NCBI RefSeq assembly: GCF_054482595.1
Contig: NZ_CM137008.1
Direction: 5' to 3' (one strand)
DNA: 64,000 bases
Shown here: positions 1-64,000 of the stretch, one piece after another
Position numbering within the stretch: the first letter of the stretch is position 1
How the letters are laid out: the number at the start of each line of letters is the position of its first letter
Made by a program: the position numbers and the translations under genes
Notes under the pieces: generated by a model
Seen by the model: the letters and a program-made list of their open reading frames with translations, nothing else
Told to the model about the DNA's origin: nothing
Database searches by the model: none

Positions 1-2940
1 GGAGGCGTGTTAGTCGATGAGAACAATAGCGCAGCAGGCTATGGAGATGGTCCTTCCTCTGCGGCGGGTGGCTTTATGTATCTCGGCTTAAGTGAAGTTA
101 CCTTTGATATTGCCGACGGAAAAACGCTGGTTATTGGCAATACAGAGAATGACGGAGCTGTTGACTCTATTGCTGGTACCGGGTTAATCACCAAAACAGG
201 TTCCGGCGATCTGGTACTTAATGCAGATAACAATGACTTTACTGGTGAGATGCAGATTGAAAACGGTGAAGTTATCCTGGGCCGCAGCAACTCCCTGATG
301 AATGTCGGCGATACTCATTGCCAGGACGATCCGCAAGACTGCTACGGTCTGACGATAGGGAGTATTGATAAGTACCAGAATCAGGCAGAGCTAAATGTTG
401 GCTCCACCCAACAAACTTTTGTGCACTCATTGACGGGCTTTCAGAATGGTACTTTAAATATCGATGCTGGTGGCAATGTTACTGTTAATGAAGGCAGTTT
501 TGCTGGCACCATCGAAGGTGCTGGTCAGCTCACCATTGCGCAAAACGGCAGCTATGTGCTGGCGGGAGCGTCGTCGATGGCGCTAACCGGCGATATAGTG
601 GTGGATGCTGGTGCGGTGCTTTCGCTGGAAGGCGACGCGGCAGATCTTGCCGCTCTCCAGGACGATCCGCAGTCGATCGTTTTAAACGGCGGTGTGCTCG
701 ATCTCTCTGATTTCTCCACCTGGCAGAGCGGTACATCATACAAAGATGGCCTTGAAGTCAGCGGCAGCAGCGGAACGGTTATCGGCAGTCAGGATGTGGT
801 AGATCTTGCAGGCGGAAACGATATGCATATCGGCGGTGACGGGAAAGATGGCGTCTACGTGGTGATCGATGCGGGTGACGGGCAGGTCCGCCTGGCAAAT
901 GACAATCAATACCTCGGCACAACGCAAATCGCCTCCGGTACGCTGATGGTGAGCGACAACTCGCAGCTTGGAGATACCCATTACAACCGCCAGGTTATCT
1001 TTACCGATAATCAACAAGAAAGCGTGATGGAGATTACTGCCAATGTCGATACTCGCTCTACAACGACTGAGCATGGGCGTGATATTGAAATGCGCGCCGA
1101 CGGTGAAGTGGCAGTTGATGCGGGGGTAGACACGCAGTGGGGCGCACTGATGGCTGACAGCAGCGGGCAACATCAGGATGAGGGTAGCACATTGACGAAA
1201 ACGGGGGCGGGTACACTGGAGCTGACCGCCAGCGGTACAACGCAGTCAGCGGTGAGAGTAGAAGAGGGCACGCTGCAAGGTGATGTTGCGGATATCTTCC
1301 CTTATGCTTCGTCGCTATGGGTCGGTGACGGGGCAACGTTCGTTACTGGCGCGGATCAGGATATTCAGTCAATTGATGCTACTTCCAGCGGCACTATCGA
1401 CATCAGCAATGGTACGGTTTTGCGCCTGACCGGGCAGGATACTTCCGTCGACCTTGATGCCTCACTGTTTAACGGCGATGGTACGCTGGTGAATGCCACC
1501 GATGGCGTGACATTGACAGGTGAGCTTAATACCAACCTTGAAACTGACAGCCTGACTTATCTTTCCGACGTAACAGTTAATGGCAATCTGACCAATACGA
1601 CCGGTGCGGTCAGCCTGCAAAATGGCGTCGCTGGCGATACGCTGACGGTAAACGGTGATTACACCGGCGGCGGTACGTTACTGTTCGACAGCGAATTAAA
1701 CGGCGATGACTCAGCAAGCGACCAGTTGGTGTTGAACGGTAATACTGCTGGCAACACAACTGTGGTGGTTAACTCCATTACAGGGATTGGTGAGCCGACA
1801 TCGACAGGCATTAAAGTGGTTGATTTCGCAGCTGATCCCACGCAGTTTCAAAACAATGCGCAGTTCAGTCTGGCAGGCAGCGGCTACGTCAACATGGGAG
1901 CGTATGACTACACGCTGGTGGAAGATAACAACGACTGGTATCTGCGATCGCAAGAAGTAACGCCGCCATCGCCACCTGATCCAGACCCGGACCCAACCCC
2001 CGATCCTGACCCAACACCCGATCCAATCCCCGCTTACCAGCCGGTGTTGAATGCCAAAGTTGGCGGTTATCTCAATAACCTGCGGGCGGCAAATCAGGCG
2101 TTTATGATGGAGCGACGCGATCACGCTGGTGGCGATGGTCAGACGCTGAATTTACGTGTTATCGGCGGAGATTATCATTACACAGCGGCAGGGCAACTGG
2201 CTCAGCATGAAGACACTTCTACGGTGCAGCTTAGCGGTGACCTGTTTAGGGGGCGCTGGGGCACGGATGGCGAGTGGATGCTTGGGATTGTTGGTGGCTA
2301 CAGCGATAACCAGGGCGACAGCCGCTCGAGTATGACCGGAACTCGCGCCGATAACCAGAACCACGGTTATGCCGTTGGGCTAACCTCAAGCTGGTTTCAG
2401 CACGGTAATCAGAAGCAGGGGGCCTGGCTGGATAACTGGTTGCAGTACGCGTGGTTTAGCAATGATGTTTCTGAACATGAAGATGGCGTGGATCATTACC
2501 ATTCGTCGGGGATTATCGCCTCGCTGGAAGCGGGGTATCAGTGGTTACCGGGGCGTGGTGTGGTGATTGAACCGCAGGCGCAGGTGATTTATCAGGGCGT
2601 GCAGCAGGATGATTTTACCGCCGCTAACCGTGCGCGCGTGTCACAATCGCAGGGTGATGATATTCAGACGCGGCTGGGTTTACACAGCGAATGGCGTACC
2701 GCTGTTCATGTCATACCAACATTAGATCTGAATTATTATCACGATCCCCATTCGACGGAAATTGAAGAGGATGGCAGCACTATCAGTGACGATGCGGTGA
2801 AGCAACGGGGTGAAATAAAAGTGGGAGTCACGGGCAATATCAGTCAGCGAGTGTCCCTGCGCGGCAGCGTGGCGTGGCAGAAAGGGAGTGATGATTTTGC
2901 CCAGACGGCAGGGTTTTTGTCGATGACGGTGAAATGGTAA
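1..2940 (+). CDS. yfaL: AIDA-type autotransporter adhesin YfaL, C-terminal ~977 aa (5' end outside window)
   Basis: Long ORF in frame from window start; Gly/Thr/Asn-rich passenger repeats, PDPDPTPDPDP linker, C-terminal beta-barrel-like domain ending in W; synteny next to ubiG/gyrA. Confidence 0.85.
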   Translation, partial: GGVLVDENNSAAGYGDGPSSAAGGFMYLGLSEVTFDIADGKTLVIGNTENDGAVDSIAGTGLITKTGSGDLVLNADNNDFTGEMQIENGEVILGRSNSLMNVGDTHCQDDPQDCYGLTIGSIDKYQNQAELNVGSTQQTFVHSLTGFQNGTLNIDAGGNVTVNEGSFAGTIEGAGQLTIAQNGSYVLAGASSMALTGDIVVDAGAVLSLEGDAADLAALQDDPQSIVLNGGVLDLSDFSTWQSGTSYKDGLEVSGSSGTVIGSQDVVDLAGGNDMHIGGDGKDGVYVVIDAGDGQVRLANDNQYLGTTQIASGTLMVSDNSQLGDTHYNRQVIFTDNQQESVMEITANVDTRSTTTEHGRDIEMRADGEVAVDAGVDTQWGALMADSSGQHQDEGSTLTKTGAGTLELTASGTTQSAVRVEEGTLQGDVADIFPYASSLWVGDGATFVTGADQDIQSIDATSSGTIDISNGTVLRLTGQDTSVDLDASLFNGDGTLVNATDGVTLTGELNTNLETDSLTYLSDVTVNGNLTNTTGAVSLQNGVAGDTLTVNGDYTGGGTLLFDSELNGDDSASDQLVLNGNTAGNTTVVVNSITGIGEPTSTGIKVVDFAADPTQFQNNAQFSLAGSGYVNMGAYDYTLVEDNNDWYLRSQEVTPPSPPDPDPDPTPDPDPTPDPIPAYQPVLNAKVGGYLNNLRAANQAFMMERRDHAGGDGQTLNLRVIGGDYHYTAAGQLAQHEDTSTVQLSGDLFRGRWGTDGEWMLGIVGGYSDNQGDSRSSMTGTRADNQNHGYAVGLTSSWFQHGNQKQGAWLDNWLQYAWFSNDVSEHEDGVDHYHSSGIIASLEAGYQWLPGRGVVIEPQAQVIYQGVQQDDFTAANRARVSQSQGDDIQTRLGLHSEWRTAVHVIPTLDLNYYHDPHSTEIEEDGSTISDDAVKQRGEIKVGVTGNISQRVSLRGSVAWQKGSDDFAQTAGFLSMTVKW

Positions 2941-2949
2941 TCGCTGTCT

Positions 2950-3075
2950 GACCATCACTATTGCCGGATGCGGCGTAAACGCCTTATCTGGCCTACGGAG
3001 AGCATTTGTAGGCCTGATAAGACGCGGCAAGCGTCGCATCAGGCATTGGCGCGGTTGCCGGATGAATCCAAACAA
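2950..3075. repeat. REP/BIME palindromic units (GCCGGATGCGGCGTAAACGCCTTATC-type)
   Basis: Characteristic REP consensus read in the yfaL-ubiG intergenic. Confidence 0.8.
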
Positions 3076-3080
3076 CAACC

Positions 3081-3803
3081 TCACTTATTCTGCGTGTGCA
3101 GCATATAGTTCACATCCACGCCGGGGCCGAGTTTAAAAGTATTAGTGATCGGGTTGTAATGTAGCCCGGTTATATGTCGCTCTTTAAGGCTTGTCTGATC
3201 TACCCAGCCAAGCAGCTCTGCCGGTTTAATAAACTTCTTCACATCATGCGTGCCTTTGGGCACCATGCGCAAAATATATTCCGCGCCAACCACCGCCATC
3301 AGCCATGACTTGCCGTTGCGGTTAAGCGTCGAGAAAAAGACATCGCCGCCCGGTTTCACCAGTTGCGCACAGGCTCTGACCACTGACTGCGGATCAGGGA
3401 CGTGCTCCAGCATCTCCATGCAGGTCACCACATCATACTGCCCGGCATGTTTTGCCGCGTGCTCTTCCACGGTTTCCTGCACGTAATCCACCTGAATGCC
3501 GCTTTCCAGCGCGTGCAGCTTTGCCACCTGCAATGGCTCAAAGCCCATATCCAGACCGGTCACCGTCGCGCCTTCGCGCGCCATACTCTCGGCCAGAATG
3601 CCGCCGCCACAACCGACATCGAGCACCTTTTTGCCAAATAAACCGCCAGCACGCTCGGCAATATAGCCCAGACGCAGCGGGTTAATGCGGTGCAGCGGTT
3701 TGAACTCACCTTCCAGATCCCACCAGCGGGAGGCGACGGCTTCAAATTTAGCGATCTCTTCGTGGTCTACGTTATGGTTTACCGGCGATTTTTCGGCATT
3801 CAT
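3081..3803 (-). CDS. ubiG: Ubiquinone biosynthesis O-methyltransferase UbiG (240 aa from MNAEKSP)
   Basis: Translation matches UbiG, SAM-binding VLDVGCGGG motif; ORF-track N-terminal extension trimmed to MNAEK start. Confidence 0.93.
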
Positions 3804-3949
3804 TGGCACTTCTACTCCGTAATTGGCAAGACAAACGAGTATATCAGGCATTGGATGTGAATAAAGCGTATAGGTTTACCTCAATCTGCGCGGCTGTGTT
3901 ATAATTTGCGACCTTTGAATCCGGGATACAGTAGAGGGATAGCGGTTAG

Positions 3950-6577
3950 ATGAGCGACCTTGCGAGAGAAATTACACCGGTCAACATTGAGGAAGAGCTG
4001 AAGAGCTCCTATCTGGATTATGCGATGTCGGTCATTGTTGGCCGTGCGCTGCCAGATGTCCGAGATGGCCTGAAGCCGGTACACCGTCGCGTACTTTACG
4101 CCATGAACGTACTAGGCAATGACTGGAACAAAGCCTATAAAAAATCTGCCCGTGTCGTTGGTGACGTAATCGGTAAATACCATCCCCATGGTGACTTGGC
4201 GGTTTATAACACGATCGTCCGTATGGCGCAGCCATTCTCGCTGCGTTACATGCTGGTAGACGGTCAGGGTAACTTCGGTTCCATCGACGGCGACTCTGCG
4301 GCGGCAATGCGTTATACGGAAATCCGTCTGGCGAAAATTGCCCATGAACTGATGGCCGATCTCGAAAAAGAGACGGTCGATTTCGTTGATAACTATGACG
4401 GCACGGAAAAAATTCCCGACGTCATGCCAACCAAAATTCCTAACCTGCTGGTGAACGGTTCTTCCGGTATCGCCGTAGGTATGGCAACCAACATCCCGCC
4501 GCACAACCTGACGGAAGTCATCAATGGTTGTCTGGCGTATATCGATGATGAGGACATCAGCATTGAAGGGCTGATGGAACACATTCCGGGGCCAGATTTC
4601 CCGACGGCGGCAATCATCAACGGTCGTCGCGGTATCGAAGAAGCTTACCGTACCGGTCGCGGCAAGGTATATATCCGCGCCCGTGCTGAAGTGGAAGTTG
4701 ACGCCAAAACCGGACGTGAAACCATTATCGTCCACGAAATTCCGTATCAGGTGAACAAAGCGCGCCTGATCGAGAAGATTGCGGAACTGGTAAAAGAAAA
4801 ACGCGTGGAAGGCATCAGCGCGCTGCGTGACGAGTCTGACAAAGACGGTATGCGCATCGTGATTGAAGTGAAACGCGATGCGGTCGGTGAAGTGGTACTC
4901 AACAACCTCTACTCCCAGACCCAGTTGCAGGTTTCCTTCGGTATCAACATGGTGGCATTGCACCATGGTCAGCCGAAGATCATGAACCTGAAAGACATCA
5001 TCGCTGCGTTTGTTCGTCACCGCCGCGAAGTAGTGACCCGTCGTACTATTTTCGAACTGCGTAAAGCTCGCGACCGTGCGCATATCCTTGAAGCATTAGC
5101 CGTGGCGCTGGCGAACATCGACCCGATCATCGAACTGATCCGTCATGCGCCTACGCCTGCAGAAGCGAAAACCGCGCTGGTTGCTAATCCGTGGCAGCTG
5201 GGCAACGTTGCCGCGATGCTGGAACGTGCTGGCGACGATGCTGCGCGTCCGGAATGGCTGGAGCCAGAGTTCGGCGTGCGTGATGGTCTGTACTACCTGA
5301 CCGAACAGCAAGCTCAGGCGATTCTGGATCTGCGTTTGCAGAAACTGACCGGCCTTGAGCACGAAAAACTGCTCGACGAATACAAAGAGCTGCTGGATCA
5401 GATCGCGGAACTGTTGCGTATTCTTGGTAGCGCCGATCGTCTGATGGAAGTGATCCGTGAAGAGCTGGAGCTAGTTCGTGAACAGTTCGGTGACAAACGT
5501 CGTACTGAAATCACCGCCAACAGCGCAGACATCAACCTGGAAGATCTGATCACCCAGGAAGATGTGGTCGTGACGCTCTCTCACCAGGGCTACGTTAAAT
5601 ATCAGCCGCTTTCTGAATACGAAGCGCAGCGTCGTGGCGGGAAAGGTAAATCTGCCGCACGTATTAAAGAAGAAGACTTTATCGACCGACTGCTGGTGGC
5701 GAACACGCACGACCATATTCTGTGCTTCTCCAGCCGTGGTCGCGTCTATTCGATGAAAGTTTACCAGTTGCCGGAGGCCACTCGTGGCGCGCGCGGTCGT
5801 CCGATCGTCAACCTGCTGCCGCTGGAGCAGGACGAACGTATCACCGCGATCCTGCCGGTGACCGAGTTTGAAGAAGGAGTGAAAGTCTTCATGGCGACCG
5901 CTAACGGTACTGTGAAGAAAACCGTCCTCACCGAATTCAACCGTCTGCGTACCGCCGGTAAAGTGGCGATCAAACTGGTTGACGGCGATGAGCTGATCGG
6001 CGTTGATCTGACCAGTGGCGAAGATGAAGTAATGCTGTTCTCCGCCGAAGGTAAAGTGGTGCGCTTTAAAGAGTCTTCCGTCCGTGCGATGGGCTGCAAC
6101 ACCACCGGTGTGCGCGGTATCCGTTTAGGCGAAGGCGATAAAGTGGTCTCTCTGATCGTGCCTCGTGGCGATGGCGCAATCCTCACCGCAACGCAGAACG
6201 GTTATGGTAAACGTACCGCAGTGGCGGAATACCCAACCAAGTCGCGTGCGACGAAAGGGGTTATCTCCATCAAGGTTACCGAACGTAACGGTTTAGTGGT
6301 TGGCGCGGTGCAGGTAGATGACTGCGACCAGATCATGATGATCACCGATGCCGGTACGCTGGTACGTACTCGCGTTTCGGAAATCAGCATCGTGGGCCGT
6401 AACACCCAGGGCGTGATCCTCATCCGTACTGCGGAAGATGAAAACGTAGTGGGTCTGCAACGTGTTGCTGAACCGGTTGACGAGGAAGATCTGGATACCA
6501 TCGACGGCAGTGCCGCGGAAGGGGACGATGAAATCGCTCCGGAAGTGGACGTTGACGACGAGCCAGAAGAAGAATAA
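3950..6577 (+). CDS. gyrA: DNA gyrase subunit A
   Basis: 875 aa; N-terminal [51 protein letters not shown] region, acidic C-terminal tail. Confidence 0.98.
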
Positions 6578-6594
6578 TTTTACTTCTTCATGCC

Positions 6595-6619
6595 AAAAGG
6601 GAGCTATCTCCCTTGTTTG
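6595..6619 (+). terminator. Rho-independent terminator after gyrA
   Basis: GGGAG-CTAT-CTCCC hairpin followed by TTGTTTG. Confidence 0.6.
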
Positions 6620-6725
6620 AATTGAAAAGTCCAGGCTGCAAAGTCTGGGCTTTTGTCGTATTAGGGCGCGGTAAAGTTTGGCTGTGCCCGTAAAAAATGG
6701 CTGGCTATACACAAGGAATGTGGCA

Positions 6726-13572
<6,847 letters not shown>

Positions 13573-15222
13573 GTGAACTGGCGCAGAATCGTCTGGCTAT
13601 TGGCGTTGGTTACTCTGCCAACGCTTGCGGAGGAGACGCCGTTACAACTGGCACTGCGCGGTGCGCAGCACGATCAACTGTATCAGCTGTCGTCATCAGG
13701 CGTGACCAAAGCCTCGACATTACCTGACTCGCTCACCACGCCGTTAGGGAGTTTGTGGAAACTGTATGTTTACGCCTGGCTGGAGGATACCCATCAACCG
13801 GAGCAGCCCTACCAGTGTCGCGGAAACTCCCCGGAAGAGGTTTATTGTTGTCAGGCTGGGGAGAGCATAACGCGCGATACCGCGCTGGTACGTTCCTGTG
13901 GGCTCTATTTTGCGCCGCAGCGGTTGCATATTGGCGCAGATGTGTGGGGGCAATACTGGCAACAGCGTCAGGCACCTGCGTGGTTAGCGTCTCTTACTAC
14001 GCTGAAGCCAGAAACCTCGGTAACGGTTAAATCGCTGCTTGATTCATTAGCGACGTTACCTGCGCAAAACAAAGCTCAGGAAGTCTTACTGGATGTGGTG
14101 CTGGACGAGGCGAAAATCGGTGTCGCATCCATGCTCGGTAGTCGGGTACGGGTGAAAACCTGGAGCTGGTTTGCCGATGATAAACAGGAAATCCGTCAGG
14201 GTGGTTTTGCTGGCTGGTTAACCGATGGTACACCGCTGTGGGTTACTGGCAGTGGCACCAGCAAAACGGTACTGACCCGTTATGCGACGGTGCTTAATCG
14301 GGTTTTGCCAGTGCCGACACAAGTTGCCAGTGGGCAATGTGTAGAGGTGGAGCTATTTGCGCGCTATCCGCTGAAGAAAATCACAGCGGAAAAGAGTACG
14401 ACGGCAGTAAAACCCGGCGTACTTAATGGGCGCTATCGTGTGACCTTTACCAATGGTAACCACATTACGTTTGTCAGCCACGGTGAGACGACTTTACTGA
14501 ACGAAAAGGGCAAACTGAAATTGCAGTCGCATCTCGATCGTGAAGAGTACGTTGCCAGAGTTCTGGATCGCGAGGCGAAAAGTACGCCACCTGAGGCAGC
14601 GAAAGCCATGACCGTGGCGATACGCACTTTTTTACAGCAAAACGCCAATCGGGAAGGCGATTGCCTGACCATCCCCGACAGCAGCGCCACGCAGCGTGTT
14701 TCTGCTTCGCCAGCTACCACGGGGGCGCGAACGATGACCGCCTGGACGCAGGATCTCATCTATGCGGGCGATCCGGTTCATTATCACGGCAGTCGCGCTA
14801 CCGAAGGGACGCTTTCCTGGCGGCAAGCCATGGCCCAGGCGGGGCAGGGAGATCGTTACGACCAGATACTCGCGTTTGCTTATCCCGACAACAGCCTTAG
14901 CCGCTGGGGAGCGCCACGCTCAACCTGTCAGTTATTACCCAAAGCGAAAGCCTGGCTGGCGAAAAAAATGCCGCAGTGGCGGCGTATATTACAAGGCGAG
15001 ACGGGGTACAACGAACCAGACGTGTTTGCGGTCTGTCGTTTAGTCTCAGGTTTCCCCTATACCGATCGGCAGCAGAAACGGCTGTTTATTCGTAACTTCT
15101 TTACGCTTCAGGATCGGCTGGATTTAACCCATGAGTATCTGCACCTGGCCTTTGATGGTTATCCCACCGGGCTTGATGAGAACTATATCGAAACGCTGAC
15201 CCGACAATTATTAATGGACTAA
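13573..15222 (+). CDS. yfaQ: YfaQ (DUF2300 family), secreted
   Basis: Adjacent to yfaS stop; GTG start; N-terminal signal peptide. Confidence 0.8.
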   Translation: MNWRRIVWLLALVTLPTLAEETPLQLALRGAQHDQLYQLSSSGVTKASTLPDSLTTPLGSLWKLYVYAWLEDTHQPEQPYQCRGNSPEEVYCCQAGESITRDTALVRSCGLYFAPQRLHIGADVWGQYWQQRQAPAWLASLTTLKPETSVTVKSLLDSLATLPAQNKAQEVLLDVVLDEAKIGVASMLGSRVRVKTWSWFADDKQEIRQGGFAGWLTDGTPLWVTGSGTSKTVLTRYATVLNRVLPVPTQVASGQCVEVELFARYPLKKITAEKSTTAVKPGVLNGRYRVTFTNGNHITFVSHGETTLLNEKGKLKLQSHLDREEYVARVLDREAKSTPPEAAKAMTVAIRTFLQQNANREGDCLTIPDSSATQRVSASPATTGARTMTAWTQDLIYAGDPVHYHGSRATEGTLSWRQAMAQAGQGDRYDQILAFAYPDNSLSRWGAPRSTCQLLPKAKAWLAKKMPQWRRILQGETGYNEPDVFAVCRLVSGFPYTDRQQKRLFIRNFFTLQDRLDLTHEYLHLAFDGYPTGLDENYIETLTRQLLMD

Positions 15223-15226
15223 TGCT

Positions 15227-16003
15227 ATGCGAAAGATTTTTCTTCCGTTGTTACTGGTGGCGCTTTCGCCTGTCGCTCACAGTGAAGGTGTGCAGGAAGT
15301 CGAGATTGACGCACCGCTCTCAGGCTGGCATCCGGCAGAGGGCGAAGATGCCAGTTTTTCACAATCGATCAATTACCCGGCGTCGTCCGTCAACATGGCA
15401 GATGATCAAAATATCTCAGCGCAGATCCACGGCAAAATAAAGAATTATGCTGCGGCGGGTAAAGTTCAGCAGGGCCGGCTGGTGGTCAACGGTGCCAGTA
15501 TGCCGCAGAGAATTGAATCCGATGGTTCATTTGCACGCCCTTATATTTTCACTGAAGGCAGCAACAGCGTGCAGGTCATCAGCCCGGATGGGCAAAGCCG
15601 ACAAAAAATGCAGTTTTACTCAACGCCGGGTACAGGAACGATTCGTGCACGTTTACGGCTGGTTCTCTCGTGGGATACGGACAATACCGATCTCGATCTC
15701 CATGTTGTCACGCCCGATGGCGAACACGCCTGGTACGGTAACACGGTGCTGAAAAACAGTGGTGCACTGGATATGGATGTCACGACGGGGTACGGACCCG
15801 AGATTTTCGCCATGCCAGCGCCAGTTCACGGACGCTATCAGGTGTATATCAACTACTATGGTGGGCGCAGCGAAACGGAATTAACCACCGCCCAACTGAC
15901 GCTGATCACCGATGAAGGATCGGTCAATGAGAAACAGGAAACATTTATTGTACCGATGCGTAATGCTGGCGAGCTGACGCTGGTGAAAAGTTTTGACTGG
16001 TGA
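15227..16003 (+). CDS. yfaP: YfaP (DUF2135 family), secreted
   Basis: Signal peptide MRKIFLPLLLVALSPVAHS; synteny. Confidence 0.8.
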   Translation: MRKIFLPLLLVALSPVAHSEGVQEVEIDAPLSGWHPAEGEDASFSQSINYPASSVNMADDQNISAQIHGKIKNYAAAGKVQQGRLVVNGASMPQRIESDGSFARPYIFTEGSNSVQVISPDGQSRQKMQFYSTPGTGTIRARLRLVLSWDTDNTDLDLHVVTPDGEHAWYGNTVLKNSGALDMDVTTGYGPEIFAMPAPVHGRYQVYINYYGGRSETELTTAQLTLITDEGSVNEKQETFIVPMRNAGELTLVKSFDW

Positions 16004-16277
16004 TCCATCCCTTCACACAACCTGGCTCTTTCTTTTTTCAGATAAGACTGCTGGGCGATTTGCCGACGCCAGGATATAACCATTAACAATCGTCGGCAGA
16101 TTGGTCATTTCTTATTTTTCGTACTGAGAACTGTCCATTTACTCCGGCTTTCCTGGTTAAGGCAATGGTTTCTAAGCGATACGCATTATTGCAATGGTGA
16201 CAGAACATTGCGGTAACACGCTTTTACCGCTACCTTAACCACACTCCATCGGTCACCTGAGGCGGAGCTTCGCCCCT

Positions 16278-19212
<2,935 letters not shown>

Positions 19213-19863
19213 TTAGTCTTTATCTGCCGGACTTAACGTCACTGAAGAGAGATAATTCAGCAGGGCGATATCGTTCTCGACACCCAGCTTCATCATCGCA
19301 GATTTCTTCTGGCTACTGATGGTTTTAATACTGCGGTTTAGCTTTTTAGCGATCTCGGTCACCAGGAAGCCTTCCGCAAACAGGCGCAGAACTTCACTCT
19401 CTTTTGGCGAGAGACGTTTGTCACCGTAACCACCAGCACTGATTTTTTCCAACAGGCGAGAAACGCTTTCCGGGGTAAATTTCTTCCCTTTCTGCAGCGC
19501 GGCGAGAGCTTTCGGCAGATCGGTCGGTGCACCTTGTTTCAGCACGATCCCTTCGATATCCAGATCCAATACCGCACTAAGAATCGCCGGGTTGTTGTTC
19601 ATAGTCAGAACAATGATCGACAGGCTTGGGAAATGGCGCTTGATGTACTTAATTAAGGTAATGCCATCGCCGTACTTATCGCCAGGCATGGAGAGATCGG
19701 TAATCAACACATGCGCATCCAGTTTCGGCAGGTTGTTGATCAGTGCTGTAGAGTCTTCAAATTCGCCGACAACATTCACCCACTCAATTTGCTCAAGTGA
19801 TTTGCGAATACCGAACAAGACTATCGGATGGTCATCGGCAATAATTACGTTCATATTGTTCAT
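19213..19863 (-). CDS. rcsB: Response regulator RcsB (216 aa)
   Basis: MNNMNVIIADDHPIVLFGIRKSL... receiver plus LuxR-type HTH; start trimmed from ORF-track 231 aa. Confidence 0.97.
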   Translation of the reverse strand: MNNMNVIIADDHPIVLFGIRKSLEQIEWVNVVGEFEDSTALINNLPKLDAHVLITDLSMPGDKYGDGITLIKYIKRHFPSLSIIVLTMNNNPAILSAVLDLDIEGIVLKQGAPTDLPKALAALQKGKKFTPESVSRLLEKISAGGYGDKRLSPKESEVLRLFAEGFLVTEIAKKLNRSIKTISSQKKSAMMKLGVENDIALLNYLSSVTLSPADKD

Positions 19864-19879
19864 GTAATAGGCTACCTTG

Positions 19880-22552
19880 CTACAGCAAGCTCTTGACATA
19901 ACTGTCAATGTCGCTGATGTATTTTTCTATTCCTGGAACATCCTTCTCACGAATCAGATGTTCCAGCGTTTCACATAACTGCTTGCCGGGTACCAGATTT
20001 AGCATGGCAAATACGCCTTTAAGACGATGAGCCGTTTGGGCTAACGCAGCAAAGTCACTGGTTGCTGCTTCAGTATACAGCCTCTTAACATCATCCGGTA
20101 CTGTGTCTACAAAGAGCGCATAATAGCCGCTGGCATGGAGTTGCGCATTTTCATCTCCGCCCAGAGGCGATTCTGTCACCTCTTCCTGCGCCAGTTGCAC
20201 TTCAATTAATTGTAAGACCGCTTCCTGCATAGCGTTGCTCATATTGAAGTTGACGCACAATTGACCAGGCCCAATTTCCCGTACGCCAGACTCATCATCG
20301 CTTAAAAGCAAGCCAGAGGCAGTAAGATTAGACGGATTATCCGTTAAAAAGATATCATAATCTTGACTAATTAATCTTTCATCGGGTGTGATACAGGTTG
20401 CACCCCAATTTTCTAACTGGCGAGTGACAATATTCCGAATTTCTGCCGAAGTAACATCCACCATTACGCAGACATCATCCAGTAAACGCTCTTCTTCCTC
20501 TTCAACTTCCGGGTCAGCTGCGAGCATTTTGATATGCACAGAGTAGCGTGTACCAAGCCCATCCCGCGTTTTGATGTTTAAATGACCGCCCAGTTTACGT
20601 GCCAGTTGATCGCTCAGCCAGAATGCCAGCGGGTCCGCCTTGCCATAGCGATCGTTTTGGGTCTGGTTGATAAACGGGAAGTGCAAATTATCCATTTCAT
20701 GAATGCTTACGCCTTCTCCGGTGTCCAGAATGCGGAACGTCAGGCGGTCTTCGGAGGACTCATCCTGATCAACCTCAAGGGTGATTTTTCCCAATTGCGT
20801 TGAGGTCACGGCATATTGCATCAGTAGCAGCAAAATACGTCGTAAGGCATCGCGATCGCCGCGGCGCATATCGTGTGCTTTCAGATGATTGTTAATCAGC
20901 AGTTGCAGACCTTTACGCTTGATGGCAGGCAACACTGAAGGCACAACTTCATCTATTAAATCCTGCACGGAGAACAGCACCGTCTCACTTTTCCAGCTAT
21001 CGTCCGCAAGCATGTTCGCTAACTGTATTTCATCGACCAGCCGCACCAGCACATCTGCCTGATTCGCCAGTTGTTTGCTTTCCGGGGCATTGAGTTTAGC
21101 CGCGCTCTCCGCCAGGGACTGTGCGGGTTCTTTCAGCGCATCGCCAATGTTTTTCATAAAGGTCATCCGCCCCTGCTGGTTTTTCTCATACAGACGCTGC
21201 GCCTGCTTGAGTTTCTTGTTTACCAGCACTTCCCGATCCTGATCGCGAATAATGAAAATTTGTGTGCGCGGCGCGACCTGGCTGCGGAACATGCGGATCT
21301 CATACAGCTCGTTATTGATCGTCGCCTGAATAATCCCCTGATGCTGTTCCGCCATGGTGGTGATGTTTTGCAGATTCAAATGCGGCAGCAAATGATCGGC
21401 AATTTTGTTACTTATGACAGTGCGGTTCGATTCCTGATCGTGAACCAGCAGGCCGAGCGGCAGCAGTGAGACTATCTCTTCATTGATTGCCCGTAAAATG
21501 CGCAATTCGTTATTGACCGCCGTGTTGGGTAGACTTTCTGTACTGCGACTGGAGAAATGGCGAAATGTGGTATAGCCAAATAACGCCAGCGCCAGCAAAC
21601 CGATGTTCAGCAGCAGTGGCAGCAGAATGTTTTGCAACGTATCCAGCAATAAGGTGCCATAAGGAACCTGCCAGACCAGGCGCATATCGGTAGAGTTGAG
21701 TGCCGAGGAGATTTCAATCTTCGTACTGTTAAAGTGGATACTGACGCTATCCGTCCCTTCTTTCTCATTATCATTGTCTCCCGTTGCCGTCGCGTCTGGC
21801 TCAAGGCGGAAACTGTCCAGCGGCATACCCGGTGGGATCAAATCATTAATCGGCAGATCAAAAGCCACGACCGTTGCCAGATGTCCCGGCTGGTTGAACG
21901 TGGTACGCAAGGTAAAGTAATGACCGTTCTGCCAGGCCAGGCGGCGCATGTTAGAAAAACTTTCGCGTTCATCGAGGGCGTTGGCCTGTTGCAACATCTC
22001 TGCACGACGTGAATCAACAATGTCGCTGACGGTCGATTCTTTAAATCCGGAGGTGAGATCTTTAAGGGGTAGGGTTGAGATCAGCACCAGACTGTTATCC
22101 TGACCATTCAGGTAATACATCGACCACGGTACATTTTCTGCGCCCCACAATGTATCCAGATAAGTGGACATCCGCTGAGTCATCTCAAGCGTTGAGTTGT
22201 CGTGAGAGCCAAAGATTAACGCTTCCGTTTTGCGACGCGGTTTTTCCAGATAGTAGACATCCTGTTTCAGGCGCGTCTCTTGTAAACCTTCGCCGGAGGA
22301 GGGGGAGGTCGTCGCGGCAATGTTGTCGTAGATCTGCCAGGTCACGTAACGCCAGGTATCGACGCGCTTTTGGATAGCGTGGGTAATGTCGACAATCTGG
22401 TAACTTTTATCTTTCAGCCAGGCGTTAACGGCGCTTTGTACCATTACACCCATCGTCACCAGTAACACAATGATCAACAGTAAAAAGAAGCGGGTAATGC
22501 TCCCCGGTAGGAGTGAAAAGCGGGTCGTGGCCGTTGTCTCTTTCTGACGCAT
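19880..22552 (-). CDS. rcsD: Phosphotransfer intermediate protein RcsD
   Basis: 890 aa, two N-terminal TM helices, HK-like core, C-terminal HPt; immediately upstream of rcsB. Confidence 0.95.
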   Translation of the reverse strand: MRQKETTATTRFSLLPGSITRFFLLLIIVLLVTMGVMVQSAVNAWLKDKSYQIVDITHAIQKRVDTWRYVTWQIYDNIAATTSPSSGEGLQETRLKQDVYYLEKPRRKTEALIFGSHDNSTLEMTQRMSTYLDTLWGAENVPWSMYYLNGQDNSLVLISTLPLKDLTSGFKESTVSDIVDSRRAEMLQQANALDERESFSNMRRLAWQNGHYFTLRTTFNQPGHLATVVAFDLPINDLIPPGMPLDSFRLEPDATATGDNDNEKEGTDSVSIHFNSTKIEISSALNSTDMRLVWQVPYGTLLLDTLQNILLPLLLNIGLLALALFGYTTFRHFSSRSTESLPNTAVNNELRILRAINEEIVSLLPLGLLVHDQESNRTVISNKIADHLLPHLNLQNITTMAEQHQGIIQATINNELYEIRMFRSQVAPRTQIFIIRDQDREVLVNKKLKQAQRLYEKNQQGRMTFMKNIGDALKEPAQSLAESAAKLNAPESKQLANQADVLVRLVDEIQLANMLADDSWKSETVLFSVQDLIDEVVPSVLPAIKRKGLQLLINNHLKAHDMRRGDRDALRRILLLLMQYAVTSTQLGKITLEVDQDESSEDRLTFRILDTGEGVSIHEMDNLHFPFINQTQNDRYGKADPLAFWLSDQLARKLGGHLNIKTRDGLGTRYSVHIKMLAADPEVEEEEERLLDDVCVMVDVTSAEIRNIVTRQLENWGATCITPDERLISQDYDIFLTDNPSNLTASGLLLSDDESGVREIGPGQLCVNFNMSNAMQEAVLQLIEVQLAQEEVTESPLGGDENAQLHASGYYALFVDTVPDDVKRLYTEAATSDFAALAQTAHRLKGVFAMLNLVPGKQLCETLEHLIREKDVPGIEKYISDIDSYVKSLL

Positions 22553-22863
22553 TCGTGTTTATGACCTGTTAAAACTTCGCGAAGTGATAGGGCAGTATAA
22601 AGGGTACAGTGTGAAATTCCAGACTCTTACCTGATTGATGATTCTCTATTCTCCCGTGATATTTATCATCCTGCATTGGGGGAAATAGATGTACAAGCGC
22701 CATTTTACTGTACAAATAACCTACGAAAAGCCCAACGAAATTAATTGCAAATAAACGAAGATTGCTGGAAATTATGCTGATGTTAATTATTTGTGAAATA
22801 GTTAGCAAGGGTTATAGTTTTTCTGTGGTAGCACAGAATAATGAAAAGTGTGTAAAGAAGGGT

Positions 22864-22957
22864 AAAAAAAAACCGGATGCGAGGCATCCGGTTGAAATAG
22901 GGGTAAACAGACATTCAGAAATGAATGACGGTAATAAATAAAGTTAATGATGATAGC
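22864..22957 (-). ncRNA. micF: micF antisense sRNA (represses ompF)
   Basis: Minus-strand sequence GCTATCATCATTAACTTTATTTATTACCGTCATTCATTTCTGAATGTCTGTTTACCCCTATTTCAACCGGATGCCTCGCATCCGGTTTTTTTT, divergent from ompC. Confidence 0.9.
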
Positions 22958-23276
22958 GGGAGTTATTCTAGTTGCGAGTGAAGGTTTTGTTTTGACATTC
23001 AGTGCTGTCAAATACTTAAGAATAAGTTATTGATTTTAACCTTGAATTATCATTGCTTGATGTTAGGTGCTTATTTCGCCATTCCGCAATAATCTTAAAA
23101 AGTTCCCTTGCATTTACATTTTGAAACATCTATAGCGACAAATGAAACATCTTAAAAGTTTTAGTATCATATTCGTGTTGGATTATTCTGCATTTTTGGG
23201 GAGAATGGACTTGCCGACTGATTAATGAGGGTTAATCAGTATGCAGTGGCATAAAAAAGCAAATAAAGGCATATAA

Positions 23277-24419
<1,143 letters not shown>

Positions 24420-24437
24420 TCTCGATGGATATCGAAC

Positions 24438-24460
24438 AAAGGGCCTGCGGGCCCTTTTTT
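24438..24460 (+). terminator. Rho-independent terminator after ompC
   Basis: AGGGCC-TGCG-GGCCCT hairpin followed by TTTTTT. Confidence 0.7.
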
Positions 24461-24530
24461 CATTGTTTTCAGCGTACAAACTCAGTTTTTTGGTGTACTC
24501 TTGCGACCGTTCGCATGAGGATAATCACGT

Positions 24531-25586
24531 ATGGAAATAAGCTTTACCCGCGTGGCACTGCTGGCTGCCGCGCTCTTCTTTGTTGGTTGCGATCAAAAAC
24601 CACAACCCGCCAAAACCCACGCTACTGAAGTTACCGTTCTTGAAGGCAAAACCATGGGTACCTTCTGGCGTGCCAGCATCCCGGGCATTGACGCCAAACG
24701 CAGCGCCGAACTTAAAGAAAAGATTCAGACCCAGCTGGACGCCGACGATCAGCTGCTTTCGACCTATAAAAAAGATTCTGCGCTGATGCGCTTTAACGAC
24801 TCGCAAAGTTTGTCGCCGTGGCCGGTAAGTGAAGCGATGGCCGATATCGTCACCACCTCGCTGCGCATTGGCGCAAGGACCGATGGTGCGATGGATATAA
24901 CCGTCGGGCCGCTGGTGAATCTGTGGGGCTTTGGCCCGGAACAACAGCCGGTTCAAATTCCGAGCCAGGAACAGATCGATGCGATGAAAGCCAAAACCGG
25001 CTTACTGCACCTGACGGTCATTAATCAGTCGCATCAGCAATATCTGCAAAAAGACCTGCCGGATTTATATGTCGATCTCTCCACCGTCGGTGAAGGTTAT
25101 GCGGCGGATCACCTGGCACGCTTGATGGAGCAGGAAGGGATTTCCCGCTATCTGGTGTCGGTGGGCGGCGCGCTGAACAGCCGTGGTATGAACGGTGAAG
25201 GCCAGCCGTGGCGGGTAGCGATTCAAAAACCAACCGATAAAGAAAATGCGGTTCAGGCCGTGGTGGATATCAACGGTCATGGCATTAGCACCTCTGGCAG
25301 CTACCGTAACTATTACGAACTGGACGGCAAACGCCTTTCCCATGTTATCGATCCGCAAACCGGGCGTCCCATCGAACACAATCTGGTATCCGTGACGGTG
25401 ATTGCTCCGACGGCGCTGGAAGCCGATGCCTGGGATACTGGCTTGATGGTACTCGGGCCGGAGAAAGCCAAAGAGGTTGTTCGCCGGGAAGGGCTGGCGG
25501 TTTATATGATCACCAAAGAAGGCGATAGCTTTAAAACCTGGATGTCACCACAGTTTAAAAGCTTCCTTGTCAGCGAAAAAAATTAA
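24531..25586 (+). CDS. apbE: FAD:protein FMN transferase ApbE (lipoprotein)
   Basis: 351 aa; lipobox LLAAALFFVGC; ApbE family; synteny. Confidence 0.93.
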   Translation: MEISFTRVALLAAALFFVGCDQKPQPAKTHATEVTVLEGKTMGTFWRASIPGIDAKRSAELKEKIQTQLDADDQLLSTYKKDSALMRFNDSQSLSPWPVSEAMADIVTTSLRIGARTDGAMDITVGPLVNLWGFGPEQQPVQIPSQEQIDAMKAKTGLLHLTVINQSHQQYLQKDLPDLYVDLSTVGEGYAADHLARLMEQEGISRYLVSVGGALNSRGMNGEGQPWRVAIQKPTDKENAVQAVVDINGHGISTSGSYRNYYELDGKRLSHVIDPQTGRPIEHNLVSVTVIAPTALEADAWDTGLMVLGPEKAKEVVRREGLAVYMITKEGDSFKTWMSPQFKSFLVSEKN

Positions 25587-25659
25587 AGCGCAAGATTGTT
25601 GGTTTTTGCGTGATGGTGACCGGGCAGACTAAAGGCTATCCTTAACCAGGGAGCTGATT

Positions 25660-26724
25660 ATGAAAAACGCCACATGCTTAACTGACGATCAACGCTGGCA
25701 ATCTGTCTTAGCCCGCGACCCGAATGCCGACGGCGAATTCGTTTTCGCCGTGCGCACCACAGGCATCTTTTGCCGTCCGTCTTGCCGCGCCAGACATGCC
25801 TTGCGGGAAAATGTCTCCTTCTACGCAAATGCCAGCGAGGCACTCGCCGCCGGATTTCGCCCCTGCAAACGTTGTCAGCCAGACAAAGCCAATGCCCAGC
25901 AACATCGGTTGGATAAAATCACCCACGCGTGTCGACTGCTGGAACAGGAAACGCCTGTAACGTTGGAAGCCTTAGCCGACCAGGTGGCGATGAGTCCATT
26001 TTATCTACATCGGTTGTTTAAAGCGACTACCGGAATGACGCCTAAAGCCTGGCAACAGGCCTGGCGCGCTCGCCGTTTGCGCGAATCGCTGGCGAAAGGG
26101 GAGAGCGTGACGACGTCTATTCTTAACGCCGGATTCCCCGACAGCAGCAGTTACTACCGCAAAGCCGATGAAACGCTGGGCATGACGGCTAAACAATTCC
26201 GTCACGGTGGCGAAAATCTGGCGGTGCGTTACGCGCTGGCTGATTGTGCGCTGGGGCGTTGCCTGGTGGCAGAAAGCGAGCGGGGGATTTGCGCGATATT
26301 GCTGGGCGATGATGACGCGACACTAATCAGCGAGTTGCAGCAGATGTTTCCCGCTGCCGACAACGCGCCTGCCGATCTGACGTTTCAGCAACATGTGCGT
26401 GAAGTGATCGCCAGCCTCAATCAACGCGATACGCCGCTGACGTTACCGCTGGATATTCGCGGCACTGCTTTTCAGCAACAAGTCTGGCAGGCACTGCGCA
26501 CGATACCTTGCGGTGAAACCGTCAGTTATCAGCAACTGGCTAACGCCATCGGCAAACCGAAAGCGGTACGGGCCGTTGCAAGTGCCTGTGCCGCCAACAA
26601 GCTGGCTATCGTTATACCCTGTCATCGGGTAGTACGCGATGATGGATCGCTTTCAGGTTACCGCTGGGGCGCGTCGCGCAAAGCGCAACTGCTGCGCCGC
26701 GAAGCTGAGAATGAGGAGAGGTAA
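25660..26724 (+). CDS. ada: Bifunctional regulator / O6-methylguanine-DNA methyltransferase Ada
   Basis: 354 aa; N-terminal Cys4 (CRPSCRARHA...CKRC), AraC-type HTH, C-terminal PCHRV active site. Confidence 0.96.
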   Translation: MKNATCLTDDQRWQSVLARDPNADGEFVFAVRTTGIFCRPSCRARHALRENVSFYANASEALAAGFRPCKRCQPDKANAQQHRLDKITHACRLLEQETPVTLEALADQVAMSPFYLHRLFKATTGMTPKAWQQAWRARRLRESLAKGESVTTSILNAGFPDSSSYYRKADETLGMTAKQFRHGGENLAVRYALADCALGRCLVAESERGICAILLGDDDATLISELQQMFPAADNAPADLTFQQHVREVIASLNQRDTPLTLPLDIRGTAFQQQVWQALRTIPCGETVSYQQLANAIGKPKAVRAVASACAANKLAIVIPCHRVVRDDGSLSGYRWGASRKAQLLRREAENEER

Positions 26725-27374
26725 TGTTGGATCTGTTTGCCGATGCTGAACCGTGGCAAGAGCCACTGGCGGCTGGTGCGGTAATTTTACGGCGTTTTGC
26801 TTTTAATGCTGCGGAGCAACTGATCCGCGATATTAATGACGTTGCCAGCCAGTCGCCGTTTCGCCAGATGGTCACCCCCGGGGGATATACCATGTCGGTG
26901 GCGATGACCAACTGTGGGCATCTGGGCTGGACGACTCATCGGCAAGGTTATCTCTATTCGCCCATTGATCCGCAAACAAATAAACCGTGGCCCGCCATGC
27001 CGCAGAGTTTTCATAATTTATGTCAACGTGCGGCTACGGCGGCGGGCTATCCAGATTTCCAGCCAGATGCTTGTCTTATTAACCGCTACGCTCCTGGCGC
27101 GAAACTGTCGCTGCATCAGGATAAAGACGAACCGGATCTGCGCGCGCCAATTGTTTCTGTTTCTCTGGGCTTACCCGCGATTTTTCAATTTGGTGGCCTG
27201 AAACGTAATGATCCGCTCAAACGTTTGTTGTTGGAACATGGCGATGTGGTGGTATGGGGCGGTGAATCGCGGCTGTTTTATCACGGTATTCAACCGTTGA
27301 AAGCGGGGTTTCATCCACTCACCACCGACTGCCGCTACAACCTGACATTCCGTCAGGCAGGTAAAAAAGAATAA
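26724..27374 (+). CDS. alkB: Alpha-ketoglutarate-dependent dioxygenase AlkB
   Basis: 216 aa; start overlaps ada stop; LHQDKDE Fe-binding HxD motif. Confidence 0.96.
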   Translation: MLDLFADAEPWQEPLAAGAVILRRFAFNAAEQLIRDINDVASQSPFRQMVTPGGYTMSVAMTNCGHLGWTTHRQGYLYSPIDPQTNKPWPAMPQSFHNLCQRAATAAGYPDFQPDACLINRYAPGAKLSLHQDKDEPDLRAPIVSVSLGLPAIFQFGGLKRNDPLKRLLLEHGDVVVWGGESRLFYHGIQPLKAGFHPLTTDCRYNLTFRQAGKKE

Positions 27375-27449
27375 AAATAAGAATTATTATTGCTGTGCGC
27401 GCGAAGATGTTTAAACTGCGGGCTGTAATTCATTGTCCGGGTTTTCTGC

Positions 27450-29093
27450 ATGGAACTTCTTGTACTTGTCTGGCGGCAGTATCGCTGGCCATTTATCAGT
27501 GTGATGGCGCTAAGCCTCGCCAGTGCGGCTTTAGGCATTGGCTTAATTGCTTTTATCAATCAGCGCCTTATCGAAACGGCGGATACCAGTCTGCTGGTGT
27601 TGCCGGAGTTTCTGGGATTATTGCTGCTGTTGATGGCAGTCACTCTCGGATCGCAACTGGCGCTCACCACTTTGGGGCATCACTTCGTTTACCGACTGCG
27701 TAGTGAATTTATCAAGCGGATTCTGGATACCCACGTCGAGCGCATTGAACAACTCGGTAGCGCCTCGTTGCTGGCGGGATTAACCAGCGATGTGCGCAAT
27801 ATCACCATTGCTTTTGTGCGTCTGCCGGAACTTGTGCAGGGGATCATTCTCACTATCGGTTCCGCGGCGTATCTGTGGATGCTGTCGGGCAAAATGTTGC
27901 TGGTAACGGCTATCTGGATGGCGATCACCATCTGGGGCGGTTTTTTGCTGGTGGCGCGGGTGTACAAACATATGGCGACCCTGCGTGAAACCGAAGACAA
28001 GCTGTACACGGATTTTCAAACTGTACTTGAAGGGCGCAAAGAGCTGACTCTGAACCGGGAACGCGCCGAGTATGTGTTTAACAACCTCTACATTCCTGAT
28101 GCGCAAGAGTATCGCCATCATATTATCCGCGCAGACACCTTCCATCTTAGTGCCGTGAACTGGTCAAACATCATGATGCTGGGCGCTATCGGCCTGGTGT
28201 TCTGGATGGCGAACAGTCTCGGTTGGGCTGATACCAACGTTGCTGCGACCTATTCGTTGACGCTTTTATTCCTGCGTACGCCGCTGCTTTCGGCGGTTGG
28301 CGCATTGCCGACGCTGCTGACGGCGCAGGTGGCGTTTAACAAGCTGAACAAATTCGCGCTCGCGCCTTTCAAAGCAGAGTTTCCGCGCCCGCAGGCGTTT
28401 CCCAACTGGCAAACGCTGGAGCTGCGTAACGTGACGTTTGCTTATCAGGATAACGCGTTTTCCGTTGGTCCGATTAATCTCACCATCAAACGTGGCGAGC
28501 TGCTGTTTCTGATTGGCGGCAACGGTAGCGGAAAATCGACGCTGGCGATGTTGTTGACGGGCTTGTATCAGCCACAAAGCGGCGAAATCTTGCTGGATGG
28601 CAAACCTGTCAGCGGCGAACAACCGGAAGATTATCGCAAACTGTTTTCGGCAGTGTTTACCGATGTCTGGCTGTTTGATCAACTGCTGGGGCCGGAGGGT
28701 AAACCCGCTAACCCGCAACTGGTTGAGAAGTGGCTGGCGCAGCTGAAAATGGCTCATAAGCTTGAGTTAAGCAACGGGCGTATTGTTAACCTGAAGTTAT
28801 CAAAAGGGCAGAAAAAACGCGTGGCGCTGTTGCTGGCGCTGGCAGAAGAACGCGATATTATCCTGCTGGATGAATGGGCGGCGGATCAGGATCCACACTT
28901 CCGTCGTGAGTTTTATCAGGTGTTGCTGCCGCTGATGCAGGAGATGGGTAAAACTATTTTCGCTATCAGTCATGATGATCATTACTTTATCCACGCCGAC
29001 CGCCTGCTGGAAATGCGCAACGGGCAACTTAGCGAGCTGACGGGCGAAGAGCGCGATGCCGCTTCGCGTGATGCCGTTGCCCGGACGGCATAA
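27450..29093 (+). CDS. yojI: ABC transporter YojI (peptide/microcin J25 efflux)
   Basis: 547 aa; N-terminal TM domain, Walker [10 protein letters not shown], signature LSKGQKKR, Walker B ILLLDE. Confidence 0.93.
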
Positions 29094-29298
29094 TATTACG
29101 ACGCTGACCTGGCGGACTGCTGCCGCCAGGTCAATATGCTAAAAATCCCTTCATTTCTAATAACCCTATAATTAATCAACGAAATTATAATGTTTCTAAA
29201 ATTAGAATATAATTTATAAACATTATTTAAATGTTGTTACTTAAGTGTTACCGTTGATGCCGCGCAAATCTCACCTGCAATAAAGCGACTAAAAGTAA

Positions 29299-30957
<1,659 letters not shown>

Positions 30958-31330
30958 TGATGTGCCACATCCGGCATGGTATGCCGGATGTGGCGTATGC
31001 TGATAAGACGCGCCAGCGTCGCATCAGGCAACCGGCTTGGGTGTTAGATGTCGGATGCGGCGTAACCGACTTATTCGACCTACGGAGTGGAGCACTTCAC
31101 AGCGGTGTAGGCCTGATAAGACGCGTCAGCGTCGCATCAGGCAACCGGCTCGGACGTTGGATGTCGGATGCGGCGTAACCGCCTTATCCGACCTATGGGG
31201 TGGAGCACTTCACAGCGGTGTAGGCCTGATAAGACGCGCCAGCGTCGCATCAGGCAACCGGCTCGGGCGTTAGATGTCGGATGCGGTGTAACCGCCTTAT
31301 CCAACCTATGGGGTGCCGCACTTCACGGCA
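30958..31330. repeat. BIME cluster: about three tandem ~125-bp units of REP palindromes
   Basis: Repeated TGATAAGACGCGCCAGCGTCGCATCAGGCAACCGGCT...GATGTCGGATGCGGCGTAACCGCCTTATCCGACCTA units read directly. Confidence 0.85.
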
Positions 31331-31332
31331 GT

Positions 31333-31821
31333 TTAGCGAACTACCGCGTTGTCAATTTTCTCTTCCGCCTTCCAGACGCGGTACTTCACATCTACATTGT
31401 CTGGCGTATACACCACGATCGGCAGCTTGCTGTTGTAACGCAGCATTCCAGCATCGCCCAGATACGCGGTGACAAATTTCTTCTCTTTCTTGCCATCCGG
31501 GCAGGCCATCATCGTGGAAACCGGCGAGCTAACTTTATCAAAGACATAATAATCATAGCCCCAGCCTTCCAGCGTTTTGCTTTCCAGCTTCCCGCCGAGA
31601 CGATGCAAATTGCAATCGACTTCCAGCGTCTGACCGATTAACAGTTCTACTTTCAGGGTAGATTCATCTTCTTGCGGGGTTAACTGAATCACCTGACGCT
31701 TCATGCCTTTTTCAGCTTGTGGATAAGGCGCGATTTTTTCCAGTGGCTGGACGCTCTCTGCCGCCCAGGCGGAAGTGGTGGCGAAAGCGGCAAACAATAC
31801 TGCAGGTAGAATGGTCTTCAT
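31333..31821 (-). CDS. eco: Serine protease inhibitor ecotin (162 aa)
   Basis: [20 protein letters not shown] signal then [14 protein letters not shown]...; trimmed from 197-aa ORF. Confidence 0.95.
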
Positions 31822-32227
31822 TTTTTGCTTTCCTTCTTCATTTATAGGTTTGCACCGATGATGTCGCTGAAGGTTAACATATTCATCAGATTTATTAATT
31901 TGCTTTATGAATAACTTAAAGAACATTCAGACAATTTTACCTGCTCTTTTAGTGTTAAATTCTGGCGAGAGAACAAGCCAGCAGAAATATCTCTGGTGAA
32001 TTAATCGCTATATAAATATGTTTATAACCATTTGAAATGTGAGCGAAAGCCCGTTTTTGCCACGCTTCCCGCCACTCTTTTGATCCTGCTACAGGTTTTA
32101 CCCCGATCGGGGTATGCATCTTTGACACATCCTTTAATATCTTAGCGGCTATAAAAATGGCTTATTAATTATGCGGTTTATTTGGTCGCTCTCAATTTTC
32201 AGAGCGCGTTAATGATGGAAGGTCAAT

Positions 32228-32722
32228 GTGAAGATTGATGCATCCCGTCGGGGCATACTCACTGGTCGCTGGCGCAAAGCCAGTAACGGTATCCGTCCGC
32301 CCTGGTCCGGTGATGAATCTCATTTTCTGACCCATTGCACCCGCTGCGATGCCTGTATTAATGCTTGTGAAAACAACATTCTGCAACGCGGCGCGGGCGG
32401 CTATCCGAGCGTTAATTTCAAAAACAACGAGTGCAGCTTCTGTTACGCCTGCGCGCAGGCTTGCCCCGAATCGCTATTTTCTCCGCGCCACACCAGGGCC
32501 TGGGATTTGCAGTTCACCATTGGGGACGCGTGCCTGGCGTATCAGTCAGTTGAATGCCGCCGCTGTCAGGATAGCTGTGAGCCAATGGCAATTATCTTTC
32601 GCCCGACGCTCTCCGGGATCTACCAGCCGCAACTTAATAGCCAACTTTGCAACGGATGTGGAGCATGTGCAGCCAGCTGTCCGGTATCAGCCATAACTGC
32701 GGAGTATCTCCATGCACACTAA
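32228..32722 (+). CDS. napF: Ferredoxin-type protein NapF
   Basis: 164 aa, multiple CxxCxxCxxxCP 4Fe-4S motifs. Confidence 0.93.
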   Translation: MKIDASRRGILTGRWRKASNGIRPPWSGDESHFLTHCTRCDACINACENNILQRGAGGYPSVNFKNNECSFCYACAQACPESLFSPRHTRAWDLQFTIGDACLAYQSVECRRCQDSCEPMAIIFRPTLSGIYQPQLNSQLCNGCGACAASCPVSAITAEYLHAH

Positions 32723-32975
32723 CTGGCAAGTTTGCAGCCTGGTCGTGCAGGCCAAAAGCGAACGAATTTCAGACATCAGCACCCAACTGAACGCCTTTCC
32801 CGGCTGTGAAGTTGCTGTCAGCGACGCGCCGAGCGGTCAGTTGATTGTGGTGGTGGAAGCAGAAGACAGCGAAACGCTGATCCAAACCATTGAGTCAGTA
32901 CGCAACGTAGAGGGCGTGCTGGCGGTGTCGCTGGTTTATCACCAGCAGGAAGAGCAAGGTGAGGAAACACCATGA
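32712..32975 (+). CDS. napD: NapA chaperone NapD
   Basis: 87 aa, [17 protein letters not shown]...; overlaps napF and napA. Confidence 0.92.
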
Positions 32976-35458
32976 AACTCAGTCGTCGTAGCTTTATGAA
33001 AGCTAACGCCGTTGCGGCCGCTGCGGCGGCTGCCGGTCTCAGCGTGCCGGGCGTTGCCCGCGCCGTTGTTGGTCAGCAGGAAGCCATTAAATGGGATAAA
33101 GCGCCGTGCCGTTTCTGCGGTACTGGTTGCGGCGTTCTGGTCGGAACGCAGCAGGGGCGTGTGGTGGCCTGTCAGGGCGACCCGGACGCACCGGTTAACC
33201 GTGGCCTGAACTGCATTAAGGGCTATTTCCTGCCCAAGATCATGTACGGTAAAGACCGTTTGACGCAGCCGCTGCTGCGTATGAAAAACGGTAAATATGA
33301 CAAAGAAGGCGAATTTACCCCAATCACCTGGGATCAGGCCTTCGATGTGATGGAAGAGAAATTCAAAACCGCCCTGAAAGAAAAAGGGCCGGAATCGATC
33401 GGTATGTTCGGTTCTGGTCAGTGGACTATCTGGGAAGGTTATGCCGCGTCCAAACTGTTTAAAGCGGGCTTCCGTTCGAACAACATCGACCCGAACGCGC
33501 GTCACTGTATGGCGTCGGCAGTAGTTGGCTTTATGCGTACCTTTGGTATGGATGAGCCGATGGGCTGCTATGACGACATCGAGCAGGCTGACGCGTTTGT
33601 GCTGTGGGGCGCAAACATGGCGGAAATGCACCCGATCCTCTGGTCGCGCATCACTAACCGTCGTCTCTCTAACCAGAACGTCACCGTGGCGGTGCTTTCT
33701 ACCTACCAGCATCGTAGCTTCGAGCTGGCGGATAACGGCATCATCTTTACGCCGCAATCTGACCTGGTGATCCTGAACTACATCGCCAACTATATCATTC
33801 AAAACAATGCGATAAATCAGGACTTCTTTAGCAAACACGTTAACCTGCGCAAAGGTGCGACGGACATCGGCTACGGTTTACGTCCGACCCATCCGCTGGA
33901 AAAAGCAGCGAAGAATCCGGGTTCTGATGCTTCCGAACCGATGAGCTTTGAAGATTACAAAGCCTTCGTTGCTGAGTATACGCTGGAAAAAACCGCTGAA
34001 ATGACCGGCGTGCCGAAAGACCAGTTAGAACAACTGGCGCAGCTGTATGCCGATCCGAACAAGAAAGTCATCTCCTACTGGACGATGGGCTTCAACCAGC
34101 ATACCCGTGGTGTATGGGCCAACAACCTGGTCTACAACCTGCACCTGCTGACCGGCAAAATTTCCCAGCCGGGTTGCGGTCCGTTCTCCCTGACCGGGCA
34201 GCCTTCTGCGTGTGGTACTGCGCGTGAAGTGGGCACCTTTGCTCACCGTCTGCCTGCGGACATGGTGGTGACTAACGAGAAACATCGTGATATCTGCGAG
34301 AAGAAGTGGAATATCCCGAGTGGCACCATTCCGGCAAAAATCGGTCTGCACGCGGTGGCACAAGACCGTGCGCTGAAAGACGGCAAGCTGAATGTTTACT
34401 GGACCATGTGTACCAACAACATGCAGGCCGGGCCGAACATCAATGAAGAGCGTATGCCGGGCTGGCGCGATCCGCGCAACTTCATCATCGTCTCCGATCC
34501 GTATCCGACAGTCAGTGCGCTGGCCGCCGACTTGATCCTGCCGACCGCAATGTGGGTAGAAAAAGAGGGCGCTTACGGTAACGCCGAACGCCGTACTCAG
34601 TTCTGGCGTCAGCAAGTACAGGCACCTGGTGAAGCGAAATCGGATCTCTGGCAGTTAGTTCAGTTCTCCCGTCGCTTCAAAACCGAAGAAGTATGGCCGG
34701 AAGAGCTGCTGGCGAAGAAACCGGAACTGCGTGGCAAAACGTTGTACGAGGTTCTGTATGCCACCCCGGAAGTGAGCAAATTCCCGGTATCCGAACTGGC
34801 GGAAGATCAGCTGAACGATGAATCCCGCGAGCTGGGCTTCTATCTGCAAAAAGGGCTGTTCGAAGAGTACGCATGGTTTGGTCGTGGTCACGGTCACGAT
34901 CTGGCACCGTTCGATGACTACCATAAAGCGCGCGGTCTGCGCTGGCCGGTGGTGAACGGTAAAGAAACTCAGTGGCGTTACAGCGAAGGTAACGACCCGT
35001 ACGTGAAAGCGGGCGAAGGCTACAAGTTCTACGGTAAACCGGATGGCAAAGCGGTGATCTTCGCACTGCCGTTCGAACCAGCGGCGGAAGCACCGGATGA
35101 AGAGTACGACCTGTGGCTCTCTACCGGACGCGTCCTGGAGCACTGGCACACCGGCAGTATGACTCGCCGTGTACCGGAACTGCACCGCGCCTTCCCGGAA
35201 GCGGTCCTGTTTATTCACCCGCTGGATGCGAAAGCGCGCGATCTGCGTCGTGGCGACAAAGTGAAAGTGGTTTCTCGCCGTGGCGAAGTGATCTCGATTG
35301 TCGAAACGCGCGGTCGTAACCGTCCGCCGCAGGGCCTGGTGTACATGCCGTTCTTCGACGCCGCACAGCTGGTTAACAAACTAACGCTGGACGCGACCGA
35401 TCCGCTCTCGAAAGAGACGGACTTCAAGAAGTGCGCGGTCAAACTGGAGAAGGTGTAA
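32972..35458 (+). CDS. napA: Periplasmic nitrate reductase catalytic subunit NapA
   Basis: 828 aa, Tat signal SRRSFMK, N-terminal Cys cluster [10 protein letters not shown], molybdopterin oxidoreductase. Confidence 0.97.
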
Positions 35459-35464
35459 GCCATT

Positions 35465-36160
35465 ATGTCCCGGTCAGCGAAACCTCAAAATGGTCGCCGC
35501 CGCTTTCTGCGCGATGTTGTTCGCACAGCAGGCGGGCTGGCTGCCGTGGGTGTGGCGCTGGGGTTACAACAGCAAACCGCACGCGCATCTGGCGTGCGGT
35601 TGCGCCCGCCCGGAGCCATAAACGAGAACGCCTTTGCCAGTGCCTGTGTGCGTTGTGGTCAGTGTGTTCAGGCTTGCCCTTACGACACCTTAAAACTGGC
35701 GACGCTGGCCTCTGGTCTGTCGGCGGGCACGCCATATTTTGTCGCACGGGATATTCCTTGCGAAATGTGTGAGGACATTCCGTGCGCCAAAGTGTGCCCG
35801 AGCGGTGCGCTGGATCGTGAGATCGAATCGATCGACGACGCGCGGATGGGGCTGGCGGTGCTGGTAGACCAGGAAAACTGTCTCAACTTTCAGGGGCTGC
35901 GCTGCGATGTTTGTTATCGCGAATGCCCGAAAATTGATGAGGCCATCACCCTGGAGCTGGAGCGCAACACGCGTACCGGTAAGCACGCCCGCTTTCTGCC
36001 GACGGTTCACAGCGACGCCTGTACCGGCTGCGGTAAGTGCGAAAAAGTGTGCGTGCTGGAACAACCGGCAATCAAGGTGTTACCGCTGTCACTGGCGAAA
36101 GGGGAGTTAGGTCACCATTACCGCTTCGGCTGGCTGGAGGGGAACAATGGCAAATCGTAA
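35465..36160 (+). CDS. napG: Ferredoxin-type protein NapG
   Basis: 231 aa, Tat motif RRRFLR, four 4Fe-4S Cys clusters. Confidence 0.93.
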
Positions 36161-37010
36161 ACGTGACGCCGGGCGCGAGGCGCTGGAGAAAAAAGGCTGG
36201 TGGCGCAGTCACCGTTGGCTGGTGTTACGTCGCCTTTGTCAGTTCTTCGTGCTGGGGATGTTTTTGAGCGGTCCGTGGTTTGGTGTGTGGATCTTGCACG
36301 GCAACTACAGCAGTAGCCTGTTATTCGACACCGTTCCGCTGACCGATCCGCTGATGACGCTGCAAAGTCTTGCCAGTGGTCATCTGCCTGCCACGGTGGC
36401 GTTGACCGGTGCGGTGATTATCACCGTGCTCTACGCCCTGGCGGGAAAGCGATTATTTTGCAGCTGGGTCTGCCCGCTGAACCCGATTACCGACTTAGCG
36501 AACTGGTTACGCAGGCGCTTTGACCTCAATCAGTCTGCGACGATCCCTCGCCACATTCGCTACGTGCTGTTGGTGGTCATTCTGGTGGGATCAGCCTTAA
36601 CCGGCACGCTCATCTGGGAATGGATCAACCCCGTTTCCCTGATGGGGCGTAGCCTGGTAATGGGCTTCGGCAGCGGCGCGCTGCTTATTCTCGCGCTGTT
36701 TTTATTTGATCTACTGGTCGTTGAACACGGCTGGTGCGGGCACATTTGTCCGGTTGGCGCGCTTTATGGCGTGCTGGGTAGCAAAGGTGTGATTACCGTT
36801 GCGGCCAGCGATCGGCAGAAATGTAACCGCTGTATGGATTGTTTTCATGTTTGCCCGGAACCGCATGTGCTACGTGCCCCGGTGCTGGATGAACAAAGCC
36901 CGGTGCAGGTCACCAGCCGCGATTGCATGACGTGCGGTCGCTGCGTGGATGTCTGTTCTGAGGATGTATTTACAATAACTACACGATGGAGTTCGGGAGC
37001 GAAATCATGA
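36147..37010 (+). CDS. napH: Membrane ferredoxin NapH
   Basis: 287 aa, TM helices plus C-terminal Cys clusters. Confidence 0.93.
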
Positions 37011-37456
37011 AAAGCCATGACCTGAAGAAAGCGCTGTGTCAATGGACGGCGATGCTGGCCCTGGTGGTAAGCGGCGCGGTTTGGGCGGCTAATGGCGTCG
37101 ATTTTAGCCAGTCGCCGGAAGTATCCGGGACGCAGGAAGGGGCCATTCGGATGCCAAAAGAGCAGGATCGGATGCCGCTGAACTATGTGAATCAGCCGCC
37201 AATGATCCCGCATAGCGTTGAAGGTTATCAGGTAACGACCAATACCAACCGCTGCTTGCAGTGCCACGGTGTCGAAAGCTATCGCACCACTGGCGCGCCG
37301 CGTATCAGTCCTACTCACTTTATGGACAGCGACGGCAAAGTGGGCGCGGAAGTGGCTCCGCGTCGTTATTTCTGTCTGCAATGTCACGTACCGCAGGCCG
37401 ATACCGCGCCAATCGTGGGGAATACCTTTACCCCATCAAAAGGTTACGGGAAATAA
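37007..37456 (+). CDS. napB: Diheme cytochrome c NapB (149 aa)
   Basis: MKSHDLKK..., two CxxCH motifs (CLQCH, CLQCH). Confidence 0.93.
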   Translation: MKSHDLKKALCQWTAMLALVVSGAVWAANGVDFSQSPEVSGTQEGAIRMPKEQDRMPLNYVNQPPMIPHSVEGYQVTTNTNRCLQCHGVESYRTTGAPRISPTHFMDSDGKVGAEVAPRRYFCLQCHVPQADTAPIVGNTFTPSKGYGK

Positions 37457-37465
37457 GAGGTTATT

Positions 37466-38068
37466 ATGGGAAATTCTGACCGTAAGCCTGGTCTGATTAA
37501 GCGCCTGTGGAAATGGTGGCGTACCCCCAGCCGTCTGGCGCTGGGGACGCTGCTGTTGATCGGTTTTGTCGGCGGCATCGTCTTCTGGGGCGGCTTTAAC
37601 ACCGGGATGGAAAAAGCCAATACCGAAGAGTTCTGCATTAGCTGCCACGAAATGCGTAACACGGTGTATCAGGAATACATGGATTCCGTGCACTACAACA
37701 ACCGTAGCGGCGTCCGTGCGACCTGTCCGGATTGTCACGTTCCGCACGAGTTTGTGCCGAAGATGATACGCAAGCTCAAAGCAAGTAAAGAGCTGTATGG
37801 TAAAATTTTTGGCGTTATTGACACGCCGCAGAAATTTGAAGCTCATCGTCTGACGATGGCACAGAATGAGTGGCGGCGCATGAAGGACAATAACTCGCAG
37901 GAGTGCCGTAACTGTCACAACTTCGAGTATATGGATACAACCGCCCAGAAATCGGTTGCCGCGAAGATGCATGACCAGGCGGTGAAAGATGGGCAAACCT
38001 GTATTGATTGCCATAAAGGGATAGCGCACAAGCTGCCCGATATGCGTGAAGTCGAGCCAGGTTTTTAA
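37466..38068 (+). CDS. napC: Tetraheme cytochrome c NapC
   Basis: 200 aa, N-terminal TM, four CxxCH motifs. Confidence 0.95.
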   Translation: MGNSDRKPGLIKRLWKWWRTPSRLALGTLLLIGFVGGIVFWGGFNTGMEKANTEEFCISCHEMRNTVYQEYMDSVHYNNRSGVRATCPDCHVPHEFVPKMIRKLKASKELYGKIFGVIDTPQKFEAHRLTMAQNEWRRMKDNNSQECRNCHNFEYMDTTAQKSVAAKMHDQAVKDGQTCIDCHKGIAHKLPDMREVEPGF

Positions 38069-38080
38069 CAAGGTTATTGC

Positions 38081-38704
38081 GTGGGTATGCTTGAAGCCAG
38101 AGAGTTACTTTGTGAGCGGGATGAACGAACCTTATTTAGTGGCTTGTCATTTACGCTGAACGCAGGAGAGTGGGTACAAATCACCGGTAGCAACGGCGCG
38201 GGGAAGACAACGCTTCTCCGTTTGCTGACGGGGTTGTCTCGCCCTGACGCAGGCGAGGTTCTCTGGCAAGGGCAGCCCTTGCATCAGGTACGTGACAGCT
38301 ACCATCAAAACCTGTTATGGATAGGCCATCAGCCGGGGATCAAAACCCGGCTGACGGCGTTAGAAAATCTGCACTTTTATCATCGCGATGGCGATACCGC
38401 ACAATGTCTGGAAGCCCTGGCGCAGGCCGGGCTTGCCGGATTCGAAGATATTCCGGTAAATCAACTTTCTGCCGGGCAACAACGCCGCGTCGCTTTAGCG
38501 CGTCTGTGGCTGACCCGTGCCACGTTATGGATCCTCGACGAGCCTTTTACCGCGATTGACGTCAACGGCGTCGATCGTCTGACCCAGCGTATGGCGCAGC
38601 ATACGGAGCAGGGGGGGATTGTGATTCTGACTACCCACCAGCCGCTCAACGTTGCTGAAAGTAAAATTCGCCGCATTTCACTGACGCAAACGAGGGCTGC
38701 ATGA
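38081..38704 (+). CDS. ccmA: Heme exporter ATPase CcmA
   Basis: 207 aa, Walker [10 protein letters not shown]. Confidence 0.95.
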
Positions 38705-39363
38705 TGTTCTGGCGCATTTTCCGTCTTGAGCTGCGCGTAGCGTTTCGCCATAGCGCCGAAATCGCCAACCCGCTGTGGTTCTTCCTGATTGTAATTACCC
38801 TTTTTCCGCTCAGTATCGGTCCGGAGCCGCAACTGCTGGCGCGTATTGCACCGGGCATTATCTGGGTTGCTGCGCTGCTTTCATCCTTGCTGGCGCTGGA
38901 ACGACTGTTCCGTGACGATTTGCAGGACGGCAGTCTTGAACAATTGATGTTGTTGCCGTTACCCTTGCCCGCCGTTGTGCTGGCGAAGGTGATGGCGCAC
39001 TGGATGGTAACCGGTCTGCCGTTACTCATCCTTTCGCCACTGGTAGCAATGCTACTGGGAATGGATGTTTATGGCTGGCAAGTGATGGCGCTGACGCTGC
39101 TGCTGGGAACGCCTACGCTTGGCTTTCTCGGTGCACCGGGCGTGGCGCTGACAGTGGGACTTAAGCGCGGTGGTGTGCTGCTCAGCATACTGGTGTTACC
39201 GCTGACTATCCCATTACTCATCTTTGCCACCGCCGCGATGGACGCGGCTTCTATGCATTTGCCCGTTGACGGGTATCTGGCAATTTTAGGCGCGTTGCTG
39301 GCAGGCACCGCGACATTAAGTCCTTTTGCGACGGCGGCAGCGTTACGAATCAGCATTCAATAA
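38701..39363 (+). CDS. ccmB: Heme exporter permease CcmB
   Basis: 220 aa polytopic membrane protein; overlaps ccmA stop. Confidence 0.94.
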
Positions 39364-39404
39364 CGCTGGATTACTGATTTTTGTTCGAGTCTGGTATCGA
39401 AACT

Positions 39405-40142
39405 ATGTGGAAAACACTGCATCAACTGGCGATCCCACCACGGCTGTATCAAATCTGTGGCTGGTTTATACCGTGGCTGGCAATTGCCAGTGTGGTCGTG
39501 CTTACCGTTGGCTGGATCTGGGGATTCGGCTTTGCTCCGGCTGATTATCAGCAGGGAAATAGCTACCGCATTATCTACTTGCATGTACCTGCGGCGATCT
39601 GGTCGATGGGCATTTATGCATCAATGGCGGTGGCAGCGTTTATTGGCCTTGTCTGGCAGATGAAAATGGCCAACCTGGCGGTGGCGGCGATGGCCCCCAT
39701 TGGTGCCGTGTTTACCTTTATTGCCCTGGTTACCGGCTCTGCATGGGGAAAACCGATGTGGGGCACCTGGTGGGTATGGGATGCACGTCTGACTTCTGAA
39801 CTGGTGCTGCTGTTTCTGTATGTTGGTGTCATTGCCCTGTGGCACGCCTTCGATGACCGCCGTCTGGCGGGCCGTGCGGCAGGTATCCTGGTGCTGATTG
39901 GCGTGGTGAATCTGCCGATTATTCATTACTCCGTGGAGTGGTGGAACACCCTGCATCAGGGATCAACGCGGATGCAGCAAAGTATCGATCCGGCGATGCG
40001 TTCGCCGCTGCGCTGGTCGATTTTTGGCTTCCTGCTCCTGTCTGCCACGCTGACGCTGATGCGGATGCGGAATTTGATTTTGCTGATGGAAAAACGCCGT
40101 CCGTGGGTGAGTGAACTGATACTGAAAAGAGGCCGTAAATGA
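39405..40142 (+). CDS. ccmC: Heme exporter protein CcmC (245 aa)
   Basis: MWKTLHQLAIPPRLYQ..., WGxxWxWD tryptophan-rich motif. Confidence 0.94.
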   Translation: MWKTLHQLAIPPRLYQICGWFIPWLAIASVVVLTVGWIWGFGFAPADYQQGNSYRIIYLHVPAAIWSMGIYASMAVAAFIGLVWQMKMANLAVAAMAPIGAVFTFIALVTGSAWGKPMWGTWWVWDARLTSELVLLFLYVGVIALWHAFDDRRLAGRAAGILVLIGVVNLPIIHYSVEWWNTLHQGSTRMQQSIDPAMRSPLRWSIFGFLLLSATLTLMRMRNLILLMEKRRPWVSELILKRGRK

Positions 40143-40348
40143 CCCCTGCATTTGCTTCCTGGAATGAATTTTTCGCAATGGGCGGTTACGCCTTTTTTGT
40201 CTGGCTGGCGGTGGTGATGACCGTTATTCCGCTGGTGGTTTTGGTCGTGCACTCGGTGATGCAACATCGCGCAATTCTGCGTGGCGTGGCGCAACAGCGG
40301 GCGCGTGAGGCGCGTTTACGTGCTGCGCAACAGCAGGAGGCTGCATGA
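40139..40348 (+). CDS. ccmD: Heme exporter protein CcmD
   Basis: 69 aa single-TM, overlapping ccmC/ccmE. Confidence 0.9.
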
Positions 40349-40824
40349 ATATTCGCCGTAAAAACCGCTTGTGGATTGTCTGTGCCGTGTTGGCAGGGCT
40401 GGCGCTGACTATCGGTCTGGTGCTATATGCGCTGCGCTCGAATATCGATCTCTTTTATACGCCGGGGGAAATTCTCTACGGCAAGCGTGAAACTCAGCAA
40501 ATGCCGGAAGTCGGTCAGCGTCTGCGCGTTGGCGGGATGGTGATGCCGGGTAGTGTGCAGCGCGATCCCAATTCGCTGAAAGTGACCTTCACCATTTACG
40601 ACGCTGAAGGCTCAGTGGATGTCTCTTACGAAGGCATTTTGCCGGATCTGTTCCGTGAAGGGCAGGGCGTTGTGGTGCAGGGCGAGCTGGAAAAAGGCAA
40701 TCATATCCTCGCGAAAGAAGTGCTGGCGAAACACGACGAAAACTACACGCCGCCAGAAGTTGAGAAAGCGATGGAAGCTAACCACCGTCGCCCGGCGAGT
40801 GTTTATAAGGACCCAGCATCATGA
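40345..40824 (+). CDS. ccmE: Heme chaperone CcmE
   Basis: 159 aa, membrane anchor, conserved region around [10 protein letters not shown]. Confidence 0.95.
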
Positions 40825-42764
40825 TGCCGGAAATTGGTAACGGGCTGCTGTGCCTGGCGTTAGGGATTGCGCTGCTGCTGTCCGTGTATCCGCTATGGGG
40901 CGTGGCGCGCGGAGATGCGCGCATGATGGCGTCTTCCCGCTTGTTTGCCTGGCTGCTGTTTATGTCTGTGGCTGGCGCATTTCTGGTGCTGGTCAATGCT
41001 TTCGTGGTCAACGACTTTACCGTCACCTATGTTGCCAGCAACTCCAATACCCAGCTTCCGGTGTGGTATCGCGTGGCGGCTACCTGGGGCGCACATGAAG
41101 GCTCACTGCTGCTGTGGGTGCTGCTGATGAGCGGCTGGACCTTTGCGGTGGCGATTTTTAGTCAGCGTATTCCGCTGGATATTGTGGCCCGCGTACTGGC
41201 GATAATGGGGATGGTCAGTGTCGGCTTTTTGCTGTTCATTCTCTTTACTTCTAACCCGTTCTCACGCACGTTGCCGAATTTCCCGATTGAAGGTCGCGAT
41301 CTTAACCCGCTATTGCAGGATCCGGGGCTGATCTTCCATCCGCCTCTGCTTTATATGGGGTACGTGGGTTTCTCGGTGGCGTTTGCTTTTGCCATTGCTT
41401 CTTTGCTGAGCGGGCGTCTGGACAGCACTTATGCGCGTTTTACTCGTCCGTGGACGCTGGCAGCGTGGATCTTCCTGACGCTCGGCATCGTGCTCGGTTC
41501 CGCATGGGCCTATTACGAACTCGGCTGGGGTGGCTGGTGGTTCTGGGATCCGGTAGAAAACGCCTCGTTTATGCCGTGGCTGGTGGGGACTGCGCTGATG
41601 CACTCGCTGGCGGTGACTGAACAGCGTGCCAGCTTCAAAGCGTGGACATTACTGCTGGCAATCAGTGCCTTCTCGTTGTGTCTGTTGGGGACTTTCCTCG
41701 TGCGTTCCGGCGTGCTGGTATCGGTACACGCGTTTGCGTCTGATCCGGCGCGCGGTATGTTTATCCTCGCCTTTATGGTGCTGGTGATTGGCGGTTCGCT
41801 GCTGCTGTTTGCCGCGCGTGGACACAAAGTTCGCTCACGCGTAAACAATGCGCTGTGGTCGCGGGAATCTCTGCTGTTAGCGAACAACGTTTTGCTGGTC
41901 GCCGCGATGCTGGTGGTGTTGCTGGGGACGCTGCTGCCGCTGGTGCACAAGCAACTGGGACTGGGCAGTATTTCGATTGGCGAACCGTTCTTCAACACCA
42001 TGTTTACCTGGCTGATGGTGCCGTTTGCGCTACTGCTGGGTGTCGGTCCTCTGGTGCGCTGGGGGCGCGATCGCCCACGTAAAATCCGCAATTTATTGAT
42101 TATCGCCTTCATCTCTACGCTGGTGCTGTCTCTGCTGTTGCCGTGGCTGTTCGAAAGCAAAGTGGTGGCGATGACGGTGCTCGGCCTGGCAATGGCCTGC
42201 TGGATTGCGGTGCTGGCAATTGCGGAAGCTGCGCTACGTATTTCACGCGGCACGAAAACCACCTTCAGTTATTGGGGGATGGTGGCGGCTCACCTGGGGC
42301 TGGCAGTGACAATTGTTGGCATTGCCTTTAGCCAGAACTATAGCGTTGAGCGTGATGTGCGCATGAAGTCCGGCGATAGCGTCGATATTCATGAATATCG
42401 CTTCACCTTCCGTGATGTCAAAGAGGTGACTGGCCCGAACTGGCGTGGCGGTGTGGCGACTATCGGCGTAACGCGAGAGGGTAAACCGGAAACGGTGCTG
42501 TATGCGGAAAAACGTTATTACAACACTGCCGGGTCGATGATGACCGAAGCGGCAATTGACGGCGGCATCACGCGTGACCTGTACGCGGCCCTCGGTGAAG
42601 AGCTGGAAAACGGCGCGTGGGCCGTGCGTCTTTACTACAAACCATTTGTTCGCTGGATTTGGGCGGGCGGGCTGATGATGGCGTTGGGCGGACTGCTGTG
42701 TCTGTTTGATCCTCGCTATCGTAAGCGCGTGAGCCCGCAAAAAACTGCGCCGGAGGCTGTATGA
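40821..42764 (+). CDS. ccmF: Cytochrome c heme lyase subunit CcmF
   Basis: 647 aa polytopic, [12 protein letters not shown] motif. Confidence 0.96.
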
Positions 42765-43318
42765 AGCGCAAAGTATTGTTAATTCCGTTGATTATCTTCC
42801 TGGCGATTGCCGCGGCGCTGCTGTGGCAGCTGGCGCGTAATGCCGAAGGGGATGATCCGACCAATCTGGAATCGGCGCTCATTGGCAAGCCAGTGCCGAA
42901 GTTTCGTCTCGAATCACTGGACAATCCGGGGCAGTTTTATCAGGCGGATGTGCTGACTCAGGGCAAACCAGTGCTGCTTAACGTCTGGGCGACCTGGTGT
43001 CCGACCTGCCGTGCGGAACATCAATATCTGAATCAGCTTTCTGCGCAGGGCATCCGCGTGGTCGGCATGAACTATAAAGACGATCGCCAGAAGGCAATCA
43101 GCTGGCTGAAAGAACTGGGCAATCCTTACGCGCTAAGCCTGTTTGATGGCGACGGCATGTTAGGGCTGGATCTCGGTGTCTATGGCGCGCCAGAAACGTT
43201 TCTTATTGACGGCAACGGCATCATTCGCTATCGCCATGCGGGCGATCTCAATCCTCGCGTCTGGGAAGAAGAGATCAAGCCGCTGTGGGAGAAATACAGT
43301 AAGGAGGCCGCACAATGA
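42761..43318 (+). CDS. ccmG: Thiol:disulfide interchange protein CcmG/DsbE
   Basis: 185 aa, thioredoxin motif WCPTC. Confidence 0.95.
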   Translation: MKRKVLLIPLIIFLAIAAALLWQLARNAEGDDPTNLESALIGKPVPKFRLESLDNPGQFYQADVLTQGKPVLLNVWATWCPTCRAEHQYLNQLSAQGIRVVGMNYKDDRQKAISWLKELGNPYALSLFDGDGMLGLDLGVYGAPETFLIDGNGIIRYRHAGDLNPRVWEEEIKPLWEKYSKEAAQ

Positions 43319-44367
43319 GGTTTTTATTGGGCGTGCTGATGCTGATGATCTCCGGCTCAGCGCTGGCGACCATCGATGTGTTGCAGTTTAAAGATGAAGC
43401 ACAGGAACAACAGTTCCGTCAGCTCACTGAAGAACTGCGTTGCCCGAAATGCCAGAACAACAGCATTGCCGATTCCAACTCGATGATTGCCACCGACCTG
43501 CGCCAGAAAGTGTATGAACTGATGCAGGAAGGTAAAAGTAAGAAAGAGATTGTCGATTATATGGTGGCGCGTTACGGCAACTTCGTCACTTACGATCCGC
43601 CGTTAACGCCGCTGACCGTGCTGCTGTGGGTGCTGCCAGTAGTGGCTATTGGCATTGGCGGTTGGGTCATTTACGCCCGCTCGCGGCGTCGGGTACGCGT
43701 GGTGCTGGAAGCGTTTCCTGAACAAAGCGTGCCGGAAGGTAAGCGTGCCGGATATGTTGTTTATCTGCCGGGTATTGTGGTGGCGTTAATTGTGGCTGGC
43801 GTCAGCTACTACCAGACTGGCAATTATCAGCAGGTGAAAATCTGGCAGCAGGCCACGGCACAGGCTCCGGCGTTGCTGGACAGGGCGCTGGATCCGAAAG
43901 CCGATCCGCTCAACGAAGAAGAGATGTCGCGCCTTGCGCTGGGGATGCGTACTCAACTGCAAAAAAATCCGGGAGATATAGAAGGTTGGATTATGTTGGG
44001 TCGCGTTGGCATGGCGCTGGGTAACGCCAGTATCGCCACCGATGCATACGCTACTGCGTATCGCCTCGATCCGAAAAACAGCGATGCCGCACTGGGTTAT
44101 GCTGAAGCGTTGACACGTTCATCTGATCCCAACGACAACCGCCTCGGCGGCGAACTGCTGCGCCAGTTGGTGAGAACGGACCATAGCAATATTCGTGTGT
44201 TAAGCATGTATGCGTTTAATGCCTTTGAGCAGCAGCGATTTGGCGAAGCCGTTGCCGCGTGGGAGATGATGTTGAAACTCTTACCTGCCAACGATACTCG
44301 CCGTGCGGTGATTGAACGTAGTATCGCGCAGGCGATGCAACATTTGTCGCCGCAGGAGAGTAAATAA
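43315..44367 (+). CDS. ccmH: Cytochrome c maturation protein CcmH (fused CcmH/CcmI, TPR C-terminus)
   Basis: 350 aa, LRCPKCQN motif, TM, TPR-like C-terminal half. Confidence 0.94.
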   Translation: MRFLLGVLMLMISGSALATIDVLQFKDEAQEQQFRQLTEELRCPKCQNNSIADSNSMIATDLRQKVYELMQEGKSKKEIVDYMVARYGNFVTYDPPLTPLTVLLWVLPVVAIGIGGWVIYARSRRRVRVVLEAFPEQSVPEGKRAGYVVYLPGIVVALIVAGVSYYQTGNYQQVKIWQQATAQAPALLDRALDPKADPLNEEEMSRLALGMRTQLQKNPGDIEGWIMLGRVGMALGNASIATDAYATAYRLDPKNSDAALGYAEALTRSSDPNDNRLGGELLRQLVRTDHSNIRVLSMYAFNAFEQQRFGEAVAAWEMMLKLLPANDTRRAVIERSIAQAMQHLSPQESK

Positions 44368-44394
44368 AAAGAGGCCCGATGGTGATTCCATCAG

Positions 44395-44535
44395 GCCAGA
44401 CTGATGACAAAGTGCGCTTAGTTTATGCCGGATGCGGCGTGAACGCCTTATCCGGCCTACACAATCGTGTGAATTCAATAAATTGATCGATCCGCGTAGG
44501 CCTGATAAGCGTAGCGCATCAGGCAGTTTTGCGTT
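44395..44535. repeat. REP/BIME element between ccmH and narP
   Basis: GCCGGATGCGGCGTGAACGCCTTATCCGGCCTAC... and CGTAGGCCTGATAAGCGTAGCGCATCAGGC units. Confidence 0.8.
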
Positions 44536-44577
44536 TGTCATAAATCTCAGCCCGATGATAAATCCATCGGGCTATTT

Positions 44578-45225
44578 TTATTGTGCCCCGCGTTGTTGCA
44601 GGAACAGAATGGTGGCTGCCACGCGTGAGCGGACATTGAGTTTGCGCAGCAGATTGCGAATATGTACTTTTACTGTCTGCTCGGAAATATTCAACACCGA
44701 GGCAATCTGTTTATTTGACAGCCCCTGTGCCAGCTCGTGCAGAACATCCAGCTCGCGCTCCGTCAGCACGCTGAAGGGATCTTCTTCCGCGCCAAACATT
44801 TCACGTTCATGTAAGTACTGATTGACGCGTTCGCTAAAGACTTTGCTGCCTTTCGCTCCGGCACGAATCGCTTCCAGCAAAACTTCCGGGTCGCTGTCTT
44901 TCAACAGATAACCGTCTGCGCCTGCGTCTATCAGCGCAAAGACATCGCTGGAGGCATCTGATACGGTCAGGATAATAATTTGCGCGGTAACGCCATCCCT
45001 GCGCAAGGCATTGAGGGTATCCAGGCCACTCATACCTTTCATATTGAGATCCAGCAAGATCACGTCGATATCCAGTCTATTAGCCAGATCGATCGCGCTC
45101 GCGCCGTCGCCTGCTTCGGCGACCACTTCAAAGCCAGGATCAAGCTCCAGTAACTGACGAACACCGCGTCGCATAAGTGGATGATCATCCACAATCATCA
45201 CCTGAAAAGGCGTTGCTTCAGGCAT
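44578..45225 (-). CDS. narP: Nitrate/nitrite response regulator NarP (215 aa)
   Basis: MPEATPFQVMIVDDHPLMRRG receiver plus LuxR HTH; trimmed from 225-aa ORF. Confidence 0.95.
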   Translation of the reverse strand: MPEATPFQVMIVDDHPLMRRGVRQLLELDPGFEVVAEAGDGASAIDLANRLDIDVILLDLNMKGMSGLDTLNALRRDGVTAQIIILTVSDASSDVFALIDAGADGYLLKDSDPEVLLEAIRAGAKGSKVFSERVNQYLHEREMFGAEEDPFSVLTERELDVLHELAQGLSNKQIASVLNISEQTVKVHIRNLLRKLNVRSRVAATILFLQQRGAQ

Positions 45226-45544
45226 AGTAGTCTCCTGAGGTTTTATTAGAATCATTATGTTTGAGCGTAGCGTTGGTATCGCTACCAGGCGCGTGAATGT
45301 TACCCCATTTTATGTATGGACATGTAGTGAAAACTACAACCTTGTCGTTCGTTTTGGCATCATTTTCATTATAAAGACGGAATTTTGCATCAGCTTCTCA
45401 TCAAGAAAAACAACTAAAAAATCAATCACAATACTTGTGCATTTCTTTAAACAGTTTTTAAAAACTGATTCCGGGTATGGAGCTATGGGTATTTTCTGTA
45501 CCCAATGCTTTTAACAGCAATTAATTTCATAGGATGAAAGCTCA

Positions 45545-48136
45545 ATGCATCAATCTGGTTCTGTTTCTCTTTGTCGTTCCGCAATATCTGTTCTGGTGGC
45601 TACAGCGTTATATTCACCCATAGCATTGGCATCAACAGTTGAGTATGGTGAGACAGTTGATGGTGTTGTCCTGGAAAAAGATATCCAGCTGGTTTATGGG
45701 ACCGCCAATAATACGAAAATCAATCCTGGCGGAGAACAGCATATTAAAGAATTTGGTATAAGTAGTAATACTGAAATTAACGGCGGGTATCAGTACATTG
45801 AAATGAATGGCACCGCAGAATACTCCGTATTAAATGATGGTTATCAAATTGTTCAAATGGGTGGCGCGGCAAACCAGACTACCCTCAATAATGGTGTGCT
45901 ACAGGTTTATGGCGCAGCGAATGATCCCACGATTAAAGGCGGGCGCTTAATCGTTGAAAAAGATGGGATTACCGTCCTTGCCGCTATCGAAAAGGGAGGA
46001 TTACTGGAGGTTAAAGAGGGGGGATTAGCGATTGCGGTAGATCAGAAAGCAGGCGGTGCTATTAAAGCAACCACGCGGGTCATGGAGGTATTCGGAACAA
46101 ACCGTCTCGGTCAGTTCGATATCAAGAATGGAATTGCAAACAATATGCTGTTGGAAAACGGCGGAAGTTTGCGAGTTGAAGAAAATGACTTCGCTTATAA
46201 TACTACTGTAGATAGTGGCGGCTTACTGGAGGTTATGGATGGCGGGACTGCAACTGGCGTTGATAAAAAAGCAGGCGGAAAATTAATTGTCTCAACGAAT
46301 GCGCTGGAAGTGAGTGGTACAAACAGTAAAGGCCAATTTAGTATAAAAGATGGTGTGTCAAAAAATTATGAACTGGATGATGGTTCCGGGCTTATTGTTA
46401 TGGAGGACACGCAGGCCATTGACACTATCCTTGATGAGCATGCCACTATGCAATCGCTGGGAAAGGATACTGGTACGAGAGTGCAGGCAAATGCGGTATA
46501 TGATCTCGGTCGATCAGATCAGAATGGAAGTATAACGTATTCCTCTAAAGCCATCTCTGAAAATATGGTTATCAACAATGGCCGCGCTAACGTCTGGGCT
46601 GGCACAATGGTTAACGTTTCAGTCAGAGGGAATGATGGCATTCTTGAGGTCATGAAGCCGCAAATAAATTATGCACCCGCAATGTTGGTGGGTAAGGTAG
46701 TGGTTTCTGAGGGCGCTTCTTTTAGAACGCATGGTGCCGTGGATACCAGCAAAGCGGACGTTTCGCTCGAAAATAGCGTATGGACCATCATTGCCGATAT
46801 CACTACGACGAACCAAAACACCCTCCTCAACTTAGCCAACCTTGCGATGTCTGACGCAAATGTGATTATGATGGATGAGCCAGTGACTCGTTCATCAGTG
46901 ACGGCAAGTGCGGAAAATTTCATTACGTTGACCACCAATACCCTGTCGGGAAACGGCAATTTTTATATGCGTACCGATATGGCTAATCATCAGAGCGATC
47001 AGCTCAACGTCACCGGTCAGGCAACAGGTGATTTCAAAATATTCGTGACGGACACCGGTGCCAGCCCGGCAGCAGGAGATAGCCTTACACTGGTAACAAC
47101 GGGCGGCGGTGATGCTGCATTTACGTTGGGCAATGCCGGAGGCGTTGTTGATATCGGTACGTATGAATATACCTTGCTGGATAATGGTAACCATAGCTGG
47201 AGTCTGGCAGAGAATCGCGCGCAAATTACCCCTTCAACCACTGATGTGCTGAATATGGCGGCCGCACAACCGCTGGTATTTGATGCAGAACTGGACACCG
47301 TGCGTGAGCGTCTTGGTAGCGTAAAAGGCGTTAGTTACGATACGGCGATGTGGAGTTCGGCAATTAACACCCGCAACAACGTGACCACTGATGCGGGAGC
47401 TGGTTTTGAGCAAACATTGACGGGCCTGACGCTCGGTATCGATAGCCGTTTCTCCCGTGAAGAAAGCAGCACAATTCGCGGCTTGTTCTTTGGTTACTCT
47501 CATTCTGATATTGGTTTTGATCGCGGCGGAAAAGGTAATATCGATAGCTATACCCTGGGGGCTTATGCCGGTTGGGAGCATCAGAACGGTGCCTATGTTG
47601 ATGGGGTGGTGAAAGTTGACCGTTTTGCCAACACCATCCATGGCAAGATGAGTAATGGGACAACAGCGTTTGGCGATTACAATAGTAACGGCGCGGGTGC
47701 TCATGTTGAGAGCGGGTTCCGTTGGGTTGACGGATTGTGGAGTGTTAGACCCTATCTGGCCTTTACCGGCTTTACCACAGATGGTCAGGACTACACGTTA
47801 TCAAACGGCATGCGCGCGGACGTGGGAAATACCCGGATATTACGCGCTGAAGCGGGAACGGCGGTAAGCTATCACATGGACCTGCAAAACGGTACGACGC
47901 TGGAACCCTGGCTGAAAGCCGCCGTACGTCAGGAATACGCCGATTCTAACCAGGTGAAAGTTAATGACGATGGCAAATTTAATAATGATGTGGCTGGAAC
48001 CCGTGGCGTTTATCAGGCTGGGATAAGGTCATCGTTTACCCCGACGTTAAGCGGTCATTTGTCAGTCAGCTATGGCAATGGCGCAGGGGTAGAATCGCCG
48101 TGGAATACTCAGGCGGGTGTGGTCTGGACGTTCTGA
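45545..48136 (+). CDS. yejO: Autotransporter YejO, apparently intact
   Basis: 863 aa, signal peptide, passenger repeats, C-terminal beta-barrel ending WTF. Confidence 0.9.
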   Translation: MHQSGSVSLCRSAISVLVATALYSPIALASTVEYGETVDGVVLEKDIQLVYGTANNTKINPGGEQHIKEFGISSNTEINGGYQYIEMNGTAEYSVLNDGYQIVQMGGAANQTTLNNGVLQVYGAANDPTIKGGRLIVEKDGITVLAAIEKGGLLEVKEGGLAIAVDQKAGGAIKATTRVMEVFGTNRLGQFDIKNGIANNMLLENGGSLRVEENDFAYNTTVDSGGLLEVMDGGTATGVDKKAGGKLIVSTNALEVSGTNSKGQFSIKDGVSKNYELDDGSGLIVMEDTQAIDTILDEHATMQSLGKDTGTRVQANAVYDLGRSDQNGSITYSSKAISENMVINNGRANVWAGTMVNVSVRGNDGILEVMKPQINYAPAMLVGKVVVSEGASFRTHGAVDTSKADVSLENSVWTIIADITTTNQNTLLNLANLAMSDANVIMMDEPVTRSSVTASAENFITLTTNTLSGNGNFYMRTDMANHQSDQLNVTGQATGDFKIFVTDTGASPAAGDSLTLVTTGGGDAAFTLGNAGGVVDIGTYEYTLLDNGNHSWSLAENRAQITPSTTDVLNMAAAQPLVFDAELDTVRERLGSVKGVSYDTAMWSSAINTRNNVTTDAGAGFEQTLTGLTLGIDSRFSREESSTIRGLFFGYSHSDIGFDRGGKGNIDSYTLGAYAGWEHQNGAYVDGVVKVDRFANTIHGKMSNGTTAFGDYNSNGAGAHVESGFRWVDGLWSVRPYLAFTGFTTDGQDYTLSNGMRADVGNTRILRAEAGTAVSYHMDLQNGTTLEPWLKAAVRQEYADSNQVKVNDDGKFNNDVAGTRGVYQAGIRSSFTPTLSGHLSVSYGNGAGVESPWNTQAGVVWTF

Positions 48137-48197
48137 TAACAGAAAATAAACAGGCTGTGATGTGTCACGGTCTGTTTATCGAATTAATTGCAGATAT

Positions 48198-48228
48198 AAA
48201 AAAACCAACCGTAAGGGTTGGTTTTTTT
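48198..48228. terminator. Bidirectional hairpin (A-run/CCAACC-GTAAG-GGTTGG/T-run) between yejO and the tRNA-derived core
   Basis: Inverted repeat flanked by A7 and T7 runs. Confidence 0.65.
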
Positions 48229-48236
48229 GGGATTTT

Positions 48237-48285
48237 TGGTCGGCACGAGAGGATTTGAACCTCCGACCCCCGACACCCCATGACG
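48237..48285 (-). other. Prophage attachment core: 3'-terminal ~49 nt of tRNA-Pro (proL-type), not a complete tRNA
   Basis: Minus strand reads CGTCATGGGGTGTCGGGGGTCGGAGGTTCAAATCCTCTCGTGCCGACCA (anticodon-stem to CCA end) but the expected 5' half (CGGCACG acceptor arm) is absent; sequence diverges into AT-rich phage DNA. Confidence 0.8.
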
Positions 48286-48654
48286 CCGCTTGAAAAATGC
48301 TGAGAACCGCGCAATCGCTGGTGGTAGGTACTATTCGCATGTATAAACAAACAGTGCTTTTTTAGCAAAATCCGTTCTATATACATCAATGACTTAGGTG
48401 GTGGTTTCTCCCCATGCCACAAGTAGTGTTGAGCTTTACTGAAGCCACTCCATTGGCCTCTACATGGAAACTAACAAGAAAATGTCAGTTGAAGGAGTTT
48501 TATAAATTCATGTTTTCTTCTTCAGGACAACCCATCACCCGCAGGCACCGCCTGCGGGAATTTTGCGACTGTGTTCGTTTTAAATTATAGATGCATCACC
48601 TGATATTCGTGACATACAAACTATGCATTAGCCAGATCTATACTGGATAAGTAT

Positions 48655-50406
48655 TCATTCTAATGCCTTCTCAATGTTTGTATTTATTTCTGATAAACTA
48701 TTAATTACACCGTCAAATACAAAATCAAGAGCGTTACTATAACCAATTGCTAAAGTAGCTGAATCAAATCCTAGTTTTGCTAAATGCTCAATTGATTTGT
48801 TTACTGCTTCATGAGCTTCAGCATTTCTTAAATCATTATTTATAAAAAACGATGCCACTTTTTTATTTTGAGTTTTAAAATCTGCAAATTCTGTGGCGTG
48901 CTTAAGTACAGATGAGTCTTCATTCTGTTCAATAATTGGCTCGATAAGGTTAAGTAATGATTGAAGTAGTTTCAGAGTTTGGAATTTTTCGATGTCTGAT
49001 TTATTAACACCCATTGCAATTAATAATTTTTTTAAAGAGCCTGATTTAATCTTATTTAAAATCTCATTAATAGTCTTACATCTATTCAAAAAATCCGGTT
49101 CTTGCATGTCATTTGGCGCAACAAATGCTAGCTTCTGCAATACTGGATAGTTAGAGATTCCTTCTGATTCTAACTCTGTGCGATTAATTTCTAAAATGTC
49201 TGCATTGGATAAAGTAACACCAATACTTCTACCAAGTGCTACAAGATTATCGCTAAGTCTTGCTAGTTCTCTAGCGAATTTAAATGTTTTAGATACAATA
49301 TGTTCTCCGCTTAAATCATTTTCAGTGATTTGGTTTGGATCCTTAGCATAATCAAAAACATGATAAACCTCCTCTTCAGGAATTCCTCGATACAGCTCAT
49401 AAAACGGAATTCTGACTAAGTTTCTTCCAACCCTGATGCAATCCCTAAAGGACCATTGTCCACCGTAGCTTGGAGCAACCCTATAAGAATAGCCGTCATA
49501 AAATGGAATAGCATCATATGAAGAATCTTTTTCATATTTAGTAAGGAAAGAGTCATTAACCAAGACATATTCATTGTTTCTGATGTCTTTGGCTCTTGAA
49601 CTCGTCATAGGAGTATCATATCCCGGCCATATTAATTCATCTATATTTAATTTTTTACAAAGTTCAGGCTGAACAGATTGTACACTTCCCCATGCTTGCA
49701 ATAATATATTGTCCCCATTATCTACTATCTCAAAATCTATCCAAGGCAAATCAAACTTGAAATGTTTTGACCCAGACAATAAGTTAATTACTTCCGTCGT
49801 TCTTTGAATACGTGCTTCATAGTAAAAAACACGTACACCAACATAATTTCTCATCCAGAGGTATTTTCTTAGATAATCATTACGCATTGTCCATTTTACA
49901 TCTTTATTACTTCTAAAGTAATACTCGCTTGACACATCCCCTTGTGCGACTCCATAATCGGGCAAGCTTACCTCATCGAAAATGACTTTTTGCTCAGTGT
50001 CACCTATAAGTCTGGGTTTTAGACCAAGCATCATCCATACATCTTCAGCTAAAAAAAATGAAAAGTGAGAACTATCACCCCAAGAAGCTACAATATACTT
50101 ATAACCTGAAATTGATAAACTATAATCTCTTGCTCCGCCTTTAGACCTACAGTCAGGAGTCGAAAATGAAACTAAACCATTAGTAGACTCCTGGAGAACT
50201 TTGATATTATTGATATCTTCTTGTGGTACGGTAGCCATTGTCATATGAGCACACTCATGATTATCTTTAAAAAGATTTTTTTCGTATCTATGTGTGACAA
50301 TGACCTCTTTCTGTGGATTAGTAATATCCTCTATAGATAATAAATCTTTAAGACCTTGAGGGATCTGATCTACTGGTAAAGGTAATTGTGATATATAGTC
50401 AATCAT
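48655..50406 (-). CDS. Hypothetical 583-aa cargo protein (no TM, no recognised NTPase motif), C-terminal Rx4H (HEPN-like) motif; candidate defence/abortive-infection gene
   Basis: Long clean ORF, visibly AT-rich, own ~320-bp AT-rich upstream region, located between att core and int. Confidence 0.7.
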   Translation of the reverse strand: MIDYISQLPLPVDQIPQGLKDLLSIEDITNPQKEVIVTHRYEKNLFKDNHECAHMTMATVPQEDINNIKVLQESTNGLVSFSTPDCRSKGGARDYSLSISGYKYIVASWGDSSHFSFFLAEDVWMMLGLKPRLIGDTEQKVIFDEVSLPDYGVAQGDVSSEYYFRSNKDVKWTMRNDYLRKYLWMRNYVGVRVFYYEARIQRTTEVINLLSGSKHFKFDLPWIDFEIVDNGDNILLQAWGSVQSVQPELCKKLNIDELIWPGYDTPMTSSRAKDIRNNEYVLVNDSFLTKYEKDSSYDAIPFYDGYSYRVAPSYGGQWSFRDCIRVGRNLVRIPFYELYRGIPEEEVYHVFDYAKDPNQITENDLSGEHIVSKTFKFARELARLSDNLVALGRSIGVTLSNADILEINRTELESEGISNYPVLQKLAFVAPNDMQEPDFLNRCKTINEILNKIKSGSLKKLLIAMGVNKSDIEKFQTLKLLQSLLNLIEPIIEQNEDSSVLKHATEFADFKTQNKKVASFFINNDLRNAEAHEAVNKSIEHLAKLGFDSATLAIGYSNALDFVFDGVINSLSEINTNIEKALE

Positions 50407-50728
50407 TATAATTTATGCCTTCTATGCTCAGTATTAAATTAAATATTAAATCGAAGTCATCCCCTTGGCAACCTAAATCGTTTGCTGCTAGTACTTCAGT
50501 GTAAGATTAATTATGCAATAGTTTGCAATTGAAATATCTTAAGCTGTAGAAAAATCAATCATACTGATACCTTTTACTTAAGTTTCACTCCTAGGCATGA
50601 TGAACGCTTCCTCAAGATACAGTATTACGCTATGCCTGCAACTTTCACTTGTGGCATAGTAAACCTTTCAATTTAGGTTTAGCCCTGTATAGTAGTAATG
50701 CACGCTTCAAATCTGAGCTAATAAAATT

Positions 50729-51913
50729 TTAACTGGCTTTAATTTCTCCATGTGGTACGACAACCCAATCAATATGGTTTTGCGTATAAATCTTGGTTGA
50801 CTTGGAGTCGCTGTGCGCCATTCGTGCTTGCGGATCGATACCTTGCTGATCGAAAAGATACGCTGCTAATGCTCTAATTTCGTGAAAGGTTGGTCTTTCA
50901 TCTATCGGTAGATTGTCGCATAAACCTAGCTTGTCACGTGTGGCTGAAAACGACCGGCTCAAATAGTCCGGTGCAACTTGAGTAGGGTGTGAAACCTCTT
51001 TGCTGCGTTTAACCTGCCGTTCAGGGATCCTGTGAACGACAAACGGACTGGCCACATTATCTCGGCTATCATCAATTATTCGTTTCAACTCTTCACCAAT
51101 CGGTATTGCAACGTGTGATGCCTCTTTTTTTTGCACTTTTTGCCTGTGGATGTAAAGCGTCCCATATATGCCATTTTGTGGTTGTTCGAACCAGACACAT
51201 CCACATATACCGTCTTTAGGTTCGCGAATTGAGTAACGGATTCGCGATACTTCGAGTCGTGCATGTGTAGTCTGCAATGCTAGGTCCATTGCTGTTCTTA
51301 ACCATGGTGCAGCGGCCTGCCTGATAGCTATAAAATGCTCGAGTGACAGGCGCCGTCTTTTCTTCTCATCAGTCCTACGCATTTTTTTTCTGATGGCCGG
51401 GTTATCCAGCATTAGTGATTCATCGACCGCATAAGAGAACAACTTTTTAAGGAAGCTGACCTTTCTGTTCTGCACATTTGCGGATGCGCAGGCATGATAT
51501 TTATTGATGTAGGTATTAACGTGTTCAAGTGCAATATCGCATGCTGGAACATTTACGAAAAACGCTTTTACGCGTAGAGCGTCATTTTTCCAGTCATCTA
51601 AGGTGCTCTGGGAAGGACGTTCGTCTTCGATAATCCGGGTCATTATGTGATCAACATGTTCAGCAAATGGTTTTGCTTCTCCGATAACACCGCCAGATTC
51701 TCTAATAAGATTATCTACTGATGGAGATAATTCTGGTCGCATCCTCAGGTTGTACTCTCTGGCGATTGCAATGGCTATTGCCCTATCCTTACCTATATTT
51801 TTCTTCTTTCCGGTAATAAGTGTGAATTTATAAACACCTCGATCTTTATCAAAAATCAGATAATCAGGAAGATGTCTGTATTCTTTTTTACGTGGCCTTG
51901 CCGCCATGGTCAC
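50729..51913 (-). CDS. int: Phage integrase, tyrosine recombinase
   Basis: 394 aa; C-terminal catalytic region with HEIRALAAYL (HxxR) and STKIYTQ (Tyr); overlaps xis. Confidence 0.92.
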   Translation of the reverse strand: MTMAARPRKKEYRHLPDYLIFDKDRGVYKFTLITGKKKNIGKDRAIAIAIAREYNLRMRPELSPSVDNLIRESGGVIGEAKPFAEHVDHIMTRIIEDERPSQSTLDDWKNDALRVKAFFVNVPACDIALEHVNTYINKYHACASANVQNRKVSFLKKLFSYAVDESLMLDNPAIRKKMRRTDEKKRRRLSLEHFIAIRQAAAPWLRTAMDLALQTTHARLEVSRIRYSIREPKDGICGCVWFEQPQNGIYGTLYIHRQKVQKKEASHVAIPIGEELKRIIDDSRDNVASPFVVHRIPERQVKRSKEVSHPTQVAPDYLSRSFSATRDKLGLCDNLPIDERPTFHEIRALAAYLFDQQGIDPQARMAHSDSKSTKIYTQNHIDWVVVPHGEIKAS

Positions 51914-52119
51914 CCCTCATTTATTAACTTGCGAACAGCTTGACTAACCATTGAGTCGACTCCCCATTTTTCTGTTTCGCAGACAAAAACAGAACCGTCC
52001 ACGATGCGTCCCATGAGTAGACCGTTCTCGACCCAACGTTTTATCGTTCGGTTGTCAGGAATTGAGCCATTAGAGAATTCACGGCGTCCCCATTGGCTCG
52101 CTTTCATTAGTTTTGCCAT
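51910..52119 (-). CDS. xis: Excisionase (Xis-like)
   Basis: Small ORF overlapping int start by 4 nt; ...RTIKRWVENG... winged-helix excisionase motif; start at MAKLMK chosen (ORF-track start 52164 possible). Confidence 0.75.
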   Translation of the reverse strand: MAKLMKASQWGRREFSNGSIPDNRTIKRWVENGLLMGRIVDGSVFVCETEKWGVDSMVSQAVRKLINEG

Positions 52120-52180
52120 GGCTGTTTCTCCACTTAGCCCGCTGCACACGGGTAGTAATATCAAATTCCAGTCCTGATAA

Positions 52181-52396
52181 TTAATTTTGTTCTCTGGTTG
52201 CTACTTGTTTTATTGGCCTGATGCTGTCCAGGAGCAGACGGCGGCGCATGTTTGGCGCGCCCCAACGGTAACCAGTCTTTTTGTCGTAGGATTCACAACG
52301 TCCGACAACCCAGGAGGTTTCAGTGGAATGTAATTTCATCCGCTTTTCACCGTCTCGGGTGATAACAATTCCTGTATGAGTTTTTATCACGCTCAT
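52181..52396 (-). CDS. Hypothetical small phage protein (71 aa)
   Basis: ORF upstream of xis with RBS GGAGAATAAAAAATG; function unknown. Confidence 0.55.
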   Translation of the reverse strand: MSVIKTHTGIVITRDGEKRMKLHSTETSWVVGRCESYDKKTGYRWGAPNMRRRLLLDSIRPIKQVATREQN

Positions 52397-52920
52397 TTTT
52401 TATTCTCCGGTGCTTTCGGCATTACTGCCCAGTGGGTAATATTGACGTTTTCAAGGTCCCCGACCTGAAATGTCCACTGCCATTCTCCGGTTTCTTTTTG
52501 CCCCCAATGTGTACCAGAGAGAACGCCAGCCAATCAGCCAGCCTTCTCCATTAGCATCAAATAACAGAACACTTTCATGTCTGTTTTGTAAAAAGGACGG
52601 TACCAGCCGGAAGCAAGGGTACAAGCTGGTACCTCCAAGACTACACACAGCATAAAGTTGTGGTGCCGGGTGCCTCCCGGTGCCTGGCGAAGGTTGCACA
52701 CCAGGCGGGTGGGTATCCACAGAAGGTCGACTGTCAGCCTCAACCTTTACCCGCGTGCGCTGAGCCGCATTCACCACAACGCTAAGGATTCTCTCTGGTT
52801 GAAAATACTTAGCTGTTATGTGCCTGCTTTTAGCCACATCAGGCGAGGTGGACCTAGTTATTCCCCAACAACAAGGATTTGGTTATTATGTAACCCTCCC
52901 CAACAACGATAAGGATTTAT

Positions 52921-53010
52921 ATGGAACGATGTGTAGATAAGTATGAGGAGAGGCATGTGCCGTTAAGGCAAAAGCCTCCAGTTCCTCCAAAACCACCCAA
53001 GGAAAACTGA
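52921..53010 (+). CDS. Putative 29-aa proline-rich leader peptide (MERCVDKYEERHVPLRQKPPVPPKPPKEN)
   Basis: AGGA RBS 5 nt upstream of ATG; stop 7 nt before the 164-aa ORF start; see findings. Confidence 0.35.
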   Translation: MERCVDKYEERHVPLRQKPPVPPKPPKEN

Positions 53011-53017
53011 GACTAAT

Positions 53018-53512
53018 ATGACCAGAGACGATTATAAATTTTATATTCACTACTCTTATGTATTGGAGAAGATGAATTACACGTTGTTAACTCGTATTGA
53101 TAAATTAATAACGTTGATGTTAATCGTTCTCGGTTTTTCAGTTTTCGCCCCGTACAGTAATTTATTTATTTTCGGTTTGTTTGTTGCCGTACTTTCGGTT
53201 CTTCAGTTGGTCTATCAGTTCGGCCAGGAGGCTGGGATGTCTAAAGAACAAGCGAGGCATTACAAAAGACTGCTGATTGAGTCTGATACTCTTTCTGAAG
53301 ATCAGTTGCAAGCTAGGTATTTAAAAATCCAAGATACCGATAGTAATCCATGGAAATCACTTGAACGAGCGGCTTTCATTCGGGCCTGCATTTTTGCTGG
53401 TGTTCCAACTAAGTACGATCTAACAACCAAAGAAAAATTTATTGCTTGGTGTGCGGGAGATCTACCTCTAGAGAATGAACTAACGGATATTAATGATGAC
53501 CAACAAGCATAA
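53018..53512 (+). CDS. Small membrane protein with two N-terminal TM helices; SieB-like position (superinfection exclusion candidate)
   Basis: 164 aa, AT-rich, hydrophobic segments LITLMLIVLGFSVFAPY and LFIFGLFVAVLSVLQLVY; sits between early-left region and cI on opposite strand. Confidence 0.65.
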   Translation: MTRDDYKFYIHYSYVLEKMNYTLLTRIDKLITLMLIVLGFSVFAPYSNLFIFGLFVAVLSVLQLVYQFGQEAGMSKEQARHYKRLLIESDTLSEDQLQARYLKIQDTDSNPWKSLERAAFIRACIFAGVPTKYDLTTKEKFIAWCAGDLPLENELTDINDDQQA

Positions 53513-53567
53513 TCCAGTTCACGGACATGTACCTCCGAAGCCGAAACCACCGAAACCGAAGAAATGA
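53496..53567 (+). CDS. Putative 23-aa proline-rich micro-ORF (MTNKHNPVHGHVPPKPKPPKPKK)
   Basis: ATG overlapping the 3' end of the 164-aa ORF; see findings. Confidence 0.3.
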   Translation: MTNKHNPVHGHVPPKPKPPKPKK

Positions 53568-53586
53568 GACATAATAGGATTGGATA

Positions 53587-53655
53587 ATGAGTCGACCAAT
53601 AGAGCCTTTTCATATTCCACCTCGTCCCAGGCCACCAGATCCAGGCCCAAAGTGA
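53587..53655 (+). CDS. Putative 22-aa proline-rich micro-ORF (MSRPIEPFHIPPRPRPPDPGPK)
   Basis: AGGA RBS 7 nt upstream; followed by terminator hairpin. Confidence 0.3.
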   Translation: MSRPIEPFHIPPRPRPPDPGPK

Positions 53656-53678
53656 GGGTTACTGATTTTTAAAGAGCG

Positions 53679-53703
53679 AAGCGTCCGGTAGGGCGCTTTT
53701 TTG
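53679..53703 (+). terminator. Rho-independent terminator closing the membrane-protein/micro-ORF unit
   Basis: AAGCGTCC-GGTA-GGGCGCTT hairpin (one G-U pair) followed by TTTTTT. Confidence 0.6.
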
Positions 53704-53817
53704 TTGCTAACGAATCATCTTGGACTTCATATGCCCCAGGCGGCTACTTCGTGAGCGTCCTGCCTGTTTGTTGTTTCTCTTGGGTACATTATGTATCTCA
53801 AAGGTACATTGTCAAGC

Positions 53818-53842
53818 ATAAAAAAACCTGCCGAAGCAGGTT
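53818..53842 (-). terminator. Rho-independent terminator downstream of cI
   Basis: Minus strand AACCTGC-TTCG-GCAGGTT followed by U-run. Confidence 0.65.
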
Positions 53843-53854
53843 CATAAACATTGA

Positions 53855-54529
53855 TTAGGCTTTGATTTTGTATCTTCTTGGTTTTCCTGAGAAAATCACA
53901 GTACCAATTATAGAGCAATTACCGTTGATCTTAATGTAAGGCTCAGGCCAGTTTGGGTTTAACGCTTTGAGATAACGCTGTGTCCCATCTTCTATCAACC
54001 TTTTGAAGGTGGTTTCACCTGTATCGTGCATCAATGCAATAACGTCGTCACCGTGGCAGGCAGGTACTTCAGGATCGACAAAAATCATGTCTCCCGGGCG
54101 GTACTCATCAATCATTGAATCACCTATCACCCGCAAGATATAAGTCATTTCCCCACAGGGTACAGGGCAGGGATACGTTTCTGCTGTGCTCAAATCAACC
54201 TCAGAATATCCAACTTCTTTCCATGCTCCGGCCTGTACCCATGATATGACAGGGACTAATGTGATTTGTTTATTAGTGATTGAAACATCAGGTTTTTTTG
54301 TGATGTTCGTTGTCTGGTGTTCTTGATCGAGCCATCCGACAGGCAGGTCGAAACATTTTTCGATGTGTCGTGCCATGCTGTCACCGATATTTTTAGTAGC
54401 ACCATCTCCCATAAACCTGCTGGTTTGGGTTGGCTCGCGATCAATCATAGTGGCAAAGGAAGAATTCCCGCCAACACCATCTCTCAGTTTTCTGGCGTTA
54501 GACCGCCGGATGTCATGGATTGTTTTCAT
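53855..54529 (-). CDS. Phage repressor CI-like (HTH plus S24 LexA-type autopeptidase domain)
   Basis: 224 aa; C-terminal ...VIGDSMIDEYRPGDMIFVDPE... S24 Ser/Lys peptidase signature; divergent from cro-like gene. Confidence 0.88.
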   Translation of the reverse strand: MKTIHDIRRSNARKLRDGVGGNSSFATMIDREPTQTSRFMGDGATKNIGDSMARHIEKCFDLPVGWLDQEHQTTNITKKPDVSITNKQITLVPVISWVQAGAWKEVGYSEVDLSTAETYPCPVPCGEMTYILRVIGDSMIDEYRPGDMIFVDPEVPACHGDDVIALMHDTGETTFKRLIEDGTQRYLKALNPNWPEPYIKINGNCSIIGTVIFSGKPRRYKIKA

Positions 54530-54544
54530 AACGAAATTAAAACC

Positions 54545-54565
54545 CTTGTACCGTTAAGGTACAAG
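54545..54565. promoter_or_regulatory. Operator-like perfect palindrome CTTGTACC-GTTAA-GGTACAAG in cI/cro intergenic
   Basis: Read directly; GGTAC(A) half-sites recur near 54607, 53776, 53800 and 52617. Confidence 0.6.
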
Positions 54566-54569
54566 TATC

Positions 54570-54597
54570 TTGAAGGTTCATTTTAATCATGTAATAT
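54570..54597 (+). promoter_or_regulatory. Candidate pR-like sigma70 promoter (TTGAAG-N16-TAATAT) for cro-like gene
   Basis: -35/-10 hexamers adjacent to operator palindrome, GGAGG RBS downstream. Confidence 0.5.
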
Positions 54598-54619
54598 GTA
54601 TACCGGAGGTACATATTGT

Positions 54620-54820
54620 ATGAAAGCGTATTGGGACTCTTTAACCAAAGAACAGCAGGGCGAGTTGGCCGGAAAAGTTGGCTCAACACCTGGCTACTTA
54701 CGGCTGGTTTTCAATGGCTATAAAAAAGCCAGTTTTGTGCTGGCTAAAAAACTTGAGCAATGCACGTCAGGTGCAATTACGAAATCTGACTTAAGACCGG
54801 ATATCTATCCGAAAGATTAG
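54620..54820 (+). CDS. Cro/YdaS-like small HTH regulator
   Basis: 66 aa from MKAYWDSL; position and size; ORF-track start 54596 lies upstream of predicted -10. Confidence 0.75.
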   Translation: MKAYWDSLTKEQQGELAGKVGSTPGYLRLVFNGYKKASFVLAKKLEQCTSGAITKSDLRPDIYPKD

Positions 54821-54851
54821 CAGAACACTTTCAATTTTTAACCACAGAACG

Positions 54852-55415
54852 ATGAGGCTAATCGTGGGTAAGCATCACTGGAAAATAGAAAAACAGCCTG
54901 AGTGGTACATGAAAGCTGTCAGAAAAACTATCGCGGCGTTGCCGGGTGGTTACGCTGAAGCCGCTGACTGGCTGGATGTAACAGAGAACGCATTATTTAA
55001 CCGCCTTCGTGCCGATGGCGATCAGATTTTCCCGCTGGGATGGGCAATGATTTTGCAACGTGCTGGTGGAACTCACTTCATTGCTGATGCTGTGGCGCAG
55101 TCTGCAAATGGCGTCTTTGTGTCTCTTCCTGACGTCGAGGATGTGGACAACGCCGATATTAACCAGCGTCTGCTGGAAGTCATTGAACAGATTGGCAGTT
55201 ATTCAAAACAGATTCGTTCAGCAATCGAAGACGGTGTAGTGGAACCGCATGAGAAGACAGCAATTAATGACGAGCTGTACCTCTCAATTTCGAAGCTGCA
55301 GGAGCATGCAGCACTGGTCTACAAAATTTTTTGCATTTCAGAAAGTAATGACGCCCGCGAGTGTGCAGCTCCGGGCGCCGTGGCGTGTCGTGACTGTGGA
55401 GAAACTAACGCATGA
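54852..55415 (+). CDS. Hypothetical early protein in CII/YdaT position (possibly CP76-type CII-like regulator)
   Basis: 187 aa ORF directly after cro-like gene; family assignment tentative. Confidence 0.6.
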
Positions 55416-55750
55416 ACAGTTTAACAACACATTACCGTCGCTCGCAACTGATTGCACTTCCTGTACCGGGTGGAAAAGCGAAGGTGGAGTATTGCTATGC
55501 AGTGAATGTACCAGGTGACAGGGAAATTGTAACCCACAGCTTTGCAGAGTGGGCTGTGGGCGATTTCAACCGGCAAAAGGAGACAGTCCTTTGCGACAAG
55601 TTAACCGCTGGTTCAAAGATCACTACGGAGTGCCCGTCAGAGTCATTCGTTGGGAGCCGGAAACACAACGGGTTATCTACCTCCGCGAAGGCTATGAGCA
55701 TGAGTGCTTCAGCCCGCTCGAACAGTTTCGTCGTAAATTCAGGGAAATAG
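55412..55750 (+). CDS. Hypothetical protein; overlaps alternative frame 55549..55770 (possible frameshift or overlapping genes)
   Basis: ATGA-coupled to upstream gene; second frame is ATGA-coupled to downstream replication gene. Confidence 0.4.
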
Positions 55751-55759
55751 AGGTCGGTC

Positions 55760-56701
55760 ATGAGCACTAAATTAACCGGCTATGTATGGGATGGTTGCGC
55801 TGCGTCAGGCATGAAGTTATCCAGCGTGGCAATTATGGCCCGCCTGGCTGATTTCAGTAATGACGAAGGTGTGTGCTGGCCATCAATTGAAACCATTGCC
55901 CGCCAGATTGGCGCGGGGATGAGCACCGTCAGAACGGCTATCGCACGGCTGGAAGCAGAAGGCTGGTTAACTCGTAAGGCGCGTCGCCAGGGTAACCGCA
56001 ATGCGTCGAATGTTTATCAGCTTAACGTTGCGAAGCTTCAGGCAGCGGCATTTTCTCAACTGTCAGATTCTGACCCGTCAAAATCTGACGCATCAAAATC
56101 TGACCCGTCAAAATTTGATGCGTCGAAATCTGGCAAAAAAGCGGGTTTTCACCCGTCAGAATCTGGCGGGGATCCGTCAGTAAAATCAAAACATGATCCG
56201 TCAGATAAAAAAAACTCTCGTCCGGACGCTTCGCAACCGGACACGCAGATGGATGAACAGGATTTTTTAACTCGCCATCCTGATGCGGTTGTATTCAGCC
56301 CTAAAAAGCGCCAGTGGGGGACGCAGGATGATTTGACCTGCGCACAGTGGCTCTGGAAAAAAATCATCGCCCTGTACGAGCAGGCTGCCGAATGTGACGG
56401 CGAGGTGGTTCGTCCCAAAGAACCGAACTGGACAGCCTGGGCAAACGAAATTCGCCTGATGTGTGTGCAGGATGGTCGTACTCACAAACAAATCTGCGAG
56501 ATGTACAGCCGCGTCAGCCGCGATCCGTTCTGGTGCCGTAACGTGCTCAGCCCGTCGAAGCTGCGGGAAAAATGGGATGAGCTTTCCCTGCGCTTATCGC
56601 CGTCCGTAAGCACGTACACCGAAAAACGCGAAGACCCGTACTTCAAATCCAGTTACGACAACGTGGACTACAGCCAGATCCCGGCAGGATTCAGGGGGTG
56701 A
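55760..56701 (+). CDS. Phage replication initiator (O-like, N-terminal winged-helix DNA-binding domain) containing iteron array
   Basis: 313 aa; N-terminal HTH-like region; internal SDSDPSKSDASKSDPSKFDASKSG repeats encoded by DNA direct repeats. Confidence 0.7.
   Translation: MSTKLTGYVWDGCAASGMKLSSVAIMARLADFSNDEGVCWPSIETIARQIGAGMSTVRTAIARLEAEGWLTRKARRQGNRNASNVYQLNVAKLQAAAFSQLSDSDPSKSDASKSDPSKFDASKSGKKAGFHPSESGGDPSVKSKHDPSDKKNSRPDASQPDTQMDEQDFLTRHPDAVVFSPKKRQWGTQDDLTCAQWLWKKIIALYEQAAECDGEVVRPKEPNWTAWANEIRLMCVQDGRTHKQICEMYSRVSRDPFWCRNVLSPSKLREKWDELSLRLSPSVSTYTEKREDPYFKSSYDNVDYSQIPAGFRG
56062..56215. repeat. Iteron-like direct repeats (~15-nt CGTCA(A/G)AATCTGAC units, about 8 copies): candidate phage replication origin
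   Basis: Tandem near-identical units read directly inside replication gene, as in lambda O/ori. Confidence 0.6.
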
Positions 56702-57192
56702 TCATGAGTCTTTTGAATGACGTTCAGAAATTCATTGAAGCCCATCCGGGGTGTACTTCCGGAGACATTGCGGATGCTTTTGCTGGTTACTCACGGCAGC
56801 GCGTTCTGCAGTCAGCAAGCAAGTTACGTCAGAGTGGGCGTGTGGCTCACCGTTGTGAAGGGGATACACGCAGACATTTCCCGCGCCTGACTGAGAGAGC
56901 GCAGGAACTGGAACCACAACCAGTTCGAGAAACCAGATCTGTGCGCAATTTCTATGTCGGCACTAACGATCCCCGGGTGATTTTGTGCCTGACCCGCCAG
57001 GCTGAAAAACTGGAGTCCAGGGGCTTATACCGTCGTGCTGCAACGGTGTGGATGGCGGCATTCCGTGAAAGCCACTCCCAGCCAGAACGAAACAATTTTC
57101 TGGCGCGTCGTGAGCAGTGTTTACGGAAAAGCAGCAAGCGCGCTGTATCGAGTGATGAGTGGTATCTGTCAGGGAATTACGTGGGGGCGTAA
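56698..57192 (+). CDS. Hypothetical phage protein (tentative PerC/ANR-like C-terminal motif)
   Basis: 164 aa ORF coupled to neighbours; motif LESRGLYRRAATVWMAAF; no Walker motif so not a DnaC-type loader. Confidence 0.55.
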   Translation: MIMSLLNDVQKFIEAHPGCTSGDIADAFAGYSRQRVLQSASKLRQSGRVAHRCEGDTRRHFPRLTERAQELEPQPVRETRSVRNFYVGTNDPRVILCLTRQAEKLESRGLYRRAATVWMAAFRESHSQPERNNFLARREQCLRKSSKRAVSSDEWYLSGNYVGA

Positions 57193-57518
57193 TGACGACG
57201 TTAACTCAATGCCAGCAGCAGGTGCTGGATATGCTGATTTCTTATCAGAAAGAGCGTGGCTTTCCGCCAACCAATCAGGAGGTGGCAACCATGCTGGGAT
57301 ACCGTTCAGTGAATGCAGCGGTAGAGCATCTTCGCGCACTGGAGAAAAAAGGCGTCATCACGATAAAGCGTGGCGTGGCCCGGGGGATAACGCTTCATAC
57401 CGCGGTGAAGGACGACGACAGCGAGGCGGTCGGGATTATCCGCGCACTGCTTGCCGGTGAGGAAAACGCAAGGCTGCGTGCAACCCACTGGTTACATGAG
57501 AGGGGCCTGAAAGTATGA
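57192..57518 (+). CDS. LexA N-terminal DNA-binding domain protein (no peptidase domain)
   Basis: QQQVLDMLISYQKERGFPPTNQEVATMLGYRSVNAAVEHLRALEKKGVI parallels LexA N-terminal winged helix (QQEVFDLI...GMPPTRAEIA...[21 protein letters not shown]). Confidence 0.75.
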   Translation: MTTLTQCQQQVLDMLISYQKERGFPPTNQEVATMLGYRSVNAAVEHLRALEKKGVITIKRGVARGITLHTAVKDDDSEAVGIIRALLAGEENARLRATHWLHERGLKV

Positions 57519-57904
57519 AGCTGATCCTGCCTTTTCCGCCCAGCGTGAACACGTACTGGCGACACCCCAACAAAGGGGCGTTTGCTGGTAAGAGCCTGAT
57601 AAGCGCGGCGGGGCGAAAATTCCAGAGCGCGGCGTGTGCAGCAATAGTTGAGCAGTTACGTCGTCTGCCGAAACCAACGTCGGCACCTGCTTCAGTGGAG
57701 ATCGTGTTGTTTCCTCCGGATAACCGGATCCGCGATCTGGACAACTATAACAAGGCGCTGTTTGACGCCCTGACCCACGCGGGTGTGTGGGAAGACGACA
57801 GCCAGGTGAAAAGAATGTTGGTGGAGTGGGGACCGGTTATCCCGGAAGGGAAGGTCGAGATCACTATCAGTAAGTACGAGAAAACGGCGGGTGCAGCCGC
57901 CTGA
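57515..57904 (+). CDS. rusA: Holliday junction resolvase RusA
   Basis: 129 aa; LPFPPSVNTYWRH...DLDNYNKALFDALT motif typical of RusA. Confidence 0.88.
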   Translation: MKLILPFPPSVNTYWRHPNKGAFAGKSLISAAGRKFQSAACAAIVEQLRRLPKPTSAPASVEIVLFPPDNRIRDLDNYNKALFDALTHAGVWEDDSQVKRMLVEWGPVIPEGKVEITISKYEKTAGAAA

Positions 57905-57923
57905 TCAAGAGGAGAAACGAAGT

Positions 57924-58721
57924 ATGAATAATCTGATGGTCATTGATGGTATTGAAGTTCGTCGTGATGCTTATGGGCGTTACAGCCTGAACGATCTGCA
58001 CAGGGCTGCCGGTTCTCTGGATAAGCATAAGCCTGCATTCTGGCTCCGCAATGAGCAAACTGAACGTTTAATAAGCGAGTTGCAGATTTGCAACTCGGTC
58101 AATATAGAGCCAGTTAACGTTATTCGCGGCGGAAATAATCAGGGGACGTATGTCTGTAAGGAACTGGTGTATGCCTATGCAATGTGGATCAGCCCGTCAT
58201 TCCATCTGAAGGTGATCCGTACTTTCGACATGGTAACCAGCGCACCGGAAAAATTATCCGGACAGGCTGCTGACAAGATGCAGGCTGGAGTGATTCTGCT
58301 GGACTTTATGCGTCGGGAGTTAAACCTGTCTAACTCATCTGTGCTTGGGGCCTGTCAAAAACTCCAGGAGGCTGTTGGCTTACCGAATCTGGCACCGCGC
58401 TATGCCATTGATGCTCCTGCTGATGCACACGATGGCTCAAGTCGCCCCACGCTGTCGCTGAGTGCACTGCTGAAGCAGTATGGTATCCGCCTGACGGCTA
58501 ATCAGGCATATCACCAGATGGTGAAGCTGGGGATCGTTGAACAACGCGAACGATACAGCCGTACCGCGATTAACAACATCAAAAAATTCTGGTCGCTGAC
58601 AGCGAAAGGCTGCATGTTCGGCAAGAACATCACCAGTCCCGCAAATCCGCGCGAGACGCAGCCGCATTTCTTCGAATCCCGATTCCCTGAGCTGTTAAAG
58701 CTGCTCGATACCGTTCATTGA
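57924..58721 (+). CDS. KilA-N domain protein (antirepressor-like)
   Basis: MNNLMVIDGIEVRRDAYGRYSLNDLHRAAG...KPAFWLRNEQT N-terminal KilA-N signature. Confidence 0.75.
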   Translation: MNNLMVIDGIEVRRDAYGRYSLNDLHRAAGSLDKHKPAFWLRNEQTERLISELQICNSVNIEPVNVIRGGNNQGTYVCKELVYAYAMWISPSFHLKVIRTFDMVTSAPEKLSGQAADKMQAGVILLDFMRRELNLSNSSVLGACQKLQEAVGLPNLAPRYAIDAPADAHDGSSRPTLSLSALLKQYGIRLTANQAYHQMVKLGIVEQRERYSRTAINNIKKFWSLTAKGCMFGKNITSPANPRETQPHFFESRFPELLKLLDTVH

Positions 58722-58722
58722 G

Positions 58723-59718
58723 GTGACCGTGAGAGCACTACTGACCCCTGAAATTGCCCCGCGTATGGGGATCGTATTGTTCAGACCAGGTTCAGAACTG
58801 ATGCCCCTGTTTATGCAGGGGCGTGTCCTGCTGGAGCCTGAGCCGGAACGTTATTCATCTTTCGCCAGTGGTGCCGTTCCGGCAGCATCACAACCGCTGG
58901 CGGATGATCCTGCCGTTCGGGCCGTGTTCCGCAATGAGGCAGTGATCCGTCGTGCTGGTGGCGTGGAATGTCTTGAAAGCTGGTTACTTCGTGAAAAAGG
59001 CTGTCAGTGGCCTCACTCCGACTGGCACAGCGAAAACATGACCACAACGCGCCATGCGCCGGGCGCAATCCGTCTGTGCTGGCACTGCGATAACCAGTTG
59101 CGTGACCAGTTCACGGAACGGCTGGAATCAATGGCAACGGATAACTGTGCCCGCTGGGTGTTATCTGTTGTGCGCCGTGATCTCGGTTTTGATGATAGTC
59201 ACGTTGTGACAATGCCGGAACTGTGCTGGTGGCTGGTTCGTAATGACCTGGCGGATGCCTTACCGGAAAGTGCAGCCCGTAAGGCACTGAGATTACCGAA
59301 GCCTGTTGTGCCGTCTGTCACCCGGGAAAGTGACCTTGTTCCTTCGGTTCCTGCCACCAGCATCATCCAGGATAAGGCGAAAAAGGTGCTGGCGCTGAAA
59401 GTGGATCCGGAGTCACCGGAGTCTTTTATGTTACGCCCAAAACGTCGCCGCTGGGTTAATGAAAAGTACACGCGCTGGGTTAAGACACAGCCGTGTGCAT
59501 GTTGTGGAAAGCCCGCTGATGATCCCCACCACCTGATAGGCCATGGTCAGGGTGGAATGGGGACAAAAGCGCATGACCTCTTTGTGTTGCCTTTGTGCAG
59601 AAAGCATCACGACGAGCTGCATGCGGATACCGTGGCATTTGAAGAGATGTATGGCTCCCAGCTGGAGCTGATATTTCGTTTTATCGATCGTGCGCTGGCA
59701 ATTGGTGTGCTGGCCTGA
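58723..59718 (+). CDS. DUF968-family phage protein (YdfU-like)
   Basis: 331 aa; C-terminal Cys/His-rich CACCGKPADDPHHLIGHGQGGMGTKAHDLFVLPLCRKHHDELH. Confidence 0.7.
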   Translation: MTVRALLTPEIAPRMGIVLFRPGSELMPLFMQGRVLLEPEPERYSSFASGAVPAASQPLADDPAVRAVFRNEAVIRRAGGVECLESWLLREKGCQWPHSDWHSENMTTTRHAPGAIRLCWHCDNQLRDQFTERLESMATDNCARWVLSVVRRDLGFDDSHVVTMPELCWWLVRNDLADALPESAARKALRLPKPVVPSVTRESDLVPSVPATSIIQDKAKKVLALKVDPESPESFMLRPKRRRWVNEKYTRWVKTQPCACCGKPADDPHHLIGHGQGGMGTKAHDLFVLPLCRKHHDELHADTVAFEEMYGSQLELIFRFIDRALAIGVLA

Positions 59719-59720
59719 TT

Positions 59721-60083
59721 TTGTGGAGAAAGTTGATGCGTGATATGTATGAAGTAATGGATCGTTGGGGAGCTTGGGCTGCTTCAGACAATAGCGGAGT
59801 GGACTGGCAACCGGTAGCCGCTGGCTTCAAGGGACTTTTACCTCATGGCAAAAAGTCCCGGATTCAGTGTGATGATGACGAAGGCATTATGATAGACAGT
59901 TGTGTGGCTCGGTTGCGTAAATATAGGCCTGAAGAATATGAGCTAATCATTGCTCACTTTGTTATCGGTATCTCATTACGCACTATTGCGAAGAAGAGAA
60001 AATGCTCTGATGGGACTATAAGAAAAAAGTTGCAAGCTGCATTGGGATTTATTGATGCAGTTATATATATAATACATGGGTAA
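59721..60083 (+). CDS. Late-gene antiterminator Q (QuuD-type)
   Basis: 120 aa; DRWGAWAA...AAGFKGLL...KSR.QCDDD...CSDG... closely parallels QuuD-family Q proteins. Confidence 0.85.
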   Translation: MWRKLMRDMYEVMDRWGAWAASDNSGVDWQPVAAGFKGLLPHGKKSRIQCDDDEGIMIDSCVARLRKYRPEEYELIIAHFVIGISLRTIAKKRKCSDGTIRKKLQAALGFIDAVIYIIHG

Positions 60084-60090
60084 TTTATTA

Positions 60091-60109
60091 GACGGCCATA
60101 TTGGCCGTC
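60091..60109. terminator. Palindromic hairpin GACGGCC-ATATT-GGCCGTC between convergent Q and the antisense cassette
   Basis: Perfect 7-bp inverted repeat overlapping the cassette stop codon; no strong U-run. Confidence 0.4.
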
Positions 60110-61295
60110 AGCTAAATAAATATGTAATAGCATAAGGTGTAAGTAAAAAGTAGAATCTAAATGTAAGATATAAGCCACATAAAACTATAATTCCTAATGA
60201 GGCAAAAACAACTTTCTGAACAAGCAATCTTGTGGTTAAACTATCAAATGTATCCTTTATATCTTCGTAAATAGCCTTGAAGTTATATTCTGCTTGTTGT
60301 TTTTTATGATTTAACTCATCATTTATTGCTGTTAAAGTTTGCCATTGATTAAATAGAACAAATATAATCATAATAGTGAAGAACAATGCACCCAACACTA
60401 CAGCTGTGTTTATTAATGCTTGACTATCCCAACCATTAGCCTGCTTCATTTGAGTCGCAACGATAATTGTTGCGACGGGGATACCTAATATCTGATTTTG
60501 TATGTCACTGAATACTTTATGTATTTTCCCCATCTCTTCTATTTTGGCTACTCGTAACTGATCTAGTATTTTCTCGTAAGAAAAACCAGAAACGAATACT
60601 TTGTATCCTTTTTGATAACTTTCATAAAGTTGTCCTAAATCCCTTAACATGAAGGAAAAAGAGGTTTCTTTAGTTTTAGATTCACATGATGATTTTATAC
60701 TACTTGCTAAAATAGTAAGTTTTTGATCTTTATGCGTATCTTCTGCAAAGTTTGCGATCAAATTATGAATCAGATCTCCATTAACATTCATAAGATCATC
60801 GCTAGAATAATTTACTGGAATTTTTAGTACGTTGGATTCGACGAATACCAATTCAAAATTTGTTTCATCTAAATAAGCAGAACAATCTTTGAATAAAGTA
60901 ATTAAGCTCAAAACATCTCTGTACTTGGATATAATAGCAGGCGACTTTTTATCCCTGTTGTGATAATTAAGTTCGATTATAAAGAAGTTACTGGCTTCCT
61001 TTATCCTATTTTTAGGATTTTTTAAATACTCATTAAAAGAGAAATGTAGCTGCCCCAATCGTAATTTGGGGGGGGTTATATGTAAGGTTATAGTTTGGCC
61101 TAACTCAATGTTGCCAGATTCAAGGGTGATGCCAAAATCATGGGGATTCTCTGTGATATCGTTGATGATGTCACAGAGCTCCTCGTTTGAAAGAATGAGT
61201 GATGCTTCAGATAGGGTACCTGCAAATGTAGCGGCCTTGTAAATAGTCACTAAGTCTTTGAAGGTTCTCTGGTTTTTACTGCTCATCCTCTTCAC
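60108..61295 (-). CDS. Hypothetical 395-aa protein with two C-terminal TM helices; downstream gene of antisense two-gene moron
   Basis: Clean AT-rich ORF; hydrophobic segments ALINTAVVLGALFFTIMIIFVLF and VVFASLGIIVLCGLYLTFRFYFLL; overlaps upstream gene by 20 nt. Confidence 0.75.
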   Translation of the reverse strand: MKRMSSKNQRTFKDLVTIYKAATFAGTLSEASLILSNEELCDIINDITENPHDFGITLESGNIELGQTITLHITPPKLRLGQLHFSFNEYLKNPKNRIKEASNFFIIELNYHNRDKKSPAIISKYRDVLSLITLFKDCSAYLDETNFELVFVESNVLKIPVNYSSDDLMNVNGDLIHNLIANFAEDTHKDQKLTILASSIKSSCESKTKETSFSFMLRDLGQLYESYQKGYKVFVSGFSYEKILDQLRVAKIEEMGKIHKVFSDIQNQILGIPVATIIVATQMKQANGWDSQALINTAVVLGALFFTIMIIFVLFNQWQTLTAINDELNHKKQQAEYNFKAIYEDIKDTFDSLTTRLLVQKVVFASLGIIVLCGLYLTFRFYFLLTPYAITYLFS

Positions 61296-62310
61296 CTAAT
61301 TCTGATAAAATCTCTGATCTTAGCGTATCCGGAATCTCGGTAAGTATCAATTTATCGTTTTCTGAATCATAAAGAACGCTGCCATCATGCAAGGCCGCAC
61401 GCTCGAATTTCAGAGACCAATGTTTGGACTTTCCTTTGAAACTAACAAGCCCACGTATAACGTTGCCATCAGGCACGAACCCATCAGAGAACTCCAGATC
61501 GTCATTGGTTAACTTTTCAACTAACAACTCAGGAGCAGTTGGCCATATCTCGTTTGCAAAAATTTGAGTGTCGAAAGTTTCACCAGAACGATTTAAATTT
61601 TTTAATTTTTCATGAGCCTTATTTAGGAACTCTTCACGTGCCTCTGGTTCAAAACCTCTTTCAGTAGCAAATTCTAAAAGTGCATTCCGTAATTTTGTTG
61701 TTTCTTGTTTGGCAATTAGAATATCGTTGCAACCTAAAAACTTTTTGAAATAACCTGCTACTGAATTTTGCCCCTTTAGAAAGCTAATATATCTCTCTTT
61801 GCCATTCTGGCGCCCAGTTAAGTCAATTCGTCCCGCTACTCGAAGTTTAGCAATGTCTAGATATTCACTTTCTTGAATTTCAAAATCGTGGACTGAAGAG
61901 CCAACTGCTGAAGTTAGGATTGCAACCATCAAATAATGATTTCCATTTACCTCATTATGGGCAATTATTACATAACCACCAGTAGACATTGATTCATCAT
62001 CGGCTCTGGCTTTTAAATGATTGATCATTCGGATACTAGTATCATAAAAACTATGTGTTTTATTTACGAAATAATCATCAACGATATTACCCATAGGGTA
62101 ACTATCGCGGTCATCTTCAAATTTCCCATATCCTTTACCTGCTCTCCCAGAGTACCTTTCAGTAAGTGCGTTAGAGAGGTCTTTTGATGCTTGCTGAACA
62201 GGTTTTTCTGAAGGACAAGGAATAATGGTGGCTAACCCCTGTTGTTCCTTGTTCATAATGTGAACAATAAACTTATGAGTGATATTAGTGGGGGTCGCTG
62301 ATGCAGTCAT
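61276..62310 (-). CDS. Divergent NdpA/YejK-family (NA37) nucleoid-associated-like protein, prophage-encoded
   Basis: 344 aa; blocks GGYVIIAHNEV..YLMVAIL, GRIDLTGRQNGKERYISFLKGQ..VAGYFKKFLG parallel host YejK ([51 protein letters not shown]); RBS AGGA upstream. Confidence 0.75.
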   Translation of the reverse strand: MTASATPTNITHKFIVHIMNKEQQGLATIIPCPSEKPVQQASKDLSNALTERYSGRAGKGYGKFEDDRDSYPMGNIVDDYFVNKTHSFYDTSIRMINHLKARADDESMSTGGYVIIAHNEVNGNHYLMVAILTSAVGSSVHDFEIQESEYLDIAKLRVAGRIDLTGRQNGKERYISFLKGQNSVAGYFKKFLGCNDILIAKQETTKLRNALLEFATERGFEPEAREEFLNKAHEKLKNLNRSGETFDTQIFANEIWPTAPELLVEKLTNDDLEFSDGFVPDGNVIRGLVSFKGKSKHWSLKFERAALHDGSVLYDSENDKLILTEIPDTLRSEILSELGEEDEQ

Positions 62311-62426
62311 AACAACATCCTTTTAATGGTTTTGAACAATTGGTGTTGATAATACTTCAAAAAATACTAATGCGTACGCAAAAAATACAGTACTCTGTTA
62401 AGAGTGGTTACTTCGCCACACAGCTT

Positions 62427-62456
62427 AAACCCGCCGTTGAGCGGGTTTTGTCGTTT
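62427..62456 (+). terminator. tR'-like Rho-independent terminator upstream of lysis genes
   Basis: AACCCGC-CGTTGA-GCGGGTT hairpin followed by TTGTCGTTT. Confidence 0.6.
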
Positions 62457-62600
62457 CTGGGGCTGGGGATTCGTTGGTCCTGGTCTATTCCGCAGTTATC
62501 CATTGGTTCGGCTTCTTTGACGTTTCCGCTTCTAATTTGCTGTACATGATGTTCCCTCAATTTGCACCTGCTGTATCAGCGAGGTGAGAGATAACTACAA

Positions 62601-62927
62601 ATGCCTCATAACCCAAATACCTGGCTGGAGTTGGTCCAGAGCTGGTGGCGTGGAGACACACCACTGGGCGCAGTGATTATGTCGATCGTTATGGCTGGCT
62701 TGCGCATTGCCTATTTTGGCGGTGGTGGTGGCTGGAAGCGAAAAACGCTTGAGATTTTACTCTGTGGCGCTCTGACGCTGACATTTGCATCCGCGCTTGA
62801 GTATGTCGGATGGCCTAAATCACTATCTGTTGCCATTGGTGGTGGGGTGGGGCTGATCGGTGTCGATGCTATTCGTGGGGCTGCAATGCGAGTAATCGGT
62901 AACAAGTTTGGTGGCTCTAAGGAGTAA
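62601..62927 (+). CDS. Holin (class I, S-like)
   Basis: 108 aa, three hydrophobic segments, Gly-rich, immediately upstream of endolysin. Confidence 0.8.
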   Translation: MPHNPNTWLELVQSWWRGDTPLGAVIMSIVMAGLRIAYFGGGGGWKRKTLEILLCGALTLTFASALEYVGWPKSLSVAIGGGVGLIGVDAIRGAAMRVIGNKFGGSKE

Positions 62928-62930
62928 TTT

Positions 62931-63407
62931 ATGCAGGTACTAAATTCCCAGCGTAAAGCTTTTCTCGATATGTTGGCGTGGTCAGAAGGAACGGATAACG
63001 GGCGACAGCCAACCCGCAATCACGGCTACGACGTTATTGTAGGTGGTGAGCTATTCACGGATTACTCCGATCATCCTCGCAAACTTGTCACGCTAAACCC
63101 GCAACTTAAATCAACCGCAGCTGGACGTTACCAGCTTCTTTCCCGTTGGTGGGATGCCTACCGCAAGCAGCTTGGCCTGAAAGACTTCTCTCCGAAAAAC
63201 CAGGACGCTGTTGCACTGCAGCAGATTAAGGAGCGTGGCGCTTTACCGATGATTGATCGCGGTGATATCCGTCAGGCTATCGACCGTTGCAGCAATATCT
63301 GGGCTTCACTGCCGGGCGCTGGTTATGGCCAGTTCGAGCATAAGGCTGACAGCCTGATTGCAAAATTCAAAGAAGCAGGCGGAACGGTCAGAGAGATTGA
63401 GGTATGA
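62931..63407 (+). CDS. R: Endolysin R (lambda-type lytic transglycosylase)
   Basis: 158 aa near-identical to lambda R as recalled ([48 protein letters not shown]...). Confidence 0.95.
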
Positions 63408-63865
63408 GCAGATTAACCGCGATTATCTCCGCTCTGCTCATCTGCATCATCGTCTGCATGTCATTGGCTGTTAATCATTATCGTGATAACGCCATTACCT
63501 ACAAAGCCCAGCGCGACAAAAATGCCAGAGAACTGAAGCTGGCGAACGCGGCAATTACTGACATGCAGGTGCGCCAACGTGATGTCGCTGCGCTCGATGC
63601 AAAATACACGAAGGAGTTAGCTGATGCGAAAGCTGAAAATGATGCTCTGCGTGATGATGTTGCCGCTGGTCGTCGTCGGTTGCACATCAAAGCAGTCTGT
63701 CAGTCAGTGCGTGAAGCCACCACCGCCTCCGGCATGGATAATGCAGCCTCCCCCCGACTGGCAGACACCGCTGAACGGGATTATTTCACTCTCAGAGAGA
63801 GGCTGATCACTATGCAAAAACAACTGGAAGGAACCCAGAAGTATATTAATGAGCAGTGCAGATAG
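63404..63865 (+). CDS. Rz: i-spanin Rz
   Basis: 153 aa near-identical to lambda Rz; N-terminal TM. Confidence 0.95.
63624..63806 (+). CDS. Rz1: o-spanin Rz1 (embedded in Rz, +1 frame)
   Basis: 60 aa lipoprotein [22 protein letters not shown]... with PPPPP tract, nested in Rz. Confidence 0.9.
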
Positions 63866-64000
63866 AGCTGCCCATATCGATGGGCAACTCATGCAATTAT
63901 TGTGAGCAATACACCCGCGCTTCCAGCGGAGTATAAATGCCTAAAGTAATAAAACCGAGCAATCCATTTACGAATGTTTGCTGGGTTTCTGTTTTAACAA

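Follow-up and report, generated by a model that had tools for sequence, protein, structure and literature searches.

Gene content and setting of the locus

The DNA analysed here, a stretch of 64,000 nucleotides (the window), contains an E. coli lambdoid prophage of the SfV/SfIV/e14 type, in which a plus-strand cassette spanning approximately positions 52821–53699 comprises a leader, the micro-ORF pepA, the gene ORF164, the micro-ORFs dn1 and dn2 and a terminator. The features of the cassette and of the adjoining immunity region are the following.

52821–52920 (+): conserved leader, with a hairpin GCCTG..CAGGC, two CCCCAACAAC repeats and the Shine-Dalgarno sequence TAAGGA of pepA
52890–52898 (+): left arm of the inverted repeat, GTAACCCTC
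52921–53010 (+): pepA, upstream micro-ORF of 29 aa, MERCVDKYEERHVPLRQKPPVPPKPPKEN; flanks read in all frames
53018–53512 (+): ORF164, two-transmembrane (2-TM) inner-membrane protein, probable remote relative of SLATT proteins (phrog_6315)
53493–53567 (+): dn1, downstream micro-ORF of 23–24 aa, (M)MTNKHNPVHGHVPPKPKPPKPKK
53587–53655 (+): dn2, downstream micro-ORF of 22 aa, MSRPIEPFHIPPRPRPPDPGPK
53654–53662 (+): right arm of the inverted repeat, GAGGGTTAC, overlapping the dn2 stop and just 5′ of the terminator
53678–53699 (+): intrinsic terminator of the cassette, consisting of GAAGCGTCCGGTAGGGCGCTTT and a T run and conserved in many loci on the right-hand side of the slot
53772–53808 (no strand assigned): candidate OL, two operator-like 17-mers, TGTTTCTCTTGGGTACA and TGTATCTCAAAGGTACA
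53788–53815 (−): candidate PL, TTGACA-16-CATAAT, matching 11 of 12 consensus positions and directed leftward into the cassette
53824–53843 (−): predicted terminator after cI
53855–54529 (−): cI/ymfK repressor of the S24 family (Pfam E 1.5e-26)

To the left of ORF164, on the minus strand, lies the int/xis region (50729–52164) with the integrase gene (50729–51913), an excisionase-like gene and a gene for a 71-aa phrog_1226 protein, whereas cro/ymfT, ymfL and an O-like replication gene follow beyond cI on the plus strand. With int/xis and cI both on the minus strand and ORF164 on the plus strand, the original prediction was right in placing this gene opposite to cI and to the early-left operon, and its coordinates and strand for the reading frame are exact.

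The operator-like repeats of the candidate OL overlap the candidate PL, both elements being located ~80–115 nt to the right of the cassette terminator, and three further operator-like copies between cI and cro (54547–54613) constitute a candidate OR. As far as these candidate sites go, the PL/OL and PR/OR arrangement around cI is that expected for a lambdoid immunity region. Since the candidate PL is to the right of the cassette and points leftward, early-left transcription starting from it must cross the whole cassette in antisense. A consensus scan of the plus strand upstream of the cassette found no convincing sigma-70 promoter; a weak candidate (TTCCCC-17-TATTAT) is present inside the leader.

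The orientation recurs in other phages. In many lambdoid prophages, endowed with differing repressors, the cassette has cI on one side and the last early-left genes, such as YfdP and DUF2303, on the other; in Fels-2 and in a P2-like phage of Yersinia the homologue runs in the direction of the repressor and integrase genes and antisense to the early lytic operon, and in EKP1 it is antisense between the holin and Q genes. From this antisense orientation with respect to lytic operons and PL we infer that the cassette is active in the lysogen and that convergent transcription counteracts it when its own prophage grows lytically.

ORF164 and its family

The ATG-to-TAA frame of ORF164 encodes a product of 164 aa with a full-length match to phrog_6315 (E 8.6e-64). 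Its close homologues number 72, in Enterobacterales, and the family clustered at 50% identity comprises 369 representatives, nearly all of which, besides short fragments, are 145–180 aa long. More distant homologues (31–36% identity), which align with ORF164 from residue 1–2, are encoded by Fels-2, Yersinia phage vB_YenM_42.18, Providencia phage PSTNGR2lys and phage EKP1. On these grounds ORF164 is a genuine gene and not a chance ORF. The cassette is carried by approximately 46 of 5,426 complete E. coli genomes.

The homology starting at residue 1 also supports the long form of the protein over the PGAP call in strain 50EVA (99.9% identical), which consists of the C-terminal 91 aa alone (53237–53512). 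In the records of Fels-2 and of the Yersinia phage, ORFs are annotated on the opposite strand over the ORF164 homologue; these annotations, like the truncation in 50EVA, call for correction.

A 17-residue hydropathy scan places the TM segments at residues 30–46 and 49–66, separated by a loop of only two residues (Ser-Asn). The TM hairpin that had been predicted is thus borne out, albeit not at the extreme N-terminus, for a conserved amphipathic helix of ~28 aa comes before it. Five Lys/Arg residues occur in the 29 residues before the hairpin and 12 in the C-terminal part, and the presence of basic residues on both sides suggests an N-in/C-in topology. The AlphaFold2 model, built from a 28-sequence alignment (mean pLDDT 81.7, pTM 0.71), is all-helical with a helical hairpin: a long N-terminal helix running into TM1 is followed by TM2 and by five cytoplasmic helices, the helical stretches being residues 3–41, 49–66, 68–88 and further ones thereafter. 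The AT-richness attributed to the gene is likewise borne out, ORF164 having 38.0% GC vs 50.6% for the window.

A cargo slot bounded by a common leader and terminator

The leader is not peculiar to ORF164. Approximately 85 nt of it (consensus CCTGCTTTTAGCCACATCAGGCGAGGTGGACCTGGTTATTCCCCAACAACAAGGATTCGGTTAATCTGGATATCCCCAACAAC) are kept across loci having unlike flanks, and a 21-nt piece is present in at least 120 IMG/VR loci. At least ten unrelated families supply the next gene in the 114 leader loci that were analysed, distributed as follows.

144-aa protein: 38 loci
coiled-coil and zinc-ribbon protein, as in phage PhiR29_1: 32 loci
ORF164-type cassette: 20 loci
78-aa protein: 8 loci
LprI-like secreted protein: 5 loci
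smaller groups: the remainder

The right border of the slot is the shared terminator, GTTAAAGAGCGAAGCGTCC..GGGCGCTTTTTT. The slot is thus a swap-in cargo site with a common leader and a common terminator, and the ORF164 cassette displays the features of a moron, namely its own terminator, an atypical composition, an independent orientation and the exchange of one cargo for another at a single site. No known defence gene figures among the other cargo, nor does any of it have a significant Pfam or PADLOC match, and consequently no guilt by association can be claimed for ORF164.

Just inside the borders of the slot lies an inverted repeat in which 5′ AATCTGGATATCC(CCAACAAC) pairs with (GTTGTTGG)GGATATCCAGATT 3′, the inner bases varying with the cargo yet remaining complementary (e.g., GATGACT/AGTCATC and ATCTTC/GAAGAT). 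The RNA duplexes predicted between the 5′ and 3′ ends have energies of −25 to −38 kcal/mol in many loci. The presence of a strong 5′–3′ stem in the window itself was considered and discarded, the value obtained (−22.8 kcal/mol) not being distinguishable from that of shuffled sequences (−17.5 ± 4.1 kcal/mol). The repeat looks like a stem closing the mRNA, possibly a processing or stability element, or it may instead have a role at the DNA level.

The variable cargo hotspots of prophages, such as those of P2 and P4 (PMC9122126), and morons (PMC3594210) are comparable arrangements, with a fixed slot, conserved flanks and alternative small cassettes of low GC content provided with their own terminator. 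The ORF164 slot differs from these in its location in SfV/e14-like lambdoid phages, where it has PL/OL on one side and the early-left genes on the other, in having a shared leader of ~85 nt and a 5′–3′ inverted repeat that covaries with the cargo, and in that no recognised defence gene is found among its cargo families.

The relationship with SieB

ORF164 had originally been likened to the superinfection-exclusion gene sieB, whose product has a known Abi phenotype. The likeness is real as far as general architecture and location are concerned. SieB (Rac b1353, lambda, P22; PF14163) is a protein of ~160–185 aa whose 2-TM hairpin is N-proximal and whose C-terminus is cytoplasmic. The predicted similarity of ORF164 in size (~160 aa) and hairpin is therefore correct, its C-terminus being likewise assigned to the cytoplasm. 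The position between the early-left region and cI is also as predicted and reproduces the layout of sieB in Rac and lambda, where the gene is antisense inside the early-left (PL) unit beside the immunity region; for both genes expression in the lysogen is presumed.

Descent from SieB is a different matter. PF14163 readily recognises Rac SieB (1.5e-31) and lambda SieB (1e-29), used as positive controls, whereas it is silent on the ORF164 family, finding none of 28 members (the window protein and 27 homologues) at E≤1 and none of 119 diverse members at E≤0.01. Profile–profile comparison by hhalign of the family with SieB yields a probability of 0.35% against a profile of eight SieB sequences and of 0.5% and 0.2% against single SieB sequences. 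A pairwise BLASTP comparison with Rac SieB does give 29% identity over 116 aa, with an E of 0.016 that refers to a single comparison; this match follows a path through the hydrophobic TM region and is no evidence of homology. The alignment of ORF164 with the SieB family thus reveals neither Pfam nor profile–profile homology, and the proposal that ORF164 belongs to this family, in spite of the shared size class, 2-TM N-terminal architecture and antisense site, is ruled out by the silence of a Pfam model whose controls work and by the hhalign results, the likelihood left to it being minimal. Furthermore, SieB loci as annotated are devoid of the proline-rich micro-ORFs described below. ORF164 is most likely analogous to SieB in its logic; it is not homologous to it.

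Resemblance to SLATT effectors

In remote searches made with the ORF164 family, no family other than SLATT turns up repeatedly. NCBIfam SLATT_4 matches 4 of 28 members in a relaxed scan at E≤1 (best E 8e-6) and 27 of 119 members at E≤0.01 (best E 2e-5, below the curated threshold), and SLATT_1 matches 3 of the 119 in a scan with relaxed E-values, here too below the curated threshold; TIGR04402 matches 19 of the 28. Among the 119 members no further family matches more than two at E≤0.01; among the 28 members at E≤1, three unrelated families also match four members each. A Foldseek search of the ORF164 model against BFVD has viral SLATT proteins as its top hits and returned nine proteins named SLATT among the top 20 (E 0.03–0.2, probability up to 1.0, TM-score 0.5–0.6), and UniRef gives the name SLATT to two homologues, P0022 and P0045, having 62–68% identity. 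The architecture deduced from AlphaFold2, hydropathy and charge distribution, a 2-TM hairpin between cytoplasmic helical segments, is that of SLATT proteins.

Against these indications must be set a series of negative results. No SLATT model reaches its curated threshold anywhere in the ORF164 family, the window protein itself has no SLATT match in the HMM scans and the Pfam SLATT models find nothing among either the 28 or the 119 members; alignment-based database search retrieves only family members lacking Pfam domains and offers no bridge to Pfam-annotated SLATT proteins. The PDB search found neither a structure similar to ORF164 nor a solved SLATT-like structure, and PADLOC has no match for ORF164. 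With the matches below threshold, Pfam silent and the bridge missing, distant kinship of the ORF164 family with the SLATT 2-TM effectors is to be regarded as probable and not as established.

The literature predicts SLATT 2-TM effectors to be pore-forming toxins with which an infected cell is killed or arrested. SLATT is the predicted pore-forming effector of the DRT10 defence system and its activation is still an open question (bioRxiv 10.64898/2026.04.29.721553); more generally, transmembrane effectors have been described as suicide triggers (PMC9122126). The ORF164 family shares with SLATT_4, SLATT_1 and the SLATT-5 of DRT10/UG17 the 2-TM helical hairpin between cytoplasmic helices and the residence on mobile elements and prophages, and these proteins provide its recurrent sub-threshold HMM matches and its best structural matches. 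It differs from them in falling below every curated cut-off and in the company that it keeps. Indeed, in no inspected locus of the family is a CD-NTase/SMODS, SLOG, TIR or reverse-transcriptase partner adjacent. Apart from repressors and early-left genes of the phage, the 2-TM gene has only micro-ORFs as neighbours, and it is a proline-rich micropeptide gene that accompanies it invariably.

Conserved proline-rich micro-ORFs

From 62 IMG/VR loci encoding ORF164 relatives, 34 distinct loci were drawn. A full-length proline-rich micro-ORF precedes the 2-TM gene in 33 of them and the remaining one has a 14-aa ATG-started remnant; the upstream micro-ORF is also present with distant family members from metagenomes (22–30% identity). 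In the lambdoid loci one to three further copies follow on the 3′ side of the 2-TM gene and are in turn followed by a terminator, while dn1 and the 3′ end of ORF164 overlap in different frames. The peptides of all types can be aligned on a core H-x-P-P-x-P-R-P-P-x-P, the His of which is nearly invariant, and in some loci the peptide units are concatenated. None of the annotated records examined marks these genes.

The micro-ORFs are coding and under purifying selection, as substitutions concentrate at the third codon positions of the plus strand. In loci differing by up to ~33% of the DNA across the motif, the substitutions at codon positions 1/2/3 are 112/64/571 for the peptide type with the dn2 motif and 57/44/257, 108/83/230 and 14/16/81 for the other types. 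Two minus-strand frames in the same region, a Gly-rich ORF of 43 aa (53519–53650) and an ORF of 103 aa (53302–53613), were discarded as mirror artefacts, both displaying this plus-strand codon-position pattern. The latter has a weak, below-threshold match to HapK.

The motif H[VI]PP[RKQH]PRPP, written as degenerate DNA, was searched through all of IMG/VR and gave 39 matches, 28 of which are located within 1.5 kb of a 2-TM gene of the family and on the same strand. The other 11, approximately the number expected by chance, are GC-rich and do not correspond to Met-started micro-ORFs of the kind considered here, so that in IMG/VR the HxPP..RPP micropeptides are exclusive to the neighbourhoods of ORF164-type 2-TM genes.

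The position of the upstream micro-ORF is also constrained. The pepA stop codon is 7 nt before the ATG of ORF164 (geometry in the window: AAGGAAAACTGAGACTAATATG) and in 33 of the 34 loci the stop is 7–21 nt before the 2-TM start codon, overlapping in most of them the Shine-Dalgarno sequence of the 2-TM gene (TGAGGT, TAAGGAG, TAGGA; ..TGAGGTnnnnnATG, ..TAAGGAGTTGCCATG). A ribosome terminating or pausing at this stop therefore occupies the initiation region of the 2-TM gene. Translation of ORF164 is presumably coupled physically to that of pepA, and the XPPX motifs of the latter are expected to pause ribosomes in an EF-P-dependent manner. This combination of stop position and pausing motifs indicates that the micropeptides probably set, or gate, the amount or the activity of ORF164.

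The same stop-in-Shine-Dalgarno geometry and XPPX motifs could be taken to mean that the micro-ORFs have a purely cis-regulatory role, as pausing leaders or mRNA-stability elements, and that ORF164 is the sole functional product of the cassette. Salmonella offers a precedent in mgtP and MgtL, polyproline leader ORFs which sense tRNA-Pro or EF-P and which, like pepA, are short proline-rich ORFs placed upstream of a membrane-protein gene where they can influence its translation. Here, however, the micropeptide sequence itself is conserved (near-invariant His, RPP core), the His and the flanking non-Pro residues having been kept across 33% nucleotide divergence; the cassette has downstream paralogues and no attenuator structure was identified. 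Moreover, the peptide units are found concatenated and also fused to the 2-TM protein. The downstream copies precede no gene and cannot be leader peptides, which makes a purely regulatory reading incomplete and, in our judgment, rather improbable.

A role of the peptides beyond that of leaders is also suggested by a natural fusion. In the Pectobacterium protein P0014 a peptide unit is joined in frame to the C-terminus of the 2-TM protein, which suggests that the micropeptide acts at the cytoplasmic face of the latter. In an AlphaFold2 prediction of a linker-joined peptide–2TM–peptide construct, made with a paired alignment, the peptides remained undocked (pLDDT 44–55), an outcome that is compatible with binding as well as with its absence.

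The opposite division of labour would have the micropeptides as the effectors, either inside the cell or once released, directed for instance to the ribosome tunnel or DnaK in the manner of proline-rich antimicrobial peptides (PrAMPs), with the 2-TM protein as a partner for immunity, anchoring or release. Several paralogous genes per cassette and a strong purifying selection that extends to non-Pro residues would agree with it, as would the PRPRPP and RPPxP cores, following an aromatic/His and an aliphatic residue in peptides of ~20 aa, which we take to be similar to those of oncocin, apidaecin and Bac7. These are eukaryotic, secreted peptides with other termini, so that the resemblance may be purely compositional, and compositional likeness among Pro-rich peptides is weak evidence. 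A profile of the micropeptides finds nothing at E≤10 among the PDB chains of at least 20 aa, a set from which most PrAMP chains are absent, being shorter than 20 aa; furthermore, no signal or export features are seen in the micropeptides and the in-frame fusion to the cytoplasmic C-terminus argues for an action at the 2-TM protein itself. We consider this reading unlikely, more so than a purely cis-regulatory one.

A possible function in the lysogen

Taken as a whole, the data lead us to favour, with a confidence that stops a little short of even, a reading in which ORF164 is a lysogen-expressed membrane effector of the SLATT type, coupled in translation to its micropeptides, probably gated by them, and directed against superinfecting phages through a perturbation of the membrane. 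ORF164 would enter the inner membrane through its helical hairpin, with the N-terminal helix and a helical C-terminal domain of ~100 aa both on the cytoplasmic side. In the lysogen, repression of PL by cI would allow the cassette to be expressed, whereas upon entry of the prophage into the lytic cycle convergent transcription from PL would oppose it. The protein could then abort the growth of superinfecting phages, or exclude them, by a SLATT-like perturbation of the membrane, and judged from these sequence features an exclusion or abortive-infection function is plausible.

Phage defence need not be the purpose of such a pair. The cassette could represent a lysogenic-conversion or addiction module, consisting of a membrane toxin with labile micropeptide antitoxins and serving to stabilise the prophage, or else ORF164 could be an envelope factor contributing to host fitness. 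A small peptide and a membrane protein that are tightly coupled and occur exclusively together are reminiscent of toxin–antitoxin pairs, and the alternative cargo genes of the slot are not demonstrably defensive. Defence is favoured, on the other hand, by the repeated antisense placement with respect to lytic operons in unrelated types of temperate phage, and the resemblance to SLATT fits defence cargo better; nor do the micropeptides display any known antitoxin feature. We hold this alternative to be unlikely and still the most serious of those considered.

Implications

No description of the 2-TM and micropeptide module was found in the annotation provided by PADLOC, Pfam, NCBIfam and PHROG or in the searchable literature (STM2734; SLATT and prophage; proline-rich small ORFs in prophages). 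The module is best filed as a putative SLATT-like 2-TM cargo gene that stands alone but for its obligate micropeptide partner. More speculatively, and with a likelihood that we place below that of the effector function itself though somewhat above that of an addiction module, the cassette could be a hitherto undescribed two-component immune module of prophages, in which a SLATT-like pore-former is controlled by, or acts together with, HxPP..RPP micropeptides. The latter might be sensors of the translation status through XPPX pausing or, alternatively, peptide ligands or effectors, and the module might be distributed among temperate phages of both the lambdoid and the P2-like types, lodged in a swap-in slot in which a covarying 5′–3′ stem closes the cargo mRNAs.

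If these premises are correct, the SLATT-type membrane effectors would acquire a stand-alone branch partnered by micropeptides, and phages would be found to encode a family of conserved micropeptides left unmarked in the annotated records examined. The locus would also define a cargo hotspot beside PL in SfV/e14-like prophages, whose at least ten uncharacterised families could be mined for new functions.

Cargo slot and its leader

The ~85-nt leader of the cassette (window 52821-52920) is conserved, being present also in at least 120 IMG/VR loci (L073-L192), and it marks a site into which cargo is swapped; this slot is used by at least ten cargo families, unrelated to one another and uncharacterised. 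Two close relatives, SfV and PhiR29_1, carry a different cargo in the same slot.

SfV (L002) 4474-4770, minus strand: orf33, slot cargo, ORF of 98 aa
PhiR29_1 (L003) 4130-4858: slot cargo, coiled-coil/zinc-ribbon protein of 242 aa

Coding strand and annotation of the 2TM gene

The proline-rich micropeptide unit is found naturally fused, in frame, to the C-terminus of the two-TM (2TM) protein in the 180-aa ORF164 homologue of Pectobacterium aroidearum (P0014; ..GHIPPRPRPPAPPKAQN), and concatenated double units occur in the loci L034, L043/L046 and L047. Two antisense ORFs mirror the proline-rich micro-ORFs; their being coding is ruled out by the codon-position pattern, which identifies the plus strand as the coding one.

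53519-53650, minus strand: antisense ORF, 43 aa (..FGFGGFGFGG)
53302-53613, minus strand: antisense ORF, 103 aa

The annotations given to the 2TM gene in three other records are likely to be mis-annotations.

Strain 50EVA (L001) 6838-7113: 2TM gene, PGAP call shortened to 91 aa
Fels-2 (L004) 4914-5318: STM2733.1, ORF annotated on the opposite strand, covering both the conserved 2TM gene and the micro-ORF that goes with it
Yersinia phage vB_YenM_42.18 (L005) 4797-5462: gene 008, ORF likewise annotated on the opposite strand and covering the conserved 2TM gene together with its micro-ORF

Elements flanking the slot

To the left of the slot, 52587-52810 (minus strand) matches at full length the prophage sRNA family STnc100 (RF02076), with 39.9 bits (E 9e-7), below the gathering score of 47 bits; this family has been linked with PasD sRNAs in a 2026 preprint. 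Over the equivalent stretch of strain 50EVA the PGAP annotation places frameshifted pseudogene fragments.

Just past the integrase, a stretch of 30-38% GC holds a 583-aa ORF (48655-50406, minus strand) that matches nothing in Pfam, PHROG, NCBIfam or PADLOC and beyond which strain 50EVA has a second integrase-domain gene; this ORF may be the cargo of a separate island.

On the side of cI, a 17-bp motif resembling an operator (type TGTAyC-N5-GGTACA) occurs five times, within 53772-53808 and 54547-54613 of the window, and defines candidate operators.

53772-53808: candidate OL, two motif sites overlapping a candidate leftward promoter, TTGACA-16-CATAAT
54547-54613: candidate OR, three motif sites

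Long-range inverted repeat

Directly inside the slot borders lies a long-range inverted repeat (window arms 52890-52898 and 53654-53662), weak in the window and stronger in PhiR29_1, in the loci L034, L098, L109 and L113 and in others, whose inner bases covary with the type of cargo. The repeat may represent a 5′-3′ stem that closes the mRNA or an RNase III site.

Follow-up and report, generated by a model that had tools for sequence, protein, structure and literature searches.

Candidate operators of an e14/SfV-type immunity switch flanking the cI-like repressor gene of an Escherichia coli prophage

A perfect palindrome in the control region between a cI-like and a cro-like gene raises the question of whether it belongs to a set of operators through which the prophage repressor acts and which define the immunity specificity of the phage. 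We analysed this locus in 64,000 nt of DNA (contig NZ_CM137008.1 of assembly GCF_054482595.1; this whole stretch is hereafter the window). A sequence-only reading had described the palindrome and an adjacent promoter, and had proposed that GGTACA-type half-sites recurring to the left of cI and within a structured region complete the operator set of the CI-like repressor. This proposal stood for the sites on either side of cI, the OR and OL regions, on the combined grounds of gene context, statistics and a motif matrix, and fell for the structured region. We consider it likely that the sites are the operators of an e14/SfV-type immunity switch, bound by a YmfK/CohE-type repressor.

The palindrome is part of the early genes and control sites of a lambdoid prophage, outside of which the window is E. 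coli chromosome, micF included; the coordinates of all features are collected in Table 1. In the ORF list, cI and cro are divergent with a 90-bp spacer between them, so that a repressor with a helix-turn-helix and a LexA-like S24 domain faces cro across a short control region, as in a lambdoid switch. We compared the region with 17 related loci whose cI N-terminal domains are 60-99% identical, giving 18 sequences with the window. Over cI, the identity was 100% for SfIV, 99.6% for SfV, 80% for Hafnia phage yong2 and 74% for Edwardsiella phage EPP-1. A scan of reference genomes with the cI N-terminal domain yielded 15 further prophage loci (60-99% identity), in hosts that include Atlantibacter, Enterobacter, Klebsiella, Pseudocitrobacter, Pantoea, Phytobacter, Trabulsiella, Limnobaculum, Rahnella, Serratia, Edwardsiella and Proteus.

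Table 1 Features of the prophage early region and its control sites (positions in the window).
Feature	Position	Strand	Sequence or elements	Remarks
Early region of lambdoid prophage	50.7-58 kb			From ORFs, Pfam and PHROG
Integrase gene	50729-51913	minus		Excisionase-like gene also present
STnc100/PasD-family prophage sRNA, predicted	52587-52810	minus		Rfam RF02076; outside the operator set
OL2	53771-53789		TTGTTTC-TCTTG-GGTACAT	Two core mismatches; matrix 16.4
PL, leftward early promoter	53788-53815	minus	TTGACA (53815-53810), 16 nt, CATAAT (53793-53788)	
OL1	53791-53809		ATGTATC-TCAAA-GGTACAT	One core mismatch; matrix 25.8, best in window
Intrinsic terminator after cI	53824-53843	minus		Terminator scan; annotated in SfV and Ayreon records
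cI-like repressor gene, 224 aa	53855-54529	minus		N-terminal helix-turn-helix and S24 peptidase domain
PRM candidate, low confidence	54529-54564	minus	TTGTAC (54564-54559), 17 nt, TTTAAT (54541-54536), 6 nt, ATG	
ORa	54546-54564		TTGTACC-GTTAA-GGTACAA	Perfect dyad, zero core mismatches; matrix 22.3
ORm, tentative and weak	54563-54581		AAGTATC-TTGAA-GGTTCAT	Spans PR -35; matrix 12.6
PR candidate	54571-54598	plus	TTGAAG (54571-54576), N16, TAATAT (54593-54598)	
ORb	54596-54614		ATGTATA-CCGGA-GGTACAT	Two core mismatches; matrix 20.6
cro-like gene, 66 aa, YdaS/HTH type	54620-54820	plus		Counterpart of e14 ymfT (croE)
CII-like gene	54852-55415			Replication genes then follow

The palindrome, CTTGTACC-GTTAA-GGTACAAG, is a perfect 8-5-8 repeat at 54545-54565 inside the cI/cro spacer, and both it and the neighbouring TTGAAG-N16-TAATAT were present as described earlier. 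Read as 19-bp units of the form (A/T)TGTAyC-N5-GGTACA(A/T), the operators comprise four clear copies (ORa, ORb, OL1 and OL2) and one weak copy (ORm). ORa, within the palindrome, is separated by 16 nt from the start codon of cI and shares bases with the -35 of the candidate PRM. ORb takes in the final 3 nt of the PR -10 together with the predicted start and the Shine-Dalgarno sequence of cro, GGAGG (54605-54609). Relative to the predicted PR start (about 54605), the centres of ORb, ORm and ORa fall at about +1, -33 and -50; relative to the cI start codon, they fall at about -76, -43 and -26. The right half of ORm, GGTTCAT, was kept in 16 of the 18 loci and reads GGTACAT in Proteus, and its left half was AAGTACC in 7 loci of the alignment. 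Since the spacer of ORm is the -35 hexamer of PR, conservation of that spacer is not diagnostic. ORa and ORm share 2 bp, with centres 17 bp apart, an overlap that would be unusual for two dimers bound simultaneously.

The candidate PR shares 8 of 12 positions with the sigma-70 consensus, a weak match that falls below the threshold of the promoter scan. All 17 related loci preserve its position and spacing. A TTGnnG-N16-(TAATAT or CATAAT) sequence occupied this fixed position in 17/18 loci, the Pantoea locus having TTTACG. The candidate PR would drive cro and the CII-like gene. The candidate cI promoter on the opposite strand is a low-confidence assignment that would yield a leaderless cI mRNA. 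Its distance from ORa to the TnnAAT block was fixed in the 18 loci, with indels only between that block and the ATG, and its -10 lacks conservation of the key A at the second position. Another cI promoter, to the right of ORa (TAAAAT, 54580-54585, minus strand), was rejected because it was not conserved in relatives.

Downstream of PR, the product of the CII-like gene matched both Pfam Phage_CP76 (CII, 1.8e-13) and the PHROG category "CII-like transcriptional activator"; the SfIV genome paper describes SfII, SfV and SfIV as lacking CII. Given this match, a CII-dependent leftward cI promoter may exist within or beyond cro. Further on, 3' of the replication genes, 57159-57518 encodes a 119-aa protein with a LexA DNA-binding domain alone (3.7e-19) and no peptidase domain, which could be a decoy or an extra SOS-tied regulator.

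On the other side of cI, the related copies expected in a putative OL region proved to be OL1 and OL2. These coincide with a strong promoter that points leftward and lies immediately beyond the terminator of cI, a true OL/PL arrangement. PL had 11 of 12 consensus matches in the promoter scan and was invariant in the OL alignment, and the record of phage Ayreon annotates a promoter on the same strand at the homologous place. OL1 fills the spacer between the PL -35 and -10; its half-sites were kept while 16 different spacers occurred among the 18 loci. OL2 runs from within the PL -10 across the predicted start of that promoter. Its right half-site was kept in 17/18 loci, and its left half is weak, resembling yGTwyC in most loci and lost in several. 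Dyad sites thus overlap -35 or -10 elements of both the rightward and the leftward early promoter, as expected of a lambdoid switch.

The half-sites themselves had been reported with small errors of position. The GGTACA copies are real, at 54608, 53783 and 53803 rather than at 54607, 53776 and 53800, and the copy in the structured region is at 52618, in a hairpin that spans 52599-52633 and not 52609-52643, so that the coordinates were 1-7 bases off for the former. Could such a recurrence near cI be an effect of chance or composition? The hexamer is indeed over-represented generally, with 37 copies in the window vs 19.3 expected, and two copies within cI coincide with the conserved protein motifs PVP and SWVQA; the bare GGTACA hexamer is therefore uninformative as evidence of a site. 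Composition does not, however, explain the paired 7-5-7 arrangement. TGTACC-N5-GGTACA with at most 2 mismatches matched 6 times in the window vs 1.31 expected, no shuffle in 100 reached 6 core matches, and 4 of the 6 fell in the two intergenic regions flanking cI, where they are ORa, ORb, OL1 and OL2. As the OR and OL sites are also islands of conservation within diverged spacers, we regard an origin by chance or composition as extremely improbable.

A motif search with a matrix trained on 41 unique ORa, ORb and OL1 sites from relatives, with the window and a near-identical relative excluded, led to the same sites. The five highest scores in the 64 kb belonged to OL1, ORa, ORb, OL2 and ORm, in this order (Table 1), and the next match scored 7.2; simulated random windows of matched composition gave 0.46 matches at scores of at least 10. 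Because OL2 and ORm were outside the training set, their rank is independent support for both. The match scoring 7.2, at 54148-54164 inside cI with 2 mismatches, was not counted and is read as a coding constraint on Pro-Val-Pro. A further look-alike, ATGTGCC-GTTAA-GGCAAAA at 52955-52973, has the central CCGTTAAGG and the 7-5-7 layout in common with ORa, and its core carries mirror-image changes relative to ORa, A to G in one half and T to C in the other. It was set aside as an operator because its matrix score was only 1.2, and it may be a relic, a site of another specificity or a product of chance.

Comparison of the 18 sequences, Escherichia and Hafnia included, showed which parts of the sites are kept. 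The half-sites were near-invariant, carrying 1.1-1.9 bits per position, while the 5-bp spacers varied freely (0.01-0.33 bits at the five positions): the central bases of ORa, GTTAA in the window, include GCGTT, AAATT, TTGTT, TCAAA, CTTGC and AGCGT among relatives. No indels occurred between conserved blocks in the alignments, and the sites stood out from the otherwise diverged intergenic spacers. The outer bases of ORa were T...A vs A...T in OL1 and ORb in nearly all loci. Conservation of the sites in phages with homologous repressors, on which the earlier proposal depended, was therefore observed. As close relatives share sites by descent, conservation alone cannot separate operator from promoter where the two overlap, which is the case for the ORm spacer (the -35), the ORb spacer (which holds the Shine-Dalgarno sequence) and the PL -10, which lies between OL1 and OL2.

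More distant repressors set a boundary to this conservation. Among relatives whose N-terminal identity is 29-48% and whose recognition helices differ, none of six loci had such a site, the best score being 2.2. These relatives show other dyads, such as TACC-N5-GGTAA in L021 (38% identity to the window). The half-sites are thus kept at 60-99% identity and absent at 29-48%, which indicates that the sites travel with the DNA-binding domain of the repressor. Such co-conservation is what sites of immunity specificity should display, and it suggests that the earlier assignment of this role to the half-sites is correct.

The alignments also bear on whether the palindrome acts as RNA, forming a minus-strand hairpin or intrinsic terminator just upstream of cI. 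A terminator scan did list it, with an 8-bp stem, a 5-nt loop and then GGTTTTAATT. Among the 18 sequences, however, none of the 8 stem pairs had changed on both sides, four core pairs never varied, and the second-outermost pair was broken in 12/18; the T-run that would form the U-run of the RNA was not conserved in relatives, and the imperfect dyads of ORb, OL1 and OL2 would make poor hairpins. With no covariation, a broken pair and no conserved U-run, the palindrome is conserved in sequence and not in pairing. We therefore rejected the terminator, a very improbable reading, and retained an operator as the likely function of the palindrome.

The structured region called for separate treatment, since it had been proposed as a further location of operator copies. 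The hairpin at 52599-52633, GGTACCAGC...GCTGGTACC, does contain GGTACC and GGTACA motifs, and its loop holds GGTACAAG, the same as the right half of ORa, so a remote additional operator of the same repressor might be imagined there. But the half-site has no partner at 5-bp spacing: no 7-5-7 site exists within 52590-52650, where the best 19-bp score was -9.4, and a single GGTACA is expected by chance given the copies elsewhere in the window. The hairpin instead aligns, on the minus strand, to the terminal stem of the STnc100 model, followed by a U-run, and is best described as terminating an STnc100-like sRNA. mEp460_4F5 carries this block too, with a repressor that resembles cI in the C-terminal domain alone. 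Taken together, these points make an operator in the hairpin a highly improbable addition to the OR and OL sites.

The sRNA match to RF02076 covered the whole model (1-206 of 206) at an E value of 2e-7, with 39.9 bits vs a gathering score of 47 and hence below the Rfam cut-off for membership; a chance resemblance to STnc100 nevertheless seems unlikely. STnc100 is described as a family of prophage-borne sRNAs related to PasD. The sRNA block is also found, unannotated, in phage SfV at 24744-25016.

The repressor itself is well supported by its C-terminal half, where Pfam detected Peptidase_S24 at 1.5e-26, and PHROG assigned the protein to "transcriptional repressor". In the N-terminal domain, no helix-turn-helix was detected with Pfam (HTH_3), and a model built from a 20-sequence alignment (mean pLDDT 73.5) gave a four-helix HTH fold. 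The best match of this model was the Rep protein of Salmonella phage SPC32H, followed by C (controller) proteins, 434, P22 c2 and lambda cI. Ala100-Gly101, Ser138 and Lys176 were invariant in the alignment; we take the first to be a LexA-type cleavage site and the latter two to be the catalytic pair of the S24 family. Given these autocleavage motifs, DNA damage should lift repression. YmfK, the e14 counterpart, is catalogued as an SOS-sensitive repressor, and in K-12, 12 of 23 e14 genes have been described as one co-regulated set that is on under oxidative stress (peroxide) or upon loss of Fur.

On these grounds we propose the following scheme for the switch. The cI-like repressor most likely binds the 19-bp dyad as a dimer via its XRE-type helix-turn-helix domain. 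Dimers at ORb, over the PR -10 and start, would shut off cro and the rightward early genes, and repressor at OL1 and OL2, whose centres are 20 bp apart and hence on the same face of the helix, would block PL and shut off the leftward early operon. ORa and the weak ORm would set the balance between cI and cro. As ORa lies over the candidate cI promoter, its occupancy by either cI or Cro would lower cI expression, and it probably acts by cI auto-repression, by Cro shutting off cI, or by both. In the accessible literature we found no binding, footprint or transcript-start data for these sites.

In another reading, the operators are real and ORa is mainly a target of Cro (YmfT), which would shut off cI first, as at lambda OR3. 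ORa does occupy an OR3-like position, its centre lying near -26 relative to the cI start codon and near -50 relative to PR, its outer T...A bases set it apart from OL1 and ORb, and CroE is catalogued with the croE operon as its target. Yet in known lambdoid switches cI and Cro both bind all operators, and a preference of Cro for ORa would refine the repressor-operator scheme rather than replace it. We judge such a mainly Cro-directed ORa to be unlikely.

The position of ORa permits a further, doubtful suggestion, namely that the logic of this switch is unlike that of lambda, since the one perfect operator, presumably also the tightest, covers the candidate promoter of cI itself beside a leaderless cI start. 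PR would then depend on one imperfect site at a distance of 50 bp from ORa, and strong negative autoregulation, or looping between OR and the two OL sites, would maintain the lysogen in place of cooperative OR1-OR2 binding coupled to positive autoregulation. We found no published measurement of the switch logic of e14 or SfV.

Placed beside known systems, the locus has its closest counterparts in e14 and the Shigella phages SfV and SfIV. E. coli K-12 e14 carries the same element (ymfK/cohE-ymfT/croE), 99% identical over 941 bp that include every site, and the switch region was 98.5% identical in SfIV and 94.8% in SfV. ORb differs from its counterpart in e14 and SfIV by one base (TATACC vs TACACC). 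The near-identical repressor, Cro and control region place the prophage in the e14/SfV immunity group. It is nonetheless distinct from e14, being located near micF/ompC and not icd, with another integrase and a different insert between PL and xis. The chromosomal position is also indicated by micF and three REP-derived naRNA4 copies in the window (22865-22958; 19127-19203; 31110-31306), which put the prophage near ompC and therefore not at the icd site of e14.

Mehta, Casjens and Krishnaswamy reportedly identified the binding sites of the e14 repressor and Cro in 2004 by comparison with SfV. An ungapped alignment showed that the "putative operator region" of the SfV record U82619.2 (26377-26445) equals window positions 54546-54614, so that its ends coincide exactly with the outermost bases of ORa on the left and of ORb on the right. 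The equivalent segment was present in 1323 of 5426 complete E. coli genomes, with the matching genes named ymfK and ymfT in RefSeq. The immunity region is therefore already known: it is annotated, very common and ordinary. What we add is an explicit 7-5-7 definition of the sites, a second site at OL and perhaps a third at OR, together with the cross-genus footprint and the lambda-like placement of the sites.

The likeness to lambda consists in the divergent cI and cro, the related dyads over PR and PL, the LexA-like self-cleaving repressor, and the order of ORb, ORm and ORa, which take roughly the places of OR1, OR2 and OR3. In contrast, the sites here are 19 bp long with a 7-5-7 layout and a GTAC core and bear no likeness to the 17-bp lambda operators; OR has two clear sites 50 bp apart and a doubtful third, OL has two sites, the perfect dyad is at the OR3-like place, and an N gene has not been reported for SfV and SfIV. 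For 434, P22 c2 and other XRE-family repressors, the cI N-terminal model gave TM scores of 0.42-0.55 at an identity of only 13-18%; recognition by a dimer of a dyad with unconserved central bases would be the shared feature, while operator sequence and length differ here. The closest solved DNA-binding domain is that of SPC32H Rep (PDB 5D50; 35-38% identity, TM 0.65, E 8e-5), which has a different C-terminal domain, whereas cI here has a lambda-like S24 autocleavage domain. For SPC32H Rep, tetrameric binding and removal through an antirepressor have been reported.

As operators, the sites would define the immunity group common to e14, SfV, SfIV, the cdtI phage and a set of Stx2c phages, which predicts mutual exclusion among these phages and the switching on of prophage genes after DNA damage; among the e14 genes so predicted is ymfM, a division inhibitor. 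Both the 19-bp consensus and the matrix could serve to annotate this type of immunity in other Enterobacterales. Beyond correct annotation, the significance is small.

Two neighbouring regions to the left of PL deserve mention in their own right. Directly downstream of the promoter, 53713-53775 (minus strand) is a conserved leader block of about 60 nt, which contains a hairpin of 5 bp whose 12-nt loop, GGCRUAUGAAKA, is conserved. Compensatory changes affected 4 of its 5 pairs among 10 loci, the stem variants being CCGGU/ACCGG, CCCCA/UGGGG, CCCGG/CCGGG and UCCGG/CCGGA. A search of the block against Rfam gave no match, and an HK022 put-type antiterminator was rejected because the block has no sequence similarity to the HK022 PL-nun region (putL). 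According to the SfIV paper, SfV, SfIV and SfII lack N, so that the hairpin could be a cis-acting antitermination or processing element. The block is also present in K-12 e14, upstream of ymfJ. In Hafnia phage yong2, a tRNA-Gly(CCC) at 3367-3440, between PL and the first leftward gene, occupies its place.

Farther left, a putative membrane protein of 164 aa (53018-53512; PHROG 6315, unknown function) is flanked by three tiny plus-strand ORFs at 52921-53010, 53493-53567 and 53587-53655. Searches of this cassette with PADLOC and Pfam gave no matches, and it forms an insert between PL and the sRNA. The tiny ORFs encode 29, 24 and 22 aa, and each ends in a proline-rich run (KPPVPPKPPKEN; VPPKPKPPKPKK; IPPRPRPPDPGPK).

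Follow-up and report, generated by a model that had tools for sequence, protein, structure and literature searches.

The two overlapping reading frames directly upstream of the replication initiator gene, frame A and frame B, are most likely true dual-coding genes, namely ymfM and a gene of the DUF4222 family. The best explanation of their arrangement, which we consider probable, is that of two real genes in two frames, with the C-terminal tail of YmfM serving mainly as a ribosome carrier to the initiator gene. This reading builds on the observed anatomy of the locus, the conservation of both ORFs, signatures at the codon level and the confidence of the predicted folds; from these we infer the translation of both frames in vivo and the coupling role of the tail. 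The locus was studied in a stretch of 64,000 nucleotides (hereafter the window) and belongs to the early-right region of an e14-like lambdoid prophage, in the operon order cro-like ymfT, cII-like ymfL, ymfM/DUF4222 and replication initiator.

Layout of the ymfM/DUF4222 locus

The region comprises the following features:
54864..55415, plus strand: ymfL, cII/CP76-like regulator (Pfam Phage_CP76, 1.8e-13; NCBIfam phage_reg_YmfL, 1.5e-49)
55412..55750, plus strand: frame A, ymfM, 112 aa, ATG start, stop TAG at 55748-55750 (ORF list; homology to K-12 YmfM)
55412..55590, plus strand: part of ymfM outside the overlap, encoding the conserved N-terminal domain (about residues 1-60)
55577..55582, plus strand: Shine-Dalgarno sequence (SD) AAGGAG of the DUF4222 gene, within the ymfM coding sequence (read from the sequence)
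55591..55770, plus strand: frame B, DUF4222 gene, 59 aa, TTG start, TAA stop (Pfam PF13973; PGAP CDS WP_001250269.1)
55591..55750, plus strand: dual-coding stretch of 160 nt, with the YmfM tail (residues ~61-112) over DUF4222 codons 1-53
55748..55759, plus strand: junction with the frame A stop TAG, the initiator SD GAGG (55750-55753) and a 6-nt spacer
55760..56701, plus strand: replication-initiator-like HTH protein, 313 aa (Pfam HTH_36, 4.3e-11; weak matches to DnaD_N and RP-C)

The coordinates of ymfL are those assigned by PGAP to locus L001, which is 100% identical; an alternative start lies at 54852. Frame A was recovered as described in the first-pass annotation, including its start within an ATGA (55412-55415) that holds both the TGA stop of ymfL and the ATG of frame A. 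The second frame given there (55549-55770, 73 aa from a GTG) also exists as an ORF on the same strand and in another frame, but GTG 55549 is only a mechanical ORF start. The real start is TTG 55591: the match to PF13973 begins at this residue, the SD AAGGAG is located 8 nt upstream, and among the 26 homologous loci described below the position is always occupied by ATG, GTG or TTG and preceded by an SD-like GGAG, GGAGG or AAGGGG. With this start, the true overlap of the two frames is confined to 55591-55750. The 3' end of frame B had to be corrected as well, since it had been described as an ATGA overlap with the initiator. In ATGAGCACTAA, the TAA stop at 55768-55770 lies 8 nt past the initiator ATG at 55760, and the first 11 nt of the initiator gene overlap the end of the DUF4222 gene; the ATGA at 55760-55763 does contain a TGA, but in the third frame, which is used by neither A nor B. 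Phage counterparts of the initiator carry the labels replication protein O or primosomal protein. The initiator gene also contains iteron-like 15-bp repeats.

The layout was followed through an e14-type sample of 26 diverged loci in 13 sequence clusters, consisting of 22 loci (the window, K-12 and 20 species) and four phages. Within the former, the identities of B are 71-86%. Frame A shares its reading frame with the initiator, and a fusion of the two proteins is prevented by its stop codon, which precedes the initiator ATG by 9 nt. In 26 of 26 loci this stop, TAG or TAA, is formed by one of the rare B codons ATA and TTA together with the following G or A. The next gene starts exactly 9 nt after it in 25 loci (18 nt in L011) and uses the frame of A in all 26, despite the presence of at least five initiator families. 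The position of frame A would thus permit coupling on both sides, as each junction has a stop that overlaps the next start or lies within ~10 nt of it: the ATGA with ymfL, and the 9-nt distance to the initiator. The proposed assignment of one neighbour to each frame therefore holds for frame A and its upstream gene, but not as a division of roles, since A also ends close to the initiator ATG that B overlaps. The initiator has a reasonable SD of its own (GAGG, 6-nt spacer), and RNA folds of 55540-55660 and 55680-55800 were no better than those of shuffled sequences (z = +0.35 and +1.14, respectively); coupling is therefore not visibly required.

In the proposed mechanism, translation of ymfM would be coupled to that of ymfL through the ATGA, and the DUF4222 protein would be made in parallel by internal initiation at its own SD and TTG. 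Ribosomes that entered at ymfL or ymfM would be carried by the tail across the DUF4222 gene to the ribosome binding site of the initiator, and termination-reinitiation at the frame A stop would couple ymfM to the initiator. In this reading, selection keeps three properties of the tail, i.e. an open frame, a hydrophilic composition and a fixed stop position.

Conservation and coding signatures of the two frames

Frame B is a full-length DUF4222 protein that matches PF13973 with 68.7 bits (cut-off 27; E = 3e-19) over profile positions 1-52 of 53. Homologs that stand alone and comprise 55-80 aa occur in the Enterobacteriaceae and beyond. The e14-type DUF4222 proteins share 71-88% identity with B and those of phages related to SfV ~62%, and the gene is intact in every locus except L014. 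With pairwise differences of 0.14, 0.11 and 0.43 at codon positions 1, 2 and 3, frame B is, as judged from its sequence variation, under strong purifying selection. An AlphaFold2 (AF2) model (pLDDT 86.8) displays a small beta-barrel that resembles a generic SH3/Tudor/DUF1653-like barrel.

Frame A shares 95-96% identity over 112 aa with YmfM of K-12 (AAC74232.1; YMFM_ECOLI) and matches phrog_1170 over positions 1-112 of 112 (E = 1.7e-70); searches of Pfam, NCBIfam and PDB with frame A yielded no relatives. Its N-terminal domain is conserved in homologs with identities as low as 46%, the residues M1, Q12, P17, G20, Y29 and V49 are invariant across three module families, and in the part of ymfM outside the overlap codon position 3 varies most. 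In the AF2 model of YmfM, residues 10-60 have pLDDT values of 74-84 (folded region ~10-66) and the tail has ~35, and the tail is thus probably disordered according to the prediction. The N-terminal module also occurs alone, as a 66-aa ORF without any tail in phage phiNP and as the N-module-only PHROG families phrog_20047 and phrog_26022 (63 and 68 positions).

Within the overlap, amino-acid identity is 50% for the YmfM tail versus 81% for B. Purifying selection at the residue level was found for B and not for the tail. Suppression of synonymous rates in B, sought as a sign of constraint on frame A residues, was likewise absent: third-position divergence was 0.415 in B and 0.425 in the adjacent, non-overlapped initiator gene. 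This similarity indicates that the lineages are nearly independent at synonymous sites. The hydrophobicity of the tail was below the prediction from synonymous resampling in 12 of 12 representatives; its composition is hydrophilic and rich in Ser, Thr and Ala, owing to third positions of B that are enriched in C and depleted of T. On this sequence evidence, the tail appears to be constrained only in its openness, stop position and composition, with residues that are free to vary.

In 26/26 e14-type loci, frame A begins with an ATG 167-179 nt before the B start, is uninterrupted over B and terminates at an equivalent stop, located at +157 or, if codons are inserted in B, at +160 or +163. Frame +2 of these loci mostly closes within 5-11 nt. 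Frame A is likewise open in 4/4 SfV-type loci. Resampling of B by codon usage predicts openness by chance at 2-12% per locus, and 9.4% of 52-codon segments taken from real genes of the studied loci have an open +1 frame. A conservative shuffle of codons within the gene gave a product of ~1e-7 over the 13 clusters (<85% nucleotide identity), a combined probability that is overstated because the loci share ancestry; for single loci the same shuffle is weak (P up to 0.93). A further signature lies in the codons of B themselves. Val, Leu and Ile codons that precede a codon starting with A always end in T or C (22/22 in alignment column 4, 22/22 in column 18 and 20/20 in column 28). In column 16, GTC was used in 5/5 cases before A, and GTA or GTG occurred six times, before C only; CTG occurs in B in 12/20 cases at positions where it is safe. 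The codon choice of B thus depends on context in a way that, from the sequences, avoids stops in frame A. Both frames are open in diverged homologs beyond chance, and of the options raised initially, genuine overlapping genes is the one that agrees with the retention of both ORFs and with this codon choice. A 90-aa ORF on the minus strand (55495-55767) is open in only 18/26 loci and was rejected as a by-product.

Relatives outside the e14-type sample display other arrangements. The frame equivalent to A has no stop in SfV, ST64B, a Stx2 phage and one E. coli prophage, where it is extended by Ash (PF10554, 1.9e-18) and Rha domains. The embedded DUF4222 gene that it spans is intact (Pfam 9.5e-14), with differences of 0.086, 0.066 and 0.316 at codon positions 1, 2 and 3. 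Among distant DUF4222 genes, the +1 frame is closed in four of five (Serratia BZS1, Elizabethkingia EKP1, phiNP and CharmingMan); in Yersinia YeP2 it is open, but without a start. Since none of these genes is traversed by an upstream ORF in the +1 frame, openness is not intrinsic to DUF4222.

Alternative readings of the overlap

Two explanations offered initially would reduce the locus to a single gene. A programmed -1 frameshift from A to B, with a product of ~118 aa composed of the YmfM N-terminal domain and DUF4222, is very improbable. The step from A to B is indeed a -1 shift, a CAA_AAG_G string at 55574-55580 of the window adjoins GGAG, and rare database ORFs of 102-123 aa join both parts. 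However, the window contains no canonical X_XXY_YYZ heptamer, sporadic ones elsewhere are not conserved (26 loci scanned), and an A_AAG near the B start is absent from K-12 (CAGAAG) and from most loci. Stops in the B frame are located 6-27 nt upstream of the B start in L013, L010, L014, L015 and K-12, the start codon and SD of B are conserved, and folding against shuffles revealed no stable RNA structure around the starts of B and of the initiator. Nor do homologs carry a single fused ORF as a rule, DUF4222 being standalone family-wide. The fused ORFs (P0030, P0053, P0060, P0065, P0090, P0212 and P0233) were rejected as a single gene and are taken as errors or sporadic mutants, because they come from error-prone assemblies and their junctions differ, some with several changes of frame, as is typical of assembly errors. 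The comparative data exclude the division of one gene by an indel from sequencing or assembly or by a recent pseudogenising frameshift. Such an origin is suggested only by the outward appearance of the overlapping frames, and is contradicted by a 100%-identical copy of the locus in a complete RefSeq genome, the presence of the region in ~2000 complete E. coli genomes and the recurrence of the two-frame layout in 20 other species. A scan of IMG/VR, which retrieved near-identical loci and is hence of use against indels and not for diversity, added 41 haplotypes that all encode 112 and 59 aa free of indels, and the RefSeq genomes likewise retain both lengths.

The remaining alternatives concern the tail. 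A functional part of YmfM, e.g. a disordered low-complexity C-terminus required for stability, localisation or division inhibition, would leave the overlap genuine, and we regard it as somewhat unlikely. The shift towards hydrophilic and small residues exceeds synonymous resampling in all 12 representatives, and it is not explained by translational optimisation because B uses many rare codons; SfV-type phages use the segment as an N-terminal region or linker of the Ash/Rha protein, and expression of the ymfM ORF caused filamentation (bioRxiv 10.1101/2020.11.19.390815). Against such a role stand the low identity of the tail, synonymous sites in B that vary as freely as in the adjacent gene, a pLDDT of ~35, the tailless modules of phiNP, phrog_20047 and phrog_26022, and a filamentation clone that also holds the SD, the start and 53 of the 59 codons of DUF4222. 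It is improbable that only DUF4222, perhaps with a short upstream ORF, is functional and that the 112-aa ymfM is an annotation artefact, open by chance, through codon bias or as a legacy of SfV-type ancestors that needed the frame for Ash/Rha. The annotation of DUF4222 alone by PGAP, the lack of Pfam, NCBIfam or PDB relatives of A, the unconserved tail sequence and the non-significant shuffles of individual loci would fit such an artefact. Yet openness in 26/26 loci stands against an expectation of 2-12%, stops are avoided according to context, and the final stop is fixed by rare codons. The pattern spans 13 clusters with synonymous sites near saturation, whereas the antisense frame, although permissive by nature, is open in just 18/26 loci, and distant DUF4222 genes, with the +1 frame closed in 4/5, have no ORF running through them. 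Two genuine genes, with a tail that mainly brings ribosomes to the initiator, thus remain the preferred reading.

The SfiC phenotype and comparison with known systems

In the cryptic prophage e14 of E. coli K-12, ymfM (b1148) was reported to encode SfiC, an SOS-inducible inhibitor of division that would act on Z-ring formation (Ansari et al., bioRxiv 10.1101/2020.11.19.390815; J Bacteriol 2021), after 35 years in which the SfiC gene had been unidentified. The second frame is mentioned neither in the preprint of Ansari et al. nor in Burke (2013) or Mediati (2018), and a literature search on DUF4222, ymfM and ymfL found no paper on the overlap. The ymfM clones and deletions in these three works include the DUF4222 SD, its start and at least 53 of the 59 codons, the extent of the cloned fragment being deduced from the description of the insert as 'the open reading frame'; a mutant specific for one frame is not described in any of them. 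Because the constructs carry or remove DUF4222 too, the SfiC phenotype is not assignable to one frame. An SOS multi-omics study (PMC11002266) lists ymfM as a transcript only, with no row for the YmfM protein. As a speculation that we hold to be rather doubtful, the SfiC division block may be due wholly or partly to the 59-aa DUF4222 beta-barrel, the ymfM tail being a ribosome bridge that ties translation of the initiator (or of Ash/Rha) to the cII-like gene. If true, the function of a K-12 gene would be reassigned, DUF4222 would obtain its first phenotype, and a coupling ORF through another gene would have been described.

Current annotation of the locus is inconsistent. GenBank and UniProt list only ymfM for K-12, RefSeq/PGAP lists only DUF4222 (three RefSeq annotation tables, K-12 derivatives included), and phage genomes carry one gene, the other or neither; in SfV, ST64B and Stx phages, the DUF4222 gene inside the Ash/Rha gene is unannotated. 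The locus is a clean and widely conserved example of overprinting in which a frame is kept open, hydrophilic and correctly terminated without residue conservation. It may hence serve to test the detection of overlapping genes and to study how translational coupling acts across a nested gene.

The closest known counterpart is the e14 locus of K-12, where ymfM has the same length of 112 aa and the same neighbours ymfK, ymfT and ymfL; the initiator gene is fused or truncated there as ymfN/oweE, whereas it is intact in the window. Within the DUF4222 family (PF13973; phrog_1343), B is located directly upstream of a replication-initiator gene, as are the members in Serratia BZS1, Yersinia YeP2 and Elizabethkingia EKP1. 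In contrast to B, the distant members stand alone and share an ATGA with the initiator at their 3' end, and an upstream ORF running through DUF4222 occurs only in the enterobacterial e14/SfV clade.

Overlapping genes such as lambda Rz/Rz1 and those of phiX174 and MS2 are established examples of overprinting on the same strand. They resemble ymfM/DUF4222 in having two frames on one strand, one of which is conserved and the other odd in composition and fast-evolving, and in an inner gene with an internal SD and start of its own. In our case, however, the two frames overlap only in part, conservation resides in the inner gene, and the overprinted tail sits on interchangeable N-terminal modules and is fused to Ash/Rha in relatives. 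Programmed -1 frameshifting, as in dnaX, IS elements and the phage tail-assembly chaperones G/GT, has in common with the locus the -1-related overlapping frames and, for the latter, the phage operon. It differs in that the locus lacks a conserved slippery site or stimulator, that its downstream frame is self-starting, and that its upstream frame continues well beyond the start of the overlap. Translational coupling by stop/start overlap or by termination-reinitiation, as at ATGA junctions, is likewise established; both the ATGA of ymfL and ymfM and the frame A stop beside the next SD fit this pattern, with the difference that the putative coupling ORF would run for 160 nt through another gene in another frame.

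Anatomy and annotation of the ymfM/DUF4222 overlap

An e14-like lambdoid prophage has its immunity and replication module at 53855-60083 of the window, with the following gene order:

ymfK: minus strand, LexA/cI-like repressor, first gene of the module
ymfT: Cro/YdaS-like, second in order, after ymfK
ymfL: cII/CP76-like, third in order, directly before frames A and B
frame A (ymfM): 55412-55750, 112 aa, ATG start, TAG stop at 55748-55750
frame B (DUF4222 gene): 55591-55770, TTG start, TAA stop at 55768-55770
replication-initiator-like gene: ATG at 55760, HTH_36, after frames A and B
PerC-like gene, LexA-like gene, RusA and KilA-N gene: downstream of the initiator, in that order

The 471-nt stretch around frames A and B is 100% identical to one complete E. 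coli chromosome. Of 5426 complete E. coli genomes, 2003 carry at least 80% of the stretch, and it also occurs in phages SfII, SfIV and others.

Both reading frames exist in the ORF list and sequence as the first-pass annotation had claimed (A, 55412-55750; B, mechanically, 55549-55770), and frame A indeed starts in an ATGA overlap, its ATG sharing this string with the TGA stop of ymfL. The limits of frame B had to be corrected. The start at 55549 is mechanical only; the real start is TTG 55591, preceded by AAGGAG (55577-55582), called by PGAP and coinciding with the first position of the Pfam domain. In every relative this position is ATG, GTG or TTG. The true overlap of A and B is thus 55591-55750 (160 nt). 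The supposed ATGA overlap of B on the initiator was wrong: the TAA stop of B gives an 11-nt overlap with ATG 55760, and the ATGA string at 55760-55763 has its TGA in the third frame, outside B. A point missed at that stage is that the stop of frame A adjoins the Shine-Dalgarno sequence (GAGG) of the initiator, 9 nt upstream of its ATG, with A and the initiator in the same reading frame.

Frame A is ymfM, sharing 95-96% identity with AAC74232.1 (YMFM_ECOLI), the protein of K-12 e14. It matches phrog_1170 end to end and is labelled YmfM in some phage annotations; no relative was found in Pfam, NCBIfam, PADLOC or PDB. Frame B comprises a full-length Pfam DUF4222 domain (68.7 bits, cut-off 27) and matches phrog_1343. 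Annotation is split: K-12 GenBank and UniProt give ymfM, RefSeq/PGAP gives the DUF4222 CDS alone, and phage annotators choose A (mEp390, Eeyore, 720R4), B (ST147-VIM1phi7.2) or neither. PGAP does so in K-12-derived genomes too, omitting ymfM and giving only the DUF4222 CDS WP_001250269.1, as in NZ_CP062239.1 (1199278-1199636). NCBIfam has no model for YmfM, the experimentally studied gene.

Maintenance of both reading frames

A DUF4222-profile scan of one genome per species yielded 20 loci from Atlantibacter, Citrobacter, Enterobacter, Kosakonia, Raoultella and Silvania (B 71-86% identical), to which four phages were added. Together with the window and K-12 these form 26 e14-type loci. Frame A is open in all 26, from an ATG 167-179 nt upstream of the B start (GTG in L003 and L004; upstream part cut by the contig end in L008 and L014) to a stop at +157, or at +160/+163 where B carries inserted codons; frame +2 closes mostly within 5-11 nt. 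Val, Leu and Ile codons of B that precede an A-starting codon all end in T or C (column 4, 22/22; column 18, 22/22; column 28, 20/20). Column 16 provides an internal control, with GTC before A in five of five cases and GTA or GTG six times, before C only, and at column 31, where CTG is harmless, CTG is used in 12 of 20. In 26/26 loci the stop of frame A arises where a rare B codon, ATA or TTA, precedes a codon that begins with G or A.

Given the B protein and local codon usage, frame A is open in 2-12% of resamplings, and among 3770 windows taken from real genes at these loci, 9.4% have a +1 frame open over 52 codons. A conservative shuffle of B's own codons leaves frame A open at 0.08-0.93 per locus, with a product of ~1e-7 over 13 clusters (<85% nucleotide identity), a combined figure that ignores shared ancestry. 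Third-position differences are 0.415 in B versus 0.425 in the adjacent non-overlapped initiator gene (0.45-0.6 between clusters); B being as diverged as the initiator, the lineages are close to saturation at synonymous sites. None of five distant DUF4222 genes checked has an upstream ORF running through in the +1 frame, which is closed in Serratia BZS1, Elizabethkingia EKP1, phiNP and CharmingMan and open without a start in Yersinia YeP2.

The naturally permissive antisense frame, used as a control, is open in only 18 of the 26 loci. A 90-aa antisense gene on the minus strand (55495-55767), in register with the DUF4222 codons, was rejected on this count; the sense coding sequence most likely gives rise to it incidentally. 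In L014 (71-253; Kosakonia quasisacchari contig 45), the sole locus with B broken rather than A, codon 46 of DUF4222 is a premature TAG and frame A remains uninterrupted as far as its usual stop; the TAG may reflect a pseudogene or a sequencing error.

The first-pass annotation had left a programmed frameshift, a sequencing indel in a single gene and genuine overlapping genes as explanations. An indel is ruled out by 41 correctly located haplotypes of the region, obtained from 80 IMG/VR loci, all of them indel-free with A of 112 aa and B of 59 aa, and by standalone DUF4222 proteins of 55-80 aa in Enterobacteriaceae and beyond. A few database ORFs of 102-275 aa do join DUF4222 to other frames; their junctions differ from one another or involve several frame changes, most stem from read-level assemblies, and they were taken as errors or sporadic mutants rather than as a true single gene. 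Frameshifting would have to proceed by the -1 relation of A to B, and an A_AAG does lie beside the B start in the window (CAGAAG in K-12). Against it stand the lack of a conserved X_XXY_YYZ slippery heptamer across loci, B-frame stops just 6-27 nt upstream of the B start in several loci, B's own conserved start and Shine-Dalgarno sequence, and a predicted local RNA fold no better than that of shuffled sequence. With both frames maintained across diverged homologs, genuine overlap is favoured: A and B are a real, conserved same-strand overlapping gene pair, neither a frameshift site nor an artefact.

The two products and the junction with the initiator

DUF4222 displays a classic coding pattern, with differences of 0.14/0.11/0.43 at codon positions 1/2/3 and 81% amino-acid identity. 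Its predicted fold is a small beta-barrel with a short helix (pLDDT 86.8), for which fold searches returned merely a generic SH3/Tudor/DUF1653-like barrel; searches with YmfM found nothing. The first ~60 residues of YmfM form a domain (AF2 pLDDT 74-84): third positions are the most variable in these codons, six residues never vary among three module families that otherwise differ and all start MNSL, and two PHROG families, 63 and 68 positions long (phrog_20047, phrog_26022), hold the module alone. Citrobacter phage phiNP (L114, 705-905) carries an unannotated homologous ORF of 66 aa (MSNLTANSQRSQLRALPVRGG...), ATGA-coupled to a ymfL homolog and ending before a Rha gene; its DUF4222 gene lies ~700 nt beyond, without an overlapping ORF.

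The YmfM tail (last ~52 residues, corresponding to the overlap) shares just 50% identity between loci and is predicted to be disordered (pLDDT ~35), and no extra constraint from it on synonymous sites of B was found. B has many rare codons, yet its third positions are enriched in C (217 versus 162 expected) and depleted in T (117 versus 164 expected). In consequence the tail is less hydrophobic (13-25%) than openness-conditional synonymous resampling predicts (29-32%) and contains more Ser, Thr, Ala, Gly and Pro, in 12/12 representatives; its composition is not neutral.

The next long gene begins exactly 9 nt past the frame-A stop in 25 of the 26 loci (18 nt in L011) and shares the frame of A in 26/26, despite at least five different N-terminal families. 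The initiator ATG falls within the conserved His-Glu codons of B (C ATG AG), which explains the shared frame, and hence the single frame-A stop is what prevents a YmfM-initiator fusion. The junction T(A/G)(A/G)AGG-N6-ATGAGC (window 55748-55762, L003-L022, L108-L111) is common to loci with at least five unrelated downstream initiator families and three upstream N-terminal module families, and looks like a conserved module boundary for mosaic recombination.

In SfV, ST64B, a Stx2a phage and an E. coli prophage, the frame-A stop is absent and frame A continues into a genuine Ash domain (PF10554, 1.9e-18) and, in longer versions, also a Rha domain. Under it lies an intact, unannotated DUF4222 ORF (Pfam 9.5e-14) with codon-position differences of 0.086/0.066/0.316; in the Stx2a phage the frame-A ORF starts a mere 17 nt upstream of the B ATG. 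These relatives have no ATG from the overlap's end to the Ash domain; unless a non-ATG start is used, making Ash/Rha therefore requires translation of some or all of the frame-A stretch.

Two ORFs are thus maintained, B with initiation signals of its own and A joined by ATGA to ymfL and ending at the initiator Shine-Dalgarno sequence. Both frames would be translated, DUF4222 by internal initiation. The ymfM tail may be kept open chiefly as a path across DUF4222 for ribosomes entering at ymfL/ymfM, which would terminate beside the initiator start or, in the SfV type, read straight into Ash/Rha. Downstream expression would thereby be coupled to the cII-like ymfL, and the tail would be hydrophilic so as to be harmless. 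The chief competing view of the mechanism takes the tail to be a disordered segment that YmfM itself requires. The need for coupling is weakened by the initiator's own reasonable Shine-Dalgarno sequence and by the lack of an evident occluding RNA structure.

SfiC, significance and the putative origin

SfiC, the SOS-inducible division inhibitor of e14, has been credited to YmfM: the ymfM 'open reading frame' in pBAD24 produced filaments without Z-rings, and SOS filamentation was lower when both sulA and ymfM were deleted (Ansari et al., bioRxiv 10.1101/2020.11.19.390815). Earlier library clones carried ymfL(142-185), ymfM and ymfN(1-92). The ymfM ORF includes the Shine-Dalgarno sequence, start and 53 of 59 codons of DUF4222 (52 of 53 Pfam positions), all of which ymfM deletions take out as well, and neither Ansari et al. 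nor the library-clone work refers to a second frame, to tags or to mutants specific for one frame. The assignment of SfiC to the frame-A product is hence provisional. An SOS multi-omics study listed the ymfM transcript, not the YmfM protein (PMC11002266), and our literature search turned up no publication dealing with the overlap or with the function of DUF4222. The overlap overturns nothing; it exposes an annotation conflict affecting thousands of genomes, reveals unannotated DUF4222 genes within Ash/Rha genes and brings the identity of SfiC within reach of a direct test by three point mutants.

Inside the initiator gene (56048-56214) lies an iteron-like array of about six 15-bp units (TCAAAATCTGACCCG and variants) at 15-bp spacing, which also holds two GATCCGTCAG repeats and encodes the DPSKSDASKSDPSKFD stretch of the initiator.

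The A/B pair is well supported as a new example of a known arrangement, and the prophage module that holds it, of which K-12 e14 is one instance, is very common in E. coli. The iteron-like repeats are probably the phage origin within its initiator gene, similar to lambda O, where the origin likewise lies inside the initiator gene.

Follow-up and report, generated by a model that had tools for sequence, protein, structure and literature searches.

The initiator gene and its surroundings

The 64-kb stretch of DNA analysed here (the window) carries a lambdoid prophage of the SfIV/SfII/CPS-53 type, the replication initiator gene of which is an open reading frame on the plus strand (55760-56701) encoding an O-like protein of 313 amino acids. 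This protein matches the PHROG family phrog_391, "replication initiation O-like", with E = 2.8e-135, and the DNA is 98% identical to the gp41 region of Shigella phage SfIV. RefSeq labels the gene only as encoding a "helix-turn-helix domain-containing protein" and annotates no origin, yet the segment that specifies the N-terminal domain and the repeats described below is common in E. coli (2106 of 5426 complete genomes) and is also present in serotype-converting Shigella phages.

The N-terminal winged helix-turn-helix domain (residues 1-99; 55760-56056, plus strand), which is presumed to read the repeats, was identified by a match to the Pfam model HTH_36 (E = 4.3e-11) and by AlphaFold2, which predicts helices at residues 43-50 and 54-66 followed by a beta hairpin (70-73/85-88). 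Residues 55-69, STVRTAIARLEAEGW, constitute the recognition helix, and the wing is TRKARRQGNRNASNVYQLN. Fold searches using this domain return generic MarR/ArsR-type winged-helix proteins, and the PDB contains no close solved structure. Moreover, Pfam searches with the initiator return only HTH_36, GntR and MarR-type models; there is no match to Phage_rep_O or Rep_3, the RP-C model (E = 0.0047) falls below its cut-off, and DnaD_N scores 19.4 bits, which is under the cut-off of 27. The initiator also matches the PHROG family phrog_2514, "DnaD-like helicase loader", with E = 4e-29. A DnaD-type N-terminal domain characterises the DnaD-like replisome organisers of the SPP1 G38P type, whose origin lies within their own gene. 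All of the repeats lie in a linker (residues 103-161) that has pLDDT values below 50 in the AlphaFold2 model, is predicted to be disordered, and is flanked by two confidently predicted domains. The second of these, the C-terminal domain (residues 166-278; 56255-56593, plus strand; pLDDT about 90 or more), is homologous to the C-terminal domains of lambda O (36% identity, E = 3e-19, tblastn) and phi80 gp15 (36% identity, E = 4e-25, BLASTP).

The protein ends in the tail NVDYSQIPAGFRG (56663-56698, plus strand), a short motif common to initiators with other C-terminal domains; as a hypothesis only, we suggest that it is possibly a docking peptide. Among relatives, the type of tail goes with the gene that lies downstream and not with the type of C-terminal domain, with the GF[RK]G tail accompanying O-only or DnaC-like neighbours and the WNSPEgW[ED]xxL tail accompanying P-like neighbours. 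In the window, the initiator gene is followed by genes for PerC-like, LexA-DBD, RusA, KilA-N and DUF968 proteins, and tblastn searches find no P-like, DnaB-like or DnaC-like match anywhere in the 64 kb, which counts against reading the repeats as an origin. Many relatives have a dam-type methylase gene immediately 3' of the initiator gene.

The repeat array and the A/T-rich GATC repeats

Repeat searches, together with the codon and recoding tests discussed below, define five iterons arranged head-to-tail with a period of 15 bp (56062-56134), each being a 13-bp palindrome, GTCARAWTCTGAC, at 56062-56074, 56077-56089, 56092-56104, 56107-56119 and 56122-56134. A spacer (56135-56154) containing an A6 tract and GCGGGTTTTCACCC separates these from a sixth iteron, GTCAGAATCTGGC (56155-56167), which lies 33 bp past the fifth. 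Read on the minus strand, the spacer gives a small hairpin and then T6, and its TTTT and ACC elements are kept at no less than 92% across 66 loci. The sixth iteron is the best-conserved copy among relatives, CAGAATCTGG being retained at 93-99% (66 loci). The copies of GTCARAWTCTGAC, which start at 56062, 56077, 56092, 56107, 56122 and 56155, contain between zero and two mismatches each; GTCAGATTCTGAC is a perfect palindrome, and the remaining iterons depart at one or two positions. For a dimeric winged-helix protein, a centre-to-centre distance of 15 bp between palindromes is unusually short, which also counts against an origin.

Repeat searches confirm the array. Tandem Repeats Finder reports, at 56069-56132, both a 15-bp period (4.3 copies, 81% matches, score 86) and a 30-bp period (2.1 copies, 88%, score 100). 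A separate repeat search yields six in-register copies spaced by 15, 15, 15, 15 and 33 bp, the first of which (56048-56077; 67% identity to the reference copy) begins upstream of the interval 56062-56215 that had been noted in the first-pass annotation. In addition, when the window was scanned for the iteron motif at up to two mismatches, 16 match rows were obtained, 11 of them within the 106 bp of the array, and no second cluster was seen elsewhere in the 64 kb; shuffled sequences (n = 100) gave a mean of 4.3 match rows and a maximum of 11, so that none reached 16. The first-pass annotation had counted about eight repeats of roughly 15 nt. This is a fair figure only if one includes three weak items, the degenerate copy that occupies 56185-56197 and two half-sites (56176 and 56200), which belong to a different, 24-bp repeat family. 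Translation bears out its further statement that the repeats encode a Ser/Asp/Lys-rich stretch, SDSDPSKSDASKSDPSKFDASKSG...DPSESGGDPSVKSKHDPSDKK, of the open reading frame 55760-56701.

This second family consists of two 24-bp A/T-rich repeats (56171-56194 and 56195-56218) that open with GATCC, provide two Dam sites, and form a candidate DNA-unwinding element. The A/T-rich element for which a search next to the iterons had been suggested is found at 56176-56215 (70% A+T), and no other 40-mer of the initiator gene is less stable (dG -46.2, compared to a mean of -55.8 and a standard deviation of 3.9 for all 40-mers in 53500-60000). In 53500-60000 as a whole, however, it comes only eighth when 40-mers are ranked from the least stable, and this modest A/T-rich element counts against the origin reading. 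Both repeats align with the A/T-rich region of lambda, and their GATC sequences are retained at 70 and 64 of 73 loci, respectively, with 24-nt spacing in 66 of the 73. A block of about 75 bp in this region (56146-56206) is near-invariant across recognition-helix classes and C-terminal domain types.

An Rfam search of 53500-58000 places a single model on the array, a microRNA model at 30.7 bits, far under the gathering score of 97, and we regard this hit as an artefact of the palindromes. The single-strand fold of the region has z = -5.9 because its units are palindromic, and this value does not discriminate between hypotheses. GC skew shows only a local dip arising from repeat composition and is similarly uninformative.

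Constraint on the repeats as DNA

Inspection of the encoded protein might suggest that the array is a low-complexity, slippage-prone coding repeat supplying a flexible Ser/Asp/Lys linker and having no role as DNA. Pentapeptide repeats are indeed encoded in the predicted disordered linker, and iteron copy number ranges from about 0-1 to about 8 in homologues, as slippage would give. The codons, however, are fixed far past what the peptide needs. Synonymous recoding of the encoded peptide gives a mean of 0.21 motif copies compared to the 5 observed, and none of 1000 recodings reaches 5. The same test, using class-specific motifs at 22 other loci from other genera, returns 0/1000 at 19 of them, the remaining three giving 5/1000 (L106) and 1/1000 each (L006 and L158). 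TCA and TCT represent 83% of Ser codons in 52 distinct linkers but 37% elsewhere in the same genes. Moreover, the choice of Ser and Asp codons is position-specific: Asp-Pro dipeptides inside the array use GAC in 99 of 100 cases, and those in the two downstream repeats use GAT, thereby creating the GATC sequences at 70/73 and 64/73 loci. A register based on the peptide pattern proved too permissive for position-specific codon counts, and the Asp-Pro and recoding tests were used instead. When the window is compared to distant relatives, four-fold degenerate sites in the segment encoding the N-terminal domain show only 33% identity, which is close to saturation.

The DNA motif also persists in other reading frames. 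At L005, TTCAGAATCTGAC is translated as L-Q-N-L; sites occupy two reading frames at nine loci; and the array is read in another frame in the natural variants P0055 and P0105. The motif persists, too, at periods of 23 nt and 16/17 nt, which are not multiples of three. In addition, the repeat units are palindromic, and at one position of the peptide S, F, P, I and Y all occur, the DNA differing by single-base changes. All of the computational tests able to separate a DNA site from a mere coding repeat favour the DNA site, and the repeats are constrained as DNA rather than as peptide. Given that the recoding test already largely refutes it, we find a purely coding explanation barely credible.

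Iteron sequence differs between classes of recognition helix among 77 loci from dozens of genera, with ST[VI]R.. helices corresponding to GTCA[AG]AWTCTGAC, STVI.. helices to GTYCAGAWTCTGRAC, and STVK/TTVS/NTVT.. helices to GTCAA-N3-TTGAC; the bases that discriminate between classes are +2 and +/-6 and 7. This correspondence rests on few clades, amounting to some 3-5 independent events, which counts against the origin reading. Matching whole motifs at up to two mismatches failed to split class A from class B and was replaced by a per-position table built on generically selected sites. The diversity required for the comparison was supplied by an alignment scan of genome contigs with the N-terminal domain; the corresponding scan of viral contigs with the C-terminal domain gave near-identical loci only, which are useful for copy-number polymorphism and not for relating helix to iteron. 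These motif classes might be of use in typing prophage replicons, in predicting whether co-resident prophages would cross-activate or be incompatible in replication, and in annotating origins automatically.

In mosaics, the segment made up of the N-terminal domain, the iterons and the A/T-rich block behaves as a single module. Three different C-terminal domains are found joined to this N-terminal domain and its iterons. Where the C-terminal domain of the window follows an unrelated N-terminal domain, the repeats are different ones of 23 bp and the A/T-rich repeats are distinct too, with the junction immediately past the A/T-rich region. (Clustering the C-terminal ends by single linkage lumped distinct domain types together, since they share the tail.) The intact module is present in the viable phages SfIV, SfII, LLS, phiNP and YeP3. 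Conserved DNA of this kind could be read by something other than the initiator, such as a host protein or another phage regulator, or could be retained where modules meet in a mosaic, as a "linker" for recombination. The near-invariance of the 75-bp block across helix classes and C-terminal types would fit a common reader or a junction sequence, as would the mosaic breakpoints just to its right. Such an explanation, however, applies to the shared GATC block only and not to the iterons; the tandem array varies with the recognition-helix class of the initiator and is changed wholly when the N-terminal domain is replaced. We therefore consider a reader other than the initiator, or a junction role, to be very improbable, and prefer to regard the iterons as probable initiator sites.

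A putative lambda-type origin

On the basis of sequence comparison, we think it highly likely that the repeat region in the disordered linker of the initiator is the replication origin of this SfIV/SfII/CPS-53-type lambdoid prophage. The proposal of the first-pass annotation that an iteron array in the initiator gene marks a probable phage origin is supported, by comparison only, by the O-type initiator, the lambda-like order of elements and the constraint at the DNA level. The analogy it drew with lambda, in which ori lies within O, holds up in alignments, since iterons are followed by an A/T-rich stretch and then by the C-terminal domain in both cases. As in lambda, the iterons have internal dyad symmetry and fall in the part of the initiator gene that encodes the inter-domain linker, with an A/T-rich region directly to their right (although that of the window is weaker); the C-terminal domain is homologous (36% identity), and the initiator gene is located in the early rightward operon past a cII-like gene. 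There are differences nonetheless. Lambda has four iterons of about 18-19 bp placed about 20-24 bp apart, whereas those of the window are 13-bp palindromes, 5+1 in number, spaced by 15 bp; the N-terminal domain of O belongs to Phage_rep_O and that of the window to HTH_36; lambda has P downstream of O and the window is without a comparable gene; and GATC is absent from the A/T-rich region of lambda but present in that of the window.

Similar relationships are seen with phages phi80 and P22. Binding sites for gp15, the C-terminal domain of which is homologous, are annotated inside phi80 gene 15, and a rep_origin is annotated inside P22 gene 18. On the other hand, the N-terminal domains of phi80 gp15 and P22 gp18 match Phage_rep_O, a loader or helicase gene adjoins the initiator gene (gp14, P-like; gp12, DnaB-like), and the repeats are about 21 bp apart. 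Spacing across lambda, phi80 and P22 is roughly 20-24 bp, compared to 15 bp in the window.

Binding of the initiator to the palindromes might instead serve autoregulation, copy control or handcuffing, with strand opening and the start of replication located elsewhere in the prophage. Plasmid iterons have control roles too, the A/T-rich element is moderate, and the immunity region (53.5-54.8 kb) contains stretches richer in A/T. Nevertheless, the 64 kb contain no other cluster of the iteron motif, and mosaics keep the N-terminal domain together with its iterons and A/T-rich block. Homology to lambda and phi80, which have their origin at exactly this position, covers both the C-terminal domain and the order of elements. 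We consequently judge a control function with replication starting elsewhere to be improbable, and the origin is very probably of the lambda type with three differences: the HTH_36 N-terminal domain, iterons abutting at 15 bp, and no P-, DnaC- or DnaB-like gene.

Arrays of initiator-binding iterons beside an A/T-rich region are also a feature of plasmid P1 oriR and other iteron plasmids, and the A/T-rich region of P1 contains GATC-bearing repeats and depends on Dam methylation. In iteron plasmids the iterons lie outside the rep gene with a helical phasing of about 22 bp, Rep_3 proteins have two winged-helix domains, and DnaA boxes are present. The period in the window is 15 bp, however, the repeats are in the gene, the initiator has no Rep_3 match, and no DnaA box occurs in 55760-56701, the last of these points counting against the origin reading as well.

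If the repeats are indeed an origin, the N-terminal winged-helix domain would bind the 13-bp palindromic iterons, five at 15-bp spacing and one 33 bp further on, and an initiator-iteron nucleoprotein complex resembling the lambda O-some would form. This complex would then destabilise the adjacent GATC-led A/T-rich 24-bp repeats (56171-56218), where unwinding would take place, and the lambda-O-like C-terminal domain and the tail would recruit the host replicative helicase. Since the iteron period equals five codons, the array can gain or lose copies with the reading frame intact. Accessible papers contain no binding or origin assay for this initiator family, which counts against the origin reading; those on SfIV and SfI describe no origin, and the motif strings were not found in a relevant context in the papers searched.

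A 2025 study of lambdoid phages assigned 34 of 314 to the O-only type, of which none has been studied, and concluded that replication by phages that have O but lack a loader is not yet understood (PMC12315714). Tentatively, and with a probability that we put well below even, we propose that O-only lambdoid replicons are a distinct unstudied class, in which a near-invariant core of about 75 bp (56146-56218), made up of the last iteron and the two GATC-led A/T-rich repeats and common to initiators of different iteron specificity, is a Dam-sensitive unwinding and helicase-entry element, and the tail ..VDYSxxPxGF[RK]G docks host DnaC/DnaB directly, so replacing lambda P. The origin anatomy, the three natural specificity classes and the candidate docking tail make loader-less O replication testable.

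The origin of phage L has been predicted by the same kind of inference, distinct imprecise repeats within the coding region of gene 18 being taken as the origin (PMC8022706). Phage L differs in having an 11-bp repeat, TGTCCAACGGA, another type of initiator sequence and a DnaB-type helicase gene. Phage LLS, the paper on which describes no origin (PMC12315714), shares with the window the N-terminal domain (79% identity over residues 1-164), the iterons and the GATC repeats, and is likewise without a loader; its C-terminal domain is of another type (Phg_2220_C) and is followed by a methyltransferase gene.

Initiator gene, protein and repeat anatomy

The initiator gene (55760-56701, plus strand) encodes a 313-aa protein that matches PHROG phrog_391, "replication initiation O-like" (E = 2.8e-135). 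Its region shares 97-98% identity with Shigella phages SfIV and SfII and with several phages of E. coli. It is preceded by genes for a LexA-family repressor, a Cro-like (YdaS-family) regulator, a cII-like (CP76) protein and DUF4222, and followed by those for a PerC-like protein (YfdN), a LexA-DBD protein, RusA, KilA-N, DUF968/HNH and Q. No P-, DnaB- or DnaC-like gene was found in the whole 64-kb window (tblastn best E = 0.28), and no DnaA box within the initiator gene; the replication module (55760-59718) is O-only, having an O-like gene and neither a loader nor a helicase gene. Two overlapping ORFs in different frames occupy 55412-55770, both matching families: 55412-55750 (112 aa, phrog_1170) is annotated as SfIV gp40, and 55549-55770 matches Pfam DUF4222 (E = 3e-19). 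RefSeq places a 60-aa DUF4222 gene alone here (55591-55770), leaving ~55416-55590 empty; the overlap would be explained either by conflicting annotation or by a frameshift. The ORF at 57159-57518 (119 aa) has a LexA DNA-binding domain alone (Pfam E = 3.7e-19), without the peptidase domain, and overlaps the 3' end of the PerC-like gene.

Pfam recognizes in the initiator solely an N-terminal HTH_36/GntR/MarR-type winged helix (aa 23-80). Residues 131-277 are 36% identical to lambda O (tblastn), and the protein matches the C-terminal part of phi80 gp15 (BLASTP, E = 4e-25). AlphaFold2, run with 41 homologues, predicts a winged-helix domain at aa 1-99, for which the Foldseek matches are MarR/ArsR-type winged-helix regulators, and, at aa 166-278, a helical domain predicted with confidence. 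Between them pLDDT falls below 50 (aa 103-161), and the iterons, together with the GATC repeats, thus code (aa 101-153) for exactly this predicted disordered linker, in keeping with the proposal of the first-pass annotation that the repeats encode the linker.

The array, read from 56062, is GTCAGATTCTGAC cc GTCAAAATCTGAC gc ATCAAAATCTGAC cc GTCAAAATTTGAT gc GTCGAAATCTGGC, followed by a 20-bp spacer, AAAAAAGCGGGTTTTCACCC, and a displaced unit, GTCAGAATCTGGC. Tandem Repeats Finder reports periods of 15 (4.3 copies, score 86) and 30 (score 100) at 56069-56132. A repeat search of the window returns six in-register copies spaced by 15, 15, 15, 15 and 33, the first of which (56048-56077, 67% identity) begins upstream of 56062, and shows the units to be inverted repeats of themselves and of one another. 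A search of the 64 kb for the 13-mer GTCARAWTCTGAC, allowing up to two mismatches, returned 16 match rows, 11 of them inside 56062-56167 (shuffled control, n = 100: mean 4.3, maximum 11). Two GATCC-led 24-bp repeats adjoin the iterons on the right, GATCCGTCAGTAAAATCAAAACAT at 56171 and, directly after it, GATCCGTCAGATAAAAAAAACTCT at 56195. The repeats are thus confirmed, and the extent first assigned to them, 56062-56215, is accurate; of the "about eight" ~15-nt repeats, five are strict tandem units and one is displaced, the remainder being weak or half copies of the second repeat family. The spacer that separates the fifth iteron from the sixth also holds, on its minus strand (56142-56155), a terminator-like hairpin, CGGGTGAAAACCCG, with T6 after it; relatives conserve the stem only in part, but TTTT and ACC to 92% or more.

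Evidence for the repeat as a DNA element

Four independent tests (recoding, codon choice, reading frame and period) point to a DNA element rather than a peptide repeat. When the 70-aa linker peptide was held fixed and its codons were redrawn from the gene's own usage, matches to TCARAWTCTGA with at most one mismatch averaged 0.21 (maximum 3), against five observed (0/1000). This window-derived motif is also far over-represented in Yersinia, Proteus, Providencia, Rahnella and Pantoea relatives, as are class-specific motifs within their own classes, and recoding across 22 other loci gave 0/1000 in 19, 5/1000 in L106, and 1/1000 in L006 and L158. Serine codons are TCA or TCT in 83% of cases in 52 distinct type-A linkers (those of the window's kind) versus 37% elsewhere in those genes; in the N-terminal domain, the window shares just 33% identity at four-fold sites with the 19 type-A loci most distant from it. 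Within the array, 99 of 100 Asp-Pro dipeptides have GAC; in the two repeats downstream the codon is GAT, creating GATC, in 70/73 and 64/73 loci. The iteron copy TTCAGAATCTGAC of Stx2_KH16-043 (L005) is translated L-Q-N-L, copies occur in two frames at nine loci, and database variants P0055 and P0105 translate the array as ..TRQNL... Locus L008, with an unrelated N-terminal domain and the same C-terminal domain, has four or five repeats of 23 nt (CATCGGGTCAAAATG..), which lie in different frames, and its own 12-nt A/T-rich repeats, directly after which the shared sequence starts.

Scanning with the N-terminal alignment, one genome per species, yielded 75 loci; dozens of genera are represented, and nearly all of the loci belong to Enterobacterales. 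Sites in them were selected by the generic frame [TC]CA-N5-TG[AG] alone. Three recognition-helix classes differ at specific iteron bases. Helix ST[VI]R.. (57 loci, 286 sites) goes with GTCA[AG]AWTCTGAC (+2 C 83%, -6 G/A, +6 C 65%); STVI.. (9 loci, 37 sites) with GTYCAGAWTCTGRAC, which has one additional base pair per half-site (-6 T 81%, +6 A 95%, +7 C 70%); and STVK/TTVS/NTVT.. (9 loci, 49 sites) with GTCAA-N3-TTGAC, whose centre is variable (-2 A 94%, +2 T 84%). An STVYGAL head accompanies 16/17-nt units, L092/L093 have 30-nt units, and the "n x 15, then 33" architecture is found in most loci. This pattern is the one expected from co-evolution of initiator and iteron, although, since the classes are clades, it reflects few independent changes (~3-5).

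Modularity and the A/T-rich block

The type-A head and iterons are joined to a lambda-O-like C-terminal domain in the window, SfIV and Klebsiella phage 1 LV-2017, to a Phg_2220_C domain in phiNP, YeP3 and LLS, and to a third domain, followed by a DnaC-like gene, in Stx2_KH16-043. Head, iterons and A/T-rich block are therefore passed on as a single unit, which is the classic behaviour of an origin-specificity module in lambdoid phages.

The first-pass annotation had called for an adjacent AT-rich unwinding element, and a candidate lies at 56176-56215, which is 70% A+T (gene, 47%) and the least stable 40-mer of the gene (dG -46.2; 40-mers of 53500-60000, mean -55.8, sd 3.9), ranking eighth in 53500-60000 after intergenic stretches of the immunity region. 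With the GATC pair as anchor, a procedure that fixes ten positions by selection and leaves the remainder free, 66 distinct loci show conservation of 90% or more at most positions of the block matching 56146-56206 (TTTT.ACC....CAGAATCTGG....GATCCGT.AGTAAA.TCAA......GATCC). This block is common to the R-helix and I-helix classes and to every C-terminal type, and takes the position of the A/T-rich region in alignment with lambda and phi80; in Proteus-type loci the 30 bp that come next (TTCGTCGCAGAATTCTGGCGAATCC) show homology to the right flank in lambda. By analogy with the oriC 13-mers and P1 oriR, the block's two Dam sites may have a role.

To the right of the A/T-rich repeats in Proteus/Providencia-type loci, TTCGTCGCAGAATTCTGGCGAATCC (L115, 1860-2060) is homologous to TTCGTCAGAGAATTCTGGCGAATCC of lambda (L168, 560-600) and phi80 (L010, 6770-6810); the lambda palindrome in TTCGTCAGAGAATTCTGGCGAATCC resembles a type-A iteron with additional central bases, and Phg_2220_C-type loci have GGTTGC-N3-GCAACC in its place. 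A DNA methyltransferase gene (phage Dam PF05869-like, MT-A70-like, Dcm-like or host-type Dam) often lies directly 3' of the initiator gene (L002, L003, L004, L008, L009 and L167, and 27 of the 77 analysed loci), perhaps in connection with the pair of conserved GATC sites; the window and SfIV have none there.

Near-identical prophages differ in iteron copy number, which ranges between about 0-1 and about 8 tandem units (proteins P0010, P0015, P0018, P0032, P0055, P0068 and P0105; loci L041, L056, L070, L086 and L087), and some variants shift the array to another frame and later regain it (..TRQNL..); every sequenced phage isolate checked keeps the 5+1 arrangement. Copies cut at an identical point, immediately before NRNASNVYQLN, occur in L037, L039, L040/L045, L088 and E. 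coli K-12 strains (H95, H96; CPS-53/yfdO-like), lacking the winged helix and retaining iterons and C-terminal domain. Separately, the 10-bp direct repeat ATGCGTCGAA, at 56001 and 56118, matches a deletion in protein P0020; the window positions concerned in these two observations are ~55993-56010 and 56118-56127.

Relation to known origins and prevalence

Comparative evidence supports the origin interpretation, and the element would be an initiator-embedded iteron origin, a well-known kind. In lambda, phi80 and P22 the origin likewise lies within the initiator gene, with annotated gp15 binding sites in phi80 and an annotated rep_origin in P22. Their heads are Pfam Phage_rep_O, however, whereas that of the window is HTH_36; their repeats are ~21 bp apart, whereas the window iterons abut at 15 bp; and a P-like or DnaB-like gene comes next, in contrast to the O-only module here. 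What sets the element apart is an HTH_36 head, palindromic iterons that abut at 15 bp in a five-codon register, a highly conserved GATC-led core and an O-only module. For phage L, the genome paper gives the general rule of an origin inside the initiator gene, and there too the origin was inferred from repeats (PMC8022706); those on SfIV and SfI make no mention of one. According to a 2025 paper, an O homologue alone is present in 34 of 314 lambdoid phages, none of them studied, whose replication "is not yet understood" (PMC12315714); phage LLS of that paper has the same head and iterons as the window.

The initiator's last ~12 residues (56663-56698) follow the type of the next gene rather than that of the C-terminal domain, in a small comparison of 4 and 4 loci (L132, L147, L153, L154, L156, L157 and L159 besides the window). 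The tail reads ..VDYSxxPxGF[RK]G in front of a PerC-like, methylase or DnaC-like gene and ..HWNSPEgW[ED]xxL in front of a lambda-P-like one, and may be a loader-docking peptide. The element would be of greater interest if the conserved core and this tail proved to explain loader-independent helicase recruitment.

The element is very common in E. coli and is unannotated, the gene being called "helix-turn-helix domain-containing protein" alone. Of 5426 complete E. coli genomes, 2106 (39%) carry the head-plus-iteron segment (55760-56260), in up to four copies per genome and in 8 places on plasmids. Enterobacterial-type copies in assemblies labelled Chryseobacterium sp., Martelella alba, Collinsella MAG and Lachnospiraceae MAG (L125, L134, L158, L159) are probably contamination or mis-binning.

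Follow-up and report, generated by a model that had tools for sequence, protein, structure and literature searches.

The LexA-like gene and its operon

The window analysed here, the whole 64,000-nt stretch of contig NZ_CM137008.1 (RefSeq assembly GCF_054482595.1), carries an SfII/SfV/e14-like prophage, in which integrase, an S24-type cI, cro, cII, a replication gene, RusA, KilA-N, DUF968, Q and lysis genes were confirmed. Within its early-right operon lies a gene for a small protein with a LexA-type DNA-binding domain (LexA-DBD). The genes referred to below are as follows.

53855-54529, minus strand: cI-like repressor ymfK, S24-type and RecA-cleavable (Pfam Peptidase_S24, 1.5e-26; annotation)
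55760-56701, plus strand: replication initiator, HTH_36/DnaD-like (Pfam)
56698-57192, plus strand: yfdN, winged helix-turn-helix plus PerC-like activator (Pfam PerC, 6.5e-10; phrog_1324; annotation)
57192-57518, plus strand: LexA-DBD-only protein of 108 aa (ORF, RefSeq WP_000210156.1, PF01726, phrog_362, dN/dS)
57515-57904, plus strand: rusA, Holliday-junction resolvase (Pfam RusA, 6.1e-15)
57924-58721, plus strand: KilA-N domain, antirepressor-like gene (Pfam KilA-N, 2.4e-26; annotation)
58723-59718, plus strand: DUF968/HNH-like gene, part of the same conserved module (Pfam DUF968, 8.2e-81)
59736-60083, plus strand: antiterminator Q, end of the early-right operon (Pfam Phage_antitermQ, 1.9e-44; annotation)

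The LexA-DBD ORF runs from an ATG at 57192 to a stop codon at 57516-57518 and encodes 108 residues, one fewer than the 109 given in the first-pass annotation. A GGGGG run resembling a Shine-Dalgarno sequence lies 5-9 nt 5' of the ATG. RefSeq has the gene at identical coordinates as a 'LexA family transcriptional regulator', and residues 1-108 match positions 1-106 of the 106-position profile phrog_362 ('transcriptional repressor') with an E-value of 1.2e-59. The LexA-DBD-only gene is already widely annotated under these names. Two further names that databases give it, "SOS-response repressor and protease LexA" as well as "RecA-mediated autopeptidase", are wrong. A full-text literature search found no functional study of the enterobacterial LexA-DBD-only family. 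The term 'LexA family transcriptional regulator' also occurs in a paper on Stx-phage replication, where it denotes cI-type repressors, and a paper on Gifsy-1 STM14_3218-3220 proved to be unrelated to the family.

The gene is tightly embedded in its operon. The TAA stop of yfdN shares 1 nt with the ATG of the LexA-DBD gene, whose own stop overlaps the rusA start by 4 nt (ATGA), so that the gene is predicted from sequence to be translationally coupled to rusA. No promoter or terminator on the plus strand was found adjoining it. Since the prophage cI is of the S24 type, the early-right operon is expected to be switched on by RecA*-mediated induction. Iteron-like repeats at 56062-56124 (inverted repeats I2 and I6) lie inside the replication initiator gene.

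Relatives were collected by two locus searches, the first of which gave only copies of 98-100% identity, whereas the second, seeded with distant members, gave the diversity of the family. The resulting loci comprise close relatives (group A) and a distant branch of 80 loci with 46 distinct proteins; residue counts across the family refer to 57 distinct sequences. Of 5426 complete E. coli genomes, 2232 (~40%) have the LexA-DBD gene, and the ORF is intact at 95-100% identity in 2221 of the 5426. It is under strong purifying selection, with an overall dN/dS of ~0.04; the DNA-binding domain has ~0, the tail 0.07, and for the distant branch the value is 0.19.

LexA-type winged helix and C-terminal hairpin

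Three parts of the protein are distinguished.

57192-57395, plus strand: LexA-type winged helix-turn-helix, residues 1-68 (AF2; Foldseek to 3JSO; phmmer to 1LEA/1JHH)
57306-57347, plus strand: recognition helix, residues 39-52, SVNAAVEHLRALEK (alignment to E. coli LexA, identical numbering)
57414-57500, plus strand: family-specific helical hairpin, residues 75-103, with helices 75-88 and 93-103 (AF2, pLDDT ~86)

The similarity of the protein to LexA is far beyond chance. The Pfam profile LexA_DNA_bind (PF01726) is covered over all of its 65 positions with an E-value of 2.9e-19, and phmmer against the PDB aligns residues 2-70 with residues 2-70 of E. coli LexA (6e-16), the numbering being identical. 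The AF2 model has helices at 6-22, 28-35 and 40-52 and strands at 56-58 and 66-68 (pLDDT 79-88), and superimposes on the LexA-DNA complex 3JSO with an rmsd of 1.0 Å over 67-68 residues at 50-51% identity. No match to Peptidase_S24 (PF00717) was obtained for the 108 residues, whereas the prophage cI gave 1.5e-26 in the same scan, and the score against the lexA equivalog TIGR00498 (70.5 bits) is under the cut-off of 110.95. The first-pass annotation had described a prophage-encoded LexA DNA-binding domain that lacks the autopeptidase domain, and the profile, PDB and structure searches bear this out.

Most determinants of LexA binding are retained. Of the five helix-3 residues that contact DNA in E. 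coli LexA, as listed in PMC3091678, four are kept (S39, N41, A42 and E45), and Glu44 is replaced by Val. The 57 family sequences show little or no variation at S39, N41, A42, H46, K53, R64 and G65, but position 44 is never Glu in any member examined, and position 45 is Leu in 32 of the 46 distant-branch proteins. With E44 lost throughout the family and E45 in most of the distant branch, the DNA specificity may have drifted, in a manner analogous to that of gp6 of phage GIL01.

The same annotation had the protein ending where the S24 domain would begin. This is correct insofar as S24 is absent, but the chain does not stop there: a disordered linker (residues 69-75) leads into the hairpin, which is conserved among relatives down to ~40% identity; compared with the C-terminal domain of LexA, it shows no significant similarity. 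The protein is therefore more than a truncated LexA, namely a bare LexA-DBD plus a family-specific tail. We infer that the hairpin is a dimerisation or protein-interaction module. A homodimer modelled with AF2 as a tandem joined by a 30-residue Gly/Ser linker, with paired alignment, gave a pTM of 0.34, and the pLDDT of the tail dropped. HMMER aligned an 'AG' pair at residues 88-89 ('LLAGEE') with A84-G85 of LexA ('VAAGEP'), which raised the question of a retained cleavage site; this was rejected because the pair occurs in only 7 of the 57 family sequences, with AE, AD, DD, HN and others elsewhere, and because the protease domain is absent.

SOS boxes and possible functions

Potential operators were sought with a weight matrix derived from known E. 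coli SOS boxes. A perfect CTGT-N8-ACAG is absent from the window, and no site in it scores 15 or above; the scan gave only weak scores at chance level. In this prophage the only SOS boxes are TACTGCGTTTGTAGACAGTA and ATCTGTGTAAATAAACAGTA, which lie 5' of a dinI-like pseudogene ~31 kb away, outside the window. Among the close relatives, one or more strong SOS boxes occur within ±8 kb in 61 of 80 loci, a count that covers carriers of the gene, and in 10 related loci (the comparison with locus L013) a box that is absent from the window precedes the KilA-N gene. No SOS boxes were found at loci L002 and L007.

The distant branch is linked to an SOS-controlled type of operon, in which an SOS box is followed by a dinI homologue, phrog_1813, the LexA-DBD gene and phrog_1212, and then, farther along, by DUF968 and, where one is recognised, a Q-type antiterminator. 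A near-consensus box stands at a fixed distance, 437-531 nt upstream, in 59 of the 80 loci; a box within 3 kb upstream of the LexA-DBD gene is found in 70, and 59 of 72 loci have the dinI homologue no more than 1.5 kb upstream. When palindromes common to seven divergent loci were sought without bias, ACTGT-N8-ACAGT was the sole result. In the distant branch the upstream box could nevertheless serve host LexA alone. A comparison of phrog_1813 with known antirepressors gave no Pfam match, and its homologues in phages all carry the annotation 'hypothetical'. A weak match to a CARF-associated winged helix in PADLOC (E 3.6e-4) was judged to be generic fold similarity, and membership in a defence system was rejected.

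The first-pass annotation had suggested that the protein binds SOS boxes in a non-cleavable manner. As far as sequence can tell, this is a reasonable hypothesis, because the domain is present without the autopeptidase, the contact residues are kept and the gene is under purifying selection, and it gains from the distant branch, in which a consensus SOS box and a dinI homologue stand ahead of the gene. Our preferred reading, to which we assign a probability of about 0.4, is that the protein is a RecA-insensitive binder of SOS-box-like operators that is made in lytic growth as host LexA is destroyed. The gene product would be a functional, sequence-specific DNA-binding protein, presumably co-transcribed with the delayed-early PR genes (replication gene, yfdN, LexA-DBD, rusA, KilA-N, DUF968 and Q), and the operon would be turned on by RecA* exactly during the cleavage of host LexA. 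Dimerised through its hairpin, the protein would sit on SOS-box-like operators with CTGT-type half-sites and, since it cannot be cleaved, would repress LexA-controlled promoters anew for as long as the SOS signal lasts. Host SOS genes are candidate targets, as are genes under LexA control, for instance dinI-like genes and antirepressors, in this prophage or in others of the same cell. What we infer in this account is that the protein dimerises, that it is specific for SOS boxes, in which direction it regulates and which genes it acts on in the cell.

A more far-reaching version is rather unlikely, namely that the protein is an uncleavable stand-in for LexA, made only after lytic commitment, which shuts down again the host SOS regulon and the LexA-controlled antirepressors and dinI operons of rival or related prophages although RecA* persists. 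Such a phage 'anti-SOS' function would resemble, in spirit, that of plasmid PsiB or GIL01 gp7. In the Klebsiella-type branch, the same stand-in would exert negative feedback on its own SOS-box/dinI/antirepressor operon.

Alternatively, the protein could be a transcription factor peculiar to the phage, its operator having diverged, which activates or represses phage genes (for instance near Q, the late promoter or morons) rather than acting on SOS boxes. GIL01 gp6, a truncated LexA homologue that acts on its own site at late promoter P3, provides a precedent (PMC6182141). The family-wide change at position 44 and the change at 45 in most of the distant branch would fit such a factor, as would the location of the gene in a regulatory early-right operon just upstream of Q and the lack of an SOS box near it in this prophage. 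Yet S39, N41 and A42 hardly vary if at all, the seven divergent loci share no palindrome other than the SOS box, and the inverted repeats in 52500-64000 are ori iterons, terminators and coding palindromes, with no candidate for a private operator among them. Moreover, the module recurs across phages that differ in replication, immunity and late regions, and this mobility argues against a fixed phage-specific target. On balance we regard a diverged operator as rather unlikely.

The surroundings of the gene also suggest a part in recombination, in which the protein would be an accessory factor of the RusA/DUF968 module that recruits or regulates a resolvase or nuclease on phage DNA. The ATGA overlap with rusA is found in 75 of 75 group-A loci, adjacency to RusA is maintained in relatives of only 39-49% identity, DUF968 follows the gene in 62 of 63 loci of group A and in 72 of 72 of group B, and the module is kept although the replication modules differ. 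In the distant branch, however, the neighbour is phrog_1212 in 79 of 80 loci and RusA of the L008 type is found in only seven; in L007 a reverse-strand gene separates LexA-DBD from RusA. The synteny may merely reflect a conserved order of the nin region, and the kept base-contact residues point to sequence-specific binding, all of which makes a recombination factor improbable.

Still less probable is modulation of SOS through protein-protein action on host LexA or RecA, including the titration of, or heterodimerisation with, LexA that had been proposed from the sequence. Small phage proteins acting on LexA, such as GIL01 gp7 (PMC6182141), offer a general precedent only, and the modelled hairpin is plausible as a protein-binding element. 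Heterodimerisation is nevertheless unlikely because the protein lacks a counterpart of the C-terminal domain that forms the LexA dimer interface, and its tail is unrelated. In addition, the 'AG' pair aligned with A84-G85 is confined to 7 of 57 sequences, and a pure protein binder would not need invariant base-contact residues. Finally, a decaying, functionless remnant of a captured lexA, which the resemblance to a LexA truncation and the extension of the HMMER alignment to residue 90 might suggest, is effectively refuted already by selection and conservation, that is, by the dN/dS of 0.04, the intact ORF at 95-100% identity in 2221 of 5426 genomes, the conservation of the tail to ~40% identity and the tight operon coupling.

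If binding to SOS boxes is true, ~40% of the sequenced E. coli strains, among them strains lysogenic for Stx2a, Stx2c and Shigella serotype-converting phages, possess a gene able to override the RecA-LexA switch during prophage induction. This would bear on SOS-dependent mutagenesis and persistence following DNA-damaging antibiotics, on the induction hierarchy of co-resident prophages and on the timing of Shiga-toxin phage development. [quoted passage not shown] If the protein instead has a private operator, it would be an ordinary small phage regulator, and the value of the result would lie mainly in annotation, given the wrong database names.

Comparison with known systems

In architecture, a winged helix followed by helices, the protein resembles BlaI/MecI-like and MarR-like repressors, although this is an analogy only: Foldseek gave weak matches to Rv1846c and MepR (E ~0.02-0.04), and the tail showed no significant match in sequence or structure. 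In operon layout, the distant branch resembles the LexA-controlled dinI-antirepressor operons of Gifsy phages (PMC3121763), both having a terminator region, an SOS box, a dinI homologue and a small protein downstream of the replication genes. In contrast, the LexA-DBD gene in the window has neither SOS box nor dinI upstream. The third gene of the Gifsy operon, irsA, was considered as a LexA-DBD homologue and rejected, because no Gifsy phage was hit when phage genomes were searched by tblastn with a family member.

E. coli LexA (TIGR00498; 1LEA, 1JHH, 3JSO) shares the N-terminal fold and numbering with ~50% identity over residues 2-70, most helix-3 contacts and the wing residues R64 and G65. 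Unlike LexA, the 108-aa protein has no S24 domain, no Ser119/Lys156 and no conserved Ala-Gly cleavage site. LexA dimerises via its C-terminal domain, which carries the dimer interface and the RecA* contacts, so dimerisation of the phage protein must have another basis. LexA is autoregulated behind its own SOS boxes, whereas the gene in the window belongs to a phage operon.

The free N-terminal fragment of LexA (residues 1-84) has residual repressor activity and binds operators weakly. It is the same type of molecule as the 108-aa protein, a DNA-binding domain without the C-terminal domain, but it ends in a ...VAA degron, whereas the phage protein ends in ...RGLKV and carries the additional hairpin. 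For these two reasons the phage protein may be stable and dimeric. Cleavage of LexA reduces its DNA affinity, and its fragments are exposed to ClpXP and Lon (PMC3159453).

The closest characterised analogue of the 108-aa protein appears to be gp6 of GIL01 (Betatectivirus), a truncated LexA homologue that has 44% identity to host LexA over the DNA-binding domain, binds GaCACAnnTGTGaC and turns on late promoter P3 (PMC6182141); the same phage encodes gp7, a small protein acting on LexA (PMC6182141). The comparison with gp6 draws on its published description; in BFVD, the tectiviral LexA-DBD proteins returned by Foldseek were only distant ones (E 8.5e-3). Both gp6 and the 108-aa protein are LexA winged helices without S24 encoded by temperate phages, both are ~44-50% identical to host LexA over the DNA-binding domain, and gp6 is made after induction, as we propose for the 108-aa protein. 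They differ in that gp6 comes from a Bacillus tectivirus and is close to a bare domain that depends on K38 and whose recognition site is not that of LexA, whereas the protein of this enterobacterial lambdoid/SfV-like prophage retains S39, N41, A42 and E45 of LexA and adds a conserved helical hairpin of 30 residues.

LexA domain and C-terminal hairpin

The ORF at window 57192-57518 (+ strand) is intact, with 108 codons plus stop. A GGGGG run resembling a ribosome-binding site is found 5-9 nt 5' of its ATG, which overlaps the preceding gene's TAA stop by 1 base, and its own stop overlaps the ATG of the downstream gene by 4 bases (ATGA). The last 13.6 kb of the window are 100% identical to E. coli strain 50EVA (NZ_CP138412.1), in which RefSeq labels the same ORF WP_000210156.1, "LexA family transcriptional regulator". 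The first-pass annotation had proposed a LexA DNA-binding domain without the autopeptidase, and profile search bears out the similarity: Pfam LexA_DNA_bind matches with E 2.9e-19 over all 65 profile positions, and Peptidase_S24 gave no match in the same Pfam scan, where the prophage cI matches S24 at 1.5e-26. With the window protein as query, phmmer against PDB sequences matched E. coli LexA at 6e-16, residues 2-70 of both proteins aligning in identical numbering at ~50% identity. AF2 modelling on 16 family sequences (mean pLDDT 82.5) gave helices at residues 6-22, 28-35, and 40-52 plus a wing of two strands (56-58 and 66-68), and the model superposes 67-68 residues on DNA-bound LexA (3JSO) with an rmsd of 1.0 Å. 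The NCBI lexA equivalog model gives 70.5 bits, below its cut-off of 110.95. These independent comparisons agree that the protein, although no LexA itself, contains the LexA DNA-binding domain.

The further suggestion that the protein ends where S24 would begin holds as to the absence of S24, but the DNA-binding domain is followed by a disordered linker (residues 69-75, pLDDT <50) and two helices (75-88 and 93-103, pLDDT ~86) in the AF2 model. This tail is kept in relatives from Escherichia, Salmonella, Citrobacter, and Hafnia, and homologues at only 39-48% identity still carry it. Comparison of the tail with the C-terminal domain of LexA gave no significant similarity, and fold searches of PDB and BFVD gave no match for it. 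By inference, the hairpin serves for dimerisation or for binding a partner; when copies were linked in tandem to probe dimerisation, the AF2 model reached a pTM of only 0.34. HMMER paired "LLAGEE" of the window protein with the LexA cleavage region "VAAGEP", but the pair at the "AG" position varies among 57 distinct family sequences (AE, AD, AG, DD, HN, and so on), and a conserved cleavage site was thus rejected. Separately, metagenomic proteins from outside the window (P0151, P0153, P0156, P0159, P0163, and P0132; ~160-220 aa) each carry a pair of LexA DNA-binding domains in tandem and lack S24; these would be natural 'single-chain dimers', another answer to loss of the dimerisation domain.

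E. coli LexA contacts DNA through helix-3 residues S39, N41, A42, E44, and E45 (PMC3091678), and the window protein has S39, N41, A42, V44, and E45. Among the 57 distinct family sequences, S39, N41, H46, K53, R64, and G65 are invariant and A42 nearly so, and none has Glu at position 44. Glu45 occurs in 8/8 close relatives, 2/3 intermediate sequences, and 12/46 proteins of a distant branch (~40% identical to the window protein; sampled as 80 loci, L091-L170, Klebsiella phages included, with 46 distinct proteins), 32/46 of which have Leu. Because the contact residues are mostly kept, an SOS-type half-site is plausible for the window protein; from the same alignment, it is not guaranteed across the whole family.

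Prophage setting and distribution

The gene resides in an SfII/SfV/e14-like prophage of ~38 kb adjoining tRNA-Pro and yejM. The early-right order is S24-type cI (ymfK; opposite strand), cro-like (ymfT), cII-like (ymfL), DUF4222, replication initiator, yfdN (PerC-like), the LexA-domain gene, rusA, KilA-N, DUF968, and Q. The gene has no promoter-like site on the + strand and no convincing terminator-like site beside it; therefore, it should be expressed as a delayed-early gene once cI is inactivated. Among 80 IMG/VR loci nearly identical to this one, the rusA start has an offset of -3 in 75/75 cases, and DUF968 lies downstream in 62/63. Relatives at 39-52% identity retain the order LexA domain, RusA, DUF968, antiterminator, and the replication modules 5' of it differ (HTH_36/Phg_2220_C; DUF1376 plus lambda-P; DnaT plus DnaC-like).

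Features of the window around the gene
56062-56124: iteron-like inverted repeats (GTCAGATTCTGAC, GTCAAAATCTGAC, and others) within the replication-initiator gene
56698-57192: yfdN, with an N-terminal MarR-like winged helix (phrog_1687, residues 7-61) and a C-terminal PerC-like activator region
57189-57195: yfdN/LexA-domain junction, where the ~650-bp dam methylase gene of most relatives is missing
57192-57518, +: LexA-domain gene
57904-57924: rusA/KilA-N gap, just 19 nt, no SOS box
60108-62310, -: two-gene moron between Q and the lysis cassette

The repeats are likely the phage origin, which lambdoid O genes likewise house. Given the two-part make-up of yfdN, two small putative regulators stand back to back in the early operon. 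At their junction the query was split into two aligned pieces in all phage matches listed; judged by yfdN offset, dam is present in ~51/80 close IMG/VR loci, and window-like dam-less spacing in 14/80. Of the two moron genes, one specifies a nucleoid-associated protein of NA37/YejK type (PF04245, 8e-69) and the other a 395-aa product without Pfam match. Neither is in PADLOC, and together they could act in exclusion or defence as a system not yet characterised; the related locus L155 has a comparable pair at this position.

The window protein matches phrog_362 over its full length (1.2e-59), and the gene was found in 2221/5426 complete E. coli genomes (coverage at least 80%), with identity of 95-100% in nearly all. 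Phage carriers include SfII, SfV, SfIV, mEp460, mEp390, cdtI, and Stx2a and Stx2c phages, where the labels of the gene run from "LexA DNA binding domain protein" through to, incorrectly, "SOS-response repressor and protease LexA".

SOS boxes and the distant branch

The window contains neither a perfect CTGT-N8-ACAG nor a site scoring >=15 by a weight matrix based on E. coli SOS boxes. In the complete prophage (L006), the only good boxes score 12.5 and 19.2; both lie outside the window and precede a dinI-like pseudogene with a frameshift at the right-hand prophage end (L006 39316-39593, ~31 kb past the gene). Strong boxes abound in related phages: at least one occurs within ±8 kb in 61/80 close-relative loci, at three sites: the linker codons of an HTH_3+S24 cI, the rusA/KilA-N gap, and the start of an N6/N4 methyltransferase gene. 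An unbiased search of seven divergent loci for shared palindromes returned solely ACTGT-N8-ACAGT, in 4/7 loci; it was not found in the window, L002, or L007.

The cI-internal perfect box (TACTGTTTTTATATACAGTA or variants) is found in SfII (29167-29186), L001 (836-855), and ~25 of the 80 close relatives, 209 nt from the cI start in the interdomain linker (SfII codons NTVYKNSNN); its constant arms and variable spacer suggest selection for the box itself. The methyltransferase-gene box (T/CACTGTAAAAATAAACAGTG) covers codons 3-9 of this gene 3' of Q (MKNTVKINSV...) at L016 4604-4623, L010 8739-8758, and in ~30 of the 80, and the methylase may be under LexA control. The rusA/KilA-N box (TACTGTATTTATGAACAGTG; L013 5640-5659, 10 of the 80) would place the KilA-N antirepressor-like gene of such loci under LexA.

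The most telling clue to the role of the gene comes from the distant branch. A near-consensus SOS box (e.g. TACTGTTTATTTATACAGTA), immediately preceded by a sigma-70-like -35/-10 pair, lies at a fixed distance of 437-531 nt 5' of the ORF in 59/80 loci, and a box lies at most 3 kb upstream in 70/80. The operon (L155 7302-9900; L008 5560-8413; L010 5561-8195) runs from SOS box through a dinI homologue (PF06183, 5e-25; 59/72 loci), a small phrog_1813 protein, the LexA domain, phrog_1212 (overlapping the latter by 4 nt in 79/80), and DUF968 (72/72) to Q, which L155 possesses; only 14/72 loci had a recognisable Q-type antiterminator. DinI modulates RecA*, and its presence behind an SOS box alongside a LexA domain that cannot be cleaved fits a self-regulating module that damps or resets SOS signalling. 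Control by host LexA alone would also agree with this layout. The layout parallels that of dinI-antirepressor operons under LexA control in Gifsy prophages (PMC3121763), and phrog_1813 might be the antirepressor; no homologue of the LexA-domain family was found in Gifsy phages by genome search.

Proposed role and relation to known proteins

The most likely reading, to which we assign a probability of about 40%, is an uncleavable repressor of SOS operators. RecA* cleaves S24-type cI, the type observed here, and the PR operon would then be transcribed, the LexA-domain protein being co-produced with RusA as the operon structure predicts. The hairpin would mediate dimerisation, and the dimer would bind SOS-box-like operators. 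Because S24 is absent, the protein would not respond to RecA*, and during lytic growth it could take over promoters vacated by host LexA, re-repressing host SOS genes or LexA-controlled prophage genes.

A private regulator with an operator of its own is possible, if somewhat unlikely; gp6, the truncated LexA homologue of the betatectivirus GIL01, is a demonstrated activator with a changed operator (PMC6182141). It is improbable that the protein serves as an accessory factor of RusA/DUF968, whose genes accompany it. Action on LexA or RecA by protein contacts is very improbable, because nothing in the protein corresponds to the C-terminal domain through which LexA dimerises and contacts RecA. 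A dead remnant can practically be dismissed, as selection speaks against it: pairwise Nei-Gojobori dN/dS (rough figures from non-independent pairs) is 0.04 overall, ~0 in the DNA-binding domain, and 0.07 in the tail among close relatives, and 0.19, 0.17, and 0.28, respectively, in the distant branch.

This type of protein is already known, annotations of S24-less LexA DNA-binding domains in phages being widespread, and the gene is already annotated. The gene is very widespread, with nothing surprising in its behaviour so far, and a full-text literature search found no experimental work on the family. Compared with GIL01 gp6, the family of the window protein has a conserved hairpin and a distant branch tied to an SOS-box/dinI operon, and the window protein itself retains S39, N41, A42, and E45 of LexA and is encoded in the nin region, coupled to rusA.

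Follow-up and report, generated by a model that had tools for sequence, protein, structure and literature searches.

A divergent DS-1-like gene pair between the Q antiterminator and holin genes of an Escherichia coli prophage, a probable anti-phage system

Kiwa is a two-gene defence system that pairs a membrane protein, KwaA, with a DNA-binding protein, KwaB; sensing falls to the membrane protein, and the DNA-binding protein acts as the effector. DS-1 (DefensePredictor system 1, working id D390), which was reported on bioRxiv in January 2025 and in Science in 2026, is an experimentally validated two-gene system comprising WP_000355468.1 (DS-1A, an NA37 protein) and WP_000150292.1 (DS-1B) (PMC13092281); the corresponding NCBIfam models are NF053868 (DS1_1_antiphage) and NF053869 (DS1_2_antiphage). 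It protects from a plasmid, with no prophage present, and the -log EOP values are 7.6 for Bas1, 2.7 for Bas26, 1.7 for Bas3 and 1.7 for T3, the system being marked "replicated" (PMC13092281). Type II PANGU (Pag2A plus Pag2B, "Cluster 2" of NAP operons) was described in a bioRxiv preprint of April 2026 and combines a YejK-like nucleoid-associated protein (NAP) with a transmembrane (TM) effector that has an acidic N-terminal domain and a C-terminal TM region (10.64898/2026.04.06.716658). The system needs both genes, and neither of them is toxic by itself; its phenotype is abortive, with stunted growth at high MOI, and the authors do not regard it as a classical toxin-antitoxin (TA) system. According to the same preprint, Pag2A moves off the nucleoid when T4 infects and is bound by the N-terminal domain of Pag2B with a KD of 19 nM.

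Here we describe two minus-strand genes carried by an E. coli prophage in the interval between the Q antiterminator and the holin. The analysis covered a 64,000-nucleotide stretch of contig NZ_CM137008.1 (the window), in which the initial annotation had singled out this pair as a candidate defence system.

Structure and boundaries of the cassette

The features of the locus are as follows.

59737..60083, plus strand: Q antiterminator gene (RefSeq "antiterminator Q family protein"; PF06530 at the same position in related loci)
60058..62360, no strand assigned: cassette as the unit of exchange, 2,303 bp, GC 0.353, delimited by blastn against the DS-1 prophage L026
60091..60109, no strand assigned: hairpin GACGGCCA-TAT-TGGCCGTC, read from the sequence, lying between the convergent Q and partner genes and overlapping the partner stop codon
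60108..61286, minus strand: partner gene, 392 aa, WP_052516676.1, from the ORF and the RefSeq start; homologue of DS-1B, Pag2B-like
61276..61286, minus strand: stop/start overlap of 11 nt (ATGAGCAGTAA), read from the sequence; translational coupling junction
61276..62310, minus strand: NAP gene, 344 aa, WP_000127202.1, from the ORF; full-length YejK/NA37-type nucleoid-associated protein
62349..62376, minus strand: weak, low-confidence candidate cassette promoter, TACGCA-16-TATTAT, from a relaxed consensus scan
62359..62449, plus strand: conserved element of ~90 nt, from a terminator scan, ending in a strong intrinsic terminator at 62427-62448
62601..62927, plus strand: lambda-family holin, first gene of the lysis cassette, from the ORF and RefSeq

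Both reading frames that had been proposed on the minus strand are present, at 61276..62310 (344 aa) and, when read from a GTG, at 60108..61295 (395 aa). RefSeq and the homologues use an ATG at 61286 instead, 9 nt downstream of the GTG, and an AGGTG Shine-Dalgarno motif lies 6 nt upstream of this ATG, inside the 3' end of the NAP gene. The 20-nt overlap reported earlier depends on the GTG, and the ATG gives 11 nt; the genes do overlap, and the suggestion of translational coupling stands, because most related loci (13) also show an overlap of 8-20 nt.

The flanking genes are all on the plus strand, as the initial annotation had noted, and its description of the pair as AT-rich is borne out by the GC content of the cassette, compared with 0.50-0.51 in its flanks (0.30-0.41 along both genes versus 0.50-0.57 in the flanks). 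Its placement of a discrete antisense moron at 60084..62340 agrees almost exactly with prophage comparison. When the window was aligned by blastn to prophage L026, which carries DS-1, the flanks were 95-97% identical up to 60057 and again from 62361, with no similarity between; an empty-site prophage (L019) and one with a different moron (L020) back the same boundaries. The last ~9 codons of Q fall within the swapped segment, and the C-terminal tail of Q is not the same in the window as in the DS-1 prophage. Colinearity with strain 50EVA is limited to window positions 48229-64000, and a 20-kb island with "ABC-three component" genes belongs to 50EVA and not to the window. A search for a tRNA at the left junction of the prophage found none.

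The hairpin between Q and the partner gene may act as a bidirectional terminator. A standard promoter scan found no promoter for the cassette, and the candidate listed above emerged from the relaxed scan; the DS-1 allele has a much better one, TTGCGT-17-TAGAAT, with its -35 hexamer in the shared flank. The ~90-nt element downstream of the cassette is conserved between the window, L020, L026 and L019, beginning in the last of these at the stop codon of Q, and from its position is presumed to be the late promoter, leader and tR' unit (pR'/tR'). Rfam gave no match over 59000-64000, and thus the conserved leader/terminator is not a curated RNA family.

Homology and distribution of the two proteins

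The assignment of the 344-aa protein to the NA37 family is confirmed by a full-length match to Pfam NA37 (PF04245; E 9.4e-69, model positions 1-324 of 325). It also matches the YejK structure 9be2 in the PDB (E 1.7e-19) and the NCBIfam YejK model NF001557 (HMM positions 6-327 of 334). The latter score is 164.8 bits, and the NAP is thus not a YejK orthologue, because the equivalog cut-off is 341. Housekeeping YejK/NdpA and the NAP have the full-length NA37 fold family in common, whereas the NAP is prophage-encoded, AT-rich and always coupled to a membrane partner. The score of the NAP against DS1_1_antiphage is 56.2 bits (cut-off 330, E 2.8e-15), and BLASTP aligns it to DS-1A at 25% identity (E 3e-10); by NCBIfam score, then, it is closer to housekeeping YejK (165 bits) than to DS1_1 (56 bits). 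DS-1A carries an N-terminal zinc ribbon of ~40 aa (MDITCLECG...CDKCG) ahead of an NA37 domain at 42-382, whereas the window NAP has none: its NA37 domain begins at residue 15 and it contains no cysteine pairs.

In the partner, a mildly acidic alpha/beta domain at the N-terminus (1-215) is followed by a long stalk helix (217-268) and, at the C-terminus, by membrane helices; its AF2 model (pLDDT 81) likewise has long C-terminal helices. It had been described as having two C-terminal TM segments, and two strongly hydrophobic segments are indeed present at ~291-313 and ~355-378 (hydropathy peaks 2.76 and 2.26), to which must be added a third at ~264-280 that is conserved and moderately hydrophobic. 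The most conserved block of the protein comprises the juxta-membrane helix and the first hydrophobic segment. No significant match to the partner was found in Pfam, its profile found nothing below E 0.8 among PDB sequences, and Foldseek against the PDB gave no match (best E 0.42, TM below 0.2). Its 254 relatives in AFDB50 are labelled "phage-related membrane protein" or "uncharacterized" throughout. Matches were obtained to phrog_5023 (E 1e-79), to DS-1B by BLASTP (E 4e-7) and to DS1_2_antiphage (70.3 bits, cut-off 315, E 1.5e-19), the last spanning query residues 86-333 and profile positions 36-287 of 337. When the partner family was aligned to the DS-1B family with hhalign, the probability was 98.7% (E 3.5e-16, 346 columns). 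These profile comparisons show the partner to be homologous to DS-1B over its full length.

The relationship to DS-1 extends beyond the individual proteins. The gene order agrees, with an NA37 protein first and then a partner of ~400 aa whose hydrophobic helices are C-terminal; each protein is homologous to its counterpart; DS-1 is as AT-rich as the window cassette (GC 0.35); and in L026, which belongs to the same prophage family, DS-1 lies antisense in exactly the position, between Q and the late promoter/holin, that the window cassette takes up. Thus, the two cassettes are swapped alleles, because they occupy one slot in prophages that are otherwise 95-97% identical. They nonetheless differ: the proteins share only 25-28% of their residues, in alignments that are partial, and nucleotide similarity is absent, the window pair scores 5-6 times below the DS-1 equivalog cut-offs, the gene junction is an 11-nt overlap rather than the 2-nt gap of DS-1, and the window cassette is the rarer in E. 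coli (15 of 5,426 genomes versus 106). On these alignments and scores the window pair is a distant relative of DS-1 and not an equivalog, and its function could have drifted.

The architecture described for type II PANGU, which is likewise found in E. coli and for which a NAP sensor and a membrane effector are the proposed logic, resembles that of the window pair in being bicistronic, with a YejK-like NAP and a C-terminal-TM partner; in PANGU the cytoplasmic N-terminal domain of this partner is acidic. PANGU operons are bicistronic with a gap under 40 bp; the window genes overlap by 11 nt, and the arrangement is kept in 16/16 loci (see below). The C-terminal TM region of PANGU has its counterpart in the two hydropathy peaks of the partner. 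With the acidic, NAP-binding "DNA-mimicking" (DMK) domain of PANGU, the N-domain of the window partner, which has a net charge of -5 and a pI of 5.7, is compatible, though it is not distinctive; across the partner family this domain is acidic, with a median pI of 5.06 and a net charge of -7. The operons in the preprint were chosen near known defence genes and prophages go unmentioned, whereas the window copy is a prophage moron.

These comparisons do not support the suggestion that the system is undescribed. Both proteins match a named system, at the level of distant homology, through the DS1_1 and DS1_2 models and the hhalign result; type II PANGU has the same architecture; and WP_000127202.1 is already listed in DefensePredictor Table S10 as "Putative novel defense gene", scored defensive with a log-odds of 9.14. 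By homology, this kind of system is already described and the window pair is a divergent, putative member of it. PADLOC-DB v2.0.0 (2023), which includes Kiwa, returned no families at E <= 1 for either protein; since it was compiled before DS-1 and PANGU were described, this null is uninformative.

To examine conservation of the pair, we drew 16 full-length distant loci from Gamma-, Beta- and Alphaproteobacteria and three phages. In every one (16/16), an NA37 gene lies immediately upstream of the partner gene on the same strand, and the identities of the NAP and the partner co-vary across loci (Pearson r = 0.95), so the check on co-occurrence that had been proposed for the pair came out in its favor. 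The partner superfamily amounts to about 1,100 clusters at 50% identity, with no Pfam model and no solved structure; the database searches returned 369 protein clusters for the partner family and 69 for the DS-1B family. The adjacency with co-variation, the exchange with the DS-1 allele at the same slot and the size of the superfamily are new.

The genomic contexts of relatives are accessory: the slot between Q and holin in a Salmonella lambdoid prophage, a Mu-like prophage, and a TA islet (ParD/PemK) in Gallionella. That the pair adjoins the lysis cassette in both lambdoid and Mu-like prophages, and that the partner is a small-TM protein with long helices, would suit a role in prophage biology, either tuning lysis timing or induction through a holin-modulating membrane protein and a DNA-compacting protein, or maintaining lysogeny. 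We consider such a role very unlikely. The pair runs opposite to the late operon and precedes the late promoter/terminator unit, the sister prophage L019 does without it, L020 has an unrelated gene in its place, relatives occur outside prophages beside TA genes, and the DS-1 homologue protects from a plasmid where there is no prophage to serve. The Gallionella neighborhood, together with the two-gene, overlapping, AT-rich and mobile nature of the module, could instead point to an addiction or TA-like module that stabilizes the prophage only and has no anti-phage specificity. This idea seems highly improbable, given that neither type II PANGU gene is toxic alone, that its authors set it apart from classical TA systems, and that protection by the DS-1 homologue is phage-specific.

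Proposed function

The reading we favor, at a probability of roughly 0.7, is that the cassette is a prophage-carried two-gene anti-phage system, consisting of a NAP and a membrane effector, that is a divergent homologue of DS-1 with type II PANGU architecture. The defence role and the sensor-plus-membrane-effector logic put forward in the initial annotation thus remain the best reading, on the homology of both proteins to the DS-1 pair and the PANGU architecture. Several observations weigh against it: the scores lie far below the DS-1 cut-offs and identity to DS-1 is low, the NAP is without a zinc ribbon, the N-domain of the window partner is only mildly acidic, and the promoter has a weak consensus.

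We propose the following model. The operon would be expressed in the lysogen from a promoter of its own and not as part of the phage late operon; the cassette is encoded on the opposite strand, ahead of the late promoter. The YejK-like NAP would reside on the host nucleoid and be released once the chromosome is broken down or remodeled by a superinfecting lytic phage. Freed NAP would bind the partner at its acidic cytoplasmic N-terminal domain. The C-terminal helices are predicted to hold the 392-aa partner in the inner membrane, where it would then turn on a toxic membrane activity, probably by oligomerization and ion leak. The infected cell would be arrested and the infection aborted, protecting sister lysogens and the prophage they carry. 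From the present analysis, the model draws on gene structure, homology to DS-1A and DS-1B, strict co-occurrence with co-variation, and allelic exchange with DS-1. From the literature, it takes the defence phenotype of DS-1 and, for type II PANGU, NAP relocation, N-domain binding, the two-gene requirement and the abortive phenotype. By extension, the window subfamily probably behaves like DS-1 and type II PANGU; that the effector would act by membrane permeabilization is a hypothesis here, as it is for PANGU.

One feature of DS-1 sits less easily with this model. The plaque-free block of Bas1 is not obviously expected of an abortive mechanism that is triggered by genome degradation. Abolition of Bas1 plaques (-log EOP 7.6) fits direct immunity, as would follow if the roles were reversed in the manner of Kiwa, with which the window pair shares the pairing of a membrane protein with a DNA-binding protein in two genes. 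The membrane protein would then sense phage DNA entry or envelope perturbation, and the NAP would coat incoming phage DNA and block its replication or transcription without killing the cell; the conserved juxta-membrane helix and first hydrophobic segment would suit signal transduction of this kind. Set against this are the stunted growth at high MOI and the NAP release of type II PANGU, which fit a NAP sensor and an abortive outcome. No similarity to KwaA or KwaB was found among the PADLOC models, and Kiwa has a different order of genes and different domain families. We regard reversed roles as unlikely and retain the model in which the NAP is the sensor and the membrane protein the effector.

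The window subfamily could be functionally distinct from DS-1, with its own trigger or phage range, such that the fixed position between Q and the late promoter hosts interchangeable immunity specificities, one strongly diverged allele being traded for the other among prophages; the partner might then be a new NAP-gated inner-membrane pore of CorA/ClyA-like build (cytoplasmic alpha/beta domain, stalk helix and C-terminal TM helices). We put this forward tentatively, as a possibility that is rather doubtful when taken as a whole.

Implications for the family

The partner illustrates an annotation gap: RefSeq, Pfam and PADLOC v2 leave it "hypothetical" despite its membership of a superfamily of ~1,100 clusters that is strictly linked to YejK-like genes and related by homology to a defence component that has been validated. 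The junction between Q and the late promoter holds DS-1, the window cassette, an unrelated 148-aa gene or nothing in this prophage family, and it is therefore a place to seek further cargo. Finally, two cassettes that are ~25% identical in protein and block-swapped at the same junction of 95-97% identical prophages constitute a natural comparison. Set side by side, the window and DS-1 pairs could reveal whether divergence within the family shifts phage specificity, and how the membrane partner is activated.

Layout and composition of the cassette

ORF calls, the GC profile and the strands of neighbouring genes bear out the initial annotation in placing two minus-strand ORFs, transcribed opposite to their neighbours, in an AT-rich dip. 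They encode a YejK/NA37-type protein (NAP) and a protein with C-terminal hydrophobic helices (the partner).

60091-60109, hairpin between the convergent Q and partner genes
60108..61295, minus strand, partner ORF, 395 aa counted from GTG
61276..62310, minus strand, NAP ORF, 344 aa
62359-62449, plus strand, conserved ~90-nt element (GTTAAGAGTGGTTACTTCGCCACACAGCTTAAACCCGCCG..GAGCGGGTTTT) with a strong terminator at its end

Local GC is 0.30-0.41 across both ORFs and 0.50-0.57 on either side (0.353 for the whole cassette vs 0.50-0.51 for the prophage flanks). The neighbours, all on the plus strand, are in order DUF968, Q (ending at 60083), holin (from 62601), endolysin and Rz. The overlap between the two genes, previously given as 20 nt, is 11 nt (ATGAGCAGTAA), because the partner start in RefSeq is an ATG at 61286, with AGGTG upstream at a 6-nt spacing, and the corresponding residue is the start in all partner homologues; overlaps of 8-20 nt also occur in related loci. 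The region is 99.4-100% identical in 15 of 5,426 complete E. coli genomes, where RefSeq names the products 'nucleoid-associated protein' (WP_000127202.1) and 'hypothetical protein' (WP_052516676.1, 392 aa).

Relation of the two proteins to DS-1 and type II PANGU

The NAP belongs over its full length to the NA37/YejK type (Pfam E 9.4e-69, model positions 1-324/325) and matches phrog_3767 and, in the PDB, YejK 9be2 (E 1.7e-19). A housekeeping YejK orthologue was rejected, since it scores 165 bits on the YejK equivalog HMM against a cut-off of 341. A Pfam search assigns no domain to the partner, which falls in the functionally uncharacterised family phrog_5023. With 27 homologues as input, AlphaFold2 (mean pLDDT 81) predicts that residues 1-215 form an alpha/beta N-terminal domain, followed by a 52-residue helix (217-268) and two more very long helices (288-335 and 337-382). 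Hydropathy marks strong membrane segments at ~291-313 and ~355-378 and a moderately hydrophobic, conserved segment at ~264-280; conservation in the family is highest in the juxta-membrane helix and first hydrophobic segment (~264-280).

The pair had initially been matched to no named system, and a search of both proteins against PADLOC v2.0.0 (2023) likewise returned no match; NCBIfam (2026), however, matches both to models of DS-1, a two-gene anti-phage system, with scores far below the equivalog cut-offs (NAP to NF053868 'DS1_1_antiphage', E 2.8e-15; partner to NF053869 'DS1_2_antiphage', E 1.5e-19). DS-1, system 1 of the DefensePredictor study, consists of DS-1A (WP_000355468.1, 391 aa, zinc ribbon plus NA37) and DS-1B (WP_000150292.1, 404 aa); it is cited as the first validated YejK-domain defence system and marked as replicated in the tables, with -log EOP values of 7.6 for Bas1, 2.7 for Bas26, 1.7 for Bas3, 1.7 for T3, 1.0 for T5 and 0.9 for T7 (PMC13092281). 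Homology of both cassette proteins to this pair is supported at three levels of sequence comparison. BLASTP aligns the NAP with DS-1A (25% identity, 197 aa, E 3e-10) and the partner with DS-1B (28%, 104 aa, E 4e-7); profile-profile comparison of the partner and DS-1B families gives 98.7% probability (E 3.5e-16, 346 columns, 5-361 vs 3-368), and among the motifs that both families share are D-x-H-K-x-(Q/E)-(K/R) and an FS-x-x-K-I-L...I-P-x-A-x-I block. Whereas DS-1A has a zinc ribbon, the window NAP subfamily does not, and the window subfamily lies far under the DS-1 equivalog cut-offs; we found no literature account of such a divergent NAP and partner subfamily. Searches also retrieved more protein clusters for the window partner family than for that of DS-1B (369 vs 69 matches, the former in a 90%-clustered database); in a 50%-clustered library, the window partner has 1,103 representatives at E <= 1e-3, of which 301 reach E <= 1e-30.

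PANGU operons, described in an April 2026 preprint, pair a YejK-like NAP with an effector; in type II, Pag2A pairs with Pag2B, a transmembrane effector with an acidic N-terminal 'DNA-mimicking' domain (DMK) and a C-terminal TM region (bioRxiv 10.64898/2026.04.06.716658). An E. coli type II operon protects by 3-4 logs with abortive-type growth curves and needs both genes, each non-toxic alone; Pag2A departs from the nucleoid when T4 infects and binds the Pag2B N-terminal domain with a KD of 19 nM, and the authors leave the activation mode of Pag2B open (bioRxiv 10.64898/2026.04.06.716658). The cassette resembles type II PANGU in described architecture, as a NAP with a partner that has a C-terminal TM region. 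The N-terminal domain is mildly acidic in the window partner (pI 5.7, net -5) and consistently acidic across the family (median pI 5.06), which is compatible with a DMK role without proving it. The system initially taken as a candidate undescribed one is of a published kind (DS-1, type II PANGU), and its exact NAP, WP_000127202.1, had been flagged computationally as a 'Putative novel defense gene' (log-odds 9.14, Table S10; PMC13092281).

The Q-holin slot and the prophage surroundings

DS-1 occupies the same position, antisense between Q and a lambda-family holin, in the same prophage family. Up to window 60057 and from 62361 onward, the window and the DS-1 prophage L026 show 95-97% identity; their cassettes (2,303 vs 2,458 bp, both of GC ~0.35) have no nucleotide similarity. 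The swapped segment includes the last ~20 residues of Q (compared over window 59721-60083, plus strand, and L026:10373-10729; ...GFIDAVIYIIHG vs ...GFVDGCLAMLAYSMA). The Q gene of the DS-1 prophage overlaps its DS-1B gene tail to tail by 21 nt. Among the 5,426 genomes, 106 carry DS-1 and 15 the window cassette. We found no literature account of such a swap, in which DS-1 and the window cassette replace each other as blocks at a single defined prophage junction. In the DS-1 allele, the promoter has a good extended -10 and its -35 within the shared flank; the window allele has a weak candidate only.

In a related prophage with an empty slot (L019), the conserved ~90-nt element, which is common to prophages with different Q alleles, comes right after the Q stop codon. 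An Rfam search of the element returned no family and no clear sigma-70 promoter was found in it; it is presumably a late promoter/leader/tR' unit. On this reading, Q-modified late transcription would bypass the cassette, which would have Q on one side and the late promoter on the other. Another relative, L020 (NZ_CP025920.1), has in the slot an unrelated antisense gene for a 148-aa hypothetical protein (2187-2633, minus strand, WP_001038608.1), without a match in PADLOC or NCBIfam, that may be a further moron, as yet uncharacterised, of this swap site between Q and the late promoter.

Window 18839-48255 is E. coli core genome (rcsC, rcsB, rcsD, ompC, ada-alkB, nap, ccm, narP, yejO). The prophage abuts yejO, and no tRNA was found at the junction. 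We take the housekeeping yejK of the host to lie a few genes beyond yejO, as on the K-12 map; if so, a prophage YejK paralogue has integrated near host yejK, probably by coincidence. Just beyond the integrase at the left prophage end, a gene for a 583-aa hypothetical protein (48655-50406, minus strand; WP_192954900.1 in the partly colinear strain 50EVA), without a match in PADLOC or NCBIfam, could be further accessory cargo. Between yejO and the prophage, 50EVA carries a ~20-kb integrative/mobilisable island, absent from the window, with 'ABC-three component system' genes (L029:38661-41247, minus strand). One of these genes, with an HNH-effector-like N-terminus, matches the PADLOC candidate PDC-M68A (E 2.5e-15); the gene next to it has weak matches to LmuB and PDC-M68B.

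Pairing, distribution and proposed function

A one-genome-per-species scan for the partner yielded 13 full-length loci (a fourteenth, L015, is a fragment only) in Erwinia, Providencia, Pectobacterium, Mixta, Gallionella, Pseudomonas, Zoogloea, Aeromonas, Sideroxydans, Shewanella, Duganella, Acinetobacter and Lichenibacterium; the gene is also in records of Klebsiella phage Kp4865-4, Sinorhizobium phage phi2LM21 and a gut phage contig. Co-occurrence of the two genes, a point raised at the outset, holds throughout: an NA37 homologue lies directly upstream of the partner, on the same strand, in 16/16 loci (13 genomes and 3 phages). We found no literature account of such strict pairing over three proteobacterial classes and phages. 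Across the loci, identity to the window NAP tracks identity to the window partner (Pearson r = 0.95, Spearman 0.92), a correlation to which shared descent contributes alongside any co-evolution. Genomic contexts are accessory and include the antisense Q-holin slot of an unrelated Salmonella lambdoid prophage, a site between dam and holin in a Mu-like prophage, and an islet in the Gallionella chromosome that has ParD and PemK-type genes as its flanks. In phi2LM21, a temperate phage of an alphaproteobacterium, the pair (p68/p67, L017:628-2806) has as neighbours an adenine methyltransferase gene and LigD/Ku-type ligase genes, so the phages that carry it belong to widely differing lineages.

A lysis or maintenance function intrinsic to the prophage is disfavoured, as is a pure addiction module, because the cassette is optional and swappable, lies upstream of the late unit on the opposite strand, and also occurs as a pair outside prophages, and because plasmid-borne DS-1 protects. 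Most likely, the prophage carries the cassette as a defence operon of the DS-1 / type II PANGU kind. To the anatomy, homology, strict pairing and allelic exchange established here, this reading adds a defence phenotype and relocation-and-binding steps borrowed from the DS-1 and PANGU papers, and we infer that these steps carry over to the window subfamily. A rival version of the same system reverses the roles, with the membrane protein as sensor and the NAP as effector. In the defence operon as we propose it, the NAP would be a nucleoid-bound sentinel and, once released, would bind the cytoplasmic domain of the partner; binding would switch the partner on as an inner-membrane effector, whose activity may be membrane permeabilisation.
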